Under the pieces are notes generated by a model. That model was given only the letters and a program-made list of their open reading frames with translations, made no database searches and had not been told where the DNA came from. 64,000 nt of DNA, from positions 2,305,266-2,369,265 of the forward strand of contig NW_003314261.1 in NCBI RefSeq assembly GCF_000143415.4, read 5' to 3'. Below are positions 1 to 64,000 of the stretch, one piece after another (position 1 is the stretch's first letter; every line of letters starts with the position of its first letter). Source of the stretch: Selaginella moellendorffii. Taxonomy: Eukaryota; Plantae; Lycopodiophyta. The translations under genes were made by a program, and so were the position numbers.

Positions 1-1612
1 CAAGGACAACCATCAGACTCACACGCCCCCTCCCCAACGGGCAGTGACCTTATCCTGAACACACAACAGCGGGACCAACTCACTCAGGCCCTGCTGGGAG
101 ATCCCAGTACCGAAGGCACACATCTTGATTCGCCAACCCCAAAGGAATCCACACGGCTCACTGCTCTAGCGCCACGCCTATATATTGGCACCAGCTCCGG
201 TCCTGCGCCTCCAACCATCCCAGTAGTTGAGCTCTCCCCTGCCCAGGAAAGTCCACGCCCAACGGAGCACGTGTCAGCCTCACTGCCACAGCTCGCAAAA
301 ATGAAGGAATCAGAGGTGCTGTATCTGGGATGGACGCGCGTCGAGGAACTAAATGTCGAAGTCGACAAGGCAACTTCCAACTGGTCCAATGCGGCACCCA
401 CCCTATCCGATGTCACAGTCCCAATTCTGGGGGAGATCCAAGTCGAAGCCAATGAGATCCTCATGGAGCTACAACAACGCCAAGTCCTAGAAGCCAAGAC
501 AATCATCCTTGCAATCTTTGAAGGAGGCAAACCAGACCGGGAGCTAGCCATGCAGTGGTTGGACGAATGCTTCCAAGAGGTAGGAGTTGCTTTTCGGGGT
601 CGGCAGGTCACATTCCTCGGCTGCAACTGCTACACCATCGAAGTCTGCACCGAGATGAACTGCCACACACTCATCACCACACAACGAATCACACGGCCAA
701 CCTACGAGTGCTTCTTCTACCGCTACCCGCCGGGCTTCTCACCAAGCCAAAAGGAGACGATCCATAGGCTGACGATGGAACTGGACCTCATCATCGACGA
801 CCTCTCCGAAACCAACAACACCCCGGTGTTTCTAGCCATGATTGTTGAAGGGTTTGCACAGTACCTGGGGAAAAAGGCCACTCGGGAGGAATTAGGCGGA
901 CATCTCATCCATGTCCTGTTCACAGGTAAAGCTCCCATCCCCTACAAGATTCGAATGCTTGGCAAGGTGTACTTAGTCCACATCGTGGAGTCTCGCACAA
1001 CACCCACAACCACACCAGCACCATCCGCACAAGTTGAGAGCCGCAAATGCAAGCGAAGCCCGGACCCTCGGACTGGAACCTCAAAGAGACCACCTGGCCA
1101 GGATTCAGTGCACCACACCGGACGCGCACAGGGATGGAGAGATTCGCCCAATCGCTCCTTAGGATGGGGTGCTGCGCCATCAGCTCAACGGTCGCCCTCT
1201 CCAACCCAGCCTCACTTGGAACGGTCGCCGGAAGTGAACACCCAACCCCACGCCAAAGAATCCGTCTCTAGGTCCTCTCAGCGCCTGCTGGATGCATGTC
1301 AGCACCTCACGACCAAGGCAGTACCTGGCAGTGTGGCATGGTTCACCCATAGGGTACACTCTCCCATCCTTCCATATGGCACGGAATCAGCTCCCGGACC
1401 AAGGCCTTCATGCTTTCCTTCAGGCCTCTGAAATCATCAACGACATCCCGTACCGAGTGGAAGTGGACAAGTGCACTATAGTGGGCAGCAACATGGACCT
1501 GTATGCAGCCCTCCTCACCAAAAGTGGTGTCACCCCCGCGAGAGGAGGGAGAGATCGCGAATTCTCGTGGGTGGAACGCGGTCGAATCTCAATCAACAAT
1601 GACAATGACTGA
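1..1612 (+). pseudogene. LINE ORF1 (partial, frameshifted)
   Basis: ORFs 271-1431 and 1292-1612 lie directly before ORF2. The TGA at 1610-1612 overlaps the ORF2 ATG at 1605. No diagnostic motif recognised; assigned by position. Confidence 0.6.
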
Positions 1613-2622
1613 TCTCAGCGTACTCTCGTGGAACGTAGGAGGCATTAGTAAGGACGGAGTGCTATGGAATGACAAGAAGGCAAGGCTACAACAGTACCAT
1701 TGCCAGTTAGAAGGAGTGATAGGAAAGTGTGACTTTTTCTGTTTCCAGGAGCATAGAATGCAAGAACACTAGACAATCTTTAAGTTTTCACAAGGTGAAC
1801 ACTTCTGGAACCCTACAGTTGGAAGGAGAGGAGGCACCCTCATCATTGCCAAAGGACCATGGCAGTCCCTCGGCACCTTGCACTAGATCCTAATCCCTGG
1901 ACGTGCTCACATGATAGTGATAAAAGTAAATGCCCGAACCATAGGCCTGTTGAACATCTACACCCCGGCATCCCGCTCCACCTCACGAGCACACTTCTTC
2001 CGAGTCCTGCAGCGTCGCCTTCCAACCAAAATCGATGATTGGATCCTGGCTGGTGACTTCAACTTCGTGGATCACGAGGAGGATAAATGGGGAGGCATAA
2101 TCCAGGACAGATGTACACGTGCGGAACGCCTTGCATGGAACTCATTCCTCTTACAAATTGGCACCTGCGACGCCTACGAGATCCCAGGTTTTGTGACACA
2201 TGAACCATGCTTCACATGGCGAGAACATAAACCCAGAGGCATACAACGTCGTCTGGACCACTTCTACCTCACCATGGACCTGTGCATGCAAGGGGGGAAG
2301 TTGGACATCGACAACACCTACACGGACTTCTCGGACCACCATCCGATCAGACTCACACTTCCCTTTCGAAGATCGAGAGGTCCAAGGAAGCCAGTTGCCA
2401 TACCCAAGAAGTTCTTTGAGGAGCAAGCCAACAATAACCAGGCGCACGAGCAATGGGAAAAACACAAGGGGAACCTACACTCCTTCACCCTTCAAATCGC
2501 TCAAGAGGCTCGAGCCAAGATCTGGAAAGATAGGAGAGGCGTCTTTAACACAGTCCAAAAGGTTCGGAGTGTCCTGGCCTCGATCAACACTGACCTTCGT
2601 AGCAATCTGGATGACTACAAGC
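1605..2622 (+). pseudogene. LINE ORF2, AP-endonuclease domain
   Basis: MTDLSVLSWNVGG, FCFQE, LAGDFN, RRLDHFY, DFSDHHPI; internal stop at 1770-1772. Confidence 0.9.
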
Positions 2623-2646
2623 AAGCTCTATTTTGTTAAAGTGGGA
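2623..2646 (+). repeat. Left TIR, copy 1
   Basis: Reverse complement of 14326-14349 except one base. Confidence 0.95.
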
Positions 2647-3064
2647 ATTGTTATTATCCCACTTGTAAAATAAGGTTTCCAAACCTTTATATAGTATATA
2701 AATATAACAAAATTCAACTGCATTGAGGCACATGCCATTTTATTTTAAACAAGGAAATGTCTACTCAATCACTTCTCCTCCCCCTGCCACTACTTCACCT
2801 CTCTCTTCTCCTTGTCATCATCGTCCAATTTCTTTCCATCCTTTTAATATTGGCTCAGTTGCTCCGAGTCTAGGTGGAGCCCAAGTCCCCATTCAATCTT
2901 TACTTTCCCCTTATTAATAAAACAACTTCGTAGACTTCCAATAACATGCTGTAACACTTCTAGTGTAATGCAAATCCTCTCAAAGAATTGTCTTTTAATA
3001 TTAATACAATGGCATGGAACCCCATGCCATAATAAGTTACATTTTTAAATAAATACATGCCATC

Positions 3065-3927
3065 TCAGACTGTTATTTTTTGCCTCCAACGCCTATACAA
3101 TAATCTTGGAATTTCATCACTCTCCACACTATCAGGATTTAAACCCAATAGTAATGCCATCTCTTCTCTAATACGTCCACGCTCATGTTCAGTGGTTGAA
3201 GAACCCATCCGGTTGAGTAGATTATGGAGATGCGGATAGTGCTTGGCTAGACAATATACATGCCATAAATGATGACTGGTGTCTGTCCGATCAAATGGCT
3301 TCTGATATACCGTTCCATTTGCCATTTGGTTGATTTCTGCAGCCACCTCCTGGACTGGCCGGTTCTCTATCACCATCGCTCCAAGCCGTTTTGCAAGGTC
3401 CCCCAGAACATACGGTTTCTTCTCCCTAGTTTCCATACTGCAAGAGATGGGGTGCACTGCATATGTGTGCGTGTTCGCTGCAGTTTTAATCGGCGAGTCA
3501 TTGATGATGAGGATTTCACTTGAGCTAGCAGTCCGGTTCATCACTACAGCCTCTGGCTTGACGAAGATGGGCTTGCTACCCCTCACATGGACCATAGTCA
3601 AGCAATCCTCCTGCGTTAGGAGAAAGTCAAATGGTAATATTACTCGCGTCTGATCGTGCATCATCTGTAGCAACGTTAATGCATTGTGGCGCATCATGGA
3701 TGTCCAAACTCCCAATTGCAAATTGAACCCGGCCCTCTGTTTTAAGTGTCGCATGGTCATTATTAGATCCCGCAGTTTCTCCCGTGTGATTAATGTGAAT
3801 CTGTCTCTTTTGACCAACTTGCGACCGCAGGCTTTGGAGGGTGCAATGACATTCGAGGACGAGCCACGCTCATGGGAGAAAAGGACACCGTTCAGATCAA
3901 AAATGATACAGTACCTTCGCCGTGACT
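3065..3927 (-). CDS. Terminal exon: FCP1/NIF-type HAD phosphatase-like domain
   Basis: IIFDLNGVL (HAD motif I variant), LGVWTS, KPIFVK, LIINDSPIK: order and spacing of FCP1/NIF-family motifs. Confidence 0.8.
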
Positions 3928-6900
3928 CTGAAATGAAATGCGTCAGCATAAAAAATGGTACAAGTCAATTTTACCATCTACAATATTAGCGAATGGTGCT
4001 CTCGATGGTCGTTGAGAGGGTTTTGGTCGAGGAAACGTGAAGGGCGGAAATACTCTCCTCTGCAATGTGGGGTCAATCGCATCCGATGGCGTGTGGGCAC
4101 ATGCCATTTCAGCTGTAGACTCTGGTACAACTGGCTCAACAGTGGCATGGGGTGGTTCTGATGGCGTGTGATCACACGCCATTTCAGCTGGTGCCTCCGT
4201 TGGCAAAGTGGACATGACCGAACAGGCAGCAGGGGTGGTGTAGGGAGGTTCCAACGGCGCGTAGTCAGACGATTAGGCACACGTTGAGTCCGTTGGAAAT
4301 GAGGATACGACCGGCTCGGCGGCTGGGGCGGCCTCATGCGGGTCCAATGGCGCCTGGTCACCGTCAGTTGGATACGTGGACAAGATTGACTCAGTGGTAT
4401 GGGCAGCATCAAGTGGAGCGTGGTCAGCTTGCTTGGCGTTGATATGGATAGTAGCCTCCACCAGCTCTGATGACTCTTTCAGGTAAGTAGAGTCCACTGG
4501 TGGATCCATATGCATGTCCAAATATCTCCCTTCGATTGAGATGGTATCCTCCCGTGCTACTAAAAACAAACTCATTAGCACATTGAATCGACTATACTGT
4601 ATTTGCCATCAACTGCTATTGAGGAACTAGGACCGATATCACTTGGGTGCACTGCTGATTCTGAAGGATTGGACATACGTTTCGACCCTTGCTTGGCACT
4701 ATCCTTCCTCGACACTAAAGGCTAGAGTTTGTAAATTCAACTGAATAATCTCTACTTACCATTTGCTCTGCGACCTACATGGACAATGTTAGAAATGGTA
4801 AAAGGTTAGGAATGGATGTACTATTATTTACCTGATGGTTTGTCTTGTATGACCTTCCTCCGCTGCTCTTTGGCCACCTCAGGCTGGCCATCGTCGTCAT
4901 CATCGTCGTCGTTGTTATTCTGATCGTCACCATTGTGAGGACCATCCAAGTCCTCTTCGTCCTCCTCTTCTTCGTCCTCCTCTTCTTTGTCCTCCTCTTC
5001 GTCCTTCTGCTCTTCCTGCTCATTATCTTTCTCTGGCTCCTCATCCCCCTCCTGCATTTCTTCCATAGGCTGCTCAGGCTGGATGGCTTGTTCTTCCAGG
5101 ACCATCTTGGGAAAATCATCTGGCCGAGTCTCCATCTCAAAATACAAGACATCCATAGCCTGTTTTAGTGCGTGACCTAGGACCGTATCCTCACCCAACT
5201 GTCTTAACATGGTTTCTGCACGTTCTTGCACCCTTCGAAGACGACGAGATGAGAAAAACGTGGCCCTGACTTGAAAAACATCCCTCATCCATTGTACCTC
5301 TCCATTGAGATTGGGGAAGGGGAGTCCGCCATAGGAATCTGAGTCAGGAGGTGGTGACTGCCTGCTTTCACTCAGCCCTTGATCTGCAATGAATGGCATG
5401 AGCACACACGCCATAACCGCGAGGCATTACCTATCATCTTTTCGTTGCCCTTTTTCCTTTTCGAATCAAATGCCTCTGATCTCGACGACTGTCCAACGTG
5501 CTTTCGCTTTTTATGACCACTGTCAGTTTGAGCTTGGCTGGTGCTTGCCTGTTTTGCCTTTGAAGAAGTGTCTCCTGCAAGGAATGGCATGAGACCACAC
5601 GCCATTGCAAATATAATTTGTACCTCCTTTTTTCCTATTGCTTGTCTGTTTGTCCTTCTTCGATGCGCCACCAGTGCACTTTTCAGTCCTCGTGTCTGAA
5701 TATTCACAACGATCTATAATCAAAATGGCGTGAGGCCTCACGTGACCTTACCTTGTGCAGGTTGTGAGCTCGGCCCAACATGGGTATCTTCAACAGTAGC
5801 TGTTATCGCCGTTTCAGCATCTGGGGGTGGCCACGCTCCTACATACAGAGCTTGTGAGATAACATTTAAACTTAAAGTGTGTACTCACCAGGTTCGCAGA
5901 GAAGATACTGTTTTTCTTTGGCAACTGTAATTATATGCTCCATTGAAGTCACCTCTTCAATGGAGTTTGTCACCGCAACACACGGGACACCCTTGAGTAG
6001 TGCGGCTCAAAAGAATAGTCCGCCACAGTTGTACTCGACAACGCATTTGCCCTTGGAGTCGGAAGCAGGTGACCCACCCGCTATTGCGTTGAAGACCCAG
6101 CTGAGCATTTCCCATGCTGCACCTGGAGCTTTCTTTGGATTCGAAAGCTCCATAGCCGTCTTCAGTTCCTCAGGCACGGGTAAATTGACCTCCCTCAGAT
6201 CAATTCGATTGGCCTTGTCGAACGAAGCTGGGAAGTCACTCCAGTCCCACTCTGTTGCAGGACCAATAACAAGGGCGAGTGTGAAGATGCGGACATTCGT
6301 CGGTATCTTCTTCTTAGCCATTATCCCATGGATCTCCCGCATCTCCTTGCCTTTCAACCGAGCCTTCACCTCGTTCAAGGCCTTCTAGAACTTGTGATAG
6401 AATTCGGAGTCATAGATCATATAGTGGACTGAAGATTCCACCTCCGCAAGTCCCACCATTAAGTCAATGATGGATCTGACTTCGTCTGCATGAGTGATCT
6501 CCTCGTTTGTGAAGTCCATCACATAAAAGATGTTTTTGACCTGCTCATCTCCACGGGAAACGATGCTCCTCCACCTTTGATCCTCATCCAAATTCAAGTA
6601 TACCCGGTAAGGTTCTCGATAGGCCTCTGCTGCGGGGTCGAGCTGTTTCTGAAGCCGGCGGTCGACATCAATCTTAATGAAATTTGGATACTGATCCAAC
6701 TTCTCAGCTTTACTTTTCGTGGCATCCCGCAGCAGATCGATGAACTTGGGGGCCCCCTTCACGTACTCGTCGATGTCTTCATTTGACAAATCCAGCACTT
6801 CCATCATCTCTTGCGTGGTGTCGATGCTCACCCTCTCCACGGCCACTTGCTCAAAGATCCAATCCTTCAATAGCGCACGAGCTCTCAGAGTCGTGCACAA

Positions 6901-8684
6901 GTCCTCGTATGTCACAATATGGCCGAGAGTCATTTTGGTCTTGTTGAAGACTACCTCACCACGTAGAAGAGCATTAGCCACTGTCAGAAGGTCATCGTCG
7001 TCTAGAGACCGCGAGAAACGCAAGGCGTTGAGCTTCAAATCATTGGGCTTCCGGCCGTCCTCCACACCCATTGAGTTTGGCAACTCCCCGTCATGGTACC
7101 TCCTCAGCACATCTACCCATTTGTCAAAAACAACTTTTGTCGAGAGTAGAATGTTATGGATGCTGAGTGTGTCATTGACCCCTAGTGTTTTCAAGAGAAG
7201 ACTCGAGAATTCCTGCAATGGAAATGGCGTGAGGCCACATGCTATGCCACATGCAACGAGGCTTACCTGCCAGGCGCTAGTTGCTAGTGCACGTCCTTGT
7301 CCTGGTTTTTGTGGCTTCTTTAGTTGAACCCAGAGCTTCTGTGTTCGTGCCAATGTCTCGTGCAGACCCGATTTGTAGCACGTTTCTTGCTTGACATTCT
7401 GCGCGTGGGAGATGTATATGATAGATCGGAGGGGCGAGTTGCCTTTTATCAGGCGGACAACTCTTGTCTTGAAGACTTTCTTCACCTCCTCGCCCACCAT
7501 AATATCCACAACTATCTCTTGCATCGCCAAGTTAGAATGCTGCCCGGAGACGGCATAGAACCGGATGTTCTGATCGTCCAACACCTTCCTATTGATCAAG
7601 TCTGGAAACCTCGTCTCGCCCTTCATTGTTCGGTAGTAGGGGATCACGTCTGCGATGTCGGGTGTTACTGGACTTGCCAGCATCTTCTGCTTCAGTTTCT
7701 CCACCCACTCATCAGATACTAGCCTGTGGTTGTATTTGCTTTGGATGTCGATACGGCTCACGTCAATTGTATATACTTTGTTGGAATAGTAACAAGTACT
7801 ATTATCTGCGACGATTTTTGCTGCCTCTTCTTGCTCTTTCTGCTCTTTGCGGCTCTTCTTTTTGGTGGGTGTAGTGTTCGAACCCGAGGCAATGGCATCA
7901 CCGAGTAGCTTCTTTTTTGGAGGAGAGTCGGACGTCGGCTTGAGCTTGACCACCCTTTTCTGCTTCGGGGTAGTTTCTAGATAGACCCCCTTCCCCTTTG
8001 CTTCGCGAACTGGAGTCACTCTCAACGGCTCAATGTTGGAATATAGTTTTTGAACATCGCCGTAGGTGAGGTCCATGGATTCCATGTGATCTTCATAGAC
8101 CCGCAGCGTCTTTGAAATTGTGGGCCTCCTGGACAACCTCTCCCTAGCTCCCTCTAAGAATTCCTCATAGCCGCTGCCCCCCTCCGGGAAGCCGCTAGGA
8201 TGTGCAAGGTGGATCTTGAAGGCAGACGCTGTCTCTACCACAAGTGCCAGTCCATATTCTTGCATGGAACTGCATGGAGTGTCTGTCACTTGGATGAGGA
8301 TCCCCATGCATTCTTTTCTCCCACCATCTGTGTTGTACAGCCTCAGATCCTCGCCTTCCATCCCGAAAGTCCAACTGGTGAGCTCCTCCCCCTTCTCTAC
8401 ATCCACATTGACAGTGGCTGGAAGAAGAACGCAATTCCTCGCCTGTTCAGAAATGCACAACAATTAGAGCTGACAGATGAAAAGCTAGCAGCTGGAAATA
8501 ACGTGAGGCCACACGCCATTCACCACTGCATCAGATGTCTTGAGGCTGCATCCTAAGATGGCATGAGGCTACACGCCATCTGTAACCGGACTGCACTCGA
8601 GAGCCCAATCGGTGCATGCCAATGTTGCTACTGAATGGCATGTGGCCTCATGACATTTTCTACTTGGCCTAAAAGACTTACCAT
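3065..8684 (-). pseudogene. Spliced transposon cargo gene (~1,600 aa): ParB/DGQHR-like + degenerate beta-class DNA MTase-like + acidic linker + FCP1/NIF HAD-like domain
   Basis: ATG at 8684-8682. Frame-preserving GT-AG introns at 8443-8681, 7213-7266, 5839-5888, 5696-5751, 5575-5623, 5384-5430, 4775-4831, 4715-4759, ~4560-4597 (or 4560-4678) and 3928-3974. Premature stops at 6385, 6007 and 4273; the first two are sense codons in copy 2. Confidence 0.75.
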
Positions 8685-8884
8685 TTGAAGCCGAATGGAG
8701 GCGTGACAACCGGACTCGCTGGTGAATGTGCACTGTGTGTGCAGCGGATCATAGCAGCAAGGCTACTCTGCCACTTACAGTTGGAGAGTGGCGCTGAAAT
8801 CTCCCGGGACACCAAGTGGGCTACGTGTGGGTGGCGGAGTGGGCGGCGGAGTTGGCGGCGAAGTTACAAACTGGGTGTGTCTTG

Positions 8885-9200
8885 AAGTGGACGCCGATGC
8901 ACACGACCGTGATGCGAGTGCGATGCGAGCGCGAGTGGACGCCGATGCACACGAGAAACCTGTAGAGAAGTGGGAGCGCGATGTGAGCGCGCGTGTGCAA
9001 GCGCGAGTACGAAGCAAAATGCAAAACCTAACCTCACACACGTGAAATGTCACGACGGTTGGTAATCCCGCCACGTCATCATTCCTCGGACTTGGGCGCC
9101 ACTATTAATTTCTGGATCAGCGCGCGCATGCGTGAAATCCAAAAGAAATCCGCAACGTCATCATTCCTCGGACTGCATGCACGCGAAATCCAAAAGAAAG
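8885..9200. repeat. Short direct repeats upstream of the cargo gene
   Basis: GTGGACGCCGATGCACACGA x2, ACGTCATCATTCCTCGGACT x2, GAAATCCAAAAGAAA x2. Confidence 0.7.
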
Positions 9201-10049
9201 ATCATGATTGGGATATCATTTAATACTCTCGCTATATTTATACCATGCATGATTGGATATTCCAAAGCATCTTGTATTTCCAAAAATGCCAGATGTTCAG
9301 CTAAATAAATTGTCAGAGGATTTGATGTGACGTTCAAGCGTGTGGGCTCATGCAATTTTGATCCCAAAAAATGCACCAAAAAATGCTCGGCGTCATCTAG
9401 CGTTATCTCTTGAGTGGCGTGGGGCCGCATGCCATTTTCAGGAGCACATAGGAGTATATTCCTAGAATATTCTGACACGCGCGAGATTGTTTTGAGTTTC
9501 CTGGAGATCCAACCGTTAGATCGCAACTAGATTTTACAGAATGGTATACAATGTCCTTCTTGATGACCCTGCAAAGAAGCATCTCGATCGGACATTCCCA
9601 AGTAAATAAAGCTGTTTCTATTTTTGGTACAAGTAAACTTTATAGCGTGTGGGCTCATGCAATTTTGAACCCAAAAATGCACCAAAAAATGCTCGACTAG
9701 CATTATTCTTTGTATGGCGTGTGGCCTTATATTGCCATAAATGGACGTACACACACAGCATAATTATTCCTTTACACGGTGAATAATCTTGGCGCGGATC
9801 ACTGACATGGCATGGCAAAGTTCGAATCACTGACATGGCACAGCTGGATCGAGGCAAGGACATGATGTGACAAAGTTCAACCTCCGACAGCAAAGTCTAG
9901 AAGCTACTCAGTTTGAAATTTGTCAGAGGAATCATAAGATCTGGTTTGTCAGAGGATTTGATGTGACGTTCAAGCGTATGTTATTTTTGAATTCTCAAAC
10001 TCATTCCTAGGTCTATCATTTTTGTGCGCCGTGTTCTTGGTTCCGCTGA

Positions 10050-10240
10050 GCGCAGTGAGCGCTGCTTGTGTAAGCGGCGTTGTGAGCTGTGGTTTATGCG
10101 TCTACAAGCGGTTGCGGCATTGCGAGCGCCATTGCGAGCGGCAGTTTATGCGAGTGGCAGTTTGTGCGAGCGGCGCTACGAGCAGTTGTGGTGTTGTGAG
10201 CGGCGCTACGAGTAGTTGCAGTGTTGCGAGCGGCACTGTC
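10050..10240 (+). repeat. Degenerate GC-rich tandem repeat upstream of transposase
   Basis: Recurrent TG(C/T)GAGCGGC..CTACGAG..GTTG units; the array is shorter in copy 2 (~31220-31370). Confidence 0.6.
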
Positions 10241-10591
10241 TTTGGTGTGGCTACCGCTTCCTCTTGATATTCGGCACTTGTGCTTCCTGGTATGTTCACC
10301 ATGGAATGGTTTAGGACCACATTTAGAAATGGCATGAGGCCACATGCCATCTTGGGCCCTTGCAATTTCATGGCTAGCGTATTGTCATGTATGTTTTTAC
10401 TTGCCTGCAGCTGTGTGTATATCAAGATGGCATGAGGCCTCATGCCAATTTTGTGAATGCGAAATTTCACATGGGTGTCAATAGCATGTTTGAATAATGG
10501 CATGTGGCCTCATGCTATTTGGTATGTTATAATTTAGGCCATTCTCCAATCATTTTTTGTATGGTCTTAACTTCTTTTTTGCACTTTCAGA

Positions 10592-13500
10592 ATGGCCTTC
10601 AGGGTTGGGGAAAAAGTTTACATTTTGAATGGTGGGAAGAGAGTTGCAAAAGGGACCCTTGTGTCTATGGATCGGAACTTTGTTATACACTGTGAAAGGC
10701 TTGGGGAAGGCAATGCTGCTGTATCAGTAGAGACTGTCTTCGATGGGAATGTGGTCGCTATTGAACAAGGACAGATGGTCATCGGGGTAAATGTTGTTGT
10801 CGCCTTGAAAAATCTTTAGAAGAAAGCAGATGTTGGGGACAGCGCAAGTGCGACGCATGTTCCCTCCGTGGATCTTAAGAACCGTGCTACATGGATTCAG
10901 GCAAAGGTGTTTCTAAACAACCCCGAGGGGGAGGTGGTAGCTGAGGGCTTAGCCACAGTTGTCGATCCAAGAGATGCGGTTGCTAATCAAGAATTGGGCT
11001 GGGATGATATTGGAGTTGCGATTTTAGAGGTTGTTGACACAGAAGAAAACAGTCTGACTATTGGAAGCATTGTGCGGTGGACATTGAGGCATTTAGTGTT
11101 TGAGAATGTGAAGGATTCACAATCAAACACCACTACAACTGATGACAGAACATCTCTTCATGGGAAAAGAAAGTACACCTTCCTAAAGCGCAGCCAAAGG
11201 GATCTGAGCAACGAACCGACAAGGCAGAAAATGGCGATGGAGGTTCGAATGGTCTCGACAGTTGCTTGTTGCAAGAGGAGGTGCTGTCAACATGCTGATT
11301 GGGATGCTATTGAAGAGGAGAGAGCAAGATACAAGACATTGTCCTGGAAGGCAGCTTGCAATTTTGTGTATGAGGCATTACGGTCATCTGTTGATGCTTC
11401 AGAACATCAGGTGGGGGGCATGGTCTTCCAGAGGGGTTTGGTCTGCATGAAGGCATGGAGAATCATTTATGGAGTCCCTCGAACCACATTCTACAGAATC
11501 AAAACTGAGTTCGAGGAACAAAGGGTACAACAGGCAGTCCATGGGAACGACGGTACGCACAAAACCAGGGGTCATGTTGTATATGGAGAGGCAATCTTCA
11601 AGAGGTTTGTCGAGACATGTAGCGAGCAGCAACCACATAAAACCCGCCTCTTGGAAGATGGAACACGAGACACCCAACGAGTTCTCCTTTCCATGTATAC
11701 CAAGGGGGCCATATTGGAAGATGTGAATCGGGAACTCTAGAGTAATGGCTACAGGAAGCTGAGCCAATCTAGATTTAGTAGATTGTGGAGCAACAGGTTC
11801 AGGGATGTGAGTATAGGAAAGTACTCCAGCTTTTCAAAGTGTGACGAGTGCACTGCTATCAAAATGGCTTTGTCGAAGAATTCTTGCAGCGCTCAAGAGT
11901 GAGAGACGTTGGTTAGAAGGCGGCTCGACCACAACATCGAGCAGAGAAGCTGCAAGACTGCATATTATCATAACAGGATTCTCTTCATGGAGAGACCTGA
12001 CTCTTACCTCTGCATCATCCACGACAAAATGGACCAGAAAAAGACGTGCTTACCTCGACTCAATCCTGCCCCCAAGGCAATCTCTTCATCCATGCAGCTG
12101 CCTGTGTCTCTGTTTGGCATAATCGCTCATGGGCATGGTGCCCAGAACTATGGGAACTTCTTTGTACCTCTATGGGGTGGCGGGGGTGCAAACATGATGA
12201 TTGCGTCCTTAGCAAAACACTTAAGGTCTCTGCAAAGTGCGCAGACTGAGCTGAACGGCCAACCCTTGCATAAGGCCCTTGTCGGTCGAACCCCATACAG
12301 GGTTCAGCTGGAGGAGGAGCAAAGGCTTGCAGTATCGCGTGGGGCCCCATGCCATCCCAGTGAATATGTTGGCCGTCAGATTGTAGGGTTATCACGTGAG
12401 GCCTCATGCCATTCTAACGAGGCTGGTCGCCCGGTGAATGCACAGCCTCATCCAAACGAAGTAGAATCTCAAGGAAGTTCTTGCGGCCGATGTGGCCTTC
12501 CACCCCATCTTCTGCTCCAAACAGACAATACTGGCAGTGAGAACAAAAATATGTACGTCTTCGCGTACTTGGCGATGCTTGTTGCCAAAGGCATATTTGA
12601 AACGGTTACACTTGGCTTTCTCATGGTTGGGCACACTCATGAAGACGTCGATGCCATGTTCAGTCACCTGGCAAAGTCCCTCCGGCGATCCAATGTCCTC
12701 ACCCTCCCACAACTCTACGATGAATTCCAAAATTGCATCAAAGGCACTGTTGAAGCTGCACTTGTGACAGAGGTTCCAGACTTTAAGGGGTTTGTAAAAT
12801 GCTACATCAGGGACGGATCCGAAACGCTGATTGGCCACTCCAAGCCTCTTCAGTTTCATTTCAGCATGCGTGACGGTGCTCCAGTGATGAGGTACAAGAT
12901 GAGAGAATGGGACACAGTGTGGCTGCCAGTGGATGGCATTGAACTCTTCAAGAGAGATCCCATAACTGGGGAACCTATGATTCCTCAGGGTTCCCCACGG
13001 CCGATGCACCCGGATGGACTCAAAGACCAGGAAAGTATAGTGGCCGGGATTAGACAGCATATTGCCTTCTGGAAGAGGGGGTTGGTGTTTGGTGGGGAAT
13101 CCTATTTTAAGAGGTGCAAGCCTTTGCTCGAATACTGGGAGAAGATTATATCTGCTATCCAAAATGGGCTGGTTGTATATGAAGAATTGGAAGAGTCTTT
13201 TTGGCCAGAACCCAGAGCACCAGATAGTAGCGGAACAATGTCCTTTGGAAATGCAGTGACAGATAACGATGTTGAGGATCACTATTGTGGGCCGAGGAAC
13301 AAGAAGCTGGATTCAGCATTCAATCCAGTACAGCTCTGCAAAGGAATGGTCGTGCTTGTCAGACCCAGTAATAAAAAACAAATGATATGGGTGGGGCGCT
13401 GCATCACTGATGCAGAGGAGGATGCGGAAACTAACTCCTTCAATGTAACTGTGGAGTGGTTCAAGCCAAGTTCCGGATATACAAAGGATTGCCTAAAAAA

Positions 13501-13660
13501 GAAATGGGTGCTGAATCCAAGGGATCCCAGCATGAGCATATTGGTGGATAATGTTGTGCATGGTTGGATGCGGAAGCAGAGTGCCACCATCACCTTGCCA
13601 GACCATGCAAGAGATGCAGCAAGAGCATTCATAACTCGGGTTCAAGGTGAGATTCATTAA
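10592..13660 (+). pseudogene. Sola-like DDD transposase (1022 codons; stops at 10817, 11738, 11900)
   Basis: ORFs 10592-10819, 10868-11740 and 11909-13660 share one frame. Motifs CCKRRCC, FSKCDEC, IIHDKMDQ, LQTDNTGSENKN, FLMVGHTHEDVDAMF. Same 3069-bp span as copy 2. Confidence 0.85.
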
Positions 13661-14325
13661 TATTCCTTTACTAAGTTTATAATGTATTTTATTTCAAGGT
13701 GAACAATTCGAATCTGAATCAGAGGAGGCGTGATGGCATGTGGCCCTTTGCACTAGTATATCTTAATACCGGTCTGAGAAATAGAATGGCATGTGCCCTC
13801 AGGCCTTTTACTAAATCACTTTTGAAAGAAATGCAAGCCTCTATGTCGTAAAAAAAAGGTACTAGAGAAATTCCTTAATAATATGAATGTTATTTAGTTT
13901 CATGAAAATACACTAAGGGTCAAATGAGTTAAATGACTTCTCCAGACTAGCAATGCCTCTTGCTACACCTTCACAATTAGATTCGTTAGAAAAAGATAAC
14001 ATTGAATAATATCTAAATGTTCTCACCATTAAGTTATATGTCTGGCTAATAGGAATGACGTTCATCTTGGAAAGCTCACCACACGCTCAATGAACAAACA
14101 AATAGTGTGTGCGCGCATGCCATCGCTCTTCTTTAGCTTCAGATTCGGCTTGTTCACCTTGACAATGAGATTTATTATACAACTAGATGGACTCAGTCTG
14201 GACACAAAGTCACCGCGCTAGTCACCATGCCCCAGATATGTCTAGCCCCTGGACAAAAAACATATAATTTCACATCATTTTCAAATACTTGAAAATTTGT
14301 ACATAGTCCCATTTTACTGAATAAA

Positions 14326-14349
14326 TCCCACTTTAACGAAATAGAGCTT
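14326..14349 (-). repeat. Right TIR, copy 1
   Basis: TCCCACTTTAACGAAATAGAGCTT, identical to 36302-36325. Confidence 0.95.
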
Positions 14350-17300
14350 AAGCTCAAAAAATCCAGGTTAAGCACCAGCTGGAAAGGATAGAGGCTGACA
14401 AGATGGAAGCCTTCCTAAAAGCAGGACACATCAGATGGCACACAAGTGAGCTCGCACTGAACAGGGAGTTCTATCGCTCCATAAGATCTAAAGTAGTCTC
14501 CCCACCGATGTTCAGATTGAAGGACGAACAAGGGCAATTGCACACAGAGATCGACGACATGCACAATATGGCAGAACACTACTACTCCCAACTGTTCAAG
14601 GAGGAACCATGGGATGAGGTCAGACAAGAGAAACTTGAGTGAGTGCTGGAGCATATCCCGACCAAGTACACCCCAGCAATGAACACCAGAGTAACGAGAC
14701 CTTTCACGCTGCGAGAATTAAAGGATGCCCTGGATGACCTCAAGGACGACAAGATGCCAGGGGAGGACGGTATGCCACCAGCCTTCTACAAACAAAACTG
14801 GGAATGGATCGGACCAGAAGTTCTCAGAATGTGGCAGGAAACCATGCGAGCTGGGAAGTGGCCGGAAGGAGCTACGGATGGGATTATTGCGCTGATACCA
14901 AAAAAAGGAGACATGTCCCACCTCAAGAACTGGAGGCCCATCTCCATGTTGAACACCTTGTACAAGATCGTAGCAAAAGCCTTGGCATCAGGCCTCAAGC
15001 CTCTGCTCCCAGAAACGATCAAGGAGACACAGAACGGTTTCGTGGATGGCAGGCAAATTGTGGACAATCTCCTAACAGTCCTGCTGGCGCAAGAACACAC
15101 CAAAGACATGGTAGAGCAGATCACAATCATTCTCCTGGACTTTGAAAAAGCTTACAACCGGGTGGATCGGAAAGTTCTCCAAGCCATAATGATCAAGCAA
15201 GGAGTCCCTCTGCAGTTCGTGGAATGGACAGCATCCCTGTACCACTCGGCATCGAGCACGGTTACAATCAATGGAACCATGGGACAGTCCTTCAAACTTG
15301 AAAGATCGGTCCGCCAAGGATGCCCCCTCGCGCCATACCTATTCCTGTTTGTGGCAGATGCTCTGGCCTACTACCTCGCCCGAACAGAGGGCCCGAAAGG
15401 TATGCCCCTTCCAGGCTGCGGCTCCGCGCTTCAGGACATGATCGAAGCCTCAAAGGAGGACATCCTATCCTCAGCCTTTGCAGACGACACAAGCCTGATT
15501 GTGGAGGGATCACCGGAGAACCTCTCAAACGTTAAAAGGGACCTGGACTTCTTCAACGAGGCCATGGGATCAAAAATAAACTAGCACAAATCGGTAGGAT
15601 TATAGCTCCCCCCTGGCAGACCTCCAAAATAGGGCACAGAGCTGGGTTTCAAATGGCTGGACACGGAGGAGACCACCCGCTACCTTGGCTTCCAAGTCGG
15701 ACACCAGTATGATCCAGAACCTCAGAACCAAAAAGCAGTTACAAAAATAAGGGATCAACTCAAGTTCTGGGTGAGCAGAAAACTATCATTCTCCGCACGC
15801 TGTGTGGTGGCTAACAGCATCCTGCTTGGAGTGATCTGGTTCCTGGCAGCATGCTGGAACATGGACAGGCGAACGATCCAGGAAATGAACCAACTCATTT
15901 GAACCTATGTTTGCAAAGGCTCCTCCTAAGTGTCGCGTGGTGGAGCAAAGGTCAACTGGCGGTCAGTAACACTTCCGAAGCACGAAGGGGGCCTCAATAT
16001 TATTGACATCGAAGAACAATGCAAGGCTCTCCTCTTCAAGATTTTCACAAGGATGCTCATGCTAGGCAACCAACCATGGAGAATACTGCTGCGAGCACAA
16101 CTTTTGAAAGCCCTCCCGGACAAGAATGAGCACACTAGACAAAACTGGGTGACAGACGAACAATGGCTCTTCTCAGACACCAAACTCAAAATGACAAAAG
16201 CCCACACGTTCTTAGGAAAGTTGTTCAAGCTCTGGAGGCAATTCAAGTGCAAGCTAGAACGTAAACCACCTCATACCAAAGAACAACTGGACCGGCAGCC
16301 AATTTTCCTGAGCAAACTCTTTGCTGTCAAAGGTAAAATGCTCAGAGCTTCAGAGGATCGCGGCCTGGACCAGACATGCAGAGACCTGCACAGAGCAGGG
16401 ATGAGAACCTTCACAGAGGCAGACACCATGATCCAGCCCAACCAGACGACCAAAAACCGCGACCGAATCAGTGCTTTCTATGGACTAACCATCTCGGAAC
16501 ACAGGATGCGCAAATTCCAGACAGCCTTTTTAGCAGCCAAACATGCATGCCTTGAACGACTGAACTTGCAAGAAGATCAATACCATTGATGGTGGAAGGT
16601 GGACGAGTCGATCATATGCGCCCTCCCCAGCATGACATCGGGACTAATCTTCGAGGCAGGACAGGCTGGACGCCTGTACCCCATCGTCACCCCCGGGTAC
16701 GAGGACCTCCCTGATATGAGCAGAGCTAAACTGATCAGAGTGATTCAAATGGAGAAAAAAATGGCCAACGTTGATCCATTGATCCCAGAAAACCAATATG
16801 CTCACCTCTACTGGTTCTGCCAACAAACCCTGGATGAACTCAAGTGGGATCCCGCAGAGTGGCAATGGAGAGTAACCACATGCAAGGACTTCTTCTAGTA
16901 CGAGACCAAGCTGGGCCGGAAACTGATCAGGGTGCCGACTTGATCCTCCCTCATCCAGAAAGCAAAGGCCCAACAGATCCACTCCAGGAACCACTCACAC
17001 TGCATCAACAAGATCTGGAAGGGGCGCTGGTCAGCCAAGAACCGCTACTTCATGTGGTTGGCCCAACAGGAACATCTTCCCTCTTTGGCGGCCATACATC
17101 TTCCAAACACAGCCTGCAAGACATGTGGCGCCACTGAAACACAGCAACACATCTTATGGGAATGTCCGGCAGCACAAGAAGTATAGGAAGGAGCAGCAGC
17201 GGTACTCAAACGAACATCAACCGAAGGAGCGGCAATCACATATGAATCAGCGCTCTGAGGTAGTTTCATCCAGGGAAAAACAAAGAATCCTGATGCTTGG

Positions 17301-17640
17301 AAGTGGAGACACAACGAGGCCCCACACTTTGATCAACTCAACCAAACCCAGACACACACTAAGCATCTCCACCAGGAGCTCTTCGATGCGCTTCAAGGAT
17401 GCACACTAGCAGAGATATGGAAGGCTTGCTGCACCAGGCTGTTCGAAGACACGGACCCCTCGGCTCGAGCAACTATCTCAAAGGTCTGGTCCAGATTGAT
17501 CGTCTCACTCGCGGCCTGCTTGGACACGCTGATCAAACGAGGTGTGGAAGGGAAGATAGCGAAGGAGAAGGAGCTGTGGCCATTTTTTAGAGGAAGAAGC
17601 TAGGCTGGAGAAGAAGAATGGATGTGGAAGCCACCATTAT
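14350..17640 (+). pseudogene. LINE ORF2, RT and zinc-knuckle part
   Basis: ORFs 14403-14642, 14643-15584 (RT core), 15930-16589 (LPKHEGGLNI), 16599-16898; several stops. End coordinate approximate. Confidence 0.9.
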
Positions 17641-17866
17641 GGATTTGGCAGCACATGTTCAGGAACAACAGTATGTGTACCTCTCTGAGTCGACAGAGTT
17701 CCACACCAGGAACTTCAAGAGTTTGGAGATCAGACATCACGGGCTTGAGTACCAATTCTACTTTGTCCCCCTTGTCCCACCCCCCCTAAAAACTTGAAGA
17801 GCTCTTTCCCGGTTTCGAGCATGTCGAAATCGGACTCTATGGTTTATAGAGGATAAATTAAAAAAA

Positions 17867-17982
17867 CCCCATTGACAATAGGCAGGAACCTTGGCAAGGG
17901 AACTTAGCTAAAGCCAAAGCGGTGTTAGTTGGATAGACGAGGTAAGCTGGCAAATTGGAAAGGAAAAATTTTGTAGTTTACA
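17867..17982 (+). repeat. 3' part of 5' LTR of element A
   Basis: Clearly similar to 46893-46999 and followed by an iMet-type PBS. Confidence 0.85.
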
Positions 17983-18041
17983 ATTTGGTATTGGAGCTTT
18001 TTCCTCAGTTCTAGCGAAGGATAGAGGCAAATTGCTAAGAG

Positions 18042-20042
18042 ATGGCAAAGGCAAAGCTTAAATGAACCAAGGCGGAGACAAAATCTCCTCCAAAGCTGGA
18101 GCCTCTGGTCGAACAAGAACTTATGCATGAGGAATCCTTGCACGAGGAGGACTCCAGTGGGGAAACTTCAAAATAGGAGTCCGATGGTGAGGTTCAGTCG
18201 TCCAAGGCTTGATTGAGTGTTCTAAAAAGACAATTAATAGAGACCAATGCCCTACTGGAGATTCTCGTACGCAAGCTAAAGTGTGACGAGAAGCGGAAGA
18301 AAAAGCAAAAGACTACAGATGCTGGTAGCGCAGTGGACCCTTCAGCAGGGACTAAGGTGGAACCAAACAAGGTTAAACAGACTAAAGTGGAATCAGTCCC
18401 TCAAGCAGTTCCCAAGTACAAACCAGTCTTTAAGGGAGTGACTGACTATAACGTGGTGGAGGATTGATTTTACAATATAGAGGATTACTTCTAAGTGTTG
18501 CAGTTATCGAGCTCGGAGAAGGTCCCATGTGCAAAACCATACTTGGCAGACAATGCTAAATCTTGGTGGAGAACAGCAGAGGCCAACGAAGGACCGGTGG
18601 CCACATGGGAAATGATGAAGGCGAGGATCTGCGCGACTTACGTTCCTCCAAATGCTACTTTGCTCCTAAGGGATGAGTTGAGTAGGCTGAAGCAGACCGG
18701 AACCATTCAAGAGTATGTGAATGGGTTTATGGCAAAGAAGATACTTGTCATGGATATGGGTGACATGGATGTGTTCTATGCCTTCATATTAAGCTTGCAA
18801 ACCTGGGCTCGAGGCGAGGTGATGCGTTGGAACCCAACCAACTATAAGGAAGTGTTGGATGCAGCCATCAAGGTGCATTTCAATAATAACCTGCGAAAGG
18901 GGAACACGACGGGGTCGGGGTCCACATTTAAGAAAGGGGCCAAACCAAGGGGGACATATGGCAAAGGGAAATTCAAGAAGAGTTTCTCTAAGAATGAGTC
19001 CTCGGGGTTTTAGAAAGGCAAATCCAGTGGCTAACGAGCAAGTACGTGGGGTAGTCAAGCGAAAAAAGACAAACCCATAGATAAGAAGATTAAGTCTGTT
19101 AATAGTATGGGAAATAACGTATGCTTCAACTGTTTTGAAGTGGGACACTTTTCGAAGGAATGTCCATATCCGAAAAAGGCTAAAGCCAATATGGCCATTA
19201 AGTTAGATGAAATTTAAACTGAGATACGTAATCTAGTCCCTAGCCCAAAGTTACTCATTACACGAGCAACTTTGGTAGAGAGTTATTCGCAACATCTACT
19301 AACCCTCCAAGGGAAGCTCGGAGGTAACTTTGTTAAGACCCTTATTAATATGAGTGCTTCAGATAATTTTGTGGTTGTAGACATAGTCTGGCAAGCTGGA
19401 CTAATGGTGCAGTGGTTGGGCAAACTAAGGATTATAGAGTTTATTCAAGGTAGTCAAAGCATCAATAAGGTACTTCGACAAACAAGAGTCGAAGTAGGGA
19501 CATGGAAAGTAGACATGGATTTCACCGTGTTGGACATGGCGGAATTTGACATAATCTTCAGGATGGATTAATTCAATCGGTTTGTAGTAGCCCTGCATGG
19601 ACATAGTAAGAACCTTGTGGTACTGGCAAATGCTCGAGGAGAACGATCTAGGGTGGAGGATTAAGATCTAAAGGTAGGGCAATGTAAGGCCAAAGACTCC
19701 TGCTTGAATCTGGTGTCCACGAGAAGACAACTCACTAAAAGAACCAAGGCAACATTGTTGTGTTTACTCTCGATGAAGAGTGATAAAAAGACAAGAACAA
19801 AAGAAGTGCCTTTGGTGATCCAATGGGTGTTGGACCAATTCTAAGATACCATGCTGGAGGAGATACCAACAAGGTTACCCCCTAAACAACCAATAAAGCA
19901 TAAGATCGAGCTAGTCGAGGGTGCTAAGACAGTGGTTTGTCCCCTCTATCAGTTGAATGAAAAAGAATTTGAAGAGCTCAAACACCAACTTGAGGAGTTT
20001 GTGGAAAAAGGGTATGTTAGGATGAGCAAATCATCATATAGT
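18042..20042 (+). pseudogene. Element A gag, protease and RT start
   Basis: AKSWW..TWEMMK..LKQTGTIQEYV gag core, CCHC knuckle ~19122-19166, degenerate protease 19272-19571, KHKIELVEG RT start. Confidence 0.85.
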
Positions 20043-23000
20043 TGTTAGGTGCCAACTTTGACTATGTGGTCAATGTCAGTCAAAGGGATATTAAGGCATG
20101 TTAGGGTAAGGGACTTAACCTACCCTAGGGGCTCACAGTGGAGTGGCGGCGTAATGGAGCTTTTGAGGTAGCTCGGGGGTGGTTGGGTGGTGAGGAACCT
20201 CAAGAGGTGGTGTAGCATAGTCTAGGGCAACTAGATCTCTGTCTTTTTGCGCCAGATCATAACATTGGTATCAAAGGAGTTAGTTGCGATGGCTGACCAA
20301 GCTGAATGCTGGAATCCTATTGTCGATGGTGGTGCTGACGATGGTGCCGACGAAGCTACGGAGATTTGGACCATTCAAGATGTGGTTCATGAACTGCGAG
20401 CCCTTAATCGAAATTAGCAAGAGATGCAAGATGAGATGCATGGCATGATGGATACCATGCGTGGGCATGTTGAGGCACTCGAGGCTGGACAAGGTAGCAC
20501 TTTAAGTAAGCCTTCTTTGGTAGATCGACTCAAGATTCCAACTTTTTCTAGTGATGGTGGTGTGGACAAGTGTCTCGCTTGGCTAGCCAATGTGAAGAAG
20601 TTCTTGGCTGCTAGAGGAACTCCAGATGCAGAGGCTTTAGTGGCTATTTTGATGGTTTTGCATGATGCGGGTCTTCAATGGTGGAATTGGCTTGAGGAGT
20701 CCCGTGTTGCGGATAAGAAACCACCAGTGTCTACCATGGATGAGTTTGAGGCTGCTTTCCATTTACGTTTTGCCCCTCATTACGACATGGAGAATACAGA
20801 ACTTTGACATTTCCAGCAAGGGAAAATGACGCTCAAGGACTATATTGAGAAGCTTACTCACTTGATTAGTCGTGTTCCAACGAAGGATCCAGATCAGAAC
20901 AAGTCCTATTTCATTGATGGCCTACATAGTGAGAGCATGCGGCAACACTTGCGTCATTCTTAGCCTACAAAGAGTTTGGAGGAGCTCTTTGATGCAGCTC
21001 GTTGACTTGACAATGACAAGCACAAGTTTCGCAAGCGTTCACGGAGTCCTTCTGTCGAGAATCGTCGTGATGATCGCTATGGACACAAGGATGGGAATAA
21101 GTATCACAAGTTGAAGTCGGTGGTGACTACTTCAGATGCAAAGGGGTCCAAGAAACAGAAGTTCTTTGTGAAGAATTATAGACAGGGTTGTCATCATTGC
21201 TGCGAACTTTGACACTACAAAGCTGATTGGCGTGAGGATGAGGAGAACAACCATTCCGGTCGGAGGAAGCGACTTTTGATCATTGCTCATCAACTCAACT
21301 GTGTGTGGAACAAGATGGAGCTCGAGGATATGCGTGAATCAGCTTTAATGCTGGAGGGCGTGTTCCATGGCGATCCAATACAGATTTTAATGGATAGTGG
21401 GAGCGATGACAATTTTGTTTCAACAAAGTTTGTTGTGGAGAATGGCTTGGTCACGTGCGGAGTTCTTCCATACACAGTGGAGGGTGTAGCTACCTCTACT
21501 CAGCATTTCAATGCTTGTGTGGAAGTGTTGGTTGGCAAAACCACTTATGGAGACTTTTTATCTTGCGGATATCCATCGTGTGGATCTCATTTTTGGGATG
21601 CCATGGTTGGTGAAGGTGGATCCCGAGATAAAGTGGAGTATTAAACGTATCTCGCTGGAGTATGGTGGCATTAAAGATGTGTGGTTTGGTGAGGGCGTTC
21701 AACCACCAGTTATTATGCTCTCTACTACATCTTTGAAGTGGACTTGTCGTAATGGAAAAGCACTTTCGAGTTACTTGTTGTTTATTCATGACTTGGGGGA
21801 TCTAGGCACATGTGGGGGAGAAGCAGCAGTACGGGATGTACTTGACAAGTTTTCTGATATTTTTCCATCTAAACTTTCTCATGGATTGCCTCCGTTACGA
21901 GGTGTGGAGCATGGGATTACATTGGAGCTAGGGACGCGGCCAATTTACCGACGTCCATTTTAGTTAAGTTATGCAGAGGAGCAAGAAGTTCAATGACAAG
22001 TCAAGGAGTTACTTGTGTTTGGATTTATTCAGCCAAGTAAGTTTCTGTTTGGTGCTCCGATCTTGCTTGTGAAGAAGAAGGACGGTTCAATGCGGATGTG
22101 TATTGACTACCGCACTTTAAACAAGAAGACAGTGAAGGACAATATGCCAATGCCACGTGTGGATGATATCTTAAACAAGCTTGGTGAAGCACGAGTGTTT
22201 ACCAAGATTGATCGGAGGAGTGGATATAATTAGATTGCAATGGATGATGCATCTATCTCCAAGACGGCATTCAACACAAGCTTCAGACATTTTGAGTTTA
22301 CAATTATGCCGTTTGGTTTGACAAATGCACTGGCCACATTTACTTGGTTGATGACGAAGGTATTTAGACGTTATCTTCATGAGTTTATGGAGATTTTCTT
22401 GAACGATATTCTTGTTTTTAGCAAGAATATGGAGGAGCATAGGGTGCATTTGAGCAAGGTTCTTTTGTTACTCCGAGACAGCAAACTTTGAATATCTTGG
22501 CCATATTGTGACATATAAGGGTGTCAAGACGGATCCAAGGAAGGTGGCTGTGGTGGAAAACTAGCCTACACCAACTATAGTGGCCGAGTTGCACAGTTTT
22601 CTTGGTATAGCTAGTTACTACCAATGTTTCCAGCATAAGTTTGCAGAGGTGGCTATTCCTTTGACGCGGTTGTTACGCAAGAATGTGTCATTTGAGTGGA
22701 AGCAGCCACAAGAGGAGAGTTTTGTGGCGCTAAAACGATTGTTGAGCGAGACTCCAGTGCTTTGCATTGCTGATCCATCAAAACCTTACGAAGTGACATG
22801 TGATGTGAGTGGTTATGCACTAGGAGGAGTTCTCATGCTAGAGGGACAGCCTATTGCATATGAGAGTCGAACTTTGAATTCCGCAGAGCAACGCTATTTC
22901 ACATATGAGCAAGAGTTACTCTCTATTGTTCATGCTTTGCGGACGTGGCGGCACTATCTTTATGGTGCAATGTTCGTGGTGTTAACAGATCATAAACCCC

Positions 23001-24760
23001 TTGTATATCTTTTCACACAGAAGGAGTTGAACACTCAGCAAGCTCATTGGATGGTCAAACTTATGGAGTTTGGGGAGTTTCCTATTGAGCATCGTCCGGG
23101 AAAATCAAATATGGTGGCAGATGCTTTATCTCGTGTTCGTCATGTGACGACGTTACAAACACGATTTTGTCATCATTTGAGTAAGGTGGTCAACGAGTTT
23201 GGGCAGTTGGTTGAGCATGCTCAGGCTTAGGATGCTGAGGTGGCCTCTTTGCGAGACCAGATGGAAGTTCCTTTCTCATTGGTGGATGGGATTCTCTACT
23301 ACAATGGCCGTGTATATTTGCCATGGGTGGATGTGTTAATTACTCAAGTTTTATTCCACTATCATGATCGTCTAGAGGCCGGTCATTTTGGGGGGAAGAA
23401 GACGTATGAGTTGATTAAGCACAACTTTTATTGGAGGAATATGAAGGCTGATATCCTCAAGTATTGTAAATCATGCAAGCTTTGTCAGCGGGTTAAGGTG
23501 CCATTGGAGAAGCCGGGGGGACTTTTGCAACCTTTACCTATTCCTCAGAGCTGTTGGTGTAGTATCTCTATGGACTTCATCACTTGTTTGCCACGAATAC
23601 AGAGGCAAAAGGAGCAAGTATGGATCATAGTGGATCGGTTAACAAAGTATGTGCGATTGTTGGCTCTTTGGAAGAATGTCACTGCCTCAGACTTGGCTGC
23701 AGTTTACTTGGAGAAGGTTTTTCCTGATTTTGGTTTGCCGGAGGACATCATTAATGATCGAGATTCAAAGTTCACCAGTGGATTTTGGAAAAACTTTGCA
23801 AAGGCTATGCAAGTGACTTTGAAACTCTTGAGTGGAGATCATCCTCAGACAGATGGGCAAACCGAGCGTGTGAATCAAGTGGTGGAGGATATGCTATGTT
23901 GTAGCATTGGTCAAAGGTAAGGACAATGGGATTTATATCTTCTGTTGGTGCAATTTGCTTACAACAATAGCCAACATAGTGGAACCAAGCTAAGTCCTTA
24001 CTTTGCCATGTTTGGAAAGCATCCTCGAACAATAGTGGACGTTCAAGATAAGCTTGATTCCGAGGTAACTGATCTGGCCACAGAACTTGATGAGATTCTG
24101 GTGGTGTGCAAACGGAATTTGCAAGCAGCTCAGGATAGAGCAGAGAAGTTTGCCAATGAGCATCGCCAATTCTGGGAATATAAGGTGGGTGATCTCGTCT
24201 TTGTGCGCATGATCTTTCCATCAAGTGAGCGGCAGAACACCTTGGTGCCTTTACAGATAGGGAAGAGTGATAAACTTTTCTATCGATATGTTGGTCCATT
24301 TGAAGTGCTGGAGCACATTGGTAAAGCGGCTTGTAGGGTGCGGCTGCTAGCTGAGGTGAAAATTCATCCGGTATTTTATGTCAGCTAGTTGAAAGATGTA
24401 CTATCTCAGAGTGACAAGACCAATGCATCCTTGATGTATACGGCTGTGGACGATGGACGAGGAGCTTGAGCAGAGTTCCCCAGAAAGGGTGATCACTGGT
24501 ACAACTCGTCCTTGGGACAAGGACTTTGTTTGGGGGAAGAATTGTTAGGCGCCAACTTTGACTACGTGGTCAACATTGGTCAAAGGGAGGCTCAAGAGTA
24601 TATTAAGGCATGTTAGGGTAAGGGACTTAACCTACCCTGGGGGCTCACAGTGGAGCTTTTGAGGTAGCTCGGGGGTGGTTGGGTGGTGAGGGACCTCAAG
24701 AGGTGGCATAGCATAGTCTAGGGCAACTAAATCTCTATCTTTTTGCGCCGGATCATAACA
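20043..24760 (+). mobile_element. Ty3/Gypsy element B (4.7 kb, short LTRs) inserted in RT of A
   Basis: LTRs 20043-20264 and 24543-24760 (TG...CA); PBS TGGTATCAAAG; PPT GGGGGAAGAA; TSD ATAGT/ATGGT (1 mismatch). Removal restores SSYGAPVLF. gag-PR(DSGS)-RT-RH-INT(GPF) with stops and frameshifts. Confidence 0.93.
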
Positions 24761-25697
24761 ATGGTGCACCAGTGTTATTTATGAAAAAGAAAGATGGATC
24801 TATGCGCATGTGCATAGACTATCGGTTGCTCAACAAGTATACAAAGAAGAACAAATACCCTTTACCAAGGATTGAGGACTTGTTCGATAGGTTGGGAAAA
24901 GCAAAATACTTCTCGAGGATCGATCTAAGGTCAGGATACTACCAGATCAGAGTAGCAGAGGAAGATGTCAAGAAAACAACCTGTCAGACAAAGTATGGAA
25001 GCTTAGAGTTTTTAGTGATGCCTTTTGGGCTGTGCAATGCACCAGCAACGTTCTTAGTATTGATGAACCACATTTTTGTACTTTATCTGAATCACTTTGT
25101 AGTCGTCTATATTGATGACATCCTAATCTATAGCGAGATGCTAGAAGAGCATGACAAACACTTGATGAAGGTGTTTGAGAAACTAAGGGAACACAAGCTG
25201 TATGCTAAAGAGAGCAAATGTGACTTTGCTCAATAAGAGGTAAAGTTTTTCAAGCATGTGGTGGGCCAAGATGGACTCAAGGTGGACCCTGAGAAGGTCC
25301 AAGTGATCCAGGAATGGGATTGACCATCAAATGTACATGAGTTGAGGGCAGTCTTTGAGCTATGCAACTACTACTAAAAGTTTATCAAACACTATTCGAG
25401 AGTAGCCTTACCCTTAACAGACCAAACGAGTAAAGGGAAGATGGTATGGACAACGGAATGCAAAGTAGCATTTATCCACCTCAAAGGGAAGTTGAGGAAG
25501 ACCCCTGTGTTGGCATTACCAGACTTTGGAAAGAATTTTGAGGTAGAAATAAATGCTTTAGACTTTATGTTGGGCGCAATTTTGAAGCAAGACAACCATC
25601 TAGTGGCGTTCTTCTCGAAGAAGTTGGACAAAGCTCAGCGAAAATGGCTTGCCTACGAGAAGGAATTATTTGCGGTGGTCAAGGCACTCAAGGAGTG
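24761..25697 (+). pseudogene. Element A RT and RNase H fragment
   Basis: [44 protein letters not shown]. Confidence 0.9.
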
Positions 25698-25769
25698 AAG
25701 CTCTATTTCGTTAAAGTGGGAATTGTCATTATCCCACTTGTAAAATAAGGTTTCCAAACCTTTATATAT

Positions 25770-28700
25770 GCTTTTACCCTTCCTCCTCTGCCCTGGTCGG
25801 TTGTCCATCTCTTTGTCTACAGCGTCTGAAAGCTGTTTTGTAGGTAGCCTAATTTGAGGTTCACGACGTCTCCTTGGCACTTCAACTGTATATTATTGCA
25901 TCAACACATGCAACATCCCATAATATTTTTAAGTTACCTTTCATAAAGTTTTCCATTGGTTCAACTCGTTCCCCTGAAATACAAACTTAGATAAGTGCAT
26001 GGGGCCATATGTCATGATAGTACCTGTTTCAGAACTCTCCTTATCACTCTCCGAGGCCTCCCCCTCCTCCACTGGAGGCACGTTGTTCCATTCGATTTCC
26101 TCGACGCGATCTGCAAGAACATTAGTTAATTGCGTGGGGCCACACGCCATCAAACCTTCAAGTTCTTGTCGTGAGGCCTGCGCTGCTTGCCCTAGTCTCT
26201 TTGGAATTTGAGCTGCAAGAAGCAATGGCATGAGAATTCACGTATAACAAAAATGATTGGTACCTCTCGTCCGTTGTACTTGGCTGGTGCTTGCCTGTTT
26301 TGCCTTTGAAGAAGTGTCTCCTGCAAGGAATGGCATGAGACCACACGCCATTGCAAATATAATTTGTACCTCCTTTTTTCCTATTGCTTGTCTGTTTGTC
26401 CTTCTTTGACACGCCACCAGTGCGCTTTTCAGTCCTCGTGTCTGAATATTCACAACGATCTATAATCAAAATGGCGTGAGGCCTCACGTGACCTTACCTT
26501 GTGCAAGTTGTGAGCTCGGCCCAACATGGGTATCTTCAATAGTAGCTGTTAACGTCGTTTCAGCATCTAGGGGTGGCCACGCTCCTGCATACAGAGCTTG
26601 TGAGATAACATTTAAACTTAAAGTGTGTACTCACCAGGTTTGCAGAGAAGATACTGTTTTTCTTTGGCAACTGTAATTATATGCTCCATTGAAGTCACCT
26701 CTTCAATGGAGTTTGTCACCGCAACACACGGGACACCCTTGAGTAGTGCAGCTCGAAAGAATAGTCCGCCGTAGTTGTACTCGACAACGCATTTGCCCTT
26801 GGAGTCGGAAGCAGGTGACCCACCCGCTATTGCGTTGAAGACCCAGCTGAGCATTTCCCATGCTGCACCTGGAGCTTTCTCTGGATTTGAAAGCTCTATA
26901 GCCGTCTTCAGTTCCTCAGGCACGGGTAAATTGACCTCCCTCAGATCAATTCGATTGGCCTTGTCGAACGAAGCTGGGAAGTCACTCCAGTCACACTCTG
27001 CTGCAGGACCAATAACAAGGGCGAGTGTGAAGATGCGGACATTTGTCAGTATCTTCTTCTTAGCCATTATCCCATGGATCTCCCGCATCTCCTTGCCTTT
27101 CAACCGAGCCTTCACCTTGTTCAAGGCCTTCCAGAACTTGTGATAGGATTCGGAGTCGTAGATCATATAGTGGACTGAAGATTCCACCTCCGCAAGTCCC
27201 ACCATTAAGTCAATGATGGAGCTGACTTCGTCTGCATGAGTGATCTCCTCGTTTGTGAAGTCCATCACACAAAAGATGTTCTTGACCTGCTCATCTCCGT
27301 GGGAAACGATGCTCCTCCACCTTTGATCCTCATCCGAATTCACGTATACCCGGTAAGGTTCTCAATAGGCCTTTGCTGCGGGGTCGAGCTGTTTCTGAAG
27401 CCAGGGGTCGACATCCCTCTTAATGAAATTTGGATACTGATCCAACTTCTCAGCTTTACTTTTCGTGGCATCCCGCAGCAGATCGATGAACTTGGGGGCC
27501 CCCTTCACGTACTCGTCAATGTCTTCATTTGACAACTCTAGCTCTTCCATCATCTCTTGCGTGGTGTCGATGCTCACCCTCTCCACGGCCACTTGCTCGA
27601 AGATCCAATCCTTCAATAGCGCACAAGCTCTCAGAGTCGTGCACAAGTCCTCGTATGTCACAATATGGCCGAGAGTTATTTTGGTCTTGTTGAAGACTAC
27701 CTCACCACTTAGAAGAGCATTAGCCACTATCAGAAGGTCGTCGTCGTCTAGAGACCGCGAGAAACACAAGGCGTTGAGCTTCAAATCATTGGGCTTCCGG
27801 CCGTCCTCCACACAAATTGAGTTTAGCAACTCCCCGTCATGGTACCTCCTCAGCACATCTACCCATTTGTCAAAAACAACTTTTGTCGCGAGTAGAATGT
27901 TATGGATGCTGAGTGTGTCATTGACCCCCAGTGTTTTCGAGAGAAGACTCGAGAATTCCTGCAATGGAAATGGCGTGAGGCCACATGCTATGCCACATGC
28001 AACGAGGCTTACCTGCCAGGCACTAGTTGCTAGTGCACGTCCTTGTCCTGGTTTTTGTGGCTTCTTCAGTTGAACCCAGAGCTTCCGTGTTCGTGCCAAT
28101 GTCTCGTGCAGACCCGATTTGTAGCACGTTTCTTGCTTGACATTCTGCGCGTGGGAGATGTATATGATAGATCGGAGGGGCGAGTTGCCTTTTATCAGGC
28201 GGACAACTCTTGTCTTGAAGACTTTCTTCACCTCCTCGCCCACCATAATATCCACAACTATCTCTTGCATTGCCAAGCTAGAATGCTGTCTGGAGACGGC
28301 ATAGAACCGGATGTTTTGATCGTCCAACACCTTCCTATTGATCAAGTCTGGAAACCTCGTCTCGCCATTCATTGTTCAGTAGTAGGGGATCATATCTGCG
28401 ATGTCGGGTGTTACTAGACTTGCCAGCATCTTCTGCTTCAGTTTCTCCACCCACTCATCAGATACTAGCCTGTGGTTGTATTTGCTTTGGATGTCGATGT
28501 GGCTCACGTCGATTGTATATACTTTGTTGGAATAGTAACAAGTACTATTATCTGCGATGATTTTTGCTGCCTCTTCTTGCTCTTTCTGCTCTTTGCGGCT
28601 CTTCTTTTTGGTGGGTGTAGTGTTCGAACCCGAGGCAATGGCATCACTGAGTAGCTTCTTTTTTGGAGCAGAAGAGTCGGACGTCGGCTTGAGCTTGACC

Positions 28701-29433
28701 ACCCTTTTCTGCTTCGGGGTAGTTTCCAGATCAACCCCCTTCCCCTTCGCTTCGCGAACTGGAGTCACTCTCAACGGCTCAATGTTGGAATATAGTTTTT
28801 GAACATCGCCGTAGGTGAGGTCCGTGGATTCCATGTGATCTTCATAGACCCGCAGCGTCTTTGAAATTGTGGGCCTCCTGGACAACCTCTCCCTAGCTCC
28901 CTCTAGGAATTCCTCATAGCCGCTGCCCCCCTCCGGGAAGCCGCTAGGATGTGCAAGGTGAATCTTGAAGGCGGATGCTGTCTCTACCACAAGTGCCAGT
29001 CCACATTCTTGCATGGAACTGCATGGAGTGTCTGTCACTTGGATGAGGATCCCCATGCATTCTTTTCTCCCACCATCTGTGTTGTACAGCCTCAGATCCT
29101 CGCCTTCCATCCCGAAAGTCCAACTCGTGAGCTCCTCCCCCTTCTCTGCATCCACATTGACAGTGGCTGGAAGAAAAATGCAATTCCTCGCCTGTTCAGA
29201 AATGCACAAAAATTAGAGCTGACAGATGAAAAGCTAGCAGCTGGAAATAACGTGGGGCCACACGCCATTCACCACTGCATCAGATGTCTTGAGGCTGCAT
29301 CCTAAGATGGCGTGAGGCTACACGCCATCTGTAACCGGACTGCACTTGAGAGCCCAATTGGTGCATGCCAATGTTGCTACTGAATGGCATGTGGCCTCAT
29401 GCCATTTTCTACTTGGCCTAAACGACTTACCAT
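25770..29433 (-). pseudogene. Cargo gene, copy 2 (ParB-like + MTase-like; FCP1 exon absent, extra low-complexity exons present)
   Basis: ATG at 29433-29431. ORFs 28376-29209, 27362-28372 and 26618-27343 share one frame with two CGA>TGA stops. Homology to copy 1 ends near 26281; the 3' boundary is approximate. Confidence 0.75.
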
Positions 29434-30452
29434 TTGAAGCTGAATGGAGGCATGACAATTGAGGCCGGACTCGCTGGCGAATGTGCACTGTGTGTGCAGC
29501 GGATCGTAGCATCAAGGCTACTCTGCCACTTATAGTTGGAGAGTGGCACTGAAATCTCCCAGGACGCCAAGTGGGATGTGTGTGGGTGGCAGAGTGGGCG
29601 GCGGAGTTGGCGGCGAAGTTACAAACTGGGTGTGTCTTGAAGTGGACGCCGATGCACACGAGCGCGATGCAAGCGCAAGTGTGATGCAAGCACGAGTGGA
29701 TGCCGATGCACACGAGAAACCTGTAAAGAAGGTAGATGAGCGCGAATGTGAGCATGAGTGTGCGTGCGTGAGTACGAAGCAAAATGCAAAACCTAACTTC
29801 ACACGCGCGAAATGTCACGACGGTTGGTAATCCCGCAACGTCATCATTCCTCGGACTTGGGCGCCACCATTAATTTCTGGATCGCCGCACGCATGCATGC
29901 AGGTGAAATCCAAAAGAAATCCGCAACGTCATCATTTTCCTCGGACTGCATGCACGTGAAATCCAAAAGAAAGATCATGATTGGGATATCATTTAATACC
30001 CTCGCTATATTTATACCATGCATGATTGGATGTTCTAAAGCATCTTGTATTTCCAAAAATGCCAGATGTTCAGCTAAATAAAGAATGGTATACAATGTCC
30101 TTCTTGATGACCCTGCAAAGAAGCATCTCGATCGGACACCACATGAGACCACATGAGCCTTACAATGTTTCAGGGGCATTTGCCATAGATCCGACCGTTA
30201 TTTTGCTCCAAGATTCTACAGTTTGGTGTGCATTGACCTTTCCATCGATACTACAAAGGGACATCACAATCAGATGCGGGATCACAAGAAACCAACTTCA
30301 CTAACTCTGGTTTCACCAAGATCTACGTAAGGAGTTATGAAATGAAAGGACCCTCTCTATTGAAATGTGTTTATGGTCATAGGGGCATTGTGACATATCA
30401 AAAGATTTTGCATCAAGTTCTGTATTTGCATGTTTATCAAGCTACTGAATTG

Positions 30453-30479
30453 CTAAACCCTAAACCCTAAACCCTAAAC
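30453..30479 (+). repeat. Interstitial plant telomeric repeat / telobox cluster
   Basis: CTAAACCCTAAACCCTAAACCCTAAAC, three full CCCTAAA units. Confidence 0.8.
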
Positions 30480-31627
30480 ATTTGGCAAATGCTGTGTGAA
30501 GAAAGATGCCCTTTCTGGGCAAATGCTGTAAGAGGCAGATGCCGAACAGATGTATCTCAGGCTAGCGAAGGGGACAAACGAAAGCTAGCTATAAACATGA
30601 CGGGATGCAAATAGATTACTAGGCTAGTCCTGCGAAAATCAAAAACCATAATTGAAAACATTGAAAATGCAAAAAGAAAGGTTTATAATATTTTTGAATT
30701 TTAAGCAACCAAAGGAATGTAAGTAGGGCATGTGTTTGTAAGTTTAAAAATGCCTCAACCACTTAAATTCCCAAGTAAATAAAGTTGTTTCTATTTTTGG
30801 TACAGGTAAACTTTATAGCGTGTGGGCTCATGCAATTTTGAACCCAAAAATGCACCAAAAAATGCTCGACTAGCATTATTCTTTGAATGGCGTGTGGCCT
30901 TATATTGCCATAAATGGACGTACACACACAACATAATTATTCCTTTACACGGTGAATAATCTTGGCGCAGATCGCTGACATGGCATGGCAAAGTTCGAAT
31001 CACTGACATGGCATAGCTGGATCGAGGCAAGGACATGATGTGACAAAGTTCAACATCCGACAGCAAAGTCTAGAAGCTACTCAGTTTGAAATTTGTCAGA
31101 GGAATCATAAGATCTGGCTTGTCAGAGGATTTGATGTGACGTTCAAGCGTGTGTTATTTTTGAATTCTCGAACTCATTCCTAGGTCTATCATTTTTGTGC
31201 GCCGTGTTCTTGGTTCCGCTGAGCGCAGTGAGCGCTGCTTGTGTAAGCGGCGTTGTGAGCTGTGGTTTATGCGTCTACGAGCGGTTGCGGCATTGTGAGC
31301 GGCAATTTATGCGAGTGGCAGTTTGTGCGAGCGGCGCTACGAGTAGTTGCGGTGGTGCGAGCGGTGCTACGGTACCACTTCATGCCATCTTAGTTCATCA
31401 CTAGCATATTGCCAATAGTTTCTTTACCTGCCTGTAGCTGTGTGTTTATCAAGATGGCATGAGGCCTCATGCCAATTTTGTGAATGCGAAATTTCACGTG
31501 GGTGTCAATAGCATGTTTGAATAATGGCATGTGGCCTCATGCTATTGAGGTTGTTTGGTATGTTATGATTTAGGCCATTCTCCAATCATTTTTTGTATAG
31601 TCTTAACTTCTTTTCTGCACTTTCAGA

Positions 31628-34600
31628 ATGGCCTTCAGGGTTGGGGAAAAGGTTTACATTTTGAATGGTGGGAAGAGAGTTGCAAAAGCGACCCTTATGT
31701 CTATGGATCGGAACTTTGTTATACACTGTCAAAGGCTTGGGGAAGGCAATGCTGCTGTATCAATAGAGACTGTCTTCGATGGGAATGTGGTCGCTATTGA
31801 ACGAGGAGAGATGGTCTTCGGGGTAAATGTTGTTGTTGCCTTGAAAAATCTTCAGAAGAAAGCAGATGTTGGGGATAGCGCAAGTGCGGCGCATGTTCCC
31901 TCCGTGGATCTTAAGAACCGTGCTACATGGATTCAGGCAAAGGTGTTTCTAAACAACCCCGAGGGGGAGGTGGTAGCTGAGGGCTTAGCCACAGTTGTCG
32001 ATCCAAGAGATGCGGTTGCTAATCAAGAATTGGGCTGAGATGATATTAGAGTTGCGATTTTAGAGGTTGTTGACACAGAAGAAAACAGTCTGACTATTGG
32101 AAGCATTGTGCAATGGAAATTGAGACACTTAGTGTTTGAGAATGTGAAGGATTCACAATCAAACACCACTACAACTGATGACAGAACATCTCTTCATGGG
32201 AAAAGAAAGTACACCTTCCTAAAGCGCAGCCAAAGGGATCTGAGCAACGAACCGACAAGGCAGAAAATGGCGATGGAGGTTCGAATGGTCTCGACAGTTG
32301 CTTGTTGCAAGAGGAGGTGCTGTCAACATGCTGATTGGGATGCTATTGAAGAGGAGAGAGCAAGATACAAGACATTGTCCTGGAAGGCAGCTCGCAATTT
32401 TGTGTATGAGGCATTACGGTCATCTGTTGATGCTTCAGAACATCAGGTGGGGGGCATGGTCTTCCAGAGGGGTTTGGTCTGCATGAAGGCATGGAGAATC
32501 ATTTATGGAGTCCCTCGAACCACATTCTATAGAATCAAAACTGAGTTCGAGGAACAAAGGGTTCAATAGGCAGTCCATGGGAACGACGGTACACACAAAA
32601 CCAGGGGTCATGTTGTATATGGAGAGGCAATCTTCAAGAGGTTTGTCGAGACATGTAGCGAGCAGCAACCACATAAAACCCACCTCTTGGAAGATGGAAC
32701 ATGAGACACCCAACGAGTTCTCCCTTCCATGTATACCAAGGGGGCCATATTGGAAGATGTGAATCGAGAACTCCAGAGTAATGGCTACAGGAAGTTGAGC
32801 CAATCTAGATTTAGTAGATTGTGGAGCAACAGGTTCAGGGATGTGAGTATAGGAAAGTACTCCAGTTTTTCAAAGTGTGAAGAGTGCACTACTATCAAAA
32901 TGGCTTTGTCGAAAAATTCTTGCATCGCTCAAGAGCGAGAGACGTTGGTTAGAAGGCGGCTCGACCACAACATCGAGCAGAGAAGTTGCAGGACTGCATA
33001 TTATCATAATAGGATTCTCTTCATGGAGAGACCTGACTCTTACCTCTGCATCATCCACGACAAAATGGACCAGAAAAAGACGTGCTTACCTCGACTCAAT
33101 CTTGCCCCCAAGGCAATCTCTTCATCCATGCAGCTGCCTGTGTCTCTGTTTGGCATAATCGCTCATGGGCATGGTGCCCAGAACTATGGGAACTTCTTTG
33201 TACCTTTATGGGGTGGCGGGGGTGCAAACATGATGATTGCGTCCCTAGCAAAACACTTAAGGTCTCTGCAAAGTGCGTAGAATGAGCTGAACGGCCAACC
33301 CTTGCATAAGGCCCTTGTCGATCGAACCCCATACAGGGTTCAGCTGGAGGAGGAGCAAAGGCTTGCAGTATCGTGTGGGGCCCCATGCCATCCCAGTGAA
33401 TATGTTGGCCGTCAGATTGTAGGGTTATCACGTGAGGCCTCATGCCATTCCGACGAGGCTGGTCGCCCGGTGAATGCACAGCCTCATCCAAACGAAGCAG
33501 AATCTCAAGGAAGTTCTTGCGGCTGATGTGGCCTTCCACCCCATCTTCTGCTCCAAATAGACAATGCTGGCAGTGAGAACAAAAACATGTACGTCTTCGC
33601 GTACTTGGCGATGCTTGTTGCCAAAGGCATATTTGAAACGGTTACACTTGGCTTTCTCATGGTTGAGCACACTCATGAAGACGTCGATGCCATGTTCAGT
33701 CACCTGGCAGAGTCCCTTCGGTGATCCAATGTCCTCACCCTCCCACAACTCTACGATGAATTCCAAAATTGCATCAAAGGCACTGTTGAAGCTGCACTTG
33801 TGACAGAGGTTCCAGACTTTAAGGGGTTTGTAAAAGGCTACATCAGGGATGGATCCGAAACGCTGATTGGCCACTCCAAGCCTCTTCAGTTTCATTTCAG
33901 CATGCATGACGGTGCTCCAGTGATGAGGTACAAGATGAGAGAATGGGACACAGTGTGGCTGCCAGTGGACGGCATTGAACTCTTCAAGAGAGATCCCATA
34001 ACTGGGGAACCTATGATTCCTCAGGGTTCCCCATGGACGATGCACCCGGATGGACTCAAAGACCAGGAAAGTATAGTGGCCGGGATTAGACAGCATATTG
34101 CCTTCTGGAAGAGGGGGTTGGTGTTTGGTGGAGAATCCTATTTTCAGAGGTGCAAGCCTTTGCTCGAATACTGGGAGAAGATTATATCTGCTATCCAAAA
34201 TGGGCCGGTTGTATATGAAGAATTGGAAGAGTCCTTTTGGCTAGAACCTAGAGCACCAGATAGTAGCGGAATAATGTCCTCTAGAAATGCAGTGACAGAT
34301 AACGATGTTGAGGATCACTATTGTGGGCCGAGGAACAAGAAGCCGGATTCAGCATTCAATCCAGTACAGGTCTGCAAAGGAATGGTCGTGCTTGTCAGAC
34401 CCAGTAATAAAAAACAAATGATATGGGTGGGGCGCTGCATCATTGATGCAGAGGAGGACGCGGAAACTAACTCCTTCAATGTAACTGTGGAGTGGTTCAA
34501 GCCAAGTTCCAGATATACGAAGGATTGCCTAGAAAAGAGATGGGTGCTGAATCCAAGGGATCCCAGCATGAGCATATCGGTGGATAATGTTGTGCATGGT

Positions 34601-34696
34601 TGGATGCGGAAGCAGAGTGCCACCATCACCTTGCTAGACCATGCAAGAGATGCAGCAAGAGCATTCATAACCCGGGTTCAAGGTGAGATTCATTAA
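31628..34696 (+). pseudogene. Sola-like DDD transposase, copy 2
   Basis: Single frame of 3069 bp; stops at 32036, 32567, 33278, 33524 and 33722, all sense codons in copy 1. Confidence 0.85.
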
Positions 34697-36325
34697 TATT
34701 CCTTTACTAAGTTTCTAATGTATTTTATTTCAAGGTGAACAATCCGAATCTGAATCAGAGGAGGCGTGATGGCATGTGGCCTTACGCCATTCCTAGGTGA
34801 GATGATACAAATAACAAGTATAAATTCTTAGTTGTTCTAGCAAATCTTACTTAAAGTTCAAGGTGAACAAGCCGAATATGAATTCATCGGATTGTTATAA
34901 CAAATTGCGAGGTGATGGCATGAGGCGATACGCCATTTGAGAGTGGTAGCCATTCCTATATGAGATGAGTGAAATATTTATTAGAAATACCTCATTCAAT
35001 TGTGCACTTCTAAGTCTTGGTCCACTCAGTACTGTTTGCATGTTTCTATTTTAATTCTTTCTCTAAAATGTTATTTAGCATGTGGCTTCATGCCATTGCT
35101 CTCCACAATCATGCATTGAATTTTTCTATCCTTGCATAATACTTCTCCATATATATAGCATGTGCGCACATGTGATATGGTTCATTAGGCCTGATATAGT
35201 GTGTGAGGTAAAACAAAGATGATGTGACATATGCATTTACCAATCACACTTGCATAAATCTAATAATATGGCGTGTGGCCCATATTAATGGCACATAAAC
35301 CCATATTGTGGGCTTACGTGCTTTATATACCATCATTCCCTTGCAGCGTGTGTGTTGGTTTCCTTTTATAACACAACGAACTCCATATTTTAGGGTGAAG
35401 AGCGTTCTCATGGCAAGCACAAAATCTGTAAGTGAGGCAAAAAAGGAGACGGAGAAGGAGATAGGTGAAGATGTAGAATATATAAGTCTTCCAAACTCCC
35501 CGTACTATACTCCAGGTGATCATTTTTCTGAACAAACGGCAACATTAACAACTATCGAGAACGCCCCAGTAACGTCAGAGACAACAATCCAAAGCAAAAC
35601 AACTGACCGGAGAAGGATGATAGTATCACTGAGAGTACCAAAAAGGAGGTGTCCACTAGCGCTTAGGCTTATAATGGCGTGTGCCCTCATGCCATTTACT
35701 TGATCACCAAATACCTTTTTCCCTTTGCACTAGTATATCTTAATACGGTCTGAGAAATAGAATGGCATGTGCCCTCAGGCCTTTTACTAAATCACCTTTG
35801 AAAGAAATGCAAGCCTCTATGTCGTAAAAAAAAGGTACTAGAGAAATTCCTTAATAATATGAATGTTATTTAGTTTCATGAAAATACACTAAGGGTCAAA
35901 TGAGTTAAATGACTTCTCCAGACTAGCAATGCCTCTTGCTACACCTTCACAATTAGATTCGTTAGAAAAAGATAACATTGAATAATATCTAAATGTTCTC
36001 ACCATTAAGTTATATGTCTGGCTAATAGGAATGACGTTCATCTTGGAAAGCTCACCACACGCTCAATGAACAAACAAATAGTGTGTGCGCGCATGCCATC
36101 GCTCTTTTTTAGCTTCAGATTCGGCTTGTTCACCTTGACAATGAGATTTATTATACAACCAGATGGACTCAGTCTGGACACAAAGTCACCGCGCTAGTCA
36201 CCGTGCCCCAGATATGTCTAGCCCCTGGACAAAAAACATATAATTTCACGTCATTTTCAAATACTTGAAAATTTGTACCTAGTCCCATTTTACTGAATAA
36301 ATCCCACTTTAACGAAATAGAGCTT

Positions 36326-37056
36326 AGTGGCAATATTACCTTGGGAGCACTTCAAAATTTACATGGATAATGTGGCAACGAAACACTTCTTGTCGCAACC
36401 CAACCTAAGAGGGAAACAAGTTTGGTGGGCCAAAGGTTTAGCTGAGTTTGATTGTGAGATTCTGTATAAACCTGTGAAGAACAACATTGTGGTGGATGCT
36501 CTAAGTCGAAAATTGAGCTTGAAGTTGGAGATATTTAGCGCGACAGCAAGTTTTTGGGACGATGTGCGAACAGTGTATAAGAACAATGGTCTAGCACAAG
36601 AAGTGTTGCTGAGGAACCAAGAGGTGCGAGAAGCTCACCAAAGAGGTGAGCTGCCAACAAAAGAGAAAATAGGTTATGCGGAACGCAATGGACTCATTTA
36701 TTATAAACAAACAAGGGTGTATGTTTTAGAAAGGGAATTAAGGTAGCCTTAGAAGAGTGTCATGATAGACCTCTTGCAAGATACGGTGGAGTGCCCAAGA
36801 CAATAGGTTTACTCAAAAGGAAGTATCACTGGTTAGATATGGTTAAGGACGTTCAAGATTATATAAAGACATGTCCAACATGTTAGTAGGTCAAAGCCGT
36901 GACTAAGGCTAGTGGGGGCTTGTTACAAATGCTGTAGGGGGCGCTAAAAATGTTTTACGATAGACTTCATCACGGGAATCCCCTCCAAGTGAGGGGTTTG
37001 ATGCAATATTCATAGTGGTGGACCGATTTTTTAAAATGGCACATTTCATACCCACC
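36326..37056 (+). pseudogene. Element A RNase H end and integrase N-terminus
   Basis: NIVVDALSR, TRVYV, CPTC, VVDRFFKMAHFIPT. Confidence 0.85.
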
Positions 37057-38060
37057 TGTAAGCGACTAAATTTTCCATTCTACTTTAGTCACTTAACCAC
37101 ACCTTCGACCACTTGGAGGCGTCTCACTCACAACCTCCTTAGCCCAATTCAGGACTTGGGACTTGCTAGCCCCGAGAATGGCATCCTTGCCACTCAACAC
37201 TTGCACATGGTCCAAGTGCTCCACGTGTCCGGTCCCAAGACCGACACCCAAAGGTACCACTGACATCTCGGCCCGTTACGCTACGGCCATGCCCACTCAC
37301 TTTTGCTGCACTAGTGGTCCAACACCACTTGCATCACCATCCCATCTCTCCAAGACTGGGCCATGTGTCCACGAGTGGTCATCCTAGATCCACTCCTTAG
37401 CATCCTTAGGATGCCCACAGACCTGGGAAATCGCCTTCCCCAAAGTCCCTTTGTCAGTTCCTACCAGGTCCCTTTCTGCCCTTGGCTGTGTTGGCCAACA
37501 CTGCCACTGGATCGAGGCCCACAGGCCCGACCACTAAGTCCCATGGTCCTTTGGGACTTCCTCACCACACGACTGTGTCCCTGGTCACTACCCCAGAGGA
37601 CTGCTCCTCTTCCTTTCCACAGTCTAGGCCTTTGGGACAACATTTCGGAACACCATGGCCTTACGCGAGCCACCTGGGTACTCTCCCCGCCTTTCGCCTT
37701 TAGGTGCTCTAGCCATGGGCTTAGAGCGAGGTTCCGTTGAGCCACACCTGGTATCCAAGTAGGTAGTGCCACCCACACTTGGACTGGGAGCATCGGCCAG
37801 TCGATCTCCCGGGGGAACTAGAGCCGGCTCTTGAACACTTCACCAAGCTACCCCGCTTGTCGGTCCGTGTTCACTCTAGTCTTGGACTTCCCAGTGGGCA
37901 GCTCATCACCCAACACTGGGTCCGGCCTTCCTGGGCCAAACTGGCCTTTCCTGGCCAAACTGGCTCCACTACAGTCCTCCCCCTACTATACTTTTGGGGC
38001 TCACCAAACCCCCCAGGGTCTGGGAGACGAACGCTTTGGGCTTTCACCCTCTCAGGCTCT

Positions 38061-38705
38061 GGACTCGGGCTCGGACTCGGACTCGGACTCGGACTCGGAC
38101 TCGGACTCGGACTCGGACTCGGACTTGGACTCGGATTTGGACTCGGACTCGGCCTCGGCCTCGGCCTCGGTCTCGGTCTCGGTCCCGATCGCGGTCTCGG
38201 TCTCGGTCTCGGTCCCGGTCTCGGTCCCGGTCTCGGTCTCGACTTCGGACTCCATCTCGGACTCCATCTCGGACTCCATCTCGGACTCCATCTCGGACTC
38301 CATCTCGGGTCCATCTCGGACTCCATCTCGGACTCCATCTCGGACTCCATCTCGGGTCCATCTCGGACTCCATCTCGGACTCCATTTCGGGTCCATCTCG
38401 GGTCCACCTCAGACTCCATCTCGGGTCCATCTCGGACTCCACTTCGGACTCCGACTCGGGTCCATCTCGGGTCCACCTCGGACTCCATCTCGGACTCCAT
38501 CTCGGACTCCATCTCGGACTCCACTTCGGACTCCAACTCGGGTCCATCTCGGGTCCACCTCGGACTCCACTTCGGACTCCAACTCGGGTCCATCTCGGAC
38601 TCCACTTCGGACTCCAACTCGGGTCCATCTCGGACTCCACTTCGGACTCCAACTCGGGTCCATCTCGGACTCCACTTCGGACTCCAACTCGAGTCCATCT
38701 CGGAC
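38061..38705. repeat. LTR-internal minisatellite (GGACTC, GGTCTC and GGACTCCATCTC units), 3' LTR of C
   Basis: Directly visible 6- and 12-bp unit array. Confidence 0.95.
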
Positions 38706-41700
38706 ACTCCCACGTGTCATGTGTTGGTCCTTTTGGGTCCCTTTTTGGAGCCTCGCCTTTTGCTCGCTTCGTGCTCGTTCCTCGAGCACTTCGTTGGGAG
38801 TTCCACTCCCGCTCTTGACTTTTCAAGTCGGAGCTTTTGGTCCAAACGTGTTACGCTCGTTTGGCTCTCGCTTCGGCCACTACCATGTGGCGCCCTTCCG
38901 GCTCCACTTTGGGGCCTAGGGATTTTGTGTCTCACAACTCCACCACCCATAGACGAAGTTCGATGTCCTCATCGAACGGTAAACCCTTTCATAAAGTAAC
39001 ACCCACACGTGTTACCATTTCCATCCTTGGCACCTAGCCAATCTTTGTCTATGGTTTGACATCAAAGGCTCACCATGCCTTGTCCATCTTTTAAGGAGCA
39101 TAGTCTCTCCAACTTAGAGACTGATTGGACCACATGTAATGGTTCTCTCCTTTTATTGGTTTAGTTCTCGCTAAACCTCTTAGAGACCCTTCTCTAAGTC
39201 AATCCCACTACTCCTTCTCAAGTAGTCTCAATTTCCATCGATATAACCTTTGCACTTTGGAACTTTGAATTTTGACTTCTTGGAGTCAATTTCCTAGGTG
39301 TCTCCGACACCTTGCCTTGCACCTTTTGTGCAACTCCACTTCCCATCCTAGGAAGTTCTCTACTCGAGGGCACCATCATCCTCTCTTCTATTTCGTGCCA
39401 AAGTTCCAGTTATCATACTTTGTGCTAGGGCTGTTCATGGCCCTATCATTTGGCTACCTTACCACTCCCTCCCTTGGAGCTTCCACTTTCGCCAAATCGG
39501 AGCATTTCGGAATCCCTCCTTGGAAACACACTTCCTTTCCCGCAACTTGTTAGCGTCCAACACATTAGTGTTCCTCGCCTAACTTTGTCACTTGGATTCC
39601 TTCCAAGGGATTCCACGGCCCTATCTTGGCCACTCATCTTTTGCTCCTATCCGTTGATTGTTGCACCAAGCAACATTGAATCTCTACCTCCCTCCTTGAG
39701 GTATTGTTTCGGTTCCATAGCAAAGACTCCTCTTTGCCAAGTCCAGAGGATGTTCACCCCTAGTACGTCTCTTTAGCATCTTCTGCTATGGGCTCTATCC
39801 ACGGCCCAACTTCGTGACCCTCCCATGGGTCTCTTATAGAGACTACTTTCCTCGGACTCACTATGCCATCGCACAGACATAGTTTATTTCCCTTAGGTGC
39901 TCTTCCCACTTGGTTATCACGACCAAGCCACACCACCTTAAACAGTTCAATTTCAACATTTTGAACCAGGAACTTCATTCCTTAGCCAACCAAGGACCTT
40001 GTCCTTATCTGGCCATAAGATCACCTAGTGATCTCACCTTGGCACCTTAACAGATTTGCCAAGAGGTACTTGGTTTTCTAGACCTCCAAGTTGTTGACTA
40101 TAACCCCGGGGGCATCCCCCACACTTGGCGGTGCACCCAAGCTAGCCCTTACGGCCAAGGGTTCATAGCAACTGAGATTAGGTGTCCCCATCTCACTCAC
40201 CACGACCTTGGTGCCACTTGCACCAAAGTGTTCAAGTTAGATATGCTGAGCTTTCACACTAAGCAATCTAACCGTGCATCACGACTCCGAGGCATCCCTC
40301 GCTTGGCGGTGTGCCCAAACCAGTCTCCCGACTGAGAGTCCATGACCACCAAAATATGAGTGTCCTCATATTCCAAACCATCACCACGCCCTAGTGATTT
40401 GGGACTCGAACCCAAGCACTAGAGGGTCGGGACTCGAACCCAACCTCCGTATATGCATCTACGGACGGCATCACCCAAGATGCCTGGCGTGACTCCCCAC
40501 ACCGGTGCACCAACCTATTTTTAAAGCGCGCTACAGATCACAGCTTAGGAACCTAGTTCCTCCACACTGCCAAGTCCTCTCACTTGACATGCCTGTGATC
40601 ATGCATGGACTCCTCCGTGCTCGGCCCCATGGCCCACCCTTTTTGAAGTTATCACCTTCAACTAGGGTCTTTGTTCCCCCGACGTGCCAATCTCACTTGG
40701 CAAGTCCTCCGACCATTGTAACATGGTTCCTGCATAAGCGTGAAAGTCCTTGACCATCGACTTTCGTTCAAAGCCCTCTCTTTGAACACTCGGGAACTAC
40801 TTCCCTAACCTTGATAACCTTGCCTCATGGCAAGCTTCAAGACCACGCTTCTGTTGCGCCACTCTGATTTCGCGCGTTCCATGAACCATTTACACTTGGC
40901 CTTTCTAGGTACTACGCTACCTAGAATCGTCTTTGGGAACCTTGAAGGAACTCTGTCCCTCAGCTTGCTAAGGCCTCCCCTTTCGCAAGCTTTATAGTTG
41001 CCATATAGTCTAACATGGACAATTCCATATTTTAGACTCTCCATGGCATCACGGTTGTTAGCAACAACACCCTCGAGCACCCTCTTGATTCTCCACTCCC
41101 AACTTTCATAACCACTGTTGGATATGCCCTTTGATTTCTATGGTTCAATTCCATCCCAATACTACTTGCTTTTGGCTTCACACCTTTCCTTCGGTCATTC
41201 TCCTCCAGACCAAGAGGATAGCTTTGCACTTTCTATCATGCTTTAGCAAGTATTCTTAGGGATGAACCTACCCAATAGCCTAGGGAGTGGTTCCTCAATC
41301 CGGGTATGCTCACCTTATAATCCCACACTGGGATTACATTGTTGCTTATGGGCCTTTACATGCCCATCACTAGCCTTGCCAAAATTCCATTTTTGGCTTT
41401 GTCCAATTCGGGTAGACAGTCCTCTCCTGTCTCCGCAACCTTGGACATTTGGATAGCACCTTCTATCCATCATTCGCTAGAGACTTAATCCCTTGGGCTT
41501 TATCCATTGCCCTCGCGACATCAAACACCACCTTCTGGTGTTCTAGAGTGTCCGGGTGTCCCAATGATGGCTTTTTTGACAATGAGTATTTCCTTTTATG
41601 ACATTGACTTACTATATTGCAACATAAGCAACTTATCCCCCGTAAGGGTATATCCAACTTCCTTATGCTATTAAGAAGTCTTGGGTAGCTACCTTCTACC

Positions 41701-43990
41701 CGTTTAACCAGTTATTTTGCACCTCTTGCTTAGTTGCCTCATAGTTGTCAAGTCCTACAACTCATTGCTTGGTGCTTTCACACCTCCATCATTATCTGGG
41801 TCACCACACTCCAACTGCATGCTCTGCAGCTTAGGCTATGCTATTCCCATTTCCATTGGGATTCCTTTGGCAAGGGGTTCTCATGAACCCACCAACATAG
41901 CCTCAAAGTATCACACCTTGGCACATTTGGTGTCTCCACACCATCGGCTCCACGAGCCTACCTCTATGACATTTCCCCTTCGTGTCTAAGTCTTTGCCAA
42001 GACCAACACCGCTCTTTCTCATGCCAACCATCCGTTAGCACTGCACCATAGAGGTCACACACAACTTTATGTCAGAGTTGTTTTCTTCTGGGAACACCTT
42101 TCCCATAACTTTAGCATGGCATATTTTGCCATTGATGAGATACCCTCTGTTCTCATCCTTGGATCCTATGATCCCCCCCCATCCTTTGTGGGGTACAACA
42201 CACCTCAGTCCAAATGTTTCCATCAGTCCTTTTAGGACCATCCGTTGACTCTACTTGAGTCATCTAGCAATTTTGGACTTGGTTAATCCACAGACCCGTA
42301 AGGTCCTACTTGTGAGGCACTAGCTCACTGGAATACACTTCTTGCATTCCTGTCCTACTCAAAAGGACTATTTTCACAAGTGTTACTCCGACACTTGATT
42401 TTGTTCTCTGGGGGCAACCTTTGCCCCTTAGGACTACTTGTCCATGTGATGAGAATACCAACTCATCCACTCAATACACCCCCAACTCCTTGGGTTGTTC
42501 CAGCATTTATTAGAGGTAGCCCCGGCTACCATTTCAAGGACTTGAGTCCTCTTCCGTATTTGACCTTCCACGGTCATTACCTTTGGTCTCACATTCATGA
42601 GCACCAACCTCAGCTACATGAGGATAATCTTGTGACTCCTTTATTGTTTTGGAGTCTCTATCTTTCCCATGATCCCAACTTTAGTTGTTTACCACAACAA
42701 CCTTAGCCAATTTGCTGAGACAAATGCTCATCCGGATCACATCCTCAACTCAATGAGGAAAACCTTGCACTGTTCCCAAGATCCCAAAGTCGTTCCATTA
42801 TTGGCACTTTTCTATCCACCACCTCGTCTACAAGTTCACACATGAACTGTAATGGAGAGCCATGTCTTCCCAACTTGCTACTCCTCAACGATAGACCCAC
42901 TCCTTGGACCTTCCGATGCCAACACTAGTGGTGATATAATTGAGCACCAATAAAAGTCGGACTAAGGAACAGCTCCGATACCAAGTTGTAAGCGACTAAA
43001 TTTTCCATTCTACTTTAGTCACTTAACCACACCTTCGACCACTTGGAGGCGTCTCACTCACAACCTCCTTAGCCCAATTCAGGACTTGGGACTTGCTAGC
43101 CCCGAGAATGGCATCCTTGCCACTCAACACTTGCACATGGTCCAAGTGCTCCACGTGTCCGGTCCCAAGACCGACACCCAAAGGTACCACTGACATCTCG
43201 GCCCGTTACGCTACGGCCATGCCCACTCACTTTTGCTGCACTAGTGGTCCAACACCACTTGCATCACCATCCCATCTCTCCAAGACTGGGCCATGTGTCC
43301 ACGAGTGGTCATCCTAGATCCACTCCTTAGCATCCTTAGGATGCCCACAGACCTGGGAAATCACCTTCCCCAAAGTCCCTTTGTCAGTTCCTACCAGGTC
43401 CCTTTCTGCCCTTGGCTGTGTTGGCCAACACTGCCACTGGATCGAGGCCCACAGGCCCGACCACTAAGTCCCATGGTCCTTTGGGACTTCCTCACCACAC
43501 GACTGTGTCCCTGGTCACTACCCCAGAGGACTGCTCCTCTTCCTTTCCACAGTCTAGGCCTTTGGGACAACATTTCGGAACACCGTGGCCTTACGCGAGC
43601 CACCTGGGTACTCTCCCCGCCTTTCGCCTTTAGGTGCTCTAGCCATGGGCTTAGAGCGAGGTTCCGTTGAGCCACACCTGGTATCCAAGTAGGTAGTGCC
43701 ACCCACACTTGGACTGGGAGCATCGGCCAGTCGATCTCCCGGGGGAACTAGAGCCGGCTCTTGAACACTTCACCAAGCTACCCCGCTTGTCGGTCCGTGT
43801 TCACTCTAGTCTTGGACTTCCCAGTGGGCAGCTCATCACCCAACACTGGGTCCGGCCTTCCTGGGCCAAACTGGCCTTTCCTGGCCAAACTGGCTCCACT
43901 GCAGTCCTCCCCCTACTATACTTTTGGGGCTCACCAAACCCCCCAGGGTCTGGGAGACGAACGCTTTGGGCTTTCACCCTCTCAGGCTCT

Positions 43991-44622
43991 GGACTCGGGC
44001 TCGGACTCGGACTCGGACTCGGACTCGGACTCGGACTCGGACTCGGACTCGGATTCGGACTCGGACTCGGGCTCGGCCTCGGCCTCGGTCTCGGTCTCGG
44101 TCCCGATCTCGGTCTCGGTCTCGGTCTCGGTCCCGGTCTCGGTCCCGGTCTCGGTCTCGACTTCGGACTCCATCTCGGACTCCATCTCGGACTCCATTTC
44201 GAGTCCATCTCGGGTCCACCTCAAACTCCATCTCGGGTCCATCTCGGACTCCACTTCGGACTCCAACTCGGGTCCATCTCGGGTCCACCTCGGACTCCAT
44301 CTCGGACTCCATCTCGGACTCCATCTCGGACTCCACTTCGGACTCCAACTCGGGTCCATCTTGGGTCCACCTCGGACTCCACTTCGGACTCCAACTCGGG
44401 TCCATCTCGGACTCCACTTTGGACTCCAACTCGAGTCCATCTCGGACTCCACTTCGGACTCCAACTCGGGTCCATCTCGGACTCCACTTCGGACTCCAAC
44501 TCGAGTCCATCTCGGACTCCACTTCGGACTCCAACTCGGGTCCATCTCGGACTCCACTTCGGACTCCAACTCGAGTCCATCTCGGACTCCACTTCGGACT
44601 CCAACTCGAGTCCATCTCGGAC
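43991..44622. repeat. LTR-internal minisatellite, 5' LTR of C
   Basis: Same units, different number and order from 38061-38705. Confidence 0.95.
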
Positions 44623-44858
44623 ACTCCCACGTGTCATGTGTTGGTCCTTTTGGGTCCCTTTTTGGAGCCTCGCCTTTTGCTCGCTTCGTGCTCGTTCCTC
44701 GAGCACTTCGTTGGGAGTTCCACTCCCGCTCTTGACTTTTCAAGTCGGAGCTTTTGGTCCAAACGTGTTACGCTCGTTTGGCTCTCGCTTCGGCCACTAC
44801 CATGTGGCGCCCTTCCGGCTCCACTTTGGGGCCTAGGGATTTTATGTCTCACACCACC

Positions 44859-45870
44859 ACAATGGAAGTGGATGCAGAAGGTGTGGCGAAGCTGTTCTTC
44901 GAATAAGTGGTTTGAGTGTGGGGAAGGCCAGAAGAGCTTATCTCAGATCGAGATAAAATCTTCACTAGTAGGTTCTGAAAAACTCTCTTGAAATAGTATT
45001 GCACCAAGTTGAAATTCAGCACATCCTATCACCCACTTCTTGACAAACAGACAAATGAAAAGGGTGAATAGGCAGCTGGGGGATTATTTGCAATGCTATG
45101 TCTCAGGAGACCAGACCGATTGGGTAAGTCATTTGGGACTTGCAGAAATGTGCTATAACAACTCACCACACTTGAGTATCAGGGTGAGTCCATGGGAAGT
45201 CATCAATGGGCGAGCTATTGAAGGTCATGTGGAACTCGGCATGACTGAATATCATGGAGAGTTACTCGCAGTGGAGGCATTCACGGAGGAAAGACTCAAC
45301 ATTTGGAATTTAGTGAAGGATTCCTTGGAACAGACTCAACAAAGGCAGACCAAGTATGCAAACCAAAAGCACCAAGACGTGGAGTTCCAACTTGGGGAGA
45401 AGGTGTGGCTGAACACCAAGAACCTAAGGTTACCAAGTGGGATCAGTCAGAAGCTGACCCAAAGGTAAAAATGCATGTATTCCTGGAAATGAACTGATCT
45501 GGAGTCCCTTGAGCAGGTTTGTGAGGCCTTACGAGATTGAGGCACAAATTGGATAGGTGGTTTACCACCTCCAACTTCCTCGAGAGATGGGGAAGATACA
45601 CTTGTGTTCCATGTGAACTTACTCAAGCCGTATTTTGAGGATCTGCTTCGCAAGGACCAAATGAGATCTTTACCTAAGGTTATCCAAGGGGAAGAAGAAT
45701 ACGAAGTCGAGGCCATTCTCAATGTGCGCAAGAGCAAGTGACAAGGATGTGAGGTGAGGGAGTTCCATGTGAAGTGGAAAGGATTTCCACACTACGAAGT
45801 AACATGGGAATTGGAGGAAAACCTAATGAACATGTGGGATCTAGTGGAGGAATTTTTGCAACGTAGAACT
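44859..45870 (+). pseudogene. Element A integrase core and chromodomain
   Basis: RVNRQLGDYLQCYV, VFHVNLLKPY, EEEYEVEAILNVR, FHVKWKGFPHYEVTWELEENL. Confidence 0.88.
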
Positions 45871-46294
45871 TTATGTATTTATGCAAAATTCAATAAAAAA
45901 CTCTATTTTGAGAAATTGAGCAATGTCATATGTTGGGACCCAAATGCGCGCCAAAGGTAAGCTAATTAGCATGGGTTAACTAAGTTGACCAGGCGTAGGG
46001 AACTACACCTGACTCCCCACAGGGATGTCGAATCCATAGACATATTCTACAGAGTTGGGTTCGAGTCCCCTAGTAAAGCAAGGTTGGGTTCAAGTCCCAA
46101 CCCCATACTAGGGTTTGGTGAGGTGAGGGGTATAGGGACACTTATATTCTATTGTCATGGGCTCTTGGCTAGGGAGGCTAATTTAGGCACACCGCTAAGT
46201 GGGGAGATGCCCCTGGAGACATAAGCAACAAGTCATAGGATTAAAAAAGAGATGTTTGATGTGAGTATTGAACTTCTTCTATGGGTGGTGGAAT

Positions 46295-46999
46295 TGTAAG
46301 GAACTAACTCCCCGAGGTGTCATAGGCTAAAGGATCCCTGAAAACACAACCAAAATAAAAAAAAATTCATCTGATAGGACTGAGTCTGAGATCAAGTCCA
46401 AGACCAACTCTGAAACTGAGTCCAAGATCGGGAAGTGCTCAAGAGCAGCTCCCACTCCCAGAAGGGAAATAGACTATGATGCTCCTGGCTCATATGGAGT
46501 GGTGCCCCACTTGAGTACCTTATGGCTCATTGGTCCTCACCCTTCCTAGGGGCTTGGGCCTTTCCCTCGGGATAAAAGTGGGGGAGTAGGGGTACCCATA
46601 CCAGGGCGTTAGGCCGTAATGTTTCCCCCCAGCGTCCCGAAGCAAGTGTTGCACCCAAAGTTTGGGGTTTAGAGAGTCCCATGATCAAATCTTATTGTAC
46701 CAAAGGATGTTAGGAACCTAGAGGTTTAGTGTGCTTGGCGGCTCGTGCCTGTGAGGAGTGTAGCCAAACCTTAAGTCCAATGTAACTCAAGGAGGGGGAT
46801 TGGAAGAGATTGGGAATCCATAGATGGATGGTTAATGCTCCATTGCTCATGCAGTGAGTAGTTGAAACTATAGGACCAAGTAAAAGTTAGTAGAATAGGC
46901 GAGAACCTTGGAAAGGGAATTTAGCTAAGGTCAAAGTGGTGTTGGTTAGATAGACAAGGTAAACTGGCAAATTGGAAAAAAAAAAATTTATGGCTTACA
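46295..46999 (+). repeat. 3' LTR of element A (705 bp)
   Basis: TGTAAG...CTTACA inverted termini, preceded by GGGTGGTGGAAT polypurine tract. Confidence 0.85.
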
Positions 47000-49900
47000 A
47001 TATGATGGAATGAAATGTTTCATTTGCACAAGTTTGCGTTTGGGCTTGTGAGAGAGGCATATTAACAATTCAAAATTACACTTTGAGTTGGCAAGATTAA
47101 TGTTAACCTATTAGTGGTTCCATAAGTTGTTCCATGTACTATAGGTAAAAGTAAACCTCCCTTAGGTTTGTTATAAGTGGAAAATAAACTAGTCTATAGC
47201 GATTTAGCACAGCACTAGTGAATCCTTCCTAGGCATGATTATAAGTGGATCAATCAAGACTGTAGGGATTAGTCTAATGGTTCAAGTAATCATTACTGTG
47301 CTCTCTTATAAACTTTTCTTAGATTGAACTAAAGGCAATGCTAACGCAAGTTTGAGGTTTGATCAAAGATGAGACCAAAAAGAAAGTTGTCAGGGATGAA
47401 GGATCAAACATGTAAATCATTTTCTTTACTAGTAAAGATGATTTGCAATGAAGTGTGATTCATTGCTAGTGTTTATATTATGCAATTGAGAGTCCCTACT
47501 TTGATGCATGCTGGAAATGATAGTCTTATAAGTGGTGAGTTGTGGAATGGATAACAATGAAGCATTAAACCATTTTATCTAGGCTTACTATTGAAGATTG
47601 AATTGCAATGCTCAATTCTTTTCTAGGGAACCTTGCTATTGCTTTTTGAGTAGCTTAGTGTTGGATTAGTTTTGAGTTTGGTCGGAAAAAGAGTGACATG
47701 AACTTGTCTATATTGTGAATAAAGTTAATGGTCTTCGGTGTTGTAAATCTCTATCAATGGGGTATGACATTTATGTTGCATTCTATCAAATTGAGTTGGC
47801 ACTTAATATTCACATAAACTTTGAAGTAATGATATGGGCATTGCTTGTGGTGTTGCTCAATTGATGATCAAGTCAATGTGACTTCCGTATCATATTCATG
47901 TGAAAGTGAGTAATATGGTTACGAAGTTTCTTAGTCAAACGATGATCAACCCCAAAATAGTTGATAGTGAAGCTAATCTACTTGCACATAGCAGTATTGC
48001 AGTAACTTTGACTAGATTCTAATAATGATCCATTATGCTAAACTTAAATTGATACTTTATTTCTTTAAAGGTTTGCCTATTGAGGTGTTGGAAAGGGTTA
48101 TACCATTCACTTGCTATGACTTGTTGGTTATCTGTTAGCACTTGTGTAAATTGTTGAATGGAGAAAATGTGTAATTGAGGCATTGACATCGCTAGCACTT
48201 ATGTTAATGAAAGTGGCATTGTTGTTTCGACTAATAAGGAATTTTCTTTAGAACTTGATTTTCTATATCATTTTTTTTGTTAGTGTTTTAGCTTCATATT
48301 GGATTTTAAAGGTGATTGAAGAAGAGTGTTAGTGCAATGTGGATATCTGAAAATATGGTCTTCATGATCAAACCTTAAATGTTCATTTTGCATTTTGGCA
48401 GATGTCAATGTTGAATGTCGGATATATGGGTAAAGATGTTCAATGCTTAAACATACTATTGGGTCATGAAAGTTTGTGTTGAGGTGAACTTATATGAAGT
48501 TGTTAGTAGGAGGAAGTTTGTTGAGGCTTAAAAGTTTGTATTCTTAGACTGAGAGTGATTCTTTTTCTAGGTTGGAAAATTTTCCATAAATTTTCTTAGG
48601 TTTTTCCAATGGTTGATCTATTGATCACTTTGCTCGAAAACCATTCTATTTTTGTAAGTTAGTACAAACTAGTGAAGGGGTTAGAATTCACTTTGATTAG
48701 CCTAAACCTTAGTAAATAATTTATATAATGCAACCAAAAAGGGATGTTAACCTTTGAGGCTAAGGCAATTAAGTTGGATAAAATTTAGAGTTGGTGTAGA
48801 AAAGTGGCTATTGTGCTTTTCTAAGAAGGGTGACCCTTGTGACTTTCTTCTATAATGTTATGTTAAGTGGTAAATTGTCACCTTGCATTTTATTAAACTC
48901 TATGAGAGTAATAAGCTCTCACTAATCTTGACTTGGTCTTGGTAGCCTTATGTCTTGGCTGAGTATAGTGATATCCAACTTAGTTGTTTGAGGTTGAGAT
49001 GTTTGTACTATTATTTTGTCTATAAGGAGGTTTATATGGCTCGAAAGAAGAAAATGTGTAAGCTCTCTTATTGGCCTTCAACATTAGACAATAATCATCC
49101 TTCATACTGATATGAGTTCATCTCATGGTCTTCACTTTAGTTTCGACTAAGTGTTGATCATGCATAGCTCTTTAAGGCATATTTAGAGCTATTAGCTATA
49201 TGTGTTGGTGAGTTTATTGCAATTCAATTGGATTCGAGTGGTCATTTAGTTTATGCTTATCCATGTTCTTATATCTCATATCTGAGGTATTATGTTCATG
49301 TTGGACAAGTATATGACTCAATAACGTAAGTTTAGTGTTTGGGTCTTATGAAGGCAAGTTGAAGAGCAATTGTTAGTTGCTTAGCAACTAGTAATTGCTT
49401 ATAAATTTTGTTGAGGACTATTGACACTTGCTTTACTCAATGAAGATTTATCAGTGATGGGCTTGTTTACTAGATGGTGTTGTGGAGGATTGTGTCGTTA
49501 GACTTACATGGTTTTTCCATATTGATATATCAACTTTATCTTTGTTAATATCATTTGGTTGCACTTAGTTCGTAGTGTTGGATTTCATTGAGTTTTGGAT
49601 GTGGTGATTCACTCCTTGATAAAGTGTTATTTGTAACTGAGTTTTGCTGAATGATTGGTCTCATATACTGATTAAAGTATTTTTGACTTTAGTTAGCTTA
49701 ATTGCTAGAAAGTTTTGGGAATTCACTCTTGCTTTCTTTTAGTTTTGTTTTGGTGTTGGTGACAATGAAGTGATGCCTTGTCGTTGATATTATTGTTATT
49801 GTGATTCAAGTAAAGTGAGATGTCTCTCTGTAGAATTGATATTGAGTTTCATTAGTCTCGATAAAGATAATATTGATAATTTGGTTGTAACTTTGTGTTA

Positions 49901-51400
49901 TTAACATTTATACATTTGCTAGTTAGCAACTGTATTAACGTTCAAATTAACTGAGTGGCAAATTTGAGTTAGCTGTGTTCTAAGATAAGATTGTTGAGTA
50001 GATGTTGAGTTTTGAGTTTTTTCTTGAAAAGTGATTTAGTCATAGACTATATTGACTTTATGAGAAAAAGAGTTAGTGATTGATATTGAAGATGTTGAGT
50101 CCTTGTTGAATTTGAGTTAAAGATAAATCAATCATTGATAACTTTTCTTGTGCTTGTTATGAAGTGAGTTACATCTTGCTATAGATTGATTCATAGAGGA
50201 TCGTTTGGTGATCCCTTATTGAGCATACTTTTGAATTGATGCAAACATACTCTTTGCATTATAAAGTTTAGCTTTTGGATGTGTTGAGAAAGATATTATG
50301 GGTTGTACCATGATTTCTTCTTTAGCATTGCAATTAGTTATGTGAGACTTGTGATCATTGTTCGGCAAGATTTAGCTATAAGTTTTTTTGAGTTTTTGGT
50401 TTTTTAAGTTTTATGCTCATTGTTCCATTTGTTAGAAGTTGTTAGAGAAGGCATTTTGGCTTATTATCTTCAATATTGAAATTAATATTTGCATCTGGCA
50501 ATCATTGGTGATGATTAACTATCATCTAGAATAGTTAATTATCCTTGTTAAAGATACTGCTAAATTATTGTTGGCATTGAATGATTTGCCATTTTTCATG
50601 ATGATAGATTATTTTTTTAAAATGATTATGTATCTTTTTATTGATAGGATAATTGATAATCTATCATGATAGTTAGTTGTTCTGTTTGATGGCTTTTGCC
50701 TTTTCACATTATCACATATTCTTTGTGGTTTGCTTTGGATTGGTTTCTTGGGTTTGAGACATTGGTAGGATGTTGCTGATGCTTACTTAAGCAATTTGAG
50801 TTTTTTTGAATTGTTGACCAAGATGTATTCAGATTAGCTGGTGTGATAGTTGGCATGAATGAGTATTTATTGATCTTGCCACATTCATTTTGTTCTGTTG
50901 GCTATTGCTTAAATTAGTTTTGATAGATTAGAATGTTATTTTCTTTGGGTAATACATTCATGAGCATTTTGTTTATCTGTCAATGATACTTTGTGTTCTT
51001 TTAGTTATCTTTTGTAAGTTTTTTGGTATAATGTCTACAATCTTTAGTAGTTAAGTTTTATCATTGAGTTTTCTTAATGATACACTTACTATTAAATTTT
51101 ATTGGATAGTGAATCTTATGTTTTTCAACTATAGTGATCTTGGTGGTTCCTATACTTTAATACTAGTTTATCAGATGATAACTTACTTAGAATACTTTTA
51201 TTTCTAATCTAAGATTTTTTTCTGATAATTAAGTCTTTAAGATATCACTACCGATGTTTCTCTAGTCCAGTGAAACTGATCAATGGCATTGTGATCAATA
51301 CAACAGAATCTAGTGAGCTTTGTTATTTTTGAAAAAGGACTAACATTGTGATGGTTCTTTAGGCATGTGTTGCATTCTAGCAAATCCAGGATGGCTGTTT
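47000..51400. other. ORF-free, AT-rich, T/G-skewed relic (probably an ancient decayed retroelement on the minus strand)
   Basis: No ORF of 60 aa or more across 4.4 kb; strong CG depletion and strand skew by eye; no convincing motif. Confidence 0.35.
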
Positions 51401-51989
51401 AATGCAAGTCACACACATCTCATAGATGCACAATAAGTTTTTCTAGCACACACTCGCTCTCTAATGCACTAAACACATAGACTTGTCTCCTATCTGTAGT
51501 TTATCGAGAATCTCATTCAGGCTTTGTGTCTAGAAGGAGCTCCCATCACTCACTGAACAAGCTGCACTGTCCGATGCTCCCTAGTGCTACACCAAACAAA
51601 CCATGCCAACTTGTTGTCCCATGATGCTATGAACATGGAATCCCACTTGTTTCCAATCTCAGCCATGTTACAATTCATCTCCTAAGAGAGCTAAAAGGAC
51701 CACAACCGCAGTGAGCCTCCAGCTCCCGGGCTGCTGATAGCAACAACAACAGCAGGTCCATTGAGTGATACCTAGACGAGAACTATGAGTCCAGCACCCA
51801 ATGAGTAGAAGTGATGCATTTGGACACACCTCCACAACTTGGTGTGTGTAGCTCATACCTTGGGAGATGTAGTCAAGGCTCTAGTTGGAATAGGTGGAGG
51901 CAAGAGCTTAGGCTTGTAAGTGATGTCCTTGGTAGCTCTCCAAACAAGATTCGATTGACACACATGTTTGCCTTGGTGGAGGCACCCCG

Positions 51990-54900
51990 GAACACAACCA
52001 TAGCCATGAGGTTGATTATCGGATTGAGGTTATTCCGGGTTCTAAACCACCTACAAAAGCTCCATATTGTTTGAACATCAAGGAGATGGCTGAACTCAAA
52101 AAGTAACTTACAGAGCTTCTTGACAAAGGTCATATCCGACCAAGCAAGTCACCTTATGGAGCACAATCCTTTTTGTTATGAAAAAGGATGGAACCATGAG
52201 GATGTGTATCGATTATCAAGCACTCAACAAGATCACGATCAAAAATAGTTATCCTTTGCCTTGCATTAATGACTTGTTTGACCAACTCTTAAAGGCTAAG
52301 TATTTTACGCAACTTGATTTGCAATCTAAGTATCATCAGATACGGGTGGTGGATCAGGATGTGGAGAAGACAAAGTTTAAGACCTGGTATAGATCTTATG
52401 AGTTCCTTGTCATGCCATTTGGGTTATGTAATATTCTGGCAATGTTCAGCACTATGATGGATAGAATATTCGGAGACTATTTAGACACATTTGTTGTCCT
52501 ATATATTGACGATGTTCTAGTCTTCAATGAAATGTTGGAGGATCATTTGAAACACTTGGAGCTAGTGTTTCAGAAATTGCGTGAACACTAATTGTATGAA
52601 GGAAAGTAAATGCGTTTTTGGACAATTGCGTGTAAACTTTCTCGGTTATATAATTAGTGGTAGCATAATTGAGGTCAATCCAAAGAAAGTGGAAGTGGTG
52701 AAGTCCTGGGAAGTCTTGACCACTGTATCAGATGTTCATTCTTTTCTCAGTTTGGTGGGATACTATTGCAAGTTTGTCTGCAATTTTGCAAGAATTGCTC
52801 TTCCATTGACTAAGTTGACGAAGAGTAATATTCTGTTTCATTGGACACCGGCTTGTCAACATGCTTTTGTACAGTTGAAGGAGATCTTGATTACGGTTCC
52901 TGTTTTCAAGATCTCATATCTTGATAAAGTGCATTGTGATGCATCTGGCTATGCTATTGGTGCCATGTTGCAGCAAGATTGTGACAAAGCGGTTGGTGTT
53001 ATGCTAAGGTGACATGGTTGTCTCATTGCATTCTATTCCAAGAAATTGGATGAAACTCAATGAAGATGGCCAACACATGAAAAAGAGATGTTTGCTATAG
53101 TGTCAGTCCTAGAACACTAGAGACACTACTTGGGTGGACATACCAAGGTTTATACAGATAGTAACACGCTGAGCTACTTTGCTATGCAGCCTAAGCTTAC
53201 ACTAAAGCAGGCTCGTTGGCAAGAGAAGCTCGCTACATATGATATTGAAATCATATATAAACTTGGTAAAGACAATATTGTCCCGGATGCATTGAGTTGC
53301 TAGGATCAGTTCTGGGCAATATCGGCAATCAGTTCGGATTGGTTAAAGGATGTTCGAGCTTCATATGGAAATGATCCATTGGCGAAGGCAATCTTGCACT
53401 GTGTGGAATTGTTGAAGTAGAACCCTAGTAGCAAAGTAGTGAAAGTTGCTAGTCGAACAAATGTGAAGCATCACTACTCGATTTGGGATGGGCTTATATT
53501 CTATAAGCAAGAAAAATTGTATCTTCCCTCTAAGGATCTGTAGTAGTTGTTTTTGCGGGAACATCATGATGTTTCAGCAGCAAGACATGGTGGGAAGCGA
53601 AAAACTCTAACTTCATTTAAAAAGGGATTTTTTTGGTCTGGTATGGAAGGTGATATAGTGGACTATGTCCCTACTGCCCTATATGCCAGCAATGTAAGTG
53701 CAAAACTGAGAAGTAAGCTAGAAAGTTGTAGTGCATTCCAGCACTGGCATGGCTATTTCAGAGTGTGACACTTGATTTCATCACTTGCTTGCCGAAGTCT
53801 AAGGGTTATGATACTTTGATGGTGGTTGTGGATCGATTGTCGAAGATTGCACACTTCATTCCAACTGTGGGAACAGTAAATGCGAAACAAGCAGCAAAGC
53901 TCTTTTTCCATGAAGTAGTGCGGGTTTATGGTCTTCTCGAAGAGATGATCTCAGATAGAGATTCAAGGTTTACGGGGAAGTTTTGGGGCACACTATTCCA
54001 GTTGTTCGGTACCAAGCTGAAATTCAATATGGCTTATCATCCTCAGACTGGTGGGCAGACTGAACACGTGAATGCCCAAGTTGAGGATTATCTGCGGTAC
54101 TATGTCACAGCAAACCAGCGCAACTGAGTTGAGCATTTAGACACAGCAGAAATTTGTTATAATAACACATTTCACAGCACTCTTGGCTATTCTCCATGGG
54201 AGATGCTGCAAGGAAATGCTCATGGGGTCCCTCAACAGCTTGTTGTACCGAAACCAATGTCCGAAGTGTTGGTCCTGGCCATTGAGACTTATGTGGAGCA
54301 GCTACGCCAAGGTTGGTCTAGAGCTACTGAGGCGATGGGCAAAGCTCAAGATAGGTATCGACATGATAAGGATCAGCATTGTCAGGATGTATCCAATCAA
54401 GTGGGAGATCAGGTGTGGCTATCTTCCCGAAACTTGAATATTAAGGTCTTCTTGTCCTGAAAGCTATTACCAAGATATGTTGGACCCTATCAGGTATTGA
54501 AGCAAGTTGGTGATATATCCTATAAGTTGGATATTTCAGATGAGTTGTCCTATGTACATGATGTGTTTCATGTCAATTTACTGGCACCATATCGTGTTGA
54601 TGCGGATCGCTCTATGGACATTCATCCCCCTCCGGAAGTTGTGAATGGTGACATGGAGTATGAGGTCGAGGCAATTCTCTTGTCCTACAAAGCTCGTGGT
54701 GGTCGTTCCAAGGAATATCTAGTTAAGTGGAAAGGTTACCCGACTTGTGAATCAACTTGGGAACCTCTTAGGAATCTTACACATGCTCATGAGCTTGTCA
54801 CAGAGTATGAGAATAGTAATAACTAATAAATAGCTTTTGTAAAATCTTGTAATAAATCTTGCAAATCAATAAAGTAATATATTTCTATAAATCAAAGTTT

Positions 54901-56190
54901 CGTCTCGTACTTAAGTCAGTTTTGGCAGGTTGACTTTGGCACTTCGGTGCATGGGTCCAATCCATAACCATGAGGATACTATTATAGACTAATCACAAGT
55001 CCTCACCTCTCTCTTGATGACTCATTTTCGAAAAGAGGCATGCTCATGTAAACAACTTAATCAACCAGTTTATAATAATTGTCTAAATCTTCCCGACATG
55101 ATTGATTTCTTGCTCAGAGGAAGTTGGGCCTCTAGCTTTCTCTCTATATCCCTGCGGGCAGGGATGTATCATTCCTTTGTAATCCGAGTGGTACTCAGAG
55201 CAGCATGGGTGGCTAACTCTGTTAGTCATTTCCTTGTCGGTGACGGCTGAAGAGTGTCTGAGTCTTAATGTCTTTGGACATAGAGGAGAGGCCATTCCAT
55301 AACTCATTTAAGTCGGTGCATTTCCCATATAGTGTGCTTTTCGTTAACTTTCGAAGTTGTTTCCTTGACGGTTTGCTAGACTCGGGTATGCATCGATGAG
55401 GACGTCGATCTTCCCCAAGGGGGGGAGAATGTCGCGAATGTGACTTCGGGTATCAAAAGATACTTGTTGGCTAGTCCTTACGGACACTCTTTCTTTACTG
55501 CCATGACAGTAGAAGGTCGGTACAGTTGGTTCCCTTTATTGTTCCCACTTGAGCTAGTTGAGAAACTGGTCAATGACCATGTACTTAAATCGGATAAACA
55601 TAAGGTAGGAACCCTATGTGTTTCTTGTTGAGCATACTCGGCCTGGTTTGAGAAACTCCTGTCATTGGCTTGCACTTGCTAATATCAAGAACCCTTGTGT
55701 ATTAAAACTAGTCCCTCAATATCGCTGAATGATAATTTACCGTGTTTGCCAAATACCCCCGTTATCATGCCCTTTGTGTTGGTCTCATTTCAATTCCAAA
55801 TGCTGTTTATGGAAAGTGTCTAGATTTGCTCATTTGGCATATCTACGGAATGTAGAGGTTGGCTTGAACACAATGGTGTTTGTCCTGTGTCCAAATTCAC
55901 AATCTAAAGACATTCCATATTTAGTAAGTTTCAAGCTTGTCTCAAAAAGCGTGTGTTCCGGGGGGGGGGGGGCTGTGGGGGGTTCTAAATGTATAGTAGG
56001 GATAGTGGTTAGAATGCATGTGTGACCACCTGAGACATTAGTTTGACTTCTGCTGGGCTATGTCATTCCTTATTCTGCATCCAACTTGGGTTTAAGCCCA
56101 AGCTCCACGTTGCTCTAGTTGGTGGGGTACCCTCCTCCTTGCGTTAGGCCACTGATATGCCAAAATTGTGCCAGACTCCGTCTGACACCA
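51990..56190 (+). mobile_element. 5'-truncated Ty3/Gypsy chromovirus D
   Basis: RT (KKDGTMRMCID, YIDD), RH, INT (ISDRDSRF), chromodomain (EYEVEAIL..EYLVKWKGYPTCESTWEP), PPT AAGGGGGGGAGAA 55417-55429, LTR starting TGTCGC at 55430. Both outer limits approximate. Confidence 0.82.
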
Positions 56191-56300
56191 TTATGTGTGC
56201 AAATGCTGGATACGGGAGCTGGTGCTCATGGGATTGTACCGGACCCTCGTTTCGTAGCACAATAGGCTTGGAGTTTGGCTCTAAATTCAAGTGTGATACA

Positions 56301-57476
56301 CGCAGATATCCATCATATAGATCTCATTCTTGGGATGCCATGGTTGGTGAAGGTGAATCCAAAGATAAAGTGGAGTATTAAACTTGTCTTGCTAGAGTAT
56401 GGTGGCGTTAAAGATGTGTGGTTTGGCGAGGGCATTCAACCACCAGTTGTTATGTTCTCTACTACATCTTTGAAATGGGCTTGTCATAATGGAAAAGCAC
56501 TTTCAAGTTACTTGCTATTTGTTTATGACTTGGAGGACCAAAGCACGTGTGGGGGAGAAGCAGCAATATGGGATGTACTTAACAAGTTTTCTGATGATTT
56601 TCCATTTGAACTTCCTTATAGGTTGCTTCCATTAAGTGGTGTGGAGCATGGGATTATATTGGAGCCGAGGACACGGCCAATTTACTAGTGTCCATTTCGG
56701 TTAAGTTATGCGGAAGAGCAATATGTTCAACGGCAAGTCAAGGAGTTACTTGAGTTTGAATTTATTCAGCCAAGTAAGTCTTTATTTGGTGCTCTAGTCT
56801 TGCTTGTGAAGAAGAAGGATAGTTCAATGCGGATGTGTATTGACTACCACGCTTTAAACAAGAAGACAGTGAAGGATAAGATGCTGATGCCACATGTGGA
56901 TGATATCCTAGACAAGTTTGGTGAAGCACGAGTGTTTACCAAGATTGATCTGAGGAATGGATATCATCAAATTGCAATGGATGATGCATCTATCTCCAAA
57001 ACGACATTTAACACAAGTTTCAGACATTTTGAGTTTACAGTTATGCCATTTGGTTTGACAAATGCACTAGCCAAATTTTCTCGATTAATGATGGAGGTAT
57101 TTGGGCATTATCTTCATGAGTTTGTAGAGATTTTCTTGGACGATATTCTTGTTTTTAGCAAGAATATGAAGGAGCATAAGGTGCATTTGCGCAAGGTTTT
57201 TTTGTTACTCCGACATAGCAAATTTTATGTGAAGAAGAGCAAATCTGAGTTTGCAAAGTCAGAGGTAGAATATCTAGGCCATATTGTGACATATAAAGGT
57301 GTCAAGACGGATCCAAGGAAGGTGGCTATAGTGGAAAATTGGCTTACACCGATTACAGTGGCCAAATTATGCAGTTTTCTTGGTATGGCTAGTTACTACC
57401 AATGTTTCCAACATAAGTTTGCAAAGGTGGCTATTCCTTTGACGCAATTGTTACGCAAGAATGTGCCATTCGAGTG
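56301..57476 (+). pseudogene. Internal fragment (PR-RT) of a B-family Gypsy
   Basis: Colinear and highly similar to ~21565-22696 (DLILGMPWLVKV..., FLDD). Confidence 0.85.
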
Positions 57477-57743
57477 AAAAATGAAGATGAATGAAAAGGA
57501 AAGAGTAAATGAAGGTAAATGAAAAAAAGCTAGAAGGAAAGGAAGATCTAAACAATGCAAAAGCTAAATCTAAACCAAGGGCAATCATAAATGCATGAAA
57601 TATGAAAAAGGAATATAGAAAATGTGTATATCAATTAGCCTAAAAACCTTAGCTTATATATAGGAGTGAGTGGTCCGGATTGAAACCAATTCACTATGTT
57701 AATATTAGTATACAATATTGTAGCCATACACTTAGGCCTCACA
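57477..57743 (-). repeat. Degenerate remnant of an E-family 5' LTR and leader
   Basis: 57477-57576 resembles 62728-62825; 57592-57743 resembles the 174-bp LTR. Confidence 0.75.
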
Positions 57744-58110
57744 ACTCCTATATATAAATTAGTGTTTTTGAACTAATTAAATATGCACATTTTTGTATTT
57801 CATACACTATATTGTTAGATGGTATAATATGTCAAAATATCTAAAAATATTCCATCACCTAGGTTATAGGGAATATACTTAGATTTTTAACTATCTAACT
57901 CTTTTATAATAATCTTGTGTGAGTGCATGGAATATGGAAAGGGAATACAGAAATGTGCATATCAATTAACCCAAAAACCCTAGCTTATATACAGGATCGA
58001 GTGGTCCGGATTGAAACCAATCCGACGGCTACCAAAATCCACTACGCTAATATTAGTATACGGCATCGTAGCCGTACACTTGGCCCTCACATCATCCCCT
58101 CCTAAAGCCG

Positions 58111-61100
58111 TCAGGGTTCTCTTGTAGATGGGCCGGGATCTGGAGGAACGTCAGGAGGAGGCATCGGTGGATCTGTAGACGGTATTAACTGCTCCTGATC
58201 CCTCTGTATGAAGCGTTTTAACTGCTGCACATGCACAATCTCTGGAGGATCGGCCTGCTGAATGTCATGCCGAACCTCATAAACTTGTGGTCCAACTTGC
58301 CGCAACACCCGATACGGTCCTTTCCACTGCGCAAGGAGCCCCTTAGATAAACCACGTACCGTAAGATGGGGAAAACGGACTAACACCAAATCATCCACTT
58401 TGTACTCCGCTGGTGGACGATGATGGGAATTGTAGCGCCGTTGTTGTCCCACTTGTACGCGGCCTAAGTGTTCAGCAGACTCTGCTCGGACAAGTGGAAG
58501 AATGCTTGTCAAATATTGATCCGATGACCTAGCATCAGGAGCTCGTGGCAATCGCGAAGGTAAACCTAGCTCTGTTGGTAATATTGGATCATGACCATAT
58601 AGAAGTTTATATGGTGAAGCACCAACAGAACTCTGCACCCCTGTGACATAAGCATACGAAGAGACGGCAAATAACCATCCCAATCCGAATGTTGAAAGTT
58701 CACATACTTCACAATCATCCCTTTGAATGTCCGAACGAGCCGTTCCACCAGACCGTCTGATTGTGAATGATAAGCACTCGTAAAAGTGTGGCGTATCCCC
58801 AACCGAGATGTCAAAACATGAAATACCTCAGCCATAAATGCAGGACCATTATCCGAAAGAATCCGTTCTGGACAAGAATGCTGGAACACCACTCGATTGA
58901 GGAGGAAGTATCCAACAGCAGTTGCAGAGGCACTAGCAAGAGCACCAACTTCCACCCAACGAGTCAAGTAGTCAGAAGCAATAATAACATACTCATTGCC
59001 AGCAGTCGATCGCGGAAAAGGTCCCATAAGATCAAACGCCACCAACTCAAACGGACGAGAAACTGCAATTGACTCCAACCGTCCTTCCGCAGCACAAGGG
59101 GGAGTATTACGAGCTTGGCACCAAACGCAGCTACGCACATACCGGATAATATCACGTCGCATCTCTGGCCAATAGAAAGATCTGCGCAACTTCTCGGTGA
59201 CACGACGATGTCCCATATGCCCACCTAGAATAGGAGAATCATGGTAGGCATGGAGAAACCACGGAATAAACACCGAAGGCACCACCAGCCGTAAATGAGC
59301 ATCAGGATCCATCCCCACAAAATAAAGAAGGCCATCTTCAAGGCGATATTGAGAATGTAAATGCCGAAAAGGCAAGTCATCAGCAAGTGATGCAGGATTC
59401 TCAAACCCATCTCGAAGCCTTCGAATCCACGGCTCAATCTTTTAAGCCTCGCGAACCTCATCCAGAGAAGGTAGATCTTGCTCTACGCCCTGTGGACACT
59501 GAACGTCAAGGACAGCAACCGCCGACGGCACAGAATCCTCATCTAGAAAATCCACAGATGCTGGAACAACAGGTTCGTCAGAAACATGAGAAGTGAGTGG
59601 AGAAGGAAGAGGAGCTCGAGAAAGGGCATCAGCATCAGCCATAGAACTCCCTGGGCAATGAACAACATCGAAATCATATATCTGAAGCTTCAAAGCCCAT
59701 CGAGCCGTACGACCAACCAGGTTCTTCCGCTTCAATAATGAAGTAACAGCAGCATGGTCACCTTCAAGTAACGTCCAAGAACCATGTTGATAGGCATGAA
59801 GTTTCTCGAAACCCCAGACTGCTGCTAAACACTCCTTCTCCGTCGTGGAGTAGTTCATCTCCGCTGGTTGTAATGTACGGCTTATGTATGCAATGGGATG
59901 GCGCTGACCAGGCACACTCGAGCTCTCTTGCATCAACACACCTCCAAGACCAATATCAGAAGCATCCACGCGCAAAATAAAAGGTCGAGTGTAGTCAGGA
60001 TATGCCAAAACCGGAGGAGTCGTCAATAGCTCTTTGAGATTCACGAACGCCCGCTCACAATCGGGAGACCAGATGAAAGATGACGTTGATGACTTCAGCA
60101 ACGCTCGCAATGGTAAAGTGCGATCGGAAAGATGATCCACAAAACGACCGAGATACTGCACCTTACCCAAAAAGCGCTGCACATCATTCACACACTTCGG
60201 AGTAGGGAACTTTAGAACAGCCACAAGTTTGTCAGGATCAACTTGCAAACCCTCACGAGAAATACGGTACCCAACATAAGTTGTGTCCTTGGACCCAAAC
60301 ACGCACTTCGACCGCTTCAGCTTTAAACCAACGTCACATAGCCGATCCAACACTTTACAAACATCACGAACATGCTCCTCCCACATCCCCTCCGAGTGGA
60401 TCAAGACATCATCAATGAAGTCAGCCGTCACCTCCGGCATATCGCAAAGAACCTCGTCCATCATTCACTGAAAAGTTGCTGGAGCATTGTTCAAACCAAA
60501 CGGCATCACCAAAAACTCGTATAAACCAAATGGTGTACGAAAAGCAGTCTTAGGAATATTGTCTTCAGCCATCGGTACTTGCCAATACCCAGAAGCAAGA
60601 TCTAGCTTGGTGAACCAACGACTTCGCCCCAGACGATCCAAGAGATCAGCAGTGTGAGGAAGAGGGTACATGTCCGGGATCGTCACTTCATTTAACGGAC
60701 GATAGTCGATGCAGAAACGAATACTCCCATCAGGCTTCGTCACAAGATGAGGTTCACATGCCCAAGGACTCCGCGACTTCCGAATAACACCCTTCTCCAA
60801 CATCTCCTTGACGTTTGCACGTAAAATCTTGATCTCCTTGGGTGACCGACGACGAACAGGAACCTTGATTGGACGAGCATCCCCGGTTGGAATGGGATGA
60901 CGTGTGGCAATCTTGGCCCCAGATGATAGGTCAAATTCAAAGAGATCAGAATACTCCTTCATGAGCTGGTCAACAGCTGCAACACAAAGATCATCGGAGG
61001 GATCGGAAAAGGGAAGAGCAGAACAAGATGGAAACACAAGAGGAAATAATGGGGGAACAAAAGTAATGGAAGCAGAGGTAGAAGTAGAGGGACGAAGAGG

Positions 61101-61598
61101 TACGGAAGTGAGAGGAATGGATGAAACATAAGGAAGTATGAGACAAGCGGGAAAAGCCTCAAAGTCACACTTGGCATGATTGTGCTGCAACCAATCCATA
61201 CCAAGAATGAGGTCAAAAGCTTGACTCGGCACCACCCGCAACGACTGCAACTCAAGCTCGAGATCGCCCACACGCACAACCAGGTCCGCCTCATCTCGTG
61301 CACATGCATGTGTACGGCCGTTGCCATAAAGAATGAAAACTGGATCCGCCGCACGATGCAAGTGTAGACGACAACGTGTGGCAACAGGTCGAGCAATAGA
61401 AGATAAACTCGAACCTGTATCAACCAACACGGAGAGAAGAATAGGAGACCTCTTGTTATAAAAACGAGCTTGGAAAGTAAACACTGGATGAACCGGTGCT
61501 GAGTGAACCCCTTGATGATACTCCCGAAAGAAAGATGGAGGGGTCACTAACTTATTCGCGCAAGGTCCCTCCATTACTCGCGCGACTCCTCGTTTCCC
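58111..61598 (-). pseudogene. Element E pol (PR-RT-RH-INT), reached by -1 frameshift
   Basis: ORFs 60465-61574, 59442-60464, 58566-59375, 58111-58683, with few lesions. Confidence 0.9.
61535..61598 (-). promoter_or_regulatory. -1 programmed ribosomal frameshift signal (G GGA AAC plus H-type pseudoknot)
   Basis: Slippery heptamer at 61598-61592; stem 1 TCGCGCGAG/CTTGCGCGA starts 6 nt later; loop ATGGAGGG pairs with downstream CCCTCCAT. The -1 frame runs into the pol ORF (RGVARVMEGP). Confidence 0.8.
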
Positions 61599-62727
61599 GA
61601 CCTAGTGTATTGCAGAGCATTCTCCCAGTTGAACCTTAGGATCCAGTTCAGTGTATTTCCCTCTCTGATGTATCGTCCCGATCCTTTTACCGAAGGCCAT
61701 CCTGGGAACTGGGACCTCCTTGAGAGCTATACCTGGAAACAGTGCACCACTGTTACGGGGATAAAAAACAAAAGCTTGAGGTGATGGATTGTTATGTGTT
61801 GCATGGAGAGACTAGGGGTTGTTTCCATAACAAAGACTCCTCTTCCACCGCAGCAGCACCAATGGGACGTTGCTGACGCCAAGGTCTCCACCCAGGAAAT
61901 GGAGGTCGCCAATCCGGAAAGCGCCGACAACGCCGATAAGTATGACCAACTTCATCACACGCCCAGCAACGAATGTCACAGCCACGACCACGTCCTCGCC
62001 CTTGTCCTTGGACTCGAGTAGCAGCAGCATCAACCTCCATGGGAACAGGACCATCACTCATAAGAAGTGGAGCTGAAGGACGTGTAGCAAGAAGTGGAAG
62101 AGGCGACGTCTCATAACGTTGTGCCAAGCGAAGAGCATCGTCAAGAGTGGCAGGAGCAAGTGCATGCACAAGTCCGACAAGATCTTGACGAAGTGCTGGC
62201 CACAGCATTCCTAGCTTGATCCGCTCCGACATATTTGGCTCCGCACGAAGCAAAAGACTTCGGAAACGAACGCCAAATTGCATCACCGACTCAGATGGCC
62301 CTTGGCGAAGACGATGCAATTGTTGGAAGGCATCATCACAATCGTCGGCGTGTCCGAAGGCGCGTTTGAAGACGTCCGGAAGAACACTCCAATCGCCACG
62401 AGTAGCTGCGCTCAATCCATTGTACCACTGCAATGCCGTCCCTTGAAGACATGTGGGGAACTCACGCAAACGTCGAGCATCATCCCAAGAATGATATATG
62501 GCAATCACCGTGAAGTGATCGAACCAATGGTACACATCATCCCTAGGATTCCCACGAAAGAACTCTGGCCGAACGCGAGGATTGGCACCAAAAGCAGGAG
62601 GAGTTGTACCATGTGCCGTGAACGCCGCCATCAACTGAGTTTGGTTGTTCAATTGCAGGCGCATAGCATCAAGCAATTGAACCAACTGCTGCTCTAGAGT
62701 CAAAGGAGGAGATTGCGGATCAGCCAT
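61573..62727 (-). pseudogene. Element E gag (interrupted by 233-bp insertion at 61602-61834)
   Basis: RPEFFRG..ALQWY..LRQGPSESV gag core and CCHC; with the insertion removed it ends EEESGNEESRE*. Confidence 0.88.
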
Positions 62728-63525
62728 GAAAATGAATGAGAAAGAAAGAGCAAAAGAAGAGAAATGACAAAAAGCTGGAAAGAAATGGTAGATCTAGACA
62801 ATGCAAAAAGCTAGATCTAAACCAAAATCCTGAAAGGAAAGAACAAAAGAAAGGAAATGGAAAAAGCTAGATCTAGACAATGCAAAAGCTAGATCTAAAT
62901 CGAAATCCCAAATCCAAGCACTCCCCAAGGACAATCAAAGGTGCCCCTCAACTCCACCAATGTGAGTGCATGGAATATGGAAAGGGAATACAGAAATGTG
63001 CATATCAATTAACCCAAAAACCCTAGCTTATATACAGGATCGAGTGGTCCGGATTGAAACCAATCCGACGGCTACCAAAATCCACTACGCTAATATTAGT
63101 ATACGGCATCGTAACCGTACACTTGGCCCTCACACTTGTATTTATAGTTTATAAGCATATTTATAATTTATTAGACTCTTTATAGTATATTTTATTATTT
63201 TATCTAAAGTATTTATATTCTATTATTTACCAGATCATCATAGATTGATCAATTAGATTAATAAATAATAATAAATAAGCATTTAAGCCAATCACTCGGT
63301 GCTCGGTGCTAAGAAACATTCGACTGATTTTAGTGTTGATGATCAAAACTTCTGGGGTGCAAGTGTGATGGAGACATTGAGCTTGGGATAAAAGCAACAT
63401 TTAGTAGGTTTTGTAACCCTGTTCACAACCCTGGCTTGCCACTCAACTGAGACTTGTTCTTCGTCTGTGATCTTTAGAGCCGTTTGGCCTATTCTAGCTG
63501 CGAGCTTGCTAGCTCGAACAAAGGT

Positions 63526-64000
<475 letters not shown>

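What the first reader, a model, noticed from the sequence alone, without database searches (positions are those of the whole stretch)
3065..8684. Scattered ORFs join into one 11-exon gene
Ten canonical GT-AG introns, mostly 45-57 bp, link an ATG-only first exon (8684-8682) through ORFs 6385-8463, 6007-6378, 5523-5741, 5372-5707, 4824-5414, 4273-4581, 3943-4254 and 3065-3949 with the frame preserved at every junction. One intron (7213-7266, 54 bp) is hidden in frame within the long ORF. The ORF track alone hides this fusion protein.
Basis: seen in the sequence. Interest (0 to 1): 0.8.

Follow-up and report, generated by a model that had tools for sequence, protein, structure and literature searches.

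The report
Plant transposon's ParB–phosphatase accessory gene
The scattered reading frames are the eleven predicted exons of one gene inside a cut-and-paste plant transposon; this copy is broken by three stop codons, but the intact family would encode a ParB-like protein with a likely dead DNA-methylase and a predicted phosphatase domain that probably binds a palindrome repeated throughout its own element.

Summary
The gene model holds, with corrections. A blind splice search recovered the same eight 3' introns, and a Selaginella homolog lacks exactly the 18 residues of the hidden intron. This copy is a pseudogene: three in-frame stops (6387, 6009, 4275) and one GC donor (4606). High-depth family contigs have sense codons and GT at all four places. 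No spliced RNA was seen, so the full fusion is inferred.

The gene lies opposite a DUF7869 transposase in an 11.7-kb element with terminal inverted repeats and 4-bp target duplications (Sola1-like). Domains: ParB/Srx fold, a degenerate N4/N6 DNA-methylase, an acidic tail and a borderline FCP1/NIF domain. A 22-bp palindrome occurs 35 times in the two element copies and never in the 41.6 kb outside, and it sits in 5 of 10 introns.

ParB-methylase cargo in Sola1 is published (Ectocarpus), and this scan noted it before in two other genomes. New here are the FCP1-like tail, the decayed methylase motifs and an exchangeable 3' tail (copy 2 has a different one). Verdict: new variant of a known kind.

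The parts
2623..14349 (.). DNA transposon copy 1 (11.7 kb): 24-bp near-perfect terminal inverted repeats with AAGCT...AGCTT ends, 4-bp target duplication AAGC, inserted in a LINE endonuclease/RT frame
   Evidence: LINE ORFs either side; X2 and X4 contigs end at about 2623 (table 8 offsets)
8682..8684 (-). exon 1, ATG only (inferred)
   Evidence: donor GTAAGT, acceptor with CTAAT branch site, both kept in copy 2; no RNA
7267..8442 (-). exon 2: N-terminal region, basic linker, ParB/Srx-fold domain (about 7378-7797, SGQHS motif)
7213..7266 (-). intron 2, 54 nt, hidden in frame; holds a palindrome
   Evidence: 18-residue gap in Selaginella XP_024528744 at this place
5889..7212 (-). exon 3: helical region, then degenerate beta-class N4/N6 DNA-methylase-like domain (about 5908-6630); premature stops at 6387 and 6009
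5752..5838 (-). exon 4, low-complexity tail
5624..5695 (-). exon 5
5431..5574 (-). exon 6; similarity to copy 2 ends inside it at 5533
4832..5383 (-). exon 7, acidic
4760..4774 (-). exon 8, 15 nt
   Evidence: a 4-nt indel of the family majority falls in the next intron at 4733
4607..4714 (-). exon 9; followed by a GC donor here, GT in the family majority
3975..4556 (-). exon 10, Pro/Thr-rich; premature stop at 4275; two palindromes in coding sequence
3065..3927 (-). exon 11: FCP1/NIF-like HAD domain (about 3467-3913, DLNGV motif) and stop
   Evidence: Pfam PF03031 E 1.9e-4, 21.6 bits against a cut-off of 21.8
3009..13807 (.). 18 copies of a 22-bp palindrome (ATGGCRTGWGGCCWCAYGCCAT, up to 4 mismatches): 7 in introns 1, 2, 4, 5, 6; 2 in exon 10; 9 elsewhere in the element
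10571..13660 (+). DUF7869 (PF25273) transposase frame, divergent from the cargo gene, with 3 internal stops
25698..36325 (.). copy 2 (target duplication AGTG; about 96% identical over shared parts), with a different 3' tail at 25769-26278 and no FCP1 exon; 17 palindromes

Best explanation
This is a stop-codon-broken copy of the predicted 11-exon accessory gene of a Sola1-like DNA transposon, whose intact product would likely use its ParB-like half to bind the element's own 22-bp palindromes and bring a likely inactive methylase fold, an acidic tail and a predicted FCP1-like phosphatase domain onto element chromatin. Shown: the element anatomy, the stops, the palindrome's confinement to the element, and sense codons in the family majority. 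Predicted by computation: the exons and the three domain assignments. Inferred: the single mRNA; binding of the palindromes (probably as a dimer, as ParB/Noc do at parS/NBS, established knowledge); and a role in keeping the element's own copies transcribed or mobile against host silencing, in the manner of VANC proteins. The methylase fold would be a scaffold or DNA reader, because the catalytic DPPY reads DFTN here. The micro-introns would serve to house binding sites inside the gene without costing coding sequence.
For: Element: TIRs and 4-bp TSDs in both copies, DUF7869 transposase E 2.7e-43. Gene model; family majority open at all 3 stops and GT at intron 9, its one non-triplet indel inside the ATG-to-stop span lying in an intron. 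Selaginella XP_024528744 reads WQ|EF at the intron-2 junction and ends just after the methylase-like domain; 6 of the 13 hits (P0001, P0005, P0010-P0013) are ORFs that stop just past this junction and 3 (P0006-P0008) begin just after it. ParB fold: VIA-align PadC Z 9.9 (rmsd 3.1, 100 aligned), KorB Z 9.4 (rmsd 11.0, 152 aligned), top 8 rows all ParB/Srx-like; Foldseek top rows Noc/ParB at E 0.007-0.03; ESM Atlas DUF3723 0.97. Methylase fold: profile of 4 cargo sequences against 11 beta-class methylases E 1.7e-4, score 36.6 against 12.7+-2.2 (max 18.7) for 60 column shuffles; PF01555 clusters at 0.87-0.89 (lead only). Palindrome: 35 hits in the two copies, 0 in 41,645 nt outside, 0.03 expected per element. 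Precedent: PMC12477816 and 10.1101/2025.02.11.637652.
Against: No spliced read or contig in 8 runs laid; the few RNA-guess contigs run through splice sites unspliced. No homolog that carries both the ParB/methylase part and an FCP1 domain was found, and the Selaginella homolog ends after the methylase domain. Copy 2 has a different tail without FCP1, so that domain is not a constant part. 0 of 80 DUF7869 loci carried any part of the cargo, though most are short contigs. The FCP1 hit is just under Pfam's cut-off, and PDB, NCBIfam and PHROGs gave nothing for it. The model's mean pLDDT is 55.5 and the methylase region is mostly under 50. DNA binding is untested; the palindromes could be transposase sites. 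Copy-to-copy dN/dS is 0.67 for the cargo and 0.48 for the transposase, which shows little.
Confidence: 0.55

Rival explanations
1. The working gene is only exons 1-3 (ParB plus methylase fold) with a disposable tail; the acidic and FCP1 exons are a captured or recombined passenger that is spliced on but does nothing for the element.
For: Copy 2 shares the gene only to 5533 and then has another tail; X2 holds contigs that diverge at 5531-5536 (loose ends); the Selaginella homolog stops after the methylase domain; retention of intron 3 gives a stop a few codons on (copy 2 ORF).
Against: The family majority keeps an open frame through all listed tail differences, GT at intron 9, and both acidic residues of the HAD C-terminal motif (codon 1497 is D in the majority); X4 has one contig from the element end to 5879, so the FCP1 tail is the common form in that sample.
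Confidence: 0.2
2. The FCP1-like exon is a separate small gene with its own start (an in-frame ATG lies at 3949, inside the proposed intron 10) and is never joined to the ParB exons.
For: ORF 3065-3949 has its own ATG upstream of the DLNGV motif; no RNA links the exons.
Against: Only 47 nt separate exons 10 and 11, with GTAAAA donor, CTGAC branch site, pyrimidine tract and CAG acceptor in phase; the blind search chose this intron.
Confidence: 0.08
3. The gene model is right but the palindromes are transposase-binding (subterminal-type) sites, and the cargo protein has another job, for example as an NTP-dependent partner of the transposase or a regulator of host genes.
For: DNA transposases commonly bind repeated internal motifs (established knowledge); the ParB GERR arginine patch (recalled) is replaced by SGQHS, so clamp chemistry is not shown; no helix-turn-helix was confirmed.
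Against: The palindromes are spread through the interior and introns, not gathered at the ends; inverted-repeat arrays next to ParB-like genes are reported in an unrelated transposon superfamily.
Confidence: 0.14
4. The 3' joins are chance: unrelated ORF fragments stitched by convenient GT/AG pairs.
For: No RNA support; 2 of 500 intron-shuffled controls reached the same cost; the plain count of strict intron candidates (5) is within the Markov range (mean 2.3, max 8).
Against: 0 of 200 Markov controls reached it; all 5 strict candidates are model introns; eight successive phase-1 introns; the majority restores GT and the stops.
Confidence: 0.03

Closest known systems
Sola1-1_Ec32 accessory gene of Ectocarpus (PMC12477816; passages and supplement rows read, figures not seen)
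   Same: DNA transposon with 4-bp TSD and AA...TT ends; accessory gene on the strand opposite the transposase; ParB-like domain plus N4/N6 DNA-methylase domain; proposed to bind and modify its own element.
   Different: Here 11.7 kb with about 24-30 bp TIRs (there 21.5 kb, 282 bp); 1641 codons (there 1104); methylase motifs degenerate; acidic tail and FCP1-like domain added; land plant. Sequence homology to the Ectocarpus proteins was not tested.
Plavaka PAG2/PAG3 accessory genes of Bostrychia (10.1101/2025.02.11.637652; passages read)
   Same: ParB-like domain fused to a modifying enzyme inside a DNA transposon, with inverted-repeat arrays beside the gene proposed as its sites.
   Different: EnSpm/Plavaka transposase; the ParB partner is a 2OG oxygenase and the methylase is on a separate gene with SET; repeats are tandem arrays, not dispersed intronic palindromes.
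VANC anti-silencing proteins of Arabidopsis VANDAL elements (PMC5735166; passages read)
   Same: Element-encoded protein with variable tails; short motif enriched in the element's non-coding parts including introns. A functional analogy only.
   Different: Mutator superfamily; VANC binds a 9-bp non-palindromic motif in tandem arrays; binding and demethylation are shown there and not here; no sequence relation tested.
Bacterial ParB/Noc/KorB/PadC and sulfiredoxin fold
   Same: Fold of residues 216-355, followed by a helical region.
   Different: SGQHS in place of the ParB arginine patch (recalled); CTP use untested; eukaryotic, intron-containing.
Selaginella moellendorffii LOC9650508 (XP_024528744), uncharacterised
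   Same: 25% identity over 217 residues (E 1e-18), same exon junction, same degenerate methylase end.
   Different: 449 aa, lacks most of the ParB domain and the whole tail; whether it lies in a transposon was not checked.

Membership tests
Sola (Sola1) DNA transposon | 4-bp target site duplication | tested here: met
   AAGC and AGTG; feature from PMC10741241 passage
Sola (Sola1) DNA transposon | terminal inverted repeats | tested here: met
   24 bp near-perfect, AAGCT...AGCTT
Sola (Sola1) DNA transposon | DDD transposase homologous to named Sola1 transposases | tested here: inconclusive
   DUF7869 match E 2.7e-43; no hit is named Sola; no Repbase Sola1 protein was available; DUF7869 appears in 0 papers
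Transposon ParB-methylase accessory genes (Sola1-1_Ec32 type) | gene opposite the transposase within the TIRs | tested here: met
Transposon ParB-methylase accessory genes (Sola1-1_Ec32 type) | ParB-like domain | tested here: met
   VIA Z 9.9, rmsd 3.1, 100 aligned to PadC; top 8 rows ParB/Srx-like; Foldseek weak but concordant
Transposon ParB-methylase accessory genes (Sola1-1_Ec32 type) | N4/N6 DNA-methylase domain after the ParB part | tested here: met
   profile-profile E 1.7e-4 over 59 columns at the motif-I end, above 60 of 60 shuffles; no Pfam hit
Active beta-class N4/N6 DNA methyltransferase | catalytic DPPY-type motif IV and FxGxG-type motif I | tested here: not met
   global alignment places DFTN on DPPY and EYNCGG on DPFAGS; relatives read DSAN and DATT
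FCP1/SCP (NIF) HAD phosphatase | Pfam PF03031 at gathering score | tested here: inconclusive
   21.6 bits against 21.8, E 1.9e-4; the majority differs at codon 1497 (N here, D there) and was not scored
FCP1/SCP (NIF) HAD phosphatase | DxDx(T/V) motif I | tested here: not met
   reads DLNGV: first Asp kept, second is Asn; a DLNG subfamily in plants and fission yeast is recalled, from no call
FCP1/SCP (NIF) HAD phosphatase | phosphatase activity on the Pol II CTD | not testable with these tools
   needs an assay
ParB CTPase clamp | CTP binding and sliding from a palindromic site | not testable with these tools
   needs biochemistry; arginine patch not conserved
VANC-type anti-silencing factor | sequence-specific binding to own element with loss of methylation | not testable with these tools
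   only the motif enrichment is shown

The most novel reading that the evidence does not exclude
A land-plant Sola1 lineage turned a bacterial ParB-methylase into a parS-style self-addressing platform: the methylase died, the ParB half loads at palindromes that the element stores inside its own micro-introns (where they double as branch points), and exchangeable phase-1 exon tails deliver different effectors, here an FCP1-like phosphatase acting on RNA polymerase II or chromatin proteins at the element's own copies. That would be a transposon anti-silencing system independent of VANC.
Probability: 0.25. Interest if true: 0.78.

Novelty: new variant of a known kind. Interest (0 to 1): 0.5.

Why it matters
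ParB-methylase accessory genes of algal transposons are proposed, not shown, to bind and mark their own element. This element supplies a concrete test: a defined 22-bp palindrome confined to the element and a domain to assay against it. It also shows the design in a seed-free land plant with the methylase motifs lost and a different enzyme-like domain attached, which suggests that the ParB part is the constant and the effector is exchangeable. For annotation, ORF-level tools miss the gene altogether. This particular copy is dead, so it matters as a family representative.

Tried and rejected
No whole genome was held, so copy number, intact copies and subfamily dN/dS could not be measured. No RNA holder was listed on record. 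Raw RNA runs X8-X10 (about 12% of each read) gave 193, 119 and 251 reads, nearly all on a 40-nt rRNA-like stretch at 8742-8781 and none spliced; their loose flanks differ from those of X1, so they may not be the same organism: no evidence either way on expression. RNA-guess contigs X1 (16 laid), X12 (3) and X20 (1) are unspliced pieces. Word-indexed protein searches with the long ORF (longer proteins only) and with alignment A1 found nothing; the second missed even its own members, so it is uninformative. ParB-motif scans of metagenome (72 candidates) and viral contigs (11) and an FCP1-exon scan of viral contigs (2) confirmed no relative. 0 of 80 DUF7869 loci matched the cargo by tblastn or HMM. 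A single-sequence fold of P0020 failed (pLDDT 32) and was not searched; the FCP1 exon was not folded. PDB sequence searches, NCBIfam, PHROGs and phage tblastn gave nothing meaningful. P0002 and P0003 among the 13 hits are repeat-rich chance hits and were dropped. The first splice-path script started one base out of frame and is superseded; that run's copy-2 null (mean 8.3, min 3, against 6) does not by itself support copy 2's tail introns. The original Sola paper was not held under the id tried, and Iyer 2011, cited by PMC12477816 for similar proteins, was not read. The Marchantia 4mC preprint has no mention of ParB (passages); no link to MpDN4MT1 was tested. No complex was predicted.
Full report
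Setting. The finding lies in a repeat-dense eukaryotic window of LINE and Ty3-like retroelements. It is inside an 11.7-kb element at 2623-14349 with 24-bp near-perfect terminal inverted repeats and a 4-bp target duplication (AAGC), inserted into a LINE frame. A second copy at 25698-36325 has the duplication AGTG. On the + strand the element has a DUF7869 transposase frame (E 2.7e-43). Among its 54 listed relatives the named ones are mostly from the liverworts Riccia and Calypogeia, with a few animals and one alga. A 4-bp duplication fits Sola (PMC10741241 passage), and the AA...TT ends resemble Sola1-1_Ec32 (supplement row). Homology to a named Sola1 transposase was not testable.

The observation. 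Ten introns join ATG 8684 to stop 3065 in one frame of 4926 nt. Nine are 45-57 nt; intron 1 is 239 nt. The joined frame has 4 stops in 1642 codons against 82 and 95 in the other frames. A minimum-cost splice search over 5919-3068 returned the same eight introns and one stop. None of 200 Markov controls and 2 of 500 intron-shuffled controls did as well; the donor patterns were set after seeing the data. Introns are T-rich, 9 of 10 have a branch-point-like pentamer, and introns 3-10 are all phase 1. For the hidden intron 2 there is independent support. The Selaginella RefSeq protein XP_024528744 aligns with an 18-residue gap exactly over the intron's translation and reads WQ|EF as the spliced window does. 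Six other hits end just past that junction and three start just after it, as expected of exons called as ORFs on genomic contigs. The ATG-only exon is the weakest part. Its donor and acceptor are consensus and kept in copy 2, and the residues before the first internal Met align loosely with three relatives, but nothing shows it used.

Corrections. In this copy the frame is kept but not open: TAG 6387, TGA 6009 and TAA 4275, and intron 9 begins GC. Contigs of runs X2 and X4 (one sample; unspliced, depth about 69-110, read here as the collapsed family majority) have sense codons at all three and GT at intron 9. Their one non-triplet indel between ATG and stop lies in intron 8. Of the 40 listed differences to the majority (40 of 78 shown, positions 3197-6670), 24 are non-synonymous, 11 synonymous, 3 stops and 2 intronic; 32 are C-to-T type in this copy, 25 of them in CG or CHG context. 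The transposase frame has 3 internal stops here and 6 in copy 2. This is ordinary decay of a methylated copy after insertion. No spliced RNA was found in 8 runs laid; that is a gap, not evidence against.

The protein. Residues 216-355 of the exon 2-3 product fold as ParB/Srx: PadC Z 9.9 (rmsd 3.1, 100 aligned), the top 8 VIA rows all of this fold, Noc and ParB first in Foldseek though above E 0.001, and DUF3723 clusters first in the ESM Atlas. The conserved core is SGQHS with invariant Arg and Asn downstream. A helical region follows, then a domain whose profile matches 11 beta-class N4/N6 DNA methylases (E 1.7e-4; score 36.6 against at most 18.7 in 60 shuffles). The catalytic DPPY aligns to DFTN and motif I to EYNCGG, so it is likely inactive. 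Exons 4-10 encode low-complexity basic, acidic and Pro/Thr-rich sequence. Exon 11 matches Pfam NIF just under the cut-off, with motif I as DLNGV and, in the majority, both acidic residues of the C-terminal motif. Its activity is unknown.

Two further features. First, a 22-bp palindrome occurs 18 times in copy 1, 17 times in copy 2 and never in the 41,645 nt outside (0.03 expected per element). Seven of copy 1's sites are in introns 1, 2, 4, 5 and 6, and in introns 2, 5 and 6 the palindrome supplies the branch-point-like pentamer at -19 to -21. The 3' 31 nt of introns 5 and 6 are 90% alike (family D16). Second, the tail is exchangeable. Copy 2 matches only to 5533 and then runs through about 510 nt of different sequence with intron-like segments, also phase 1 in the computed path, and no FCP1 domain, up to the element end. 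It may be truncated, so its subfamily could have had more. X2 also holds contigs that diverge at 5531-5536. X4's single contig from the element end to 5879 shows that the FCP1 tail is the common form in that sample.

Mechanism. Best reading (0.55): the intact protein binds the element's palindromes through its ParB-like half and brings the dead methylase fold, acidic tail and FCP1-like domain to the element's own chromatin, helping it stay transcribed or mobile. The anatomy is shown, the domains are predicted, and binding and effect are inferred from ParB biology, from VANC (PMC5735166 passages) and from the algal cases. Rivals: a core gene with a passenger tail (0.2), palindromes bound by the transposase (0.14), a separate FCP1 gene (0.08), chance joins (0.03).

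What is known. PMC12477816 describes a 1104-aa ParB plus N4/N6 methylase gene opposite the transposase in Ectocarpus Sola1-1_Ec32 and cites similar algal cases (passages). The Bostrychia preprint describes a ParB-oxygenase gene next to inverted-repeat arrays in Plavaka elements (passages; its supplements were not seen). PMC4738411 lists ParB-HTH methylase fusions in chlorophytes and chytrids (passages). Two earlier notes of this scan report plant Sola elements with ParB-methylase genes and palindromes in other genomes; I had reached that reading before, and they pointed me to the Ectocarpus passage. These searches cover open-access text only.

Verdict. A real, well-formed gene model of a known kind of transposon accessory gene, in a dead copy, with a tail domain, a decayed methylase and intron-housed palindromes that I did not find described. 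New variant of a known kind; interest 0.5.

Noticed in passing
window 8742-8781 (-): A 40-nt stretch 60-100 nt upstream of the proposed ATG resembles the 3' end of eukaryotic large-subunit rRNA (Rfam RF02543 positions 3338-3373, E 3.8) and draws 119-251 rRNA-like reads per RNA run; it is kept in copy 2. Captured fragment or chance is undecided.
   Followed up: partly
window 25769-26278 (-): Copy 2's alternative tail has its own 45-52 nt intron-like segments, some with partial palindromes, one of 45 nt hidden in frame.
   Followed up: partly
window 34782-35720 and about 30139-30766: Copy 2 has a 941-nt and a 491-nt stretch absent from copy 1; the first holds three more palindromes.
   Followed up: no
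window 12334-12412 (+): Two palindromes lie inside the transposase ORF in a stretch that looks poorly matched in relatives; a hidden intron or variable loop is possible.
   Followed up: no
window 4086-4182 (-): Two palindromes 75 nt apart are translated inside exon 10 as a near-repeated peptide.
   Followed up: no
window 1887-2622 and 14350-17400 (+): A LINE endonuclease/reverse-transcriptase frame is split by copy 1; copy 2 sits in a Ty3-like RNase H region.
   Followed up: partly
window 37000-45000: Two long direct repeats about 5.9 kb apart carry 12-nt and 35-nt tandem arrays, probably LTRs of a retroelement.
   Followed up: no
proteins P0004, P0016-P0018: Selaginella moellendorffii has annotated homologs of exon 3 (helical plus degenerate methylase) at two loci; they could be domesticated or transposon remnants.
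   Followed up: no
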